In this document: positions 1 through 25,879 of the stretch, piece by piece | Layout of the letters: the number at the start of each line of letters is the position of its first letter | How positions within the stretch are numbered: position 1 is the stretch's first letter | Origin: a virus | Taxonomy: Duplodnaviria > Caudoviricetes | Virus record (IMG/VR): IMGVR_UViG_3300027653_000051 | Span: 1 to 25,879 of that record | Strand: one strand, 5' to 3' | Length of the DNA stretch: 25,879 nt | Position numbers and translations under genes: made by a program | Notes under the pieces: model-generated | Database searches by the model: none | Seen by the model: the letters and a program-made list of their open reading frames with translations, nothing else | What the model was told of the DNA's origin: nothing

Positions 1-60
1 TATAATCCGAAAAACATTTTGTACAATAAAGTAAATCAAATTGTACATAAAAAACAAGCG
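1..60. repeat. Candidate prophage end region with repeated sub-terminal sites
   Basis: TTGTACA at 19-25 and 41-47 (22-bp spacing) in AT-rich DNA just past the methylase stop, where Mu has attR. No flanking host DNA is visible. Confidence 0.35.
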
Positions 61-66
61 GCTACA

Positions 67-891
67 TTAATTAGTAGCTCGCTTGTGGATCATTATATCG
101 GTATAGGACGAATTGTAATTGATAGAATTTGAAGTAGTTGTCATCACTGCACCACTGAACGGATTTCCTGCATAAGTTCGCGTTTCTATCCACTCACACA
201 ACTCAACGATTTGAGACTTATTGGAAGTGAAGTAGAAGTAATTCGAACCGTTCAATACGTCTAAAACGTCCAAATAATCACGAAGCTTCCAATACGAATC
301 ACTATTGTACGTTTTAGTGTCGGTCGATAGATAGGGTGGATCAACTAAAAAAACTACACCCTCAAGCTCTTTAAAGTCGTTAAAAACACACCTATAATCG
401 CCCTGAATTCGCTCAACACCTGATAAGTATCCGTCAGCATTATAGTCTGCTTTTCTCATCACGTTGTAAAAGGTTTGACACTCCAGCTGCTCAAAATTCA
501 TCATGTACTTGCCAGAAAACAATATATTCGCTGAAAGCGTTACATAATCCACCCACGGTTCTGATGCAATTATATCTAACATCTGTTGCCTGATGGATTC
601 CTTGACCTTCTTATCCCTTGGCTCATTTTCAAGCAATGGACGCAATTTTGACAATAATGCATTCGTCTCCGGAATACGTTTTAAACGAGTTTTAAAATCA
701 TCAAAATCATTCCAAACAACCCGCGCGGACGGGTACAATTGCTTGACTGTATGGCTTAATAAGCCAGAGCCACCAAACAAATCCACGAAAACAGCATCTT
801 CCGGGTACCCTTTTAATGCTTCAATAAACTTCTTTAAAAATCGCCGTTTTTGACCCTGAAACGGCAAAGGTGATTGATTATACTTTTTCAT
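67..891 (-). CDS. DNA adenine methyltransferase (D12-class/Dam-like; resembles Hin1523/Nma1821 Mu-prophage methylases)
   Basis: N-terminal PLPFQGQKRRF, SAM-binding VDLFGGSG, WNDFD and catalytic VDPPY motifs; terminal position in the phage. Confidence 0.9.
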   Translation of the reverse strand: MKKYNQSPLPFQGQKRRFLKKFIEALKGYPEDAVFVDLFGGSGLLSHTVKQLYPSARVVWNDFDDFKTRLKRIPETNALLSKLRPLLENEPRDKKVKESIRQQMLDIIASEPWVDYVTLSANILFSGKYMMNFEQLECQTFYNVMRKADYNADGYLSGVERIQGDYRCVFNDFKELEGVVFLVDPPYLSTDTKTYNSDSYWKLRDYLDVLDVLNGSNYFYFTSNKSQIVELCEWIETRTYAGNPFSGAVMTTTSNSINYNSSYTDIMIHKRATN

Positions 892-903
892 TTTATATAT
901 TTG
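873..903 (+). promoter_or_regulatory. Bacteroidota sigma70-type promoter for the 72-aa ORF
   Basis: ATTG (873-876), 19-nt spacer, TATATTTG (896-903), close to the TTTG-N19-21-TAnnTTTG consensus; ATG at 920. Confidence 0.55.
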
Positions 904-919
904 TTAAAACTTATTTATT

Positions 920-1138
920 ATGAATACTTTTCTTAAAGTGTTTTCTGAAGATGGAAACACAATCTTACATTATTTAAATGCCGAACATTTTGTTAGCAAT
1001 TTGATGTCACCAGCTGTATTTACCACAGGAGAGTCTTTTCATATTTCAGAAATTACTTACATTGCGACTAATGTGGTTGTTCTTTACAAGAATGGTGAAG
1101 TACATATATGTGTTTATGCTAAAGCTTTAAAAGAGTAG
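920..1138 (+). CDS. Small hypothetical protein (moron-like, opposite to the late operon)
   Basis: 72-aa ORF that almost fills the gap between the methylase and the TS-like gene; own promoter motif; AT-rich codon usage. Confidence 0.6.
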   Translation: MNTFLKVFSEDGNTILHYLNAEHFVSNLMSPAVFTTGESFHISEITYIATNVVVLYKNGEVHICVYAKALKE

Positions 1139-1783
1139 CTAAACATTCAAATTAAACTTCGTTCTATTCCCATTGAGCAACTCTTTGGTCGCTTCTATAT
1201 TATTCTTGTAAATATGCACATTGCCCAAAAACAATGTGATTGAGCGCAATGGCACATCTATTTGTCTACTGATTAAATACAAATGGTAGATGTCCGCAGG
1301 AAGTCCTAAACTTGCATCTGAGCTACGCTGATAAGCAGAGATGACAAGCTTACCTCTATCTATCTGAAATTGAATGAGCGAAAGGCACGGCTGTTGATTG
1401 CTCTCGACATCTGTACGACCGAGAAATAATACATAATTCTTTGAATTGCGCTTCTCTTTGTTGATTTTCTTAATTAAGTCCGGGAGTTGCTCAAAATATG
1501 TCGGGTAGGAATTAACCAGAATAGAACCGCAGTAATCCCACCAATCAATTCCATTTTCTTTATAAGTCTCCACCAATCGTTCACCTTTCTGAAACAGCTC
1601 CAACTCGGTTTTTAGCTTATTCCGAGCCACACCATGCGTTTCAAAGATTTCTAACAAATCAGCTGGCTTCAGCCGCAACACTTCATCTGTCAAATAAACA
1701 ATACTTCCCTTCTTGTTTACCTGAGTTTTTCCTTTGTTTAGGATTTTACCTAAAATCTCGTGATACTTATTCTTCATTTTCAT
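1139..1783 (-). CDS. Divergent thymidylate-synthase-family protein (possible dCMP methyl/hydroxymethyltransferase)
   Basis: Catalytic PC motif (QPCLSLIQF), YQRSSD-LGLP and NVHIY motifs. Start moved from TTG 1846 to ATG 1783 (or 1777), which has an A-rich context. Confidence 0.85.
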   Translation of the reverse strand: MKMKNKYHEILGKILNKGKTQVNKKGSIVYLTDEVLRLKPADLLEIFETHGVARNKLKTELELFQKGERLVETYKENGIDWWDYCGSILVNSYPTYFEQLPDLIKKINKEKRNSKNYVLFLGRTDVESNQQPCLSLIQFQIDRGKLVISAYQRSSDASLGLPADIYHLYLISRQIDVPLRSITLFLGNVHIYKNNIEATKELLNGNRTKFNLNV

Positions 1784-1793
1784 TATATTTGCA
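1784..1793 (+). promoter_or_regulatory. Candidate -7 promoter element for an antisense RNA
   Basis: TATATTTGCA pointing into the structured leader; no clear -33 TTTG found. Confidence 0.45.
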
Positions 1794-1930
1794 CCTCTCA
1801 CGGTATTAAATACAAAACCCACAATCAGAAGACTTATGTCCTCCAACTGTGGGCTTTGTGCTTAATTAAAAATACCGTGAGAAGTTTTTTAATTTGTTGG
1901 AGGACTTTTTAACCGCTCCAACTCGGTTTT
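1794..1930. ncRNA. Structured leader of the TS-like gene and/or antisense small RNA
   Basis: Inverted repeats 1796-1807/1871-1882 (12 bp), 1812-1823/1848-1859, 1838-1847/1896-1905 (10 bp) and 1911-1915/1924-1928; stem mismatches read as G-U pairs on the minus strand. Confidence 0.65.
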
Positions 1931-1977
1931 AATTACTTTTTAAATCGATTTTAAACGCCTTTTAAATGTCTTTTAAA
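1927..1977. repeat. Phased TTTTAA(A) array with 11-bp period
   Basis: Copies start at 1927, 1938, 1949, 1960 and 1971. Confidence 0.8.
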
Positions 1978-2518
1978 GTTTTACCCGTCGGCGGAACATA
2001 CCGAACCGCCAAGCGAGCAAAACAAACAAAATGACAAACAAAATGACAAATGCTATTGTTATATATCCACCAACTTGTAAACCGGTAGATTCTTTCTCAA
2101 CATCTTTCGATTTCTCAAAAGATTTTAATCGTTTTTCTAAATTGGAATAAGCCGTCCAAAGCGAATCAAACTTCGATTGATATTCAAACTCAAACTGCTC
2201 GTGTTCCTGGACTACCTCCTCCGATGCCTTGACTTTTCCTTTGCCTTCTGCTCCAGCTTCCCATCCATGCTCGGTTTTGTTCATATAGAATCGAAAACCG
2301 TCTGAAACATCACCGTCATAATCGATTGACCAGTTTGACAAGAATCTACTGAAGTCAAATGAAGTGATCCCAGAAGCTTCTGTTTCGCTCGATACCTGCG
2401 AACTATCGAACGTAGTCGACACATCCTCGACCTCGCTCTTTCTGCTCTCAACCGATTTCTTCTTTGTCGCACAGCCGACCAATAACATGGCCGTTAATAT
2501 GATTACTTTCCAATCCAT
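1973..2518 (-). CDS. Lipoprotein, probable unimolecular spanin
   Basis: Lipobox LLVG-C at the N-terminus, C-terminal transmembrane helix followed by RRR, directly downstream of the endolysin. Confidence 0.75.
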   Translation of the reverse strand: MDWKVIILTAMLLVGCATKKKSVESRKSEVEDVSTTFDSSQVSSETEASGITSFDFSRFLSNWSIDYDGDVSDGFRFYMNKTEHGWEAGAEGKGKVKASEEVVQEHEQFEFEYQSKFDSLWTAYSNLEKRLKSFEKSKDVEKESTGLQVGGYITIAFVILFVILFVLLAWRFGMFRRRVKL

Positions 2519-3072
2519 TTCTTCGCTTCTTTTTCTAAACTAATGTTATAAGGCTCGCGCTTCAATCGTCGCGCCAACGCCTGATAGCCTGACCCATTAT
2601 ACTTCACGGCGATCATGTGCCAATTACGAGTTCTAACGGCGCTTAAAAGCGTGGAATCGGTAAGGATGAAACGAACCAATGCACACAACTGCTGGTATTC
2701 GCCACGCTTGAAATCATCCCACATAGCGCCAACATTGGCGTAACCAAGGCGCTTCCAGTGAAAACCCATAATTTGTGGCAAACCGATGCTTGTTGCCTGC
2801 ATTGCTGCATCTGGATTGATTGCAAAAGCATCATTGAATGCCAGCCATTCCCGGGATTGCACATCTACTTTGTTTTGTGACCACACACCAGGGCGTGCAC
2901 CAGGAGCTAATTTTCTAAACCAACTCGGCTCAAATTGGATTAAAAGCTTCCCTGTTTTCTTGTCAAATCCATAGCCTGGAGTTTCCACTTTCACGATGGC
3001 CATAAGGACGTCAAAGGGCAAGTTATTGACCTTTGCTAATTCGCGGATTGTATTGATGTTTTCTGTTTTCAT
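2503..3072 (-). CDS. Endolysin, N-acetylmuramidase (DUF3380-like)
   Basis: AIVKVET, IQFEPSWF, ATSIGLPQIMGFHW and YNGSGY motifs; ATG 3072 overlaps the upstream stop as TGATG. Confidence 0.88.
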   Translation of the reverse strand: MKTENINTIRELAKVNNLPFDVLMAIVKVETPGYGFDKKTGKLLIQFEPSWFRKLAPGARPGVWSQNKVDVQSREWLAFNDAFAINPDAAMQATSIGLPQIMGFHWKRLGYANVGAMWDDFKRGEYQQLCALVRFILTDSTLLSAVRTRNWHMIAVKYNGSGYQALARRLKREPYNISLEKEAKKWIGK

Positions 3073-3878
3073 CACCAAATAACAAGTTTTGCACCCTCAG
3101 GTATTGTTAAGTTAATATCAACAGCAAGTCTCAATTGCCATTGAGCACCACCAATTGGTGGTCTTCTTAATTCTGTTGTGCTTAACACGTGTCTGCCGTA
3201 TGTATCTTTTAGACTAAATTTTCTATATGCCTGTCCAGGTCCTATTTCCTCCCATACTATATCCCAATGTGTACCTTGCATGAATGCTTGGCCGTTATCC
3301 CATGCTAATACTGGCAGAGCACCTGGTGTGAGTTCTATTGTTCTAATTACATTAGGTGTAAGGTCTATTTGATACGCTGTGATATCAAAGACCTTCTTCC
3401 ATCCCAAATAATTAACAGCTTCACCTTCTAAGTCTCTAACACCAACAACTTTTGTGGATTTTTCTAAATGCACAACCTCTAAACTTGTAGGAGGAGTCTT
3501 TAAATTTTTAAAGTCTAACTCAAACACTCGGAAAATCCCCCCAGAATCGCCAACGTCATACAGAGAGAACATTGTTCCTTTATTATGCTTTTGTATAAAT
3601 ATTTTATTAGGAACATTAGGGTAACCTCCAGTTTGTCCGTCATTATACCCATCTACTCCAATAGCTACATCGAATATCTTCCTGCCCGCTATATTTTGTG
3701 TAGATGTTAGATCTACATATCCTTCAACTTTTAAAGGAACCGCGTCACGTGTTGGGGTATTAGCAATCGCATACACTTCCATTCCAGTGGCTGTGCGAAT
3801 GAAATAGATTCCATTAACATCCCTATCCTGCGCTGCAGGTAATGCCGTCAATGCGTATGGTGTGAATTTATCTGCCAT
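3072..3878 (-). CDS. Tail-fibre-associated/receptor-binding protein (putative)
   Basis: VDLTSTQNIAGRKIF fibre repeat; N-terminus paralogous to the upstream gene; position in the fibre cluster. Confidence 0.6.
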   Translation of the reverse strand: MADKFTPYALTALPAAQDRDVNGIYFIRTATGMEVYAIANTPTRDAVPLKVEGYVDLTSTQNIAGRKIFDVAIGVDGYNDGQTGGYPNVPNKIFIQKHNKGTMFSLYDVGDSGGIFRVFELDFKNLKTPPTSLEVVHLEKSTKVVGVRDLEGEAVNYLGWKKVFDITAYQIDLTPNVIRTIELTPGALPVLAWDNGQAFMQGTHWDIVWEEIGPGQAYRKFSLKDTYGRHVLSTTELRRPPIGGAQWQLRLAVDINLTIPEGAKLVIW

Positions 3879-3881
3879 AGT

Positions 3882-5051
3882 TTACCATTCTTTTCCGTTA
3901 ACACCTCCCCATTCAACAGCTTCTGCAATCTTATCATCTACATATTTCTTTGAAGTGGCTTGCCTATCAGCAGTAGGCATTGCGGTAGGCAATTGTGGGT
4001 AAGTTGAAAATGTTTTTGTTCCACCTACTGTTTGATTCCCTGATGTTTTTACTACCGTAGAATCATCTGCTGCACCAATGTTTGTTCTTGCATTTGACTT
4101 TTGAGCATTCGTTAATCCTTGAGTGTTGTTGTCATATCTAACATACTTACCATCTGAAGCTTGCTCTTGTTCACTTTCAAAGTCATCTAACTTCTTTTGT
4201 AGTTTTTTAGGAGTTACAAAGTCTAAGTCATCAGTTCCTGCATCCACTTTGGCTTGTGTTGCTATTTTTGCAAAACCAGGTACAGTTTCAGTTGCTTGGT
4301 CAAGGTCAGATTCTAAGATGTAGAACTTATCCCCAACAGCTGCGTGTGTACCTCCACTGTTTGTTTCCTTACAGCGTATTTCTGCACCCACCCGCACTTC
4401 AATTCCTGAAGCACCTCCAATTTTACCAGCTACGGTAACTACATAACCTTCTCCTTTCTCTGTCGGAGGGTAGTTTGGATTAGTTGAACAATCTATGTCG
4501 GTTGGTGTTTTCATGCCATCTGTAACAGCACTTGTAAGGTTGTTGATTTGTGTTTGCAAATTAGAGTCTGCATCATCAACATACTTCTTAGAAGTAGCGT
4601 GTGTGTTTGCTGTAGGTACTAAAGGAATTGGAACGTTAGAACTAAATGTCTTAGTTCCACCTACGGTTTGGTTACCTGTCAATTTAACTACTTCATCATC
4701 CAACGCAAAGTTTGGAATGCCTGTAATTTCAGACCAATCGATATCGACTCCTGTCCTCCTATATCTACTATCTAAATTAATCTCTGTAACTTGTGTTGCA
4801 GTACCTGACCCTGTTGCTAATATCTTTAATTTGCCATCTGTAAAGTCTAAATCGATTTTAACTTCTCCAATTAGATTATTTACAGAATCAACAGAATCTA
4901 CTGTTCCTAAGCTTACCCAGTCAGAGTTGTCTGCCTTTCTAATGTATATCTTAAACGAAGTATCTGCATCGCCCTTGATGAAGTAAAGACCATTAACGTC
5001 TATACCTGTCGTAGGTAATGCTTTCAATCCATAAGGTGTAAATTTTGCCAT
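3882..5051 (-). CDS. Tail fibre protein with internal repeats
   Basis: ATETVPGFAKIATQAKVDAGTDD..VTPKKL fibre repeat, two GNQTVGGTKTF...ATSKKYVDD repeats and LTNAQKSNARTNIGA. Confidence 0.75.
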   Translation of the reverse strand: MAKFTPYGLKALPTTGIDVNGLYFIKGDADTSFKIYIRKADNSDWVSLGTVDSVDSVNNLIGEVKIDLDFTDGKLKILATGSGTATQVTEINLDSRYRRTGVDIDWSEITGIPNFALDDEVVKLTGNQTVGGTKTFSSNVPIPLVPTANTHATSKKYVDDADSNLQTQINNLTSAVTDGMKTPTDIDCSTNPNYPPTEKGEGYVVTVAGKIGGASGIEVRVGAEIRCKETNSGGTHAAVGDKFYILESDLDQATETVPGFAKIATQAKVDAGTDDLDFVTPKKLQKKLDDFESEQEQASDGKYVRYDNNTQGLTNAQKSNARTNIGAADDSTVVKTSGNQTVGGTKTFSTYPQLPTAMPTADRQATSKKYVDDKIAEAVEWGGVNGKEW

Positions 5052-5070
5052 TTTTTATATATTTATTTTA

Positions 5071-5367
5071 TTACCATTCTTTTCCGTTTTCTCCGCCCCA
5101 AAAGGTTGAAGATGACTCTTCTTCAATTGGATAAATCAATCCAGGTTCTATCAACGTTCCTGAACTCGCTACAGATGTAAGTAGCTTTAAGTTATACACA
5201 AATGCTGTTTTATTAAGCACTTTATAAACACCAGCGTTTTCTATATATACTTTTGAATTCACTCGAACCCAATCTATCATTGGGTCCAACACAACATCCA
5301 CCACACCATTTAAGTCTGGCTGGATAAATGAAGAACCTGTATTCGACTGAATCCTTGTTAACCCCAT
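5071..5367 (-). CDS. Small hypothetical protein of the fibre cassette
   Basis: 98-aa ORF overlapping the upstream stop; ends WGGENGKEW like the next gene. Confidence 0.7.
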   Translation of the reverse strand: MGLTRIQSNTGSSFIQPDLNGVVDVVLDPMIDWVRVNSKVYIENAGVYKVLNKTAFVYNLKLLTSVASSGTLIEPGLIYPIEEESSSTFWGGENGKEW

Positions 5368-6323
5368 TTCTCAAATTCAAATATTAATTTGTCTTTTGAA
5401 CTAATTACACGATTAATCACAGCTCCATTTCCACTTTGACCAGCATCAACTTCAATGTAATCTGCATTATTTCCTTTCGATAAAAGGATTCCATTTAGGT
5501 ACACTTTAAGTGTTCCTGTGCGATATGAATCTTCAATAGTGAATGTTTTATTTATACCATCACGAAGCCCACTAATTTCAGAATCATATCTAATTTGTAA
5601 GGATGCAGGCATAGCTGAAACTCCTGTGTCTCGATCGCCTATAAACCAGTTTCCGTTTTCTCCGATTGTTGGGCTTAAACCATCCTTTCCGTCTTCCCCA
5701 TCTTTTCCATCCTCACCTGGTACGCCTACATTTCCTGCTGGATTAACCCAAGGCTCTTTGGTTGTTCCTGTGTAAATCCAAAAACTTATTATTTCTCCTT
5801 GCGGTGTTCCGTCTATAGTTTGCAAATAATAATCACCAATTTCAGCGTCTATAGTTGCTAAATTTGGATCATCAGAAGCGCCATAATGCAACTTAACAGC
5901 TGAATTATAGATTCCTAAATTAAGCCACCCGATAGCATCAACCCCTGTAAATATGTAAAGTGCTATATCTACAGTTTCAGTATCATCTTTTAAAACGTAA
6001 AATTGACCTATTTCTCCAGCGATTTCAGCTTGATTTGGATCTTCGATTCCAGTTAAAATTTCTTTCGAGCTATCTATATTACCTAATAAATCACGCCATT
6101 TTTGAGCGTCGTCTTCTGAAATATTCGACGCATCTCTCATCGCACGTGAATTCAAATCACTTGCAATATCATTGAAGTAATTTTCCAAACCGTCGATTGA
6201 AGAGCTTGGTATCTTTTCCTCTTTATGCCAAAATGAATCCATCCAGTTCCAGAATTGCTCTTGCACTGGCTTTAGTCCGTTTCTGAACCAATTTTTTAAC
6301 TGTGATTTACTTACTATTGCCAT
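5358..6323 (-). CDS. Tail fibre/adapter protein with short collagen-like segment
   Basis: N-terminal LKNWF..GLKP.QEQFW.WMDSFWHK module that I recognise from Bacteroidota phage fibre genes; GXY run followed by IGENGNWFIG..DTGV. Confidence 0.65.
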   Translation of the reverse strand: MAIVSKSQLKNWFRNGLKPVQEQFWNWMDSFWHKEEKIPSSSIDGLENYFNDIASDLNSRAMRDASNISEDDAQKWRDLLGNIDSSKEILTGIEDPNQAEIAGEIGQFYVLKDDTETVDIALYIFTGVDAIGWLNLGIYNSAVKLHYGASDDPNLATIDAEIGDYYLQTIDGTPQGEIISFWIYTGTTKEPWVNPAGNVGVPGEDGKDGEDGKDGLSPTIGENGNWFIGDRDTGVSAMPASLQIRYDSEISGLRDGINKTFTIEDSYRTGTLKVYLNGILLSKGNNADYIEVDAGQSGNGAVINRVISSKDKLIFEFEKWG

Positions 6324-6325
6324 TT

Positions 6326-7228
6326 TTATAGACCTTTAAATTGAATAAATGCCAGCGTGTAAAAAGGCGGTCGGTTCTCGTGTGCTTGACCTCCTCCAGA
6401 TGTTTTTACAATATGGCTGTGTTGCCCTCCAGATTGTGTCATTCTGTTTCTATACAGAATTCTATTGTTGTCCGAATCAGTTCTTTCGCTACCTATATAG
6501 TTTCCAGCAAGTATTTCCAATACAGTTCCAGGTACACGTGTGCCATCTATCGCGCTATTGTTCTCTATGTAATAAGAGTCTGCGTAAGCATGCGCGTGCC
6601 CACCTGCCAATTCAGTTGTATGTCCGTGCGAAGGCATTTGCGCTTCTGTTAGTGTAACATCTTTTGCGCCGCCAACCTTTCCGACTGCATTGTAATCCGC
6701 TTCGGAAGAATTGTAGCCGACCACGAATCTTGACCTTAAATCAGGCGTGCCGTTAGTACCGTCGCAAAGCGCCCAACCTGCTGGTATTTCATTTATTGCT
6801 CCAGCCCACATGATTATTGCACCCACGGGCGTGAGTTTTGAATTCATAGAATCTATAGTAGAAGTTAATTCTATTAAAGACTTTACTCGTTTAAAACTCG
6901 ACCATGGAATGCCTGGATTTCCAAACACCATTTTTCTGGTTTCGTAAACTGCTTTACTCGCACCGTCTTCGAATTCTCGCTCCTCCGTCACACTTACCAC
7001 CCTAACCAATGAAGCTAACGCTCCACCTTCAAACGGCAGTACTTCGTTATTATAAACCACGAATCCAGGGCTGACGTTTCCGCCACTCTCGATACAACCG
7101 GATAGAATGACATTCTCGCCAGCCATTGCACCGAGTTGGTTGAATATATTCCAGGATTCCTGCATGAAGGTCAGCGTATCTGACTCCAGTGGAAATCCTC
7201 CAGTTTGTTGTACGTGTATCTTATTCAT
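6326..7228 (-). CDS. Tail fibre protein with tail-collar domain
   Basis: PVGAIIMWAG..IPAGWALCDGTNGTPDLRSRFVVG, MPSHGH and AHENRPPFYTLAFI motifs. Confidence 0.88.
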   Translation of the reverse strand: MNKIHVQQTGGFPLESDTLTFMQESWNIFNQLGAMAGENVILSGCIESGGNVSPGFVVYNNEVLPFEGGALASLVRVVSVTEEREFEDGASKAVYETRKMVFGNPGIPWSSFKRVKSLIELTSTIDSMNSKLTPVGAIIMWAGAINEIPAGWALCDGTNGTPDLRSRFVVGYNSSEADYNAVGKVGGAKDVTLTEAQMPSHGHTTELAGGHAHAYADSYYIENNSAIDGTRVPGTVLEILAGNYIGSERTDSDNNRILYRNRMTQSGGQHSHIVKTSGGGQAHENRPPFYTLAFIQFKGL

Positions 7229-7230
7229 AG

Positions 7231-7740
7231 CTATAGCTCGTTATATTCAAAAAATGCGTTATTAATTATTATATATCTCGTTCCAAAAAGCTTGTAAAAG
7301 TCAACCAAGGCTTCTATATCATGCCTATCTGCACCTGCACCGTTCATGTTCACCTTAAAGTCAATGTTCGATTCGTAAGCCGATGAATCGTATAAGTCAA
7401 GCCTACCCAAATGTTTTGGTTTGTTTTCAGCGAAGGTGTAGATGTAGTTGTATTCTGCGATAAAATCTTCTTCGATTCGAATTCGTCGCTCGGACGGATC
7501 AAATTCATCGTTCAAAGCCTTTTCTAAATAGCAAATTTGATAGTTGTGATTGACGCGATAAATGTTTCGTTTTCGATTTTGGACAAATGAATAATGCAAA
7601 CCAACGAGTGGCCGAATCAAGGATTGCAAGAAGCCAATGGACGCCTTGCGCCTCCATAAAATTGGAAGCATCAAAATCATCAACTTATTAAAGTCAACGT
7701 GATACCATTGCGCGTTTTGACTTGCTAATTCCTCCGCCAT
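7231..7740 (-). CDS. Baseplate wedge subunit (Mu gp48/P2 gpI positional equivalent)
   Basis: Lies between the baseplate J-like gene and the fibre gene; QICYLEKALND.FD motif. Confidence 0.6.
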   Translation of the reverse strand: MAEELASQNAQWYHVDFNKLMILMLPILWRRKASIGFLQSLIRPLVGLHYSFVQNRKRNIYRVNHNYQICYLEKALNDEFDPSERRIRIEEDFIAEYNYIYTFAENKPKHLGRLDLYDSSAYESNIDFKVNMNGAGADRHDIEALVDFYKLFGTRYIIINNAFFEYNEL

Positions 7741-8606
7741 TATACTAAGTAATTTATTCCATTATAATCTTCGATCTTGAAGTAACCACTCTCTGGCACT
7801 TTTCGAACATCTACTACCTGCCAATCTCCATAATTTCCCAATCCTGGATCAATCCAAGAAGTCAAAACACTATCGATTTGAACCAAGTTCACACCTTCTG
7901 TTTGCTCTAATTTGTTAGATAAATCTTGCAAACGCAATTCACCATTGAACGGCAATTCCTTCATGAATTCCTTTAGTGCATCCTCAACGGGTTTAGTTCC
8001 GTCAACGCGATGCACTCCATTCGAAGTTAGAATGAGCGGATCTCGATAAATTCGAATGTTTAGCTGCAATAAGTCTGGTAAATAGTTGATCAAAGTATAA
8101 GGCACACCCGCCGCTTTGATTTGCATCAGCCATTCGCTCACCGCTTCGATTTCGTCCGGTGTCAATGGCTGAAGTTCTTCGTTGATTTCGGTCGCAACCT
8201 TACAAATCACTCTCTTTTCGTTCGAGCTTTCCGTAACTGCTGCGTATTTGATTATTTTCGATTGAAGGATTTCGTCCTCCGTCTTTCCTGCATTGTTCCA
8301 CTTATCCGTTCCAGGTATCAAATTGAATCCATATTGAAAATTCAATAATTGCTCCCTGACCCAGATTCCATTGTGAAGCTTTTTACTCGCGATCAGTTCA
8401 TCCAGCTCGCGTTTGTGAACGCCAAATATCTGTTCCAATATATAATGTGAGAAAGCGATGATTTCGAACAATACATTCTCGTAACTTACGAGTGAAAATT
8501 GAGATTCAAAGCTTTGATTTGGATCAAATCCATATCTCTGTTGCATCTCTTCATTCGCCATGAATGCATCGACTATTTCCCTTTTTATTTCTGCCCTTGT
8601 TCTCAT
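7740..8606 (-). CDS. Baseplate J-like wedge protein
   Basis: Gene order, size and IIKYAAV / IKAAGV / LPFNGEL motifs. Confidence 0.65.
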   Translation of the reverse strand: MRTRAEIKREIVDAFMANEEMQQRYGFDPNQSFESQFSLVSYENVLFEIIAFSHYILEQIFGVHKRELDELIASKKLHNGIWVREQLLNFQYGFNLIPGTDKWNNAGKTEDEILQSKIIKYAAVTESSNEKRVICKVATEINEELQPLTPDEIEAVSEWLMQIKAAGVPYTLINYLPDLLQLNIRIYRDPLILTSNGVHRVDGTKPVEDALKEFMKELPFNGELRLQDLSNKLEQTEGVNLVQIDSVLTSWIDPGLGNYGDWQVVDVRKVPESGYFKIEDYNGINYLV

Positions 8607-8896
8607 GATACAATGAATTCGTTTTTAAGTTCCCAATACGAGATTCCTTCCAATTTCGGTTTACTCGCTTCGATTCCCGTCCAAGCCGTTGCAGGTACTT
8701 TGTTTTTCGGAGTGAAGAAATTCACCACCTTTTGACTGCGAATATTCGTTGGCTGAACATCGTCACCAACTTTCAAATCAGCTGTTATACTTCTTGAATT
8801 CAACACTGCCATGTCGATGGCTGTGTCGATGCTCCCTGTCGTTTGCAGGATCATGTCTAAAAAACTCTGTCCTTGCCTAACTTTCATAACTCGCAA
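8603..8896 (-). CDS. LysM-like/tail X-like baseplate protein
   Basis: VRQGQSFLD..LQTTGS...A.LN...T.DL..G resembles a LysM pattern. Confidence 0.65.
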   Translation of the reverse strand: MRVMKVRQGQSFLDMILQTTGSIDTAIDMAVLNSRSITADLKVGDDVQPTNIRSQKVVNFFTPKNKVPATAWTGIEASKPKLEGISYWELKNEFIVS

Positions 8897-9224
8897 CTAT
8901 ATCTATGTTTTCTGCGTCGTATAATTCCAATCTCTTAATCACCAAGCCGTCTTGAGTGAACACCTCTCGCACTCTGTGCCTTGCTTCTAACAAGTTTTCA
9001 TTCAGCAATTCGGCTTTCAATCCCACGCCAAGCGTTGGTTCTGACTTCAATTCACCTGGATACATTGCCAACAGCGTTGCTTGGTTCTGATAAAGTGTGT
9101 GATCTATCACAACACCCGAATCTATCATTCCATCATCGTTGTATTGCGGTTCAATCTTCAAATCCCACAATTCCGCCGCATCGGCTGAATCAACGAGCTG
9201 TATGCCTGTATCTTTTCTTTTCAT
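8877..9224 (-). CDS. Baseplate gp25/gpW (Mu gp46)-like protein
   Basis: PGELKSEPTLGVG motif, 115 aa, follows the spike gene. Confidence 0.65.
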   Translation of the reverse strand: MKRKDTGIQLVDSADAAELWDLKIEPQYNDDGMIDSGVVIDHTLYQNQATLLAMYPGELKSEPTLGVGLKAELLNENLLEARHRVREVFTQDGLVIKRLELYDAENIDIVASYES

Positions 9225-9430
9225 GTCAAATTTCCTCCAAATGTTCCTGTAACTGGCCCCGCAGAAGTCGTCAAACCCGATACGTAATTGATCTGTGCTT
9301 CTTTGATTTCGTCTATCAATGCAACTGCAAGTCTATCGGAAAATTCATCAATCGAATCCACTTCACGCTCCATCATGTCGTTCATTATTTCGACTATATT
9401 TCCTTTTAATCTATTTTTATCTAAAGCCAT
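9221..9430 (-). CDS. Small hypothetical baseplate-region protein
   Basis: Tightly coupled 69-aa ORF ending GPVTGTFGG. Confidence 0.7.
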   Translation of the reverse strand: MALDKNRLKGNIVEIMNDMMEREVDSIDEFSDRLAVALIDEIKEAQINYVSGLTTSAGPVTGTFGGNLT

Positions 9431-9934
9431 TTAAATCTGTTTTAAAATCGTTTTAAAAGCCGTTTCAAAATTCTCAATTGCCAAAATCGAGTCCGGTAAT
9501 GGTGTACCACTTGGACCAACTGGCGTGTGCACCTTCAAATTCTTCAAAATCGATTGAAGCTGATCAAATAGTTCATAAATTCCAGTACTCGAATTCTTCG
9601 CTCCGATTTTCGAAGATTTCAAATCGATTTCCATTTCGAAATCTCCGTTTTTAGCAATTACTTTATCGATCTGATCGCATTTGATCACTGCTAAATTGTC
9701 AATCGATCCATCCGTTGAGATCATCATTACATTTGTTCCAATCGTTGGAATTAAAAGCAAGGTTTGAGCATCGTTCGCTGTCGCCTTCAATTTGACATCG
9801 CTCAATTCGATATCGTCAACCTTCACCGTGCAAGTGTCGGTTTGAGTAGATACCACGGTTCCGGACAAAATCACTCTTTCATCCATCCTGACTGTTTCCA
9901 GCAATCGCCTTTTCAATTCCGCCACTCTATCCAT
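9431..9934 (-). CDS. Baseplate spike (gpV/Mu gp45-like)
   Basis: OB-fold-like GTVVS..TCTV...P.IGT.V N-terminus and VHTPVGPSGTP tip motif; follows the hub gene. Confidence 0.65.
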   Translation of the reverse strand: MDRVAELKRRLLETVRMDERVILSGTVVSTQTDTCTVKVDDIELSDVKLKATANDAQTLLLIPTIGTNVMMISTDGSIDNLAVIKCDQIDKVIAKNGDFEMEIDLKSSKIGAKNSSTGIYELFDQLQSILKNLKVHTPVGPSGTPLPDSILAIENFETAFKTILKQI

Positions 9935-10905
9935 TACGCACTGAGTTTAATTCCTAATTGCACATTTCTAACGATTCCACCCTCGCTCAGCGTTGTTTTC
10001 ACTGAATCGACATAATATCTACCGTCTTTATATTCATAATCTGAATCGTATATTCCTGCGGTGAATGAAGGTTCTACGTATGGAATCAACCAAGCATCAA
10101 AACTGCCTTCATAGCCGTCCGTCATTCGATTCTTATATTCGGTTTCAGCGATTACTTTAATCGTTTCGGGCGTCATTCGTCCAACCCTTTTTGTGATTTT
10201 CTCACCGCCCGGTTGACCTGCGGTGTAACTCGTTATTGTGCCGTCCAATGCGACGTTTTCGATGACCACTTCAACACGTTTGTCTTGAGCAGTTTTGTAC
10301 TCTAAACCGAAATTCTCGATGTTGATTTGTGGCGAATAATCCACATCACCGCCTTTGCGTGTATATGCTGGATGAATGTGGAGCGTGTTGTTTTCGAAAT
10401 AAATATCCGCTCCCGTTTCTTCTTGAAGTTTTTTCAAAACATCAAACGCAGTTGCGTGATGAATCGTGAACTTCTCGTAATCAATTGTATAATCGCTGAT
10501 AAGATTGATTGTTGGATCAACATTTTGAATCAAATAATTAGCGATTTGAGCGATTGAAGCTGGTTTCATTTGGATATTCGGAACTGAAACCCGGAACAAA
10601 AACAATGAATCCTCGCATTCGATTTTGATGGACCCGTCGTTGGTGATTATTTCTTTGATGTAGCCTTTGAATTCCGTTCTGAATTGATGACCACGATACC
10701 CGAGTTTGATTTCAATCTCATCTCCACGGCCAATGATTTGACCTAAATTCAAAACTTGATTGAAGTTGGCTTCAGGCAATACGATAGTAGCTGTATTGGC
10801 TAAGTTTTTCACTGACTTGTCAATGATACACTCAGACAACAAACCGAGATTCCATGTTTCATCTTCGGTCCTTACAATCACCTCCCAAATGACTTCAAAA
10901 TTCAT
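9934..10905 (-). CDS. Baseplate hub (Mu gp44/P2 gpD-like)
   Basis: IKLGY..EFKGYI, IECED, GYEGSF..W..P and G.YYV.SV motifs. Confidence 0.8.
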   Translation of the reverse strand: MNFEVIWEVIVRTEDETWNLGLLSECIIDKSVKNLANTATIVLPEANFNQVLNLGQIIGRGDEIEIKLGYRGHQFRTEFKGYIKEIITNDGSIKIECEDSLFLFRVSVPNIQMKPASIAQIANYLIQNVDPTINLISDYTIDYEKFTIHHATAFDVLKKLQEETGADIYFENNTLHIHPAYTRKGGDVDYSPQINIENFGLEYKTAQDKRVEVVIENVALDGTITSYTAGQPGGEKITKRVGRMTPETIKVIAETEYKNRMTDGYEGSFDAWLIPYVEPSFTAGIYDSDYEYKDGRYYVDSVKTTLSEGGIVRNVQLGIKLSA

Positions 10906-10906
10906 C

Positions 10907-11596
10907 TTATCTAAATTCTGTTGCGTTTACATCCGTGTTATTTCTCTTATAAATCAAATCCCAATCGAAATCCGAAATTGCTTTTATTTCGTAGGCTTGC
11001 ACATTTTCGCCTTTTGTAAATGGGAAACTCATTTCTTCAATCACTATATAATTGATACCCAAAAGCTGAAGCGGTTCACATTTTACTTGCAAGCGCTCAG
11101 CGGTCAACATATAATCGCGTAGTCTCTCCATGTCCTCGCGTGGATAAGTCTCCACGTACGAGCCTTTCAACCTTTCGCCGAATAAAGCTCCCGTTATGGT
11201 GATGTCGATGTCGTCCGTACCCATTCGCTCTTTTATCGATCCGATCAGTTTACTTCCCGATTTCGATACATATCTTTTAGCAATGATGTTTCGAATGCCG
11301 ATGTTGATCATCGGTTCCCACGGTAGCAAGTAAAATTGCTCTTCAGTTTCTCGTTTGAAACTGAATGGAAAAAACTGTTCTTCTTCGCTCAATTTGCGAT
11401 CATTCTTCCAAGCTTCAACGGCTTCGAATCCGTCAACCTCGTTTATATGCACCTCGTTTTGAAGTGGCAAAAATGGTATTGGAGGCAATACGTGCTTGTT
11501 CAATTCGTTTTGAACTGCTGCGAATCGCGGTAAAGACTTTACCACCTTACTGCCTACCAAACTGGCTAACAATGCATTTTCGTCTGTTAATCTCAT
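10907..11596 (-). CDS. Tail-tube initiator-like protein (DUF6046-like)
   Basis: Between tape measure and hub; EP.I.I..RN.I.KR, GSIKE and I.AISD motifs. Confidence 0.6.
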   Translation of the reverse strand: MRLTDENALLASLVGSKVVKSLPRFAAVQNELNKHVLPPIPFLPLQNEVHINEVDGFEAVEAWKNDRKLSEEEQFFPFSFKRETEEQFYLLPWEPMINIGIRNIIAKRYVSKSGSKLIGSIKERMGTDDIDITITGALFGERLKGSYVETYPREDMERLRDYMLTAERLQVKCEPLQLLGINYIVIEEMSFPFTKGENVQAYEIKAISDFDWDLIYKRNNTDVNATEFR

Positions 11597-13368
11597 CCTC
11601 CTGCTGTTGTTGCTGAACCTATTACACGAAGCATAGCATCTAACACCTGATCTTCCATTTCGGAAGTCGTTTCTTTAAAAGTCTTGCCATGAATCGTAAG
11701 ATGGCCAATCAAATCGTTAAGGTTTATCGTTATATAATTATGTCGAGTTCCTCCAGTTGCGATGGCTGAATTGGTTTTCTTTGCATCTTTCGAATTTTTA
11801 CCCAATTCTGGAAATGCCATATTCGCCGCTGCTCCAGGAATACCACCCGGTGGTACGATTCCGCCCAAATCGAACGATTCCCATGAGAGAGCTCCACCTG
11901 CTTTCTTCAAAGATTCCAAACCTTCTTTGGTCAATTTACCAGCCTTCACGTAGCCGTCAATGATGCTTTTTTGACGATCTTCAATCGATCTATTGAGGTC
12001 AGCAATCATTTGATTGTTCGCGCTTTTATCGCCGATTCCAATGAAGTTTTTGAACTTAACCCAGGCGATTCGAAGCTTGTCAATGTTTATCATAAAGCCT
12101 TGAATTAAAGTGTTAAATTGAGCTTTTCCAGCCTGAACAAATGCTGCCAAAATGGACTTAGCACCGTCCATGACGTGATTCCAGGCATCGCCCCAACCTT
12201 TTACCGAAGTAGCCAACCAAAGAATTACACCAATCAACGCGACTATCGCCGCAATGATCCAAGTGCCAGGAAACGCCCAAACTGCCAAGTTTGCCACCCA
12301 TTGAGCGGCCGCTAATGCTAACAATGCAACGGAAACCAATCCGAGAATTGCGACGAAAGGTTTTAAATATGGCCCTGCCTTATCACCCAACCAGCTGATG
12401 ACACCCATCAACTTTGTGGCAATTGGTAGAAACACATTTCCGATTTCAATAAACATTTGCTTGAATTGCCCACGCAGTTGCTCCAATTGCCCGTAGGGCG
12501 TATTTGCAACTTTATCGAGCATATTATGAAACTTCCCACCTTCGCCCGTTGCTTGAGTCATCGCCCACTTTACGTGATCGATAGTCAATTGACCTTTAGC
12601 CATTTTCTCGCGAAGCGATTCCATACTTTCACCCGTTGCCTCGCTAATCACAACCAATGGGTTAAATCCAGCGTTAATCATCTGATTCAAATCTTGCCCC
12701 ATCAGTTTGCCGAGTGAGTTGATTTGCGAAAATGCGAGTGCTAATGATCCAAGTTTCTGAGCATCACCTTGAGCGATGTCTCCGAGTTGCTCCATAATTG
12801 GGAGCAATTCCGAATCCTTGACACCATAACCGAGCATCATCGCTCCGATCTCATAGAGTTCATCGCCAAAGACTGTATCTGTCGCAAACTTGGTCAATCC
12901 ATCAAATAAAGCTGCTCCTATCTCTTCGGAACCAGTAAGAACCTGCATTCGCATTTTCTCCTTTCCAGCTTCCATTGCCTGGGTTGTAGCCGACCAGAAA
13001 CCTCCTATCGCTGCGGTAGAGAGAACCAATGGGTTTCGCATCAAATGCGCTCCAGGTAGCGACCCCGCTAAATCGGATCGCCAGCCTTGAATCGTCGCTC
13101 CGATACGCGAACCGGTGATGCCTCGTTCTAAACGATCGATTTGACGTTCTAATCGTTTAGCTTCATTGTAATAAAATCGGAAGGCATTTCTGTCTGTAGT
13201 TTTTTGCATTCCTGCTTGAGCCATGCTCAAACGATTCTGGAGCTGTTCTATCGATGACGACAGCTTACGCGAACGACCAACAGTTCTATCAAAGGCAGCG
13301 TTTATTTTATTCGTTGCCCCAGTGAACTTGTCTCTTAGCGATATTATGAACTCCAGTTTTTCGTGCAT
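11593..13368 (-). CDS. Tail tape measure protein
   Basis: LGDIAQGD..KL.SLALAFSQI...GKLMGQDLNQMINAGFNPL tape-measure domain and a hydrophobic helical middle. Confidence 0.93.
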   Translation of the reverse strand: MHEKLEFIISLRDKFTGATNKINAAFDRTVGRSRKLSSSIEQLQNRLSMAQAGMQKTTDRNAFRFYYNEAKRLERQIDRLERGITGSRIGATIQGWRSDLAGSLPGAHLMRNPLVLSTAAIGGFWSATTQAMEAGKEKMRMQVLTGSEEIGAALFDGLTKFATDTVFGDELYEIGAMMLGYGVKDSELLPIMEQLGDIAQGDAQKLGSLALAFSQINSLGKLMGQDLNQMINAGFNPLVVISEATGESMESLREKMAKGQLTIDHVKWAMTQATGEGGKFHNMLDKVANTPYGQLEQLRGQFKQMFIEIGNVFLPIATKLMGVISWLGDKAGPYLKPFVAILGLVSVALLALAAAQWVANLAVWAFPGTWIIAAIVALIGVILWLATSVKGWGDAWNHVMDGAKSILAAFVQAGKAQFNTLIQGFMINIDKLRIAWVKFKNFIGIGDKSANNQMIADLNRSIEDRQKSIIDGYVKAGKLTKEGLESLKKAGGALSWESFDLGGIVPPGGIPGAAANMAFPELGKNSKDAKKTNSAIATGGTRHNYITINLNDLIGHLTIHGKTFKETTSEMEDQVLDAMLRVIGSATTAGG

Positions 13369-13370
13369 TG

Positions 13371-13546
13371 TTACTTTTTATAGCCTTCAGCTTCTTTTTT
13401 CCTTATAAATTCGAGCTCGCGAACACGCGCTGCCCATTCATTGTCATCCAAGGTGTCGGGATCTAAGCCCATATAATAGATAAGGGATGCGTTCATTATC
13501 CGTAGCCAGTCCCTATCCTCATTGACTTTCGCATCCTTTACAGCTT
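13371..13546 (-). CDS. -1 frame extension of the tail assembly chaperone (gpGT-like)
   Basis: Open -1 frame KAVKDAKVNEDRDWLRIMNASLIYYMGLDPDTLDDNEWAARVRELEFIRKKEAEGYKK* ending 2 nt before the tape measure ATG; G GTA AAG site at 13550-13544. Confidence 0.75.
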
Positions 13547-13828
13547 TACCAGCTCCGCTTCTTTGATTTCGATCAATTCAGCTATTTTTGCCGAAGCTGA
13601 CAGGAACAAACTGTCGTCTGTTTTGATTTCTTCGTCACCTACTACCCAACAGGCATCGAGCATTAATTCGTTGAATTTCATTGGATCTTTAGTCGCTACT
13701 GAAGTTGCGTAGCTCAATGCTTTTCTTGAAGGTCTTTTTAGAATGGCTGTCTTGCCATCGATAGAAATTTGAAAGATTTCTCCGTGTTCTTTCTTAAATT
13801 TTGCGATTTGTTCTTTTGTAAATTTCAT
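13538..13828 (-). CDS. Tail assembly chaperone
   Basis: 96 aa between tube and tape measure; ends ELVKL over the slippery site. Confidence 0.8.
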   Translation of the reverse strand: MKFTKEQIAKFKKEHGEIFQISIDGKTAILKRPSRKALSYATSVATKDPMKFNELMLDACWVVGDEEIKTDDSLFLSASAKIAELIEIKEAELVKL

Positions 13829-13840
13829 TTTGTTTTGTTT

Positions 13841-13864
13841 AAAAAAGGGCGAAGCTAATCGCCC
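13841..13864 (-). terminator. Intrinsic terminator/attenuator after the tail tube gene
   Basis: Minus strand GGGCGA-TTAGCT-TCGCCC followed by TTTTTT. Confidence 0.7.
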
Positions 13865-13882
13865 AGTTGATAATGTTAAAGT

Positions 13883-14293
13883 TTAAATTTGGTTCTTAAT
13901 GTCAATGGCCAGGAACGGCAATGAGATCTCCATGAACTTGTCATTTTGATCGATTTCTTTAGGTTCAGATGAAAATCTAATACCTTCGATTCGATCGGTA
14001 GTCATGGCATCGCCATTGGCAGGGTTACCATAGGAAACCAAGGCGTCGAGCGATAAGCCCAAAATGCTGCCGTTTCCTGCGCGAACAAGTGCTTCGTACT
14101 CCGATTGCAACAATCGAATTTCACCGGTTACTGTTTCGTTACCAGATTGGATGCTATGTGTTTTGCGACCTTTAGCATGCAATGCTTCTCGTTCGATTTC
14201 CTTTGTATATGTGATTCCGCGAATTCCGGTGATGTCTCGACCACCCAAAATCAGTGTTAAATCCGCCCATTCGTATTCTCTTCCGTTAATCAT
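13883..14293 (-). CDS. Tail tube protein
   Basis: 136 aa directly after the sheath; INGREYEWAD..I.GI.Y pattern. Confidence 0.8.
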   Translation of the reverse strand: MINGREYEWADLTLILGGRDITGIRGITYTKEIEREALHAKGRKTHSIQSGNETVTGEIRLLQSEYEALVRAGNGSILGLSLDALVSYGNPANGDAMTTDRIEGIRFSSEPKEIDQNDKFMEISLPFLAIDIKNQI

Positions 14294-14303
14294 TTGTATC
14301 GTT

Positions 14304-15509
14304 TTAATTCGTTAAATCAAATCCAAGCAACACCTCAATCCAACGGTTGTAACCGAACGGACGCACTGAAACATTCACTTGCACTTTCGAAGTGCTAACA
14401 ATGTTTTGATTTGGATCAACAAAACATTTCACACCTACGTCCTTAGGATCCATTTGGTCCGAACTCAAATCTTCTGGCATAGCCGTCGAAATTCTTCGAA
14501 CCACTGCCGATTCCATCGTTTTGGCATAGATCGCCTGGATCGTTCCGTCAACATTCGCAGGTACTTCATCCAATAGGAAATCCAACAATGCGTCGTAGCT
14601 TAATCTAAAAGCTTCATTGATGATTCTTCTATGCGTTAAATAGTGATAGTCATCAGACACCTGTGTCGCTGTGTTCGCATCCATAAAATAGTAACCCGAA
14701 CGACCTGCGTGCGTAGTAAAACAGATATAGCCTTTATCGTACAATGCTTCATTGTCGTAATTTTCAACAGGAGTGTCCACAACGAACATTTCAGTCGGAA
14801 CTAAAGCGCCATTGCGAACTTTACCAGGATTCACACGCGGTGAATAAGCCGCCAATCTACCAGCCAACACCCCAACCGCAGCGCCTTGGCTTGCAGTAAC
14901 TCCCGAACGGCTTTCTGTGTCTCCGATTAGAACAGCAACACTGTTCCAAGAATTCGTTAAAAGGCTTGGCAATTCAACTTTATCGCCTTGGAAGGCGTAA
15001 CCCTCCAATACGGTAAAGAATGGCGCATATTTGACAGCTGTGTAACTCTCAAATAAAGCTTGAGCCGCTGCAGCTGATACCTCGATGTCCGGATCAATTT
15101 CCGCTCCGTCCAAATCGACCGGTGTCGCAGGATCGTAAACGGTAAACAATCCTCTCAATCGACCACCTGCCGAATTGAGCAATTCCTCCGCTGGTGTTAC
15201 ACCATTGTTTTCGGTGAAAAATTCCGATACCTTGGCAGTTTTCGGCATTCCATAAATCCAAACCTCCTGGCCTTCTCCAGCTTCAGCGAAGAATTCAGAC
15301 AAAGCCTTGTACAGCCTGTAGTTATCCATCGAAGCATTGATTCCAAGATCCGCAACGTCTTTCATCGACTTCAACTGATATGCTTTGTTCAACGCAAAAG
15401 TGTCAGAGATTGCCACTGCCGAAGCGATGAATCCAAAGACCCCCGTTTGCAACGGAGTAACGGCGCCAATGACGCCGTTGTTAAATTGAATATTAATTGC
15501 TGGCTTCAT
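14304..15509 (-). CDS. Tail sheath protein (DUF2586-like)
   Basis: L..KGYI......G.SGYYF, DY.Y....R.I and V.PFGY.R.I motifs; start moved to MKPAINI at 15509. Confidence 0.85.
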   Translation of the reverse strand: MKPAINIQFNNGVIGAVTPLQTGVFGFIASAVAISDTFALNKAYQLKSMKDVADLGINASMDNYRLYKALSEFFAEAGEGQEVWIYGMPKTAKVSEFFTENNGVTPAEELLNSAGGRLRGLFTVYDPATPVDLDGAEIDPDIEVSAAAAQALFESYTAVKYAPFFTVLEGYAFQGDKVELPSLLTNSWNSVAVLIGDTESRSGVTASQGAAVGVLAGRLAAYSPRVNPGKVRNGALVPTEMFVVDTPVENYDNEALYDKGYICFTTHAGRSGYYFMDANTATQVSDDYHYLTHRRIINEAFRLSYDALLDFLLDEVPANVDGTIQAIYAKTMESAVVRRISTAMPEDLSSDQMDPKDVGVKCFVDPNQNIVSTSKVQVNVSVRPFGYNRWIEVLLGFDLTN

Positions 15510-15969
15510 CGTCCTCTGTATTTTCAGTTTCTTCTTCAACATCAACTTCATCAGCTTGATCAGCTTCTTCATCTTCCAAATCAAATTCTAAATCAGAATC
15601 TTCTTCATCTTCCACATCTATATCTTTCAATTCAGCTTCCAAAATTCTCGCTTGCAAGGTTTCAAGCTTAATCGATTTTGGCGGTTTTTTGCCATAGAGC
15701 TCTGTGTATTTTTCCACCAATTCAGCATATTCAGCATCTTCAGAAGCTTCAGAAGCTTCTGGTTTATTAGCTTTTGGTTGAACTGGCTTCAATTCTTTCA
15801 CCTTTTCCTCGCCTTTATCCGACACCTCCGATGGTCTCACCACCTTATCGACTTTTTTATTCTTCAACGTTTTTGCGTGCATCTTCGCATCGCTTTCGTT
15901 AAAGAATGCCTGTCCGTCCGATGTTTTATAATAGTGATCGAGGTTTGGGCGTATTTTAAATATTTTCAT
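15493..15969 (-). CDS. Hypothetical protein with HeH-like motif and acidic tail
   Basis: Y.TSDGQAF N-terminus, YTELYGKKP....LETL..RI helix-extension-helix-like motif, D/E-rich C-terminus. Confidence 0.75.
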   Translation of the reverse strand: MKIFKIRPNLDHYYKTSDGQAFFNESDAKMHAKTLKNKKVDKVVRPSEVSDKGEEKVKELKPVQPKANKPEASEASEDAEYAELVEKYTELYGKKPPKSIKLETLQARILEAELKDIDVEDEEDSDLEFDLEDEEADQADEVDVEEETENTEDDEASN

Positions 15970-16301
15970 TTCGATTTCTTTAATTCGTTATACTTTTTCT
16001 CAAGTTCAGAAACTTTGGTTTTGTAGTTTTTCAACTCAATATGCAAAGCCTTGTTTTCCTTCTCTAAGACTTTTATCTGCAATTCAAATCGCGATAAAGT
16101 CTGTTTCATAACATCTATATCATCAGCGTGGCGCTTTCTCATGTCCTCTATGATTTCGCGGTAATAACCCAGCGCTTTGTCAAGATTATCGATTTCGTTG
16201 GTCTGAGCCTCCGCGACATTCTTGCGCTTCGTCTGCGCCCAAGTAATGTAACTACTTAGGGCGCCCGACGATAACGCTGTGATTATTAACTCCGACCACA
16301 T
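15966..16301 (-). CDS. Membrane-anchored coiled-coil protein, possible holin
   Basis: Single N-terminal hydrophobic segment followed by a coiled coil; no other holin candidate in the late operon. Confidence 0.5.
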   Translation of the reverse strand: MWSELIITALSSGALSSYITWAQTKRKNVAEAQTNEIDNLDKALGYYREIIEDMRKRHADDIDVMKQTLSRFELQIKVLEKENKALHIELKNYKTKVSELEKKYNELKKSK

Positions 16302-17447
16302 TTACGCTACTGTTACTGTGATAGTATCTGTTTTGTTTCCGTCGATAGTTGTAACTGTAATTGTCGCCGTACCGGTTCCAATAGCCGTCACCAATCCAGT
16401 TGCTGAAACTGTTGCAACTGCTGTATCATCGCTCGAATAGGTCACATTCTTGTTACCCGCATGCGCTGGTTGAATGTTGATCACTAATTGCTCTGTTTCG
16501 TCAACTTCTAAGTTGATTGGATCATTCTCTATAGTCACAGAATCAACCGCAGGTGCAGATTGACCGATAATTGCACCGATTGATTCATTCTTCGCTGGTA
16601 ATGCGATGAAGTAGTGGCGATAATTCAATTTGTTCGTTTGATTTTCTGGATCTTGAGCAGCATCAGCGAAGTATTGTTTAGTCAATCCTGTTTTCTTCGC
16701 GATGTTTTCTTTATAAAACGCAACCGACGCTGGAACGTCTCCATCGGCTGGAATTGCACCCCAAGCTTTTTTCACACCCGTTGAATCGTAATAAGGATTT
16801 GATACGTAAGAATAGATTTCAAAGCCCGCGATGATTGGCGCTGTTTTACCTGTGTTTATATTTTGCAACAAATCACCGAATCGCTTACGATCTCTTAATA
16901 ATTGATTGTAATGATCGTTACATAAAACCAAACGACGACCTTCTGCTGGTACCTCCGCGTCATCAAAGGCTGATTTCAACGCTACAATTGCATTGTACAC
17001 ATCGCCGTCATGGTTATTTAAATCAACCACTGGCGTTGTAGCTGTATTTACCTGTGGAGCAATCGCATGGATAGCTTTCTTATATTTTGTTGTGTTTAGT
17101 TGCACAACATGCCCGCGAGTAGCGGAGTCTATTCTACGATAACTTGCTCCTATAATTTGATCATCCGAAAGCGTTGTAACCTTCGTCTGAAATTTGTCTA
17201 ACGCAACCACTGCTTCATCATCTGTAAATACTTGTAAAGCGATTGGATAAGTAGTATTGTTGATCAATACTTCTGGTTTAAAATTCTCAACGGGAATGTG
17301 AATCAAGTTCTGCTCACCTGCAGTGCCTGATCCGACCTCGATGATATCTGTATCAAGTTCTTCAATGCCATCCAACCAAGGAGCGACATTTGCGGTTGTT
17401 AAAAGTTGGATAACTCGCGCCAACCAAACTTCTGCGAAATTCTTCAT
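16302..17447 (-). CDS. Major capsid protein with C-terminal Ig-like (Big_2) domain
   Basis: Follows protease/scaffold; FD.A.VP.EGR.LVL and IAGFEIY motifs; NKNVTYSSDD..VATVS.TGLVTA.G.GTATITVTT.DG is Big_2-like. Confidence 0.88.
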   Translation of the reverse strand: MKNFAEVWLARVIQLLTTANVAPWLDGIEELDTDIIEVGSGTAGEQNLIHIPVENFKPEVLINNTTYPIALQVFTDDEAVVALDKFQTKVTTLSDDQIIGASYRRIDSATRGHVVQLNTTKYKKAIHAIAPQVNTATTPVVDLNNHDGDVYNAIVALKSAFDDAEVPAEGRRLVLCNDHYNQLLRDRKRFGDLLQNINTGKTAPIIAGFEIYSYVSNPYYDSTGVKKAWGAIPADGDVPASVAFYKENIAKKTGLTKQYFADAAQDPENQTNKLNYRHYFIALPAKNESIGAIIGQSAPAVDSVTIENDPINLEVDETEQLVINIQPAHAGNKNVTYSSDDTAVATVSATGLVTAIGTGTATITVTTIDGNKTDTITVTVA

Positions 17448-17462
17448 TTTTATAGATTTAGG

Positions 17463-18413
17463 TTAGTTAAATAATGATTTGTACTGCTCCGGATAGTTCG
17501 TTTTGAACTCGATTTGAGCGTTTAGGTTCAACTTCTCGAAGTCGTCCAAGCTTTTTACATCAGCGAAGTTTCCAGCTGTGCCAGGATTCCCAATTTTTCC
17601 AGCCAAATTGGTTTTACCTGGAAGTTTATCCAAAACCGATTTACACAAGTCTGGATTCGAAGCGTATAATTTGATATAGTCTTCGCGTTCTGGAGCGGTG
17701 ATTTTACCTTCTTTGATCGCTTGATCTACCAAGTCACCAGCAAGCTTTGCCTTCCTGTCCTTTTCGATTTGCTCAAGCTCGTCAAGCTTTTGTTTAGCTT
17801 CATCGCGTTCAGCTTTCAATTTCATAATGCCTTCATTAACAACACTGACGTCGTGCTCTGTATCGGCGTTCAATGCGAGTGCCATTGCGGCAGTCGCTGA
17901 TAATTTGATTGTTTTCATTGATTTCGATTTATAATTTCTTATTTCAGTTGCCATTAATAGAATTTGCTGAGCCTTAGAATCTTCAAGCTCTTGCATGCCT
18001 TGTTCTGAAGTCGCGTAAAGTTTGATTGCATTGGCATTGTTGGGAATTGCGACGATTGAAGCTTCAAGGACTTCAGATTTAACCAACTCGTATTCTTGAG
18101 TGGCTGCATTCAATTGGATATTGTCCAGGCTGTAAGGATTTAAACCAAGTGAAGCACCTCTTAAGAATCCTCTCTTCACTTTACCAGCGATGCGTCTTGA
18201 ATATTCATCCTCTTCATCGAAGACAGGTTTTGCGGTCAATAAATGCCCTTCGATTTGAATGTCTTCCCATCGTCCGATAACTCCAAAATTATTCGGATGG
18301 TGATAATCCAGGATGACAGGATTTTTTTTGAATCTTTCCAAATCCAAACCGGCATTCAAAACTTTGAATCCGTATTGATTTACTTTCGTTTCATCGTTCA
18401 GTACAAATTTCAT
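17463..18413 (-). CDS. Prohead protease-scaffold fusion (HK97-type protease; Mu gpI/gpZ-like)
   Basis: F.KNPVIL..H, IGRW, G.LRGAS.G and EASIV.IP.N.NA motifs; coiled-coil LVD.AI..GKI scaffold half. Confidence 0.88.
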   Translation of the reverse strand: MKFVLNDETKVNQYGFKVLNAGLDLERFKKNPVILDYHHPNNFGVIGRWEDIQIEGHLLTAKPVFDEEDEYSRRIAGKVKRGFLRGASLGLNPYSLDNIQLNAATQEYELVKSEVLEASIVAIPNNANAIKLYATSEQGMQELEDSKAQQILLMATEIRNYKSKSMKTIKLSATAAMALALNADTEHDVSVVNEGIMKLKAERDEAKQKLDELEQIEKDRKAKLAGDLVDQAIKEGKITAPEREDYIKLYASNPDLCKSVLDKLPGKTNLAGKIGNPGTAGNFADVKSLDDFEKLNLNAQIEFKTNYPEQYKSLFN

Positions 18414-18555
18414 TTACACGCTTTTGAAACAAAATTGAAAACGAAATCAGTCTTAATAAAATAGTTGCAAAGCTTCTGAACACATGTGCACGGATACTTT
18501 ACAAAAGTTTAAGTATCATTTTATTACCATCGAAATTTGAAGCAAAGATTTATGT
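18414..18555. promoter_or_regulatory. Divergent late promoter region
   Basis: 142-bp gap between divergent structural operons; GATACTT-N11-AAGTATC inverted repeat at 18493-18517. Confidence 0.6.
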
Positions 18556-18993
18556 ATGGCGAAAAGGAAATTATCGAAGGATCGAGAATACGCGAAGATT
18601 TTATACACTCAAATGGGCTTGACACAAAAAGAGATTGCCCAACGGGTTGGAGTTACGGAAAAAACCATCGGCCGATGGAAAAATGATCCTGATGACAACT
18701 GGGATGATCTAAAAACTGTCTTCACAACGACAAGGACGAACATTGTCAAAAATCTTCAAAGGCAAATGGAGCTTTGGCAAAAGGAAATCGGCAATAATAA
18801 ACTGGCAGATAGTAAAGAGGTAGACATCCTTGTGAAGCTTGCGAGTGCTGTTCGAAAGCTTGAAACCGATACTGGAATAGCCGAAATCGTCGATACCGGC
18901 ATCAAGTTTATCAACTTCCTCCAGGAACATAACCCTAAACTATCGAAAGAGACTGCACATTGGTTTGATTTATTCATAAAAAACAAAATTTAA
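18556..18993 (+). CDS. Terminase small subunit-like HTH protein
   Basis: TQKEIA.RVGVTEKTI.RW....W helix-turn-helix; coupled to TerL by TAATG. Confidence 0.8.
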   Translation: MAKRKLSKDREYAKILYTQMGLTQKEIAQRVGVTEKTIGRWKNDPDDNWDDLKTVFTTTRTNIVKNLQRQMELWQKEIGNNKLADSKEVDILVKLASAVRKLETDTGIAEIVDTGIKFINFLQEHNPKLSKETAHWFDLFIKNKI

Positions 18994-20516
18994 TGGCGAA
19001 AAAACTAACAGATAAGCAGTATCTCGAAAAGTGGGAGGTGTTCAGATCGAACATATCAAAAGCTACCCCTGTCAATCTCAATGAAACTGTTTCGCAAAAG
19101 GAGAAGCGAATTAAGGATTTGGAACGACGTCCGGAGGAATGGTTTAAGTACTATTTCCCGAACTTCTACACATCCGAACCGGCACCATTTCACAAACGAG
19201 CAACGAAAAGAGTACTTACCAAAATGGAGTGGTTCGAGGTTCGACCATGGGCGAGAGAATTGGCGAAATCGGCAAGGACGATGATGGAAGTAATCTATTT
19301 GACTACGACCAAACGAAAGAAAAATGTTTTGTTGGTATCAAATAATTACGATAATGCCGAACGCCTATTGATGCCTTTCAAAGCCATTTTCGAATTCAAT
19401 AATCGACTGATCAATGACTATGGCCAATTTAAGAATTTAGGCCAATGGGAAAACGGCGAATTTGTAACAAAACAAGGTGCTTCGTTCCGTGCGTTGGGTG
19501 CTGGTCAATCGCCTCGTGGTACTCGAAACGATGCGGTACGACCAGACGTAATTATAATTGACGATATCGATACCGACGAAGAAGTTCGAAACAAAGACAG
19601 AATCAAAGCCAAAATCGATTGGGTGGAACAAGCGCTAATTCCAACGCGTTCGATTTCAAATCCATTGACGATCATTGCCAATGGAAACATCATCGGAAAG
19701 TACACTACGATTACCGAATTGATGAAAAAAGCCGACCACGCGCAAATTGTAAACATTCGCGATAAAAACGGTAAATCCACCTGGCCAACAAAAAACACAG
19801 AAGAAGCCATCGACCGTGTTTTGAAGACGATTTCTTATCGTTCGGCACAAAAAGAATACTTCAACAATCCAATTTCGGAAGGAACTGTTTTCACCGATTT
19901 ATATTATGATCGAGTGCCAAAGCTATCAACCTGCGAAAAGGTCGCTGTTTACGCCGATCCTTCACCTTCCAACAACACCCGAACGAAATCTTCGAGAAAA
20001 TCGGTCGGAATCATAGCGTATAAGAATGGTAACATTTATTTACATACTGTTTGGCTGGACAACGTAACCAATGCGCAATTTGTTCAATGGATATATGCAG
20101 CTTGTTTGATACTCGACCGTGAAGGAGTGGATCCAAAACGAGTGCATATTGAGAACAACTCGCTTCAAAATCCACACTACGAACAAGTAATCGTTCCATT
20201 GATCCAAGAGCATTTCAGAAAAACGAAATATCGAATTCCACTAAGACCAGACAACCGAAAGAAACCTTCAAAATTCGAACGAATTGAAGGAACGCTCGAG
20301 CCGATTTGGCGAAATGGGAATCTGATTTTTAACATCAGAGAGAAGGAAAACCCGCACATGATGCGAATGGAAGAGGAAATGCTCGGAGTGAGTGAAAATG
20401 CTAAAGATTTGGACGGTCCCGACATGTTGGAAGGCGGTACTTGGATTATCTTAAATCGAGCTTTAAAGGAGGATTTACCTTATGCATTTGGAAGAATAAA
20501 TAACCGAAGATTTTAA
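18993..20516 (+). CDS. Terminase large subunit
   Basis: Variant Walker A (WARELAKS), RG.R..RPDVIIIDD Walker B, nuclease YADPS and DGPD motifs. Confidence 0.9.
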   Translation: MAKKLTDKQYLEKWEVFRSNISKATPVNLNETVSQKEKRIKDLERRPEEWFKYYFPNFYTSEPAPFHKRATKRVLTKMEWFEVRPWARELAKSARTMMEVIYLTTTKRKKNVLLVSNNYDNAERLLMPFKAIFEFNNRLINDYGQFKNLGQWENGEFVTKQGASFRALGAGQSPRGTRNDAVRPDVIIIDDIDTDEEVRNKDRIKAKIDWVEQALIPTRSISNPLTIIANGNIIGKYTTITELMKKADHAQIVNIRDKNGKSTWPTKNTEEAIDRVLKTISYRSAQKEYFNNPISEGTVFTDLYYDRVPKLSTCEKVAVYADPSPSNNTRTKSSRKSVGIIAYKNGNIYLHTVWLDNVTNAQFVQWIYAACLILDREGVDPKRVHIENNSLQNPHYEQVIVPLIQEHFRKTKYRIPLRPDNRKKPSKFERIEGTLEPIWRNGNLIFNIREKENPHMMRMEEEMLGVSENAKDLDGPDMLEGGTWIILNRALKEDLPYAFGRINNRRF

Positions 20517-20527
20517 AACTTAAAAAT

Positions 20528-20989
20528 ATGTTTCTAAAAATAAACGACTTAAAAAACTCGATTTATAACTACCAAATCGACCAAATCACAGACGGTGATA
20601 CTAATATCACGCTTCAAGCGATGGCAGCCGCAGAAGAAGAAGTGAGATCGTATTTAACGGCAAACAATCGCCGCGAATGGGCGGATGGACGCCTTTTATA
20701 TGATGTTGACAAAATACTTTCGGCCGAAGGTGATGAAAGAAATCCATTAATTGTGAGCCACATGGCAACGATTGCGAAGTATTACATCGTCGAGCTCTGC
20801 AACGCTGATATCATTTATGAAGTAGCAAAAGAGCGTTACGATCGAGCCATTAACTGGTTTGAGAAAATCGCGAACGGTGATTTGAATCTCAACACTTTGC
20901 CAGTAATCAATCCAGAAAAGGACGATTCGAAAGATGAAAGCACATTCCCATGGACTTATGGATCACGCAAAAAATTTAACCATGAATAA
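20528..20989 (+). CDS. Mu gp36-like head-tail connector (DUF1320-like)
   Basis: A..EV.SYL...YD...I, IA.Y and RY..AI.W...I..G motifs. Confidence 0.8.
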   Translation: MFLKINDLKNSIYNYQIDQITDGDTNITLQAMAAAEEEVRSYLTANNRREWADGRLLYDVDKILSAEGDERNPLIVSHMATIAKYYIVELCNADIIYEVAKERYDRAINWFEKIANGDLNLNTLPVINPEKDDSKDESTFPWTYGSRKKFNHE

Positions 20990-22190
20990 AAATAACTTAA
21001 ACGCAAAAGTCGGCAAAACTTTAAAGGCCGACGAAAAGAGAAGACTATATCCAGCAATCTTTGATAAGCCAATTTCTTTGATTCGCAAGGATATTCAAGA
21101 TTGGCGAATCGCAAGAATGGCAGCAATGAATGCAGACCAACCATCGAGATGGAGGATCTATAATTTGTACGAAACCGACATCGTTTTGGACGCATTGGTG
21201 ACTTCACAAATTGAAAACAGAATTCAATCAACACTTGGAGCTTCATTCAGTTTCGAGAATGCAAACGGCGAAGTGGACGATGAAGTAACCAATCAATTTC
21301 AAACGTCAAGATTGATTGATAAAATCATAACCGAAATTTTAAACACTCGATTTTACGGCCATTCGCTCATTGAGTTAAATTGGAAGGACAAGGAATTGGA
21401 TTGCAATTTGATTCCGCGTCAAAATGTTATTCCGGAGCAAGGAAAAGTAATCTTTGATTATACCGATTTCACAGCTGAAGGTGTGAAGTATCGAGAATTG
21501 CCCGAATACGGAACTTATTTGCTTGAATTTGGTGACGATAAGGATTTGGGACTGCTCAATAAAGCAGTGCCACACGTGTTGTTTAAAAGATTCGCACAAA
21601 GCTGTTGGAGTGAACTCGCCGAGATTTACGGCATACCTCCACGCGTTATGAAGACAGACACTCAAGATGCCAGGGCTTTGCGTCGTGGTGAAAAAATGAT
21701 GTCAGAAATGGGTGCAGCTGCGTGGTTCATCATCGACACAAACGAGGAATTCGAATGGGCAAAGGCAGTTCCAACCAACGGAGACGTTTATAAGAATTTA
21801 ATCAACCTTTGCGACAATCAAATCAGCCTTCTATTGTTAGGCGCAGTAATAGGCCAAGATACTCAACATGGATCTTACAGCAAGGAGGTGGCGAGCCAAA
21901 ACATTCTTGACAGTTTGGTAGCGTCCGACATGGCTATGGTTGAAATGAACATGAACGACGTAGTCATTCCTTCCTTAATAAATTTAGGTCTGATCAAAGA
22001 GGGTTATCGATTCAAGTACGAAGCTGCGGAGGATATCAAAGAACTTTGGGAAATGACTTCAAACGCTTTGAACCATTTTGAAGTTGATCCAAAGTGGGTT
22101 CGTCAGAAGTTTGGAATTGAAGTAACTGGTCGACGCGAACTGCGTTTGTTCGACAATCCAGATTTAAACGCTGAAAGTTTTTTCGTTTAA
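20982..22190 (+). CDS. Portal protein (DUF935/Mu gp29-like)
   Basis: FYGHSLIE, LGLL..A, W..LAE.YG.P.R and IS..LLG motifs; ATG 20982 overlaps the gp36-like stop. Confidence 0.9.
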   Translation: MNKNNLNAKVGKTLKADEKRRLYPAIFDKPISLIRKDIQDWRIARMAAMNADQPSRWRIYNLYETDIVLDALVTSQIENRIQSTLGASFSFENANGEVDDEVTNQFQTSRLIDKIITEILNTRFYGHSLIELNWKDKELDCNLIPRQNVIPEQGKVIFDYTDFTAEGVKYRELPEYGTYLLEFGDDKDLGLLNKAVPHVLFKRFAQSCWSELAEIYGIPPRVMKTDTQDARALRRGEKMMSEMGAAAWFIIDTNEEFEWAKAVPTNGDVYKNLINLCDNQISLLLLGAVIGQDTQHGSYSKEVASQNILDSLVASDMAMVEMNMNDVVIPSLINLGLIKEGYRFKYEAAEDIKELWEMTSNALNHFEVDPKWVRQKFGIEVTGRRELRLFDNPDLNAESFFV

Positions 22191-22221
22191 GGGCTAACAG
22201 AAATCGGCTAACTGTTAGCCC
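22178..22221 (+). promoter_or_regulatory. -1 programmed ribosomal frameshift signal
   Basis: T TTT TTC heptamer (22178-22184), 6-nt spacer, perfect 10-bp stem GGGCTAACAG/CTGTTAGCCC (22191-22221). Confidence 0.75.
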
Positions 22222-22240
22222 GCAGACATATTTCAAAGGA

Positions 22241-23059
22241 TTGCATACACGGCTGAACAATATATATGCGTGCAATTGCGAAGATTGCAAGACGAAAACG
22301 ATTCATCTTGCAGCAGATTCTAACGGCTTTTTTAAAGACGTTTTAAACGCTGCTAAAAATGCTTTAAAATACCTTTTAACGAAACAGACTTTTAAAGAAG
22401 AAGACTTGGGCGAAGAGCCTTATCAGAGGCTAATAGATGAAACATATAAGGTGTTTAACAAGGCAATAATGGATAACGACGTGCCCGATGTGATGCGTAA
22501 AGCTTTGCAATCGGATGCCTTCCTTTTTGGAACGCTAAAAACCCGAGCGCAAATGTTCGAAGCTTCAACCTATTTATTGAATCCGGACGGAACGATAAAG
22601 ACCTGGCAACAATTCGAGCGAGATTTTAGGCAGGTTTTTGAAGATTACAACCAAAATTATTTGGAAGCGGAATATCAGTTTGCGGTGAATAGCGCTCAAA
22701 TGGCGGCTAAATGGACGGAGCTCGACGATTCTGGTAGATATCTACTTCAATACAGAACGGCAATGGACGATAGAGTGAGAGAATCGCATCAAGCATTGGA
22801 AGGAATCACACTTCCAAAGGACGATCCTTTTTGGCGTGATTTCTATCCACCCAATGGATGGCGCTGCCGTTGCCAAGTCGTGGAAGTAAGCAAAGCGAGA
22901 TATGAAGCTTCTGAATCTGAAGAAGCAATCGCAAAAGGAATGGCCGCTACACAGCAGATAGGTAAAGATGGTCGAAATCGCTTGGCTATGTTTAGGTTCA
23001 ATCCTGGTATGGAAAAAAAATTGTTTCCACCGGATCATCCATATACAAAAATCAAGTGA
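22241..23059 (+). CDS. Mu gpF-like minor head protein (frame is open back to the slippery site at 22178)
   Basis: LQYRTA.D.RVR.SH..L.G.TLP.DDPFW....PPNGWRCRC motif. Confidence 0.9.
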   Translation: MHTRLNNIYACNCEDCKTKTIHLAADSNGFFKDVLNAAKNALKYLLTKQTFKEEDLGEEPYQRLIDETYKVFNKAIMDNDVPDVMRKALQSDAFLFGTLKTRAQMFEASTYLLNPDGTIKTWQQFERDFRQVFEDYNQNYLEAEYQFAVNSAQMAAKWTELDDSGRYLLQYRTAMDDRVRESHQALEGITLPKDDPFWRDFYPPNGWRCRCQVVEVSKARYEASESEEAIAKGMAATQQIGKDGRNRLAMFRFNPGMEKKLFPPDHPYTKIK

Positions 23060-23577
23060 AAATGCCTTTAAAAAAATTCGTACATCAAATATTGAAAGAC
23101 ATTCAAATCGACGTATCGGACGACTTTGACCGAAACTTCGAGCGAAAAGCTTTCTTTGATAAAGCATGGCCACGGAATAAGTTGGTCAATCGGAGAGGAT
23201 CAAAGATGGCACGAACGAACAATTTACGTCGATCGATTATGTCCAGAATTCAAAGTACTGAAGTTGTATTCAGCAGTTCTTTGCCTTATGCAAAGATCCA
23301 AAACGATGGTGGCGAAATAGTAGTAACCAAACAGATGAAGAAGTATTTCTGGGCAATGTATTACGAGGCAGGAGGTGACAATAACGGAAATCCGACCATC
23401 GAAGCCATCCAATTCAAGAATTTGGCGTTGATGCCTGTTGGTAAAAGAATCAAAATTCCATCGAGAAGGTTCGTCGGCGACCACCCAATAGTTCGTCAGA
23501 ATGTTCGCACGGCGATTCGTTTGAACATCAAAAGTGCGATGACAAGTTTTGTAGATAGATTTAAAAGTAAGTTATGA
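23056..23577 (+). CDS. Virion morphogenesis protein (Mu gpG/P2 gpS-like)
   Basis: LRRSI, YAKIQN.GG and IP.RRFVG motifs. Confidence 0.85.
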   Translation: MKMPLKKFVHQILKDIQIDVSDDFDRNFERKAFFDKAWPRNKLVNRRGSKMARTNNLRRSIMSRIQSTEVVFSSSLPYAKIQNDGGEIVVTKQMKKYFWAMYYEAGGDNNGNPTIEAIQFKNLALMPVGKRIKIPSRRFVGDHPIVRQNVRTAIRLNIKSAMTSFVDRFKSKL

Positions 23578-24041
23578 AAAGTATTGAAAAAGAAGTATTG
23601 GAAGCAATCCAAAAGCAAATCAACGACGGAGTCGAATCCATTAACTATGTGGATGAAGATTGGGGGCAATTGGATTTTTACGGGCCACAAATACCCGTCA
23701 AATGGCCGTGTGTGCTGATCAACATTGCAGGTGCGAACTTCTCGAATATTGGGCGTGATAATAATTTAACACCTCCCAATCGGCAAATAGCTGATCAAAC
23801 TGTTGAATTAACTGTTGCGAATCTCAAGCTAACAAATTCAAGCTACAAAGCGCCCAACACTCAAAAATGGCATGCGTTCGAAATGTGGGAGGTTCTGCAA
23901 GAAGTTCATCAGAAAATCCAAAGTTTCCGACCTTCAGAACGTACTGGAATGCTCATTCGAAGTTCTTACCAAAGGATAAGGCGTGATGATGGCGTTCAAG
24001 CTGTGCGAGTAGTATATACGTTGACGGCTAACAACGTTTAG
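23574..24041 (+). CDS. Mu gp37-like tail completion protein
   Basis: YVDEDWGQL....PVKWPCVLI motif; follows gpG-like gene. Confidence 0.6.
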   Translation: MKSIEKEVLEAIQKQINDGVESINYVDEDWGQLDFYGPQIPVKWPCVLINIAGANFSNIGRDNNLTPPNRQIADQTVELTVANLKLTNSSYKAPNTQKWHAFEMWEVLQEVHQKIQSFRPSERTGMLIRSSYQRIRRDDGVQAVRVVYTLTANNV

Positions 24042-24250
24042 CTGTTTTCGTATTCGACCAGCTTTTTGAATTCAGTCTCGATATCAGTATTCAGTATAGT
24101 GATCAGCGTCGTTCGAGAAATTGGATATACCGGATAGATATACTTTCGAAGTATCACCGTGTCTGGTATATCCTCGGTTTTGTATTTAAAATACAGATCT
24201 TTGATGTTCCTGTATCGAACTAATGTATTGCGATGCATCACTTTACTCAT
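24038..24250 (-). CDS. Small putative HTH regulator (positional equivalent of Mu late activator C/Mor)
   Basis: I.RKYIYP.YPISRTTL..IL helix-turn-helix-like pattern; last gene of the early/middle run. Confidence 0.55.
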   Translation of the reverse strand: MSKVMHRNTLVRYRNIKDLYFKYKTEDIPDTVILRKYIYPVYPISRTTLITILNTDIETEFKKLVEYENS

Positions 24251-24263
24251 GGGGCAAATATAA

Positions 24264-24659
24264 TTAAAAATTAAAAGAGACTACCTCCCAACTGGATGGA
24301 TCGAATATCTCACCACCTTTATATTTCATACGTATATTGTATCTGAACTTTTTCTTCACTCCATACGCATTGGTTGCGGTTACATCAGCAACGACGCGAT
24401 AAATGCTATCGGTGTGCTCTTGAACCTCTGATAAAAGAGGTAAGGTTGTAAAATCTGCACTCTCTGGAAACTCAAGCTGTTGTTTGACATATGTTTTCGA
24501 AACGTGATAAGCAGCATAAGTTTTATCTCTTGAGTAGTTATCAGCTGGCCAGATCAAGCTTGCGATTATTGTTATTCCTATTAATATAACGATCGGCAAA
24601 CAACCGAATCTTAAAAAGTTGCGTCGGCTTTTTCTTCTTAAATCTTCCTTTGTTTTCAT
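24264..24659 (-). CDS. Single-pass membrane protein (moron-like)
   Basis: Basic N-terminus, one transmembrane helix, L..P.SA.F and V.ATNAYG motifs; lies downstream of a terminator. Confidence 0.75.
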   Translation of the reverse strand: MKTKEDLRRKSRRNFLRFGCLPIVILIGITIIASLIWPADNYSRDKTYAAYHVSKTYVKQQLEFPESADFTTLPLLSEVQEHTDSIYRVVADVTATNAYGVKKKFRYNIRMKYKGGEIFDPSSWEVVSFNF

Positions 24660-24703
24660 ATCTTTGTTTTTTTTAGTAACTGTACTAAGTTATTAATTAA
24701 TTT

Positions 24704-24736
24704 GAAAAAGAAAAGCCTGAATGTCCAGGCTTTTCT
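24704..24736 (-). terminator. Intrinsic terminator (possibly bidirectional)
   Basis: AGAAAAGCCTG (24709-24719) / CAGGCTTTTCT (24726-24736) with a T-rich tail on the minus strand. Confidence 0.7.
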
Positions 24737-24794
24737 GATTAAAGCTATTTCAATTCGTAGTTTATGAATCGGCTGAATCTGAATAGCAAAGATC

Positions 24795-25223
24795 TCATAC
24801 CTCCCAATATTTTTGGTTAATATACGTAGAAGGATAGGGCATTTGAGTGCCGTCCTGTCTTTTCGTTCTGCGAAGCTTTTCGATGTAAAGCAAGGCAGCA
24901 ATCTTGTCTTTCTGTGACAATTTGTTCCAGGCGTTTTCGGTCATTTTCTTTTTACCAACTTTGTTGTTGTATTCGCTCCAAAATCTTTCAAAGCTTAAAT
25001 CAACTGGTACTTCGCTAATTTTGAAGTTTCCTGCAGTCTTTTTGTATTCTTCAATCATTTGGGTAGAAGTCGGTAAATTCGCCCATAACCAGTCAAAAAT
25101 CGATTTGGACATTCCTTTGACTTCACCCACTTTAACTGCTTTTAAAAAGCCTTTTAAATTGTATTCAAAGGTCACTTCTCCTGTGAAGTGATCACTCGTT
25201 AGTATGTATTTCTTTCCTGTCAT
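24795..25223 (-). CDS. Hypothetical phage protein
   Basis: C-terminal FERFW..Y..KVGK...A W.KL....YPSTYINQ..W resembles a DnaT/replisome-organiser-type helical module; ATGA coupling to the upstream gene. Confidence 0.75.
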   Translation of the reverse strand: MTGKKYILTSDHFTGEVTFEYNLKGFLKAVKVGEVKGMSKSIFDWLWANLPTSTQMIEEYKKTAGNFKISEVPVDLSFERFWSEYNNKVGKKKMTENAWNKLSQKDKIAALLYIEKLRRTKRQDGTQMPYPSTYINQKYWEV

Positions 25224-25579
25224 TTTTGTATCAATTTCACGTGATTCATCAATCTTCGATTTAATTCTGAAAAGCTGACAAACGCAAGACTTAAGTCAAT
25301 TGCCAACGAATGCTCTATTTTAGCTCCTTTGCTGTCGTGCCAATCCGGAAGCATATAAATAGCATCACAATCCATTAATGCTTTGATGCACTTCCGCATG
25401 GCTGTTTCCCAATCGGCATTGAAGTCGCCGACCACTTCTATGGGATTAACGACTTCGTAACCTTGTTTTTCAAGCTCTTTTTGAGCGGTTGCGAATTTCA
25501 AAGTACAGAAGTGTTTAGGTTCTCCAGTCACTTTTCCAGCGATGTATATTTTTGTTTTATTCATTGTTTTGTTTTTCAT
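25220..25579 (-). CDS. DUF4406-like protein (nucleoside deoxyribosyltransferase-like fold)
   Basis: KIYIAG..TG, G...VNP and CDAIYMLPDW..SKGA.IE motifs. Confidence 0.88.
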   Translation of the reverse strand: MKNKTMNKTKIYIAGKVTGEPKHFCTLKFATAQKELEKQGYEVVNPIEVVGDFNADWETAMRKCIKALMDCDAIYMLPDWHDSKGAKIEHSLAIDLSLAFVSFSELNRRLMNHVKLIQK

Positions 25580-25611
25580 TTAATTGTAACTCAATTGCGC
25601 CAATCCTCCAG

Positions 25612-25878
25612 TTAGCGGAAATTCTTAAAATCATTGATTGGAGGTTTTTTCAGCAAATCTTCATACTTTTTTCTATCTGCACAAAAATCCAAATGTTGAC
25701 TATTAATAGCCGCTTTTAACGATGAAAACCTTTGTAAGCTATAACCAGTATGTAAACAGGTTAATGACCATATTACCTTATTACTACCAACTTCTGATGT
25801 TTTATATATTCCGTATATCTTTCCATCAAAAGCTTGTATAATTTTTCCTTTTACGAGCTCCTTACCTTCAATATTTCT
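25612..25878 (-). CDS. Hypothetical protein, 5' part outside the window
   Basis: Open frame from the window edge (RNIEGKELVKGK...NDFKNFR*) to TAA at 25614-25612. Confidence 0.6.
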   Translation of the reverse strand, partial: RNIEGKELVKGKIIQAFDGKIYGIYKTSEVGSNKVIWSLTCLHTGYSLQRFSSLKAAINSQHLDFCADRKKYEDLLKKPPINDFKNFR

Positions 25879-25879
25879 T

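Follow-up and report, generated by a model that had tools for sequence, protein, structure and literature searches.

A thymidylate synthase (TS) homolog that carries Asp in place of Asn177 (E. coli ThyA numbering) raises the question of which cytosine compound it acts on and what its product does for a phage. Such a gene lies near one end of the window, by which we mean the whole 25,879-nucleotide stretch of the IMG/VR record IMGVR_UViG_3300027653_000051 that was analysed (Table 1). A preliminary description, made from the sequence alone, had proposed a C5-cytosine methyl- or hydroxymethyltransferase rather than a supplier of dTMP, possibly with an unusual substrate.

Table 1. Features of the cassette and its surroundings, in window coordinates
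Feature	Position	Strand	Remarks
D12-class N6-adenine DNA methyltransferase (MTase), FGGSG and DPPY motifs	67..891	-	PADLOC PDLC03268, E 1e-51
72-aa ORF between both enzymes, opposite strand	920..1138	+	no Pfam, PHROGs, NCBIfam or PADLOC match
Cytosine-type TS paralog, short, 214 aa	1139..1783	-	Cys133, Asp156, Asp164, Gln130, Leu134, S-K-N 114-116, His190, Tyr192
Candidate antisense promoter, TATATTTG	1784..1791	+	points away from gene
Structured leader of cassette	1784..1935	-	hairpin about 1795-1883; complementary boxes 1838-1847, 1896-1905, 1916-1922
Lysis, tail, head, Mu-type portal, gp36 and F genes of Mu-like phage	1973..25579		context; virus record 51% complete

A cytosine-type paralog of thymidylate synthase

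The 214-residue product was matched to PF00303 in a Pfam scan (E 9e-22). Its AlphaFold model (pLDDT 80) superimposed on TS, MilA and T4 dCMP hydroxymethylase (Z 15–17.6, rmsd 2.8–3.4 Å, 192–200 residues aligned); a flavin dCMP monooxygenase was also among these fold matches, and the next fold scored Z 4.4. Together with HMMER alignment to solved TS structures, these results bear out the TS homology that had been proposed. In the HMMER alignments Asp164 corresponds to Asn177, PCL to PCH and NKKG to DRTG at the R21 loop, the same placements as those made earlier by eye. A codon check located Asp164 (GAC) at 1292–1294, confirming the Asn177 to Asp change, and the catalytic Cys133 (TGC) at 1385–1387. 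Further codons are those of Arg153 (1325–1327), Asp156 (1316–1318), His190 (1214–1216) and Tyr192 (1208–1210). The TS fold, the catalytic Cys and the equivalents of R166, S167, D169 and H207/Y209 are thus all present, as is typical of the TS superfamily.

Conservation was assessed in the 250 unique members of a set of 279 sequences, which were top matches and are therefore biased to the near family. Every one has E58, W80, C146, S167, D169, H207, Asp at 177, Leu at 147, Gln at 143, Lys25, Arg112 and the S-K-N motif; R166 is present in 249 and Y209 in 248. Conservation of the Cys and the Asp had been set beforehand as a test, and both held throughout. A profile search reached full-length relatives down to 27–49% identity. 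All 17 distant relatives that were aligned carry Asp177; 13 of them have the short C-terminus and S-[KR]-N (Gln143 in 12 of these 13), and the other four have Leu143 and longer tails. Purifying selection was strong in five of five pairs (pN 0.11–0.20, with synonymous sites saturated at pS 0.78–0.93), which argues against decay.

The family has at least 8000 matches, since every candidate scored was a match, and the best 120 are 71–100% identical to the window protein; the named ones among these 120 come from Bacteroidota. About 620 IMG/VR stretches carry the family. Among 400 other genomes sampled from the phylum, none had a match at E<=1e-40, so the family is patchy in species representatives. 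Four longer family proteins were found, two of them fused with MTase; as each came from one short contig, we read them as chance or assembly products and rejected them as real architecture. A distant S-R-N member (the P0220 cluster) is repeatedly found on contigs about 10 kb long, which may represent a small phage or plasmid. Neither a published activity test nor nucleoside data for the family were found in the open-access literature searched, and its motifs are absent from the four files of the MetaGPA supplement. Iyer et al. 2013 (NAR) reportedly surveyed such gene neighbourhoods and may already have predicted this family.

Databases name these proteins thymidylate synthase, and ThyA is indeed the best sequence and fold match, although MilA and T4 tie with it in Z score, within about 2.6. 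The fold, the catalytic Cys, E58, W80, R166, S167, D169, H207 and Y209 are shared with ThyA of E. coli and of a Bacteroidota host. However, N177D, H147L and the loss of the C-terminal segment are all fixed, and the differences extend to L143Q, W83C, SRR to SKN and a length about 50 residues shorter. The best score against the NCBIfam TS equivalogs was 60 bits, far below every cut-off (108–576). Full ThyA is encoded separately in five of five lysogen genomes tested. With selection also speaking against decay, it is very unlikely that the protein is an ordinary or degenerate thymidylate synthase.

Positions 177 and 147 are the top two separating cytosine from uracil TS enzymes according to PMC8670742, and N177D with position 147 is likewise given as marking cytosine enzymes in PMC13326640. 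Judged by its residues, the active site is of the cytosine type at both, with Asp at 177 and Leu at 147, so that the marker proposed earlier is joined by the loss of His147. The proposal of a cytosine transferase that does not supply dTMP gains from this signature, from purifying selection, from the redundancy with host ThyA and from the DNA-modification context described below; its argument for an unusual substrate fared less well (next section).

Several residues bear on the reaction. The 5-hydroxy-dCMP synthases of the RB69 gp48 type have D169N (PMC13326640, in part); Asp156, the equivalent of D169, is present in 250/250, which excludes this class. The Asp or Glu that T4-type enzymes have three residues before the Cys is replaced by Gln130 in all 250 sequences, in a loop with pLDDT of about 58 that makes the register at position 143 less sure. 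T4 gp42 has Asp here, and its D145N change abolishes hydroxymethylation (excerpt of PMC6400193). Xanthomonas phage Xp12 (MT664984, QNN97214), whose enzyme is a tested 5mdCMP synthase (10.1101/2024.12.05.627091), has Asn. Gln143 therefore leans to methylation. Asp177, Asp169 and the lack of an acid at 143, the set of traits seen in Xp12, are combined in the window protein as well, which also shares the TS fold family, the loss of His147, an amide at 143 and the YQR/LRSSD segment. However, it is 19% identical to the Xp12 enzyme, which retains R21, R126–R127 and a full TS C-terminus in place of S-K-N and a short one.

Other traits point the opposite way. Cys at the W83 site and a C-terminus about 45 residues short would place the pocket closer to the open, hydroxymethylating pocket of T4 gp42, with which the protein shares Asp177, Lys at R21, a small residue at W83, the short C-terminus and the fold (Z 15.0, rmsd 3.3 Å, 192 aligned); unlike gp42, it has Gln for the water-activating Asp145 and has lost R127. 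The Ser-x-Tyr near Y94 of T4 may have its counterpart in an invariant NSYPTY, in which Y93 or Y96 may equal Y94. Weighing these residues, we consider a methyl product somewhat the more probable, and a hydroxymethyl product would be the less probable but serious alternative.

Phosphate pocket, helper enzymes and substrate

The preliminary description held most phosphate-binding arginines to be missing. Literally, three of the four are absent, yet this overstates the change. Pairwise alignments equate S114 with R126 and K115 with R127. When 16 intermediate homologs were included, S114 aligned with S125, K115 with R126 and N116 with R127, and we take this second register, with its series SRR, SRN, SKN, as the probable one. 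The R126 site is then Lys here and Arg in five of 13 clade members, the R21 site is K24 (Lys in T4 gp42 too), R166 and Ser167 are kept, and a new Lys stands at Thr22. On these alignments the pocket is conservatively remodelled rather than missing, with R127 as the apparent only true loss. The pocket alone is thus no argument for an unusual substrate, and this point proved weaker than first stated. In TS, the two arginines that can be dispensed with are R21 and R127.

MilA, a CMP hydroxymethylase, is similar in Asp177, in Lys at the R126 site and in fold (Z 15.5, rmsd 2.8 Å, 195 aligned); it acts in antibiotic biosynthesis, not in a phage. Ribose-preferring MilA pairs this Lys with Ala at S167 (PMC5175136, in part), whereas here Lys115 is accompanied by an invariant Ser154. 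The same text reports that H207/Y209 bind the 3'-OH and that S167 favours deoxyribose. Retention of all three points to a free deoxynucleotide as the substrate.

The most probable explanation, which we hold tentatively, is that the enzyme methylates a free deoxycytidine nucleotide at C5, depends on host enzymes and yields partial 5mC in phage DNA. Methylene-tetrahydrofolate would donate one carbon to C5 of the nucleotide, dCMP by default, with Cys133 presumably serving covalent catalysis, Asp164 reading cytosine and His190/Tyr192 holding the free 3'-OH. The product would likely be a 5-methylcytosine nucleotide. Host Cmk, Ndk and DHFR may supply the remaining steps, and host kinases and polymerase could then put 5mC into part of the progeny DNA, where it may protect against restriction. 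In lytic growth the leader would gate expression of the gene together with that of the adenine methylase.

Helper enzymes bear directly on this scheme. As the preliminary description had noted, no nucleotide kinase or dCTPase family was recognised among the 36 ORFs of the window. DNMK, dCMP deaminase and dUTPase_2 were found in 0 of 47 related phage records, which are partly incomplete, and in 0 of the 14 that are at least 90% complete. PRA-PH and DHFR were absent from the 26 most complete records. Kinase, deaminase and pyrophosphatase families were likewise absent from 27 hankyphage ORFs and from 93 ORFs in mostly non-structural regions of four prophages, in which many ORFs lack any family. 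In contrast, Xp12 encodes PRA-PH, deaminase and DHFR beside its synthase gene, carries a polymerase of its own and has every C replaced (10.1101/2024.12.05.627091, in part), and T4 encodes a kinase, a dCTPase, a polymerase and glucosyltransferases. Because the kinase of Xp12 itself was not recognised among the six neighbours scanned, finding no kinase by this approach is not proof of none.

Expressed in the absence of their kinase, the RB69 and DLP3 synthases did leave modified base in the DNA of E. coli, but only in traces (PMC13326640, in part). Bacterial dCMP pools are small as well, and modification by a route confined to dCMP may therefore be too sparse. The missing helper genes are thus the main support for a shifted substrate, a stronger argument than the phosphate pocket. 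It is possible, though we think it rather unlikely, that a TS-fold enzyme bypasses the monophosphate pool here and methylates dCTP/dCDP or DNA cytosine directly with folate, which would be a first.

The nucleotide version, in which dCDP or dCTP is the substrate, so that the phage could do without a kinase or dCTPase and the host polymerase would take up the product directly, is by itself unlikely. It would fit the absent helpers, the kept 3'-OH ligands and a phosphate site rearranged clade-wide, with Asn at R127 in 13 of 17 aligned Asp-type homologs, Lys at T22 in 11 of the 13 with Asn127, and Arg112 invariant in the near family. However, R126(K), R166 and S167 still form a monophosphate-like site, and Arg112 is not kept in distant members. 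We know of no TS-fold enzyme that acts on di- or triphosphates.

The phage cytosine-modifying TS homologs known so far come from lytic phages that bring helper enzymes and, in many cases, a polymerase of their own. The present family is abundant, includes the common gut hankyphage and appears to lack helpers in phages replicated by the host machinery. Two explanations offer themselves: host enzymes pass the modified nucleotide through, or the paralog has a new substrate. In both cases the widespread annotation as 'thymidylate synthase' would need correcting, and a single gene could serve as a tool to introduce 5mC or 5hmC; if dCTP/dCDP or DNA is the substrate, temperate phages such as hankyphage would have a one-gene cytosine-marking counterpart to Mom.

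A slot shared with DNA methylases

The gene lies at the end of the late genes, which is the mom position in hankyphage. Its neighbour (Table 1) is a D12-class MTase with FxGxG and DPPY motifs in the terminal slot of a Mu-like phage, traits of Hia5/Hin1523; we take it to be Hia5/Hin1523-like, and the nearest proxy compared was a protein encoded close to the right end of the SuMu genome, a Haemophilus phage (39% identity). Identity to the hankyphage MTase is 50%. The closest relative (L165) likewise has a small opposite-strand ORF, at 3445–3690 (-), between the enzymes.

We compared 160 loci, 80 from IMG/VR and 80 from GTDB. A homolog of the window MTase adjoins the TS paralog in 113 of them (68 upstream, 45 downstream). 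The other 47, of which 21 have less than 1.5 kb of flank on one side, include a different D12 MTase in six, an N6_N4 MTase in one, and many loci without any. One genome holds two sister prophages with the same leader and upstream genes, one with the TS paralog and the other with the MTase, and phage fF4 has the leader with a lone MTase and no TS annotated within the stretch examined. These cases show that the slot is exchangeable between the TS paralog and DNA methylases. Sharing and swapping of the slot make it likely that the TS paralog marks phage DNA with modified cytosine.

The com-mom genes of Mu and the Hia5-type methylases of FluMu occupy the same terminal position (PMC3299994, in part). 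As with Mu com-mom and Hia5/Hin1523/Nma1821, we see a terminal modification operon whose enzymes are interchangeable and which has a control element of its own. The word 'thymidylate' does not occur and no TS-fold enzyme is mentioned in PMC3299994; no Com homolog was seen here, where an RNA leader, plus an 80-aa ORF in Bacteroidales, takes its place.

Could the enzyme itself act on DNA, as a folate-dependent post-replicative modifier of cytosine standing in for Mom and the methylases? The slot and leader common to DNA-acting enzymes, the lack of nucleotide helpers, a net charge of +8 (family median +5) and the shortened C-terminus would suit this role. However, His190/Tyr192 and Arg153/Ser154, ligands of a free 3'-OH and a terminal phosphate, are nearly invariant, no DNA-binding domain or conserved fusion was found, and the MTase is absent or different in the 47 loci above. 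We regard this as improbable.

It is also quite unlikely that the cytosine-nucleotide product leaves phage DNA unmarked and instead feeds dTMP via a host deaminase, or disturbs the pool against host defences or rival phages. Xp12-type phages turn 5mdC to dT by deamination (10.1101/2024.12.05.627091, in part), no phage kinase was found, and a tightly structured leader would fit a harmful product. Set against this are the absence of a phage deaminase from the 47 records, the hosts' own ThyA and the pairing and swapping with DNA methylases.

Hankyphage (Bacteroides phage p00, BK010646) carries an ortholog, DAC76694, with 71% identity in the same slot, and its genome ends with the 80-aa ORF, the TS paralog and the MTase. 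DAC76694 is annotated only as thymidylate synthase, and the main text of the PLoS Biol paper is silent on it. The hankyphage 'ThyA' rises on derepression (log2FC 2.0, 1.5, 1.8 and 4.4; from supplement 9 of PMC12135933), and at 1–6 h its induction is below that of structural genes (PMC12135933, in part). The rise could be a gene dosage effect.

Of three prophages that were read completely, two encode a MuB-like ATPase. The other one, with RecT and DnaB, lacks Mu genes, which shows that the family extends beyond Mu-like phages. A reverse transcriptase often lies just upstream of the cassette (56/160 loci, e.g. L137 2850–4154), with a DGR in hankyphage. In metatranscriptome run X16 one low-depth contig skips most of the MTase gene (window 133–891), and contigs in X16 and X17 diverge from the window sequence at the TS gene's 3' end; slot content seems to vary in natural populations. 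A DUF4406 ORF, nucleoside 2-deoxyribosyltransferase-like by PHROGs, lies at 25223–25579 (-) and also at L163 18257–18559. MilA works with a glycosidase of the nucleoside 2-deoxyribosyltransferase superfamily. DUF4406 was not seen in hankyphage or in the L166–L168 prophage, so it has no fixed link to the TS paralog.

The RNA leader of the cassette

The sense strand of 1781–1930 folds with -65 kcal/mol (z -11), and no Rfam match was found in 1–3000. A covariance model was trained on the window plus 37 loci, which match by construction; it hit 73/80 and 67/80 loci at E<=0.05, 140/160 in all and always on the sense strand. The leader precedes whichever cassette gene comes first, be it the TS paralog, the MTase or the 80-aa ORF. 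Other copies are at L162 40550–40693, at L174 2828–2953 and in L180. Five whole genomes hold six copies, five at the TS paralog and one at the methylase-only sister prophage.

The 80-aa ORF (phrog_17790; L162 40709–40948) stands between leader and enzymes in 83/160 loci, from Bacteroidales phages; the covariance model places the leader upstream of it too, so that both co-occur. By eye it looks helix-turn-helix, and it is followed by TGCA..TGCA and a sense TAnnTTTG motif. Its product is a putative, possible activator.

Two 10-nt boxes covary, with 389/460 positions Watson-Crick in 46 leaders, a count in which related sequences figure repeatedly. Read on the opposite strand, 46 of the mismatches would become G-U pairs; on the sense strand, two would. 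RNAalifold on a MAFFT alignment recovered only a 6-bp box pairing and not the long hairpin; the arms align poorly, so that hairpin covariation was seen by eye and in single folds only. At the hairpin base TATATTTG presumably matches the Bacteroidota -7 promoter consensus, and a promoter-like motif facing away from the gene is present there in 54 of 54 leaders picked by regular expression. An antisense RNA switch is thus a likely, though predicted, feature of the leader.

Two metatranscriptome runs from one study each gave one short contig over the leader (1824–1959 and 1809–1953) and little on the genes, which is not expression evidence. A 15-mer around CTCCAACTCGGTTT occurs twice, in the gene at 1599–1613 and in the leader at 1916–1930, which may allow the coding region to pair with the leader boxes too.

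What the first reader, a model, noticed from the sequence alone, without database searches (positions are those of the whole stretch)
1794..1930. Multi-state RNA switch in the leader of the TS-like gene
Seen on the minus (mRNA) strand are two alternative folds. Fold B is a long hairpin: CUUCUCACGGUAUU/AAUACCGUGAGAGG, ACAAAGCCCACA/UGUGGGUUUUGU and an apical GGAGGAC-AUAA-GUCUUCU, ending about 10 nt before the ATG. Fold A pairs GUCCUCCAAC (1905-1896) with GUUGGAGGAC (1847-1838) and forms an AAUUAAAAA/UUUUUAAUU hairpin, which competes with fold B. Stem mismatches read as G-U on this strand, which favours RNA-level function. Inference: a riboswitch-like or protein/antisense-controlled translational gate, analogous to Com/mom. 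I cannot assign it to a named Rfam family.
Basis: partly seen in the sequence, partly recalled or inferred. Interest (0 to 1): 0.72.

Follow-up and report, generated by a model that had tools for sequence, protein, structure and literature searches.

The report
Antisense RNA switch guarding phage DNA-modifiers
A folded RNA element with an opposing promoter motif sits in front of the DNA-modifying genes of many Bacteroidota transposable phages, including a common gut phage, and likely acts as an antisense-RNA-controlled stop signal that would keep these genes off until late infection.

Summary
Both folds lie at the stated coordinates (z −10.3), and the element is one member of a conserved, covarying family with no Rfam match. 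A model built from it finds one copy in 77 of 80 loci chosen only by the TS-like protein, and in hankyphage. It precedes the first gene of a swappable end-of-genome cassette (TS-like, D12/Dam, C5 or N6/N4 methylases, Mom, a small regulator), so it is not a TS leader. Mismatches in fold A read as G·U on that opposite strand; the apical helix of fold B reads G·U on the mRNA and leads into a U-tract. Best reading (about 0.5): a ~115-nt cis-antisense RNA tips an antiterminator/terminator attenuator to OFF, an RNA-based analogue of Mu mom control. A translational gate or riboswitch is unlikely: the start codon lies a median 27–35 nt away. No transcript or regulation was shown. This scan noted the family before on other DNA, and an unnamed entry in a published survey may cover it.

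The parts
1911..1928 (-). Hairpin P0 (AACCG/CGGUU) whose loop carries segment 1 (GUUGGAG, 1922-1916); predicted anti-antiterminator partner of segment 2
   Evidence: fold; such a hairpin found in 75 of 85 and 68 of 86 members, with a GGAG/GGGG-type loop in 56 and 37 of them
1906..1910 (.). A-linker on the mRNA = U-run on the antisense strand, predicted 3' end of the antisense RNA
   Evidence: 6 or more A in the 8 nt before segment 2 in 81 of 85 and 86 of 86 members, five being required by most search patterns
1896..1905 (-). Segment 2 (GUCCUCCAAC): pairs with segment 3 (fold A) or segment 1
   Evidence: covarying G-C/A-U pair in 38/34 of 73 rows
1864..1894 (.). Hairpin P2b (arms 1886-1894 and 1864-1872) whose loop exposes the 5' arm of the outer stem; predicted kissing loop on both strands
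   Evidence: found in 85 of 85 and 84 of 86 members; internal mismatches A-C 37 vs G-U 2 and 33 vs 7 in mRNA frame (composition alone predicts about 3.7:1 and 2.8:1)
1794..1884 (.). Long hairpin, fold B: outer stem 1871-1884/1794-1807, inner stem 1848-1859/1812-1823, apical helix 1838-1847/1824-1833
   Evidence: 16 of 20 tested pairs change on both sides; 92.7% of cells paired; slid controls 42-54%
1808..1858 (-). Predicted intrinsic terminator of the incoming late transcript (inner stem plus apical helix, then UUUUGUAUUU)
   Evidence: 5 or more U in the best 8-nt window after a G-C pair of the inner stem in 85 of 85 and 67 of 86 members
1784..1791 (+). Bacteroidota -7 promoter box TATATTTG, pointing into the hairpin; the -33 site here is a weak GTG at 1760-1762
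   Evidence: exact box in 169 of 171 members kept after a looser box filter (185 of 195, 100 of 112, 115 of 120 raw matches passed it), within -2 to +6 nt of the stem end in 169 of 171; background 21 in 49,232 positions; TTG at spacer 19-20 in 49 of 170
1795..1910 (+). Predicted cis-antisense RNA of about 115 nt; 5' end at the base of the outer stem (start site estimated from the box), 3' end at the U-run after the helix 1838-1847/1896-1905
   Evidence: inference from promoter position and strand of G-U pairs; not observed as a transcript
1139..1783 (-). TS-like gene, 214 aa; first gene of the cassette here
   Evidence: Pfam PF00303 E 9e-22; GLPAD where ThyA has GVPFN
67..891 (-). D12-class adenine methyltransferase gene, 274 aa; second cassette gene
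   Evidence: Pfam PF02086 E 4.5e-6, PHROG 56
1973..3078 (-). Last genes of the tail/lysis operon (muramidase 2503-3078, 181-aa ORF 1973-2518) whose transcript is inferred to run into the element
   Evidence: a same-strand reading frame ends within 260 nt upstream in 146 of 151 members and a sense TAnnTTTG box is there in only 7 of 184

Best explanation
The element is a conserved two-strand RNA structure with an opposing promoter motif, placed between the late tail/lysis genes and the DNA-modification cassette of Bacteroidota Mu-like phages, and it likely works as an antisense-RNA-controlled transcription attenuator that would keep the cassette off in the lysogen and early infection. Shown: the structure, its covariation, its position, the promoter motif and the strand bias of G-U pairs. 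Inferred steps: (1) the cassette is reached by read-through from the late operon; (2) the nascent mRNA first forms P0 and fold A (segment 2 with 3, plus P2b), which hides segment 3 and delays the terminator; (3) host RNA polymerase makes a ~115-130-nt antisense RNA from the box at the hairpin base, ending at the U-run after its own segment 3'/2' helix; (4) this RNA meets the mRNA at the P2b loop and segment 2, which are transcribed first, so fold A fails, segment 3 pairs with segment 4 and transcription stops at the U-tract; segment 1 helps by taking segment 2; (5) late in infection abundant read-through outnumbers the antisense RNA and runs over its promoter, so fold A persists and the modification genes are expressed.
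For: One same-strand copy at the head of the cassette in 77 of 80 loci chosen by protein only, at four distances that match four gene orders; 44 of 44 Bacteroidales loci, hankyphage included, and 0 of 4 look-alike controls hit; 1-2 copies per genome in 5 of 5 host genomes. Covariation in both folds: 11 of 15 and 16 of 20 pairs change on both sides, 0 of 500 shuffles reach this, slid controls are lower. Fold A has probability above 0.5 in 87 of 98 early transcripts and 0 of 98 full-length ones. At the U-tract, segment 3 pairs downstream in 166 of 171 and segment 2 upstream in 147 of 171. Promoter box and -33 peak match the consensus in PMC7366714 (passage). Segment 2/3 mismatches are A-C in mRNA frame (G-U on the antisense strand): 9 A-C, 0 G-U, 81 Watson-Crick in ten hand-registered variant leaders and 65 A-C, 0 G-U, 1 other at positions 0-8 in 86 Bacteroidales members. 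Segment 3/4 keeps G-U on the mRNA strand. Downstream genes are DNA-modification enzymes or a small regulator ahead of them, and Mu silences its cytotoxic mom gene until late (PMC3378877, passages).
Against: No antisense transcript, termination site or regulatory effect was observed. At the U-tract the terminator fold is already favoured over fold A by a median 15.7 and 10.6 kcal/mol without any antisense RNA, so read-through must rest on kinetics or a protein. The antisense RNA is also complementary to the terminator stem, so a full duplex would block it rather than help it. The segment 2/3 helix is tuned for the antisense strand, which weakens its role as an mRNA antiterminator. The long stems favour the mRNA strand in the Flavobacteriales-type set (G-U 77 vs A-C 15) but the antisense strand in the Bacteroidales set (A-C 100 vs G-U 13). 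Part of the A-C excess sits at a helix end (position 8) or at positions fixed by the search patterns, and members are related. The -33 site in this window is weak.
Confidence: 0.5

Rival explanations
1. The antisense RNA silences leaky read-through mainly after or apart from termination: it forms a full duplex that a double-strand nuclease cuts, and its promoter interferes with oncoming polymerases. The terminator is a fixed attenuator setting a low base level.
For: The antisense RNA is complementary to the whole element; the terminator fold wins at equilibrium without it; convergent interference is shown for RnaG/icsA (PMC2879508, abstract).
Against: Does not explain the conserved P0 loop and segment 1/2 pairing on the mRNA as well as a switch does.
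Confidence: 0.2
2. A phage late protein binds P0 or fold A and causes antitermination; the antisense RNA is a decoy or a second layer.
For: The GGAG/GGGG loop of P0 is displayed in many members; read-through against a favoured terminator needs help; in 62 of 178 members a small regulator-like gene follows.
Against: No CsrA match in 5 host genomes while the control rang; no Com match in 5 phage records, though that search had no positive control; loop sequences vary.
Confidence: 0.12
3. The unit is a small RNA gene on the plus strand with its own trans role; on the mRNA it only acts as a two-way terminator and there is no switch.
For: Promoter, closed 5' end and U-tail define a tidy RNA gene; most helices in the Bacteroidales set are tuned for that strand.
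Against: Segment 3/4 G-U pairs and P0 are kept on the mRNA strand; the element sits at the head of the cassette in 77 of 80 loci; no second target is conserved.
Confidence: 0.1
4. One reading: a riboswitch-like or translational gate on the TS-like gene.
For: In this window the stem ends 9-10 nt before the first ATG; alternative folds are real.
Against: Start codon within 12 nt of the stem in 2 of 165 members; no conserved unpaired core; unrelated downstream enzymes.
Confidence: 0.05

Closest known systems
Antisense-RNA transcription attenuators (plasmid pT181; Shigella RnaG/icsA)
   Same: Leader with alternative antiterminator and terminator folds, a convergent promoter inside the leader, complementary hairpin loops (PMC3753616 passages; PMC2879508 abstract).
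   Different: No sequence or Rfam link; intercistronic rather than at a promoter-proximal 5' end; controls phage DNA-modification genes; the antisense RNA also covers the terminator stem (for pT181 I recall that it does not).
Phage Mu com-mom control
   Same: Multi-layer silencing of a late DNA-modification gene at the genome end, with an opposing promoter (PMC3378877 passages); 4 members here precede a Pfam Mom gene.
   Different: momP2 is a divergent overlapping promoter, and Com acts on translation; here the opposing promoter transcribes through a 120-nt structured element that does not cover the start codon, and no Com match was found (no positive control).
DonS-type cis-antisense RNAs of Bacteroides
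   Same: 78-128-nt cis-antisense RNAs that lower expression of the opposite gene (PMC7366714 passage); same phylum and promoter type.
   Different: They act on susC genes of the host; no Rfam match to them was found at the element.
Unnamed survey candidates HMP2_1881 and HMP2_1560 (PMC8040213)
   Same: Bacteroidales; neighbours include Mu F, GNAT, ABC ATPase, D12 methylase and thyA for HMP2_1881 (108 nt, 142 instances), and DUF1320 and D12 methylase for HMP2_1560 (supplement rows).
   Different: Identity could not be checked because the alignment files were not searchable; the rows give no promoter, antisense or switch model.

Membership tests
Any Rfam 15 family | Covariance-model match at the element | tested here: not met
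   No match at E up to 1 over the element in the window or in 14 further loci; in 20 more loci only weak miRNA-model hits far below cut-off overlapped it in 2 loci
Antisense-RNA transcription attenuator (pT181/RnaG type) | Opposing promoter placed to transcribe through the leader | tested here: met
   Sequence level only: -7 box fixed at the stem base and -33 peak at spacer 19-20
Antisense-RNA transcription attenuator (pT181/RnaG type) | Mutually exclusive antiterminator and terminator folds | tested here: met
   Predicted and covarying
Antisense-RNA transcription attenuator (pT181/RnaG type) | Antisense RNA is made | tested here: inconclusive
   Only contigs of RNA runs were available for a hankyphage-type member; they show no strand or ends
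Antisense-RNA transcription attenuator (pT181/RnaG type) | Antisense binding causes premature termination | not testable with these tools
   Needs in vitro transcription or reporters
Mu com-mom system | Late DNA-modification gene at the end of a transposable phage | tested here: met
   Portal_Mu in the window; cassette genes; hankyphage cassette ends its record
Mu com-mom system | Leader structure that blocks translation of the modification gene | tested here: not met
   Start codon a median 35 and 27 nt from the stem; within 12 nt in 2 of 165
Mu com-mom system | Com zinc-ribbon protein | tested here: inconclusive
   0 of 5 records, 2 of them at least 90% complete plus hankyphage; no control rang
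Metabolite riboswitch | Conserved unpaired ligand-binding core | tested here: not met
   The 11 invariant columns of A1 lie in segments 2-4 or in the promoter box; the set was largely pattern-selected for those segments
Metabolite riboswitch | Downstream genes of one metabolic pathway | tested here: not met
   TS-like, three methylase classes, Mom, ABC ATPase/GNAT module, small regulator
Metabolite riboswitch | Ligand binding | not testable with these tools
   Needs in-line probing
Type I toxin-antitoxin locus | Small toxic membrane peptide opposite the antisense RNA | tested here: not met
   First genes are mostly enzymes or a regulator-like protein; the 42-aa ORF in 15 members precedes an ABC ATPase/GNAT module; toxicity not tested

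The most novel reading that the evidence does not exclude
A phylum-wide, uncatalogued two-strand RNA switch in which the antisense RNA and the mRNA are each bistable, built from one DNA stretch with G-U pairs divided between the strands, serving as the universal gate for every interchangeable DNA-modification cassette of Bacteroidota transposable phages in place of Com/OxyR/C control.
Probability: 0.35. Interest if true: 0.8.

Novelty: new variant of a known kind. Interest (0 to 1): 0.62.

Why it matters
Transposable phages must silence DNA-modifying genes in the lysogen and switch them on before packaging. Mu does this with proteins; how Bacteroidota phages do it was not described in the papers searched. 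This element gives one testable answer that holds for cassettes as different as Mom, methylases and a TS-like enzyme, in a culturable system (hankyphage in B. thetaiotaomicron). It also marks where unknown DNA-modification genes lie, and it could serve as an RNA control part for Bacteroidota genetics.

Tried and rejected
Rfam: no family match. Methylase-based locus scan: nothing found. The 20-nt repeat between P0 (1911-1930) and the TS coding region (1593-1612) is real but occurs in 1 of 136 members (next best 17 nt; 300 cross-pair controls reached at most 15), so it was rejected as a family feature or second target. SD/anti-SD reading of GGAGG/CCUCC: rejected, no conserved start codon follows and the phylum lacks SD use. 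CsrA site: 0 of 5 hosts have a CsrA match. Genome-wide repeat: 1-2 copies per genome, with only 150 candidates scored per genome. RNA evidence: 22 runs hold a hankyphage-type member (L403, element about 1961-2150); 7 were laid, all as contigs. One RNA run (X1) and one run of unrecorded kind (X19) span the element in one contig. Contigs of four other studies break inside or at its edge at different places: 2025 (X14, X15, one study), 2033 (X16), 2111 at the end of the U8 run (X17), and 1971/2014 (X18). The stops do not coincide, and contigs show no strand, end or level, so this is not counted as evidence. The name 'D12-methyl RNA motif' is recalled; it was not found by search or in the main text of PMC5737381, whose supplement could not be read. 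The five D12-linked candidates of PMC10690425 that I looked up are 49-85 nt; four have Firmicutes or Proteobacteria hosts and one has no host given. The sigma-70 scan does not cover Bacteroidota promoters. MAFFT aligns the inner stem and P2b poorly, so these were analysed per sequence.

Full report
Setting. The window is a whole 25.9-kb virus record, estimated 51% complete, with a Mu-type portal, terminase, tail and lysis genes. The finding lies between the last late gene (stop at 1973, minus strand) and a TS-like gene (1139-1783), followed by a D12 methylase (67-891) near the record end. The TS-like protein keeps the PC and QRSxD motifs but has GLPAD where ThyA has GVPFN. From recalled knowledge of TS-family enzymes, Asp at this place points to a cytosine nucleotide substrate, so a DNA-modification role is inferred, not shown.

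Observation. Region 1780-1940 folds at z -10.25 on the minus strand and -4.91 on the plus strand. Truncated transcripts give three predicted states: P0 plus fold A (-27.0), then three hairpins (segment 1/2, P2b, terminator; -47.7), then the long hairpin (-65.3). The terminator scan lists the inner hairpin as its longest hit.

Family. TS-like loci (80 kept of 588) showed the leader in some and a methylase or small gene directly upstream in others. Pattern scans gave 119 viral loci (95 passed an A-linker filter; 2 more dropped by hand), 86 genome loci mostly from Flavobacteriales, and 112 and 120 viral loci of a GCCCCC variant. After dropping 2 badly bounded rows, matches without a promoter-like box or too near an edge (10 of 195, 12 of 112, 5 of 120; some unrelated look-alikes, some true members with a variant or cut end) and rows over 85% identical, 98 and 86 members remained; 171 were used in pattern-anchored counts, leaving out 13 TS-selected rows. 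A covariance model from 73 rows found one same-strand copy in 77 of the 80 protein-selected loci, always ahead of the first cassette gene (about a quarter of these loci or close copies were in the training set). It also hit 44 of 44 variant loci including hankyphage and 0 of 4 look-alike controls. Hankyphage carries the element between its avd gene and a small gene, thyA-like gene and methylase. By motif rules, first genes in 178 members were: 80-aa PHROG 17790 protein 62 (annotated as Mor-domain in three GenBank records), D12 methylase 35, TS-like 27 (inflated by my selection), 42-aa ORF 15 (followed by an ABC ATPase-like gene in the 4 loci inspected), Dam-type 13, Mom 4, C5 methylase 3, other 19.

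Covariation. On alignment A1, fold A pairs change on both sides in 11 of 15 cases and fold B pairs in 16 of 20; no shuffle of 500 reached either value and slid controls were lower. The cores of segments 2-4 were fixed by the search pattern in most rows, so the informative pairs are the free ones, such as G-C/A-U 38/34 at the end of the segment 2/3 helix and the outer stem. RNAalifold picked the segment 2/3 helix unaided. Rows are related, so these counts are not probabilities.

Opposing promoter. The most conserved sequence outside the helices reads TAnnTTTG on the other strand, the -7 consensus given in PMC7366714 (passage). It starts within -2 to +6 nt of the outer stem end in 169 of 171 members, while the start codon is a median 35 and 27 nt away. 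Background frequency is 21 in 49,232 positions, and a -33 TTG peaks at spacer 19-20 (49 of 170, against 0-10 at the other positions from 10 to 30). So the motif is tied to the hairpin, not to translation, and the predicted RNA begins at the first pairs of the stem. A sense-strand box upstream is rare (7 of 184) and an upstream reading frame ends close by in 146 of 151, so the mRNA side is likely read-through.

Two strands. The segment 2/3 helix shows A-C but no G-U mismatches in mRNA frame (9 vs 0 in ten variant leaders registered by hand; 65 vs 0 in 86 Bacteroidales members), that is G-U on the antisense strand, where a U-run follows. P2b shows the same bias (37 vs 2; 33 vs 7), above or near the 3.7:1 and 2.8:1 expected from composition. 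The segment 3/4 helix keeps G-U on the mRNA strand in both sets, and P0 leans that way (24 vs 14; 43 vs 18). The long stems lean to the mRNA strand in one set and to the antisense strand in the other. Both strands therefore appear to be under structural selection.

Mechanism. The most likely reading is an antisense-controlled attenuator: fold A forms first (87 of 98) and delays the terminator; antisense RNA or segment 1 removes segment 2 and the terminator forms. Against it: the terminator wins at equilibrium anyway (fold A above 0.5 in 4 of 171 at the U-tract), the antisense RNA also covers the terminator, and nothing was observed at RNA level. The direction (antisense means OFF) rests on the constitutive look of the promoter and on Mu's need to silence mom (PMC3378877, passages). 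Duplex-driven decay with promoter interference, and protein-driven antitermination, remain open.

Prior description. No Rfam family matched. Eight literature searches (listings and abstract starts) returned no paper describing the element; the hankyphage paper (PMC12135933, passages) uses the word antisense once, for gene orientation. The library lacks most subscription journals. The supplement of PMC5737381 and the alignment files of PMC8040213 and PMC10690425 could not be read. I saw 13 of 14 D12-linked rows of PMC8040213, two of which may be this element or part of it. Three earlier notes of this scan describe what seems the same or a similar family on other DNA; my reading was recorded before I saw them, and they are not independent support. 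One of them has the leader folding over the ribosome-binding site, which my distance counts do not support for this set.

Verdict. A real, conserved, uncatalogued regulatory RNA element; a new variant of antisense-controlled attenuation by best reading; function untested. Interest 0.62.

Noticed in passing
window 1593-1612 and 1911-1930: A 20-nt direct repeat (1 mismatch) between the TS-like coding region and hairpin P0; unique to this window among 136 members, perhaps a local duplication.
   Followed up: yes
window 896-903 and 920-1138 (+): A second plus-strand TAnnTTTG box right at the methylase start codon, in front of a 72-aa plus-strand ORF inserted between the TS-like and methylase genes; its stop abuts the TS-like stop. 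No Pfam or PHROG family; only hypothetical look-alikes below 0.9.
   Followed up: partly
window 1939-1977, 9430-9457, 22331-22368: TTTAAA repeated at 11-nt spacing at several gene boundaries; similar phased runs precede the element in a minority of members. Possible bent DNA or protein sites.
   Followed up: partly
window 1142-1783 (-): The TS-like protein has Asp where ThyA has Asn (GLPAD vs GVPFN), which by recalled knowledge suggests a cytosine-nucleotide-modifying enzyme; 70% identical homologues are annotated thyA in hankyphage.
   Followed up: partly
window 1-66: Two TTGTACA copies after the methylase stop near the record end; possibly transposase-binding sites of the phage right end.
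   Followed up: no
L092, L122, L159, L082 downstream of the element: A 42-aa ORF (PHROG 28816 in L156) followed by an ABC ATPase-like gene and a GNAT-like frame fills the same cassette slot; likely an uncharacterised DNA-modification module.
   Followed up: partly
L033-L076 group, between the 80-aa gene and the next gene: In Bacteroidales members a sense-strand TAnnTTTG-like box (for example TACCTTTG) follows the 80-aa gene, suggesting a second, promoter-level layer of control over the TS-like and methylase genes.
   Followed up: no
L304:2989-3086 and L306:36-171: Rfam hits away from the element: FopS/GibS-like below cut-off in L304; RT-3 and RT-17 above cut-off in L306.
   Followed up: no

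Follow-up and report, generated by a model that had tools for sequence, protein, structure and literature searches.

The junction between the portal gene and gpF in this phage raises the question of how gpF, a MuF-type head protein whose reading frame lies −1 to that of the portal, is translated. The initial annotation had proposed that it is made by −1 frameshifting as a portal-gpF fusion of about 690 aa, a reading that is supported here by the conservation of the heptamer, the phase and the stem distance. We find it very probable that the cassette at this junction drives programmed −1 ribosomal frameshifting, giving a 402-aa portal and a predicted 692-aa portal-MuF protein, a conclusion that rests on sequence comparison.

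The window, which is the whole stretch of 25,879 nucleotides that was analysed, is a 25.9-kb linear virus record with a Mu-like phage gene set in profile searches. The plus strand encodes terminase, gp36 adaptor, portal (PF06074), gpF (PF04233) and neck; protease, capsid, sheath, tape measure and fibres are encoded on the other strand. The portal relatives that bear names come from Weeksellaceae, e.g. Chryseobacterium, Bergeyella and Empedobacter, and the cultured relatives at 27-30% identity include hankyphage p00 and Winoviridae. The genes around the junction are the following:

18556 to 20989, plus strand: small terminase-like gene, large terminase and Mu gp36 head-tail adaptor (profile matches; context)
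20982 to 22190, plus strand: Mu-type portal gene, 402 aa (PF06074, E 9e-72; phrog_113)
22175 to 23059, plus strand: gpF/MuF frame, −1 to the portal, short form without C-terminal extension (PF04233, phrog_220)
23062 to 24041, plus strand: neck (gpG-like) gene and the next gene (profile matches; context)

The portal ATG (20982) overlaps the end of the adaptor gene, and an alternative ATG at 20934 would add 16 aa. By profile (242.7 bits against PF06074, cut-off 23.9) and by fold, since its model was matched by Foldseek to the JBD30 connector 8rka (E 7e-11) and the Mu neck 9knu, the protein is a Mu-type portal. Its neighbour is MuF1/gpF, both by profile (53.9 bits against PF04233, cut-off 29.6) and by gene order, as it directly follows the portal. 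The stop-free −1 frame is indeed the gpF frame, as had been claimed. In this phage gpF is a 294-aa frame with PF04233 as the sole Pfam match and no toxin domain, and is not a MuF polymorphic toxin.

Some further features of the window were recorded in passing. The major capsid protein (16305-17447, minus strand) has a C-terminal Ig-like domain fused in frame, and at the end of the tail module an adenine methyltransferase adjoins a thymidylate-synthase-like gene (70-1846, minus strand); thymidylate synthase is also listed among the hankyphage particle proteins (PMC12135933, S6 Table, in the part available). A G GTA AAG sequence at 13550-13544 (minus strand) lies near the end of ORF 13828-13538, which precedes the tape measure gene; the −1 frame of this ORF continues to a stop just ahead of the tape measure start, resembling a G/GT tail chaperone frameshift.

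The 3′ end of the portal gene reads AGT TTT TTC GTT TAA. The heptamer, 6-nt spacer and 10-bp hairpin described in the initial annotation are all present at the positions it gave:

22178 to 22184, plus strand: slippery heptamer T TTT TTC in the portal frame, read from the sequence
22185 to 22190, plus strand: 6-nt spacer GTTTAA, made up of the last portal codon and the TAA stop, read from the sequence
22191 to 22221, plus strand: perfect 10-bp stem-loop GGGCTAACAG/CTGTTAGCCC, predicted frameshift stimulator (−15.2 kcal/mol)

The 40-nt segment folds at −16.6, compared with −7.0 ± 2.2 in dinucleotide shuffles, of which 1 in 1000 was equally low, and an Rfam search gave no match at E ≤ 1. The cassette is not an assembly error: contigs from four studies, three of which cover the region in one piece, show no indel across 21900-22600. 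Four RNA-labelled runs, two of them probably DNA, contained short contigs only, with none across the junction. In a close relative (runs X2, X17 and X18) the sequence is the same through the first stem bases, and the loop and 3′ arm differ from window position 22195 onward, which we take as stem variation among near strains.

For the comparison we collected 327 loci, from four scans (best 80 each), six hand-picked phage records and the window; two of the four scans used an alignment of fused proteins, and the shares given below are not population frequencies. Alignments were needed, as single-sequence scans of viral contigs returned no loci. After removal of 27 loci (15 without a gpF match, 7 with the portal end uncovered and 5 without a portal match), gpF was found in the −1 frame in 255 of 300 loci, fused in frame in 39 and in the +1 frame in 6. 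These correspond to 117 clusters at <75% portal identity, 105 of them −1, 8 fused and 4 other, which are mutually related, so that the counts are not independent events. Their recorded hosts are Flavobacteriia, Bacteroidia, Sphingobacteriia, Chitinophagia and Cytophagia. Two of the loci, L181 and L183, were rejected as true +1 cases; they have a normal cassette with further frame breaks inside gpF, and are probably sequence errors.

The initial annotation had named variable phase, or stops between the heptamer and gpF, as evidence against its reading; the −1 phase is kept in 105 of the 117 clusters, and none of the 102 anchored clusters has such a stop. Past the heptamer, the median reading length is 444 codons in the −1 frame, one in frame 0 and ten in the +1 frame. 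In 102 of the 105 −1 clusters an X XXY YYZ heptamer is read in the portal frame and lies within the open gpF frame. It is T TTT TTC in 81, T TTT TTT in 10, A AAT TTT in 10 and A AAA AAA in 1, and the remaining three clusters have C TTT TT (a U_UUU tetramer), 6 nt and a stem. These type counts use corrected anchors for L035, L116 and L128, whereas the Phe-Phe, stem-offset and z tallies use the original ones. The H_HH.U_UU.Y class, to which 101 of the 102 heptamers belong, is named among the most efficient E. coli motifs in the available part of PMC4066793, the efficiencies being those of E. coli, not Bacteroidota.

To avoid circularity, the last Phe-Phe pair within 60 nt of the stop was also picked on amino acids alone. 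Such a pair is present in 91 of the 105 clusters and is written T TTT TTY in all 91, compared with 47 of 299 other Phe-Phe pairs in the same loci. The base ahead of the T run belongs to codons for Asp, Ser, Gly, Asn, Arg and other amino acids, which indicates that the nucleotide itself is what is conserved, and in the alternative Asn-Phe class, which reads A AAT TTT (10 clusters), the protein is altered and the pattern preserved. On these codon tallies, the slip site is under synonymous-site selection. In L003 (Flavobacterium phage fF4) the portal end at about 3590-3625 carries A AAA AAA and A AAA AAT, with gpF in the −1 frame and a weak stem, and is perhaps a separate A-type signal.

The stem is tied to the heptamer. 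A helix of −8 kcal/mol or stronger begins exactly 6 nt downstream of the heptamer in 84% of 109 clusters, and helices of the same strength are found at offsets of −30 to +3 and +11 to +30 in at most 5%. The median stem z is −2.9; downstream of 46 further T TTT TTY sites that lie in frame it is +0.4, and downstream of 145 of 535 other stops it is +0.06. In 18 of the 102 clusters the stop is not one codon past the heptamer; in 17 of these the stem keeps its place relative to the heptamer, and none of the 18 has a comparable helix at the stop. The arms themselves are diverse (GCCCC/GGGGC, GGGCT/AGCCC, GACCC/GGGTC and others). In a protein-anchored alignment 22 of 78 rows are fully paired, compared with 10.9 in shuffles that ignore kinship; this modest value arises because the 3′ arm moves, the 5′ arm being fixed. 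Swaps between C-G and G-C at stem pairs 2-3 were rejected as compensatory changes, as the window clade has a new 5′ arm from a 9-residue insertion, after which its old 5′ arm turned into the 3′ arm. Thus, of the conserved site, −1 phase and covarying stem that the initial annotation had proposed to look for in homologs, the heptamer and phase were found, together with a fixed stem distance, whereas the stem appears to be repeatedly rebuilt at that distance, mostly with new partners, rather than to follow classic pair-by-pair covariation.

Natural portal-gpF fusions, to which the initial annotation had also referred, do occur in this portal family. We found 82 longer portal relatives that are in-frame fused proteins, 81 of them annotated with both Pfam domains, and their junction motif is FFxxA in 73, LFxxA in 3, FFRL in 1 and neither in 5. 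What had been overlooked is that the signal is retained in these relatives, with the layout reversed: T TTT TTY is present in the portal frame of 37 of 39 fused loci, the other two sharing the C TTT TT tetramer form (checked in L167). Among 15 distinct fused DNA junctions, 14 have T TTT TTY, a stop-free 6 nt and then a GCCC stem, and in those 14 it is the −1 frame that stops, after 19-43 codons. The same reversed layout is seen in Porphyromonas phage011a, with a −1 exit after 21 codons. The stem of the fused class is weaker (median z −2.0, 7 clusters).

In a quick tree built from 77 portal rows, the 12 rows with the reversed layout require four changes, at least two of them forced by strong branches, and a single reversed clade is rejected (p-AU 1e-12), in a test where the group was named after viewing the first tree and four long-branch rows were excluded. 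The reversed layout probably arose more than once, although such a pattern could also result from recombination between the portal and the junction. Two other kinds of junction were observed. In L024, the remaining one of the 15 fused junctions, an extra T puts gpF in frame, with heptamer and stem kept, as in a hard-wired slip product, which may be a genuine fixed fusion or a homopolymer error; P0124 has the same FFRL junction. The sister loci L269 and L279 carry CTT TTT TCG, 6 nt and a stem, yet their gpF is in the +1 (= −2) frame.

The start of gpF bears on one of the alternatives, namely separate translation of gpF from TTG 22241, another near-cognate codon or a later ATG, perhaps by re-initiation past the portal stop, with the stem tuning the coupling. 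Two features of the frame are relevant here:

22241 to 22243, plus strand: TTG, probable Leu of a conserved LH motif (column of 102 clusters)
22271 to 22288, plus strand: C-x-C-x-x-C motif of the −1 frame, located before the first ATG (its three positions are Cys in 50%, 82% and 68% of 102 clusters)

A TGA at 22172-22174 closes the −1 frame on its 5′ side, just ahead of the heptamer, so that no upstream start can enter the gpF frame. The first ATG, at 22469, is residue 98 counted from the heptamer, and across the 102 clusters the first ATG has a median position of codon 89. The conserved part of the protein begins well before this: the LH...Y motif lies within the first 60 residues in 77 clusters, with the first ATG downstream of it in 71 of the 77, and the C-x-C-x-x-C motif is preceded by Tyr in 98% of the 102 clusters. 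An AlphaFold model of the frame from the slip site (pLDDT 91.5; no PDB match at E ≤ 0.001) has helices 15-30, 46-69 and 80-98 ahead of the first ATG.

The initial annotation had set the TTG aside as lacking the A-rich context of other starts, an argument that does not hold, as 7 A are present in the preceding 15 nt and the 31 other starts in the window have 4-12 (median 8); this ordinary A count speaks for a separate gpF. A stronger argument against a TTG start is that its column is a mixed Leu/Phe column, in which the 102 clusters have TTG 12 times, ATG once, a gap three times and other codons 86 times (the commonest codons overall being TTA 23, CTG 17, TTT 13, TTG 12 and CTT 11). Most likely, the TTG encodes the Leu of the LH motif and does not serve as a start. 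Moreover, 52 of the 77 clusters with the motif lack any ATG, GTG or TTG up to and including it (25 have one), predicted helix 15-30 starts before the TTG, and a conserved gpF start is, on these alignments, absent across the clusters.

The cassette is not universal: some relatives do start MuF separately, which also favours this alternative. The ATG of gpF overlaps the portal end in all four proteobacterial Mu-like phages examined (Mu_3F6, JBD5, Mannheimia 3927AP2 and RC1), none of which has a heptamer in the last 90 nt of the portal, and in the Flavobacterium phages Pippivirus lotta8-2 and FPSV-S1 the genes are separate, with the gpF ATG 4 nt past the portal stop. Hankyphage has the full cassette plus an ATG overlapping the portal stop, and both routes to MuF may run in this phage. 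Nevertheless, a separate gpF would leave unexplained the uniform T TTT TTY, the heptamer-tied stem and the cassette in fused genes, and we regard it as highly improbable for the window.

In hankyphage (L001/L327) two GenBank records disagree on the MuF start, which is annotated at 3769 in p00 and lies 24 nt further on in jmh43; such a discrepancy would be expected of an uncertain start. The predicted fusion is 108 kDa, and, according to the accessible part of PMC12135933 (S6 Table), MuF was found in gel bands at 250-85 kDa and lower. We rejected this band-wise mass spectrometry as evidence for or against a fusion, as small proteins smear into the same band, the 16-kDa adaptor also being listed at 250-85 kDa in that table.

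Transcriptional slippage is a further alternative: the polymerase would insert an extra U at the T run, and normal translation of the lengthened mRNA would yield the fusion. The run has 6-7 T, U7 runs are given as possible slippage sites in the available text of PMC4066793, and the extra T in L024 hard-wires the same fusion. However, most sites are T6C, the 10 A AAT TTT clusters have no run longer than 4, and the heptamer is locked to the codon phase of the portal. The stem, being 3′ of the run, would also still be untranscribed while the polymerase is on it. Slippage of the polymerase is, in our view, very unlikely.

A role of the hairpin as terminator, RNase site or mRNA stabiliser, with the terminal Phe-Phe kept for protein function, is extremely unlikely: 118 of the 120 top portal homologs do end in FFx, and a weak terminator-like sub-stem was flagged on the minus strand at 22220-22206, but a U-rich tail follows the stem in only 9 of 95 clusters on the plus strand and in none of 95 on the minus strand, by which measure the stem is not an intrinsic terminator, selection on the protein cannot fix synonymous codons or the preceding base, nor explain Asn-Phe with A AAT TTT, and portal residues 390-402 have low confidence in the predicted model.

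Programmed −1 frameshifting remains the preferred reading. The comparison provides the heptamer, a structure 5-9 nt downstream, an open and conserved −1 frame and synonymous constraint at the slip site. In the proposed mechanism, the GC-rich stem would make the ribosome pause while UUU occupies the P site and UUC the A site. The two tRNA-Phe would then slip back by one base, and translation would continue past the portal stop into MuF. The predicted products are a 46-kDa portal and an 80-kDa fusion, the latter assumed, by analogy, to be the minority. By comparison with SPP1 gp7, fusion subunits would be built into the portal ring, so that the head would contain a limited number of MuF molecules to be delivered during infection, and the last 13 portal residues could act as a linker. 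The ratio of portal to fusion could also set the dose of effector domains, the window's own MuF being short; complete frames exceed 330 aa in 72 of the 102 clusters, and 15 of 70 long MuF tails match ART, CdiA_C, glutamine deamidase, PBECR2 or LPD3 families. In the gpF tail of L054 (4306-4659), an intein-splicing-domain match below the Pfam cut-off lies inside the MuF frame.

In the fused relatives, reading in frame 0 would give portal-MuF, and a −1 slip would give the portal with a tail of 19-43 residues. The presence of the same cassette in both layouts suggests that these phages need both products. We lean, with some reserve, towards a broader view, in which the cassette is a portable dial for the ratio of portal to portal-MuF whose polarity was flipped several times within one family. 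In most lineages the slip would make the fusion, while at least two separate lineages would have lost the stop, so that MuF entered frame 0 and the slip now yields plain portal; L269 and L279 may represent a −2 or +1 variant. On this view, every portal ring would have to combine plain subunits with MuF-bearing ones.

The cassette can be compared with several known systems. The major head protein of phage A2 is reportedly extended by frameshifting. In the capsid Ig domain of MSTV1 (PMC11375127, as far as its available text goes), a share of the subunits of a structural oligomer receives a C-terminal domain, as proposed here. A2 and MSTV1 extend capsid or tail subunits, whereas the extension proposed here would add a conserved internal head protein, often with an effector-type domain, to the portal. 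With lambda gpG/gpGT, as described in the accessible sections of PMC5009743, the cassette shares a −1 shift near the end of a morphogenesis gene that yields a short and an extended product in a set ratio, and a second ORF without its own start. In contrast to the G products, which are absent from the mature lambda virion, the portal and MuF are both likely virion parts; the signal here is U_UUU_UUC plus a conserved stem, and the layout also occurs reversed. We rejected membership in the lambda G/GT-type class, as the pair does not lie between the major tail and tape measure genes, although it works alike. The dnaX tau/gamma pair likewise produces a long and a short form from one gene, and both truncating and extending layouts are known (PMC5009743, same sections), but dnaX is a cellular gene with an A_AAA_AAG site, whereas here one U-rich cassette serves both layouts in one phage family and appears to have switched more than once.

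In-frame portal-MuF proteins with the same domain order are present in Microbacterium phage clusters EA3, EA5, EA8 and EB (phrog_35074), and the available portion of PMC7302621 describes them as plain fusions and mentions no frameshift at the junction. In SPP1 (PMC6316719, available text) the MuF gene also follows that of the portal (gp6/gp7), and gp7 enters the procapsid in few copies by binding to the portal, about 25% of virions without gp7 being infectious. SPP1 gp7 is a separate portal-binding protein, whereas here MuF would be joined covalently to the portal, in a proportion determined by recoding. The MuF polymorphic toxins treated in the accessible text of PMC5576092 have variable C-terminal domains, as do relatives of the window MuF. 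A remark in the available part of PMC10885494 states that genes fused elsewhere, MuF-like ones among them, may use frameshifting. Our literature search, which lay mostly outside subscription papers and included the accessible parts of PMC10367356 and PMC7911831, found no report of portal-MuF frameshifting, and the word 'portal' is absent from the available text of PMC5009743 and PMC3711429.

A portal is commonly regarded as a ring of identical subunits encoded by an ordinary gene. If programmed frameshifting is confirmed at this junction, a large family of transposable phages in Bacteroidota, with the common gut hankyphage among them, would build its portals from two recoded forms, and databases would carry wrong MuF starts and miss the short product of the fused genes. 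The locus would supply a natural cassette for −1 frameshifting on Bacteroidota ribosomes, available in about 100 sequence variants, and would be a rare example of a single signal that works in both directions. It would also offer a direct way to test by what route a few MuF copies, and the effector domains that many of them bear, enter the head. If the cassette does act as a dial, many 'fused portal-MuF' genes would actually be recoded, and the dial would set the number of MuF-linked effector domains per virion.
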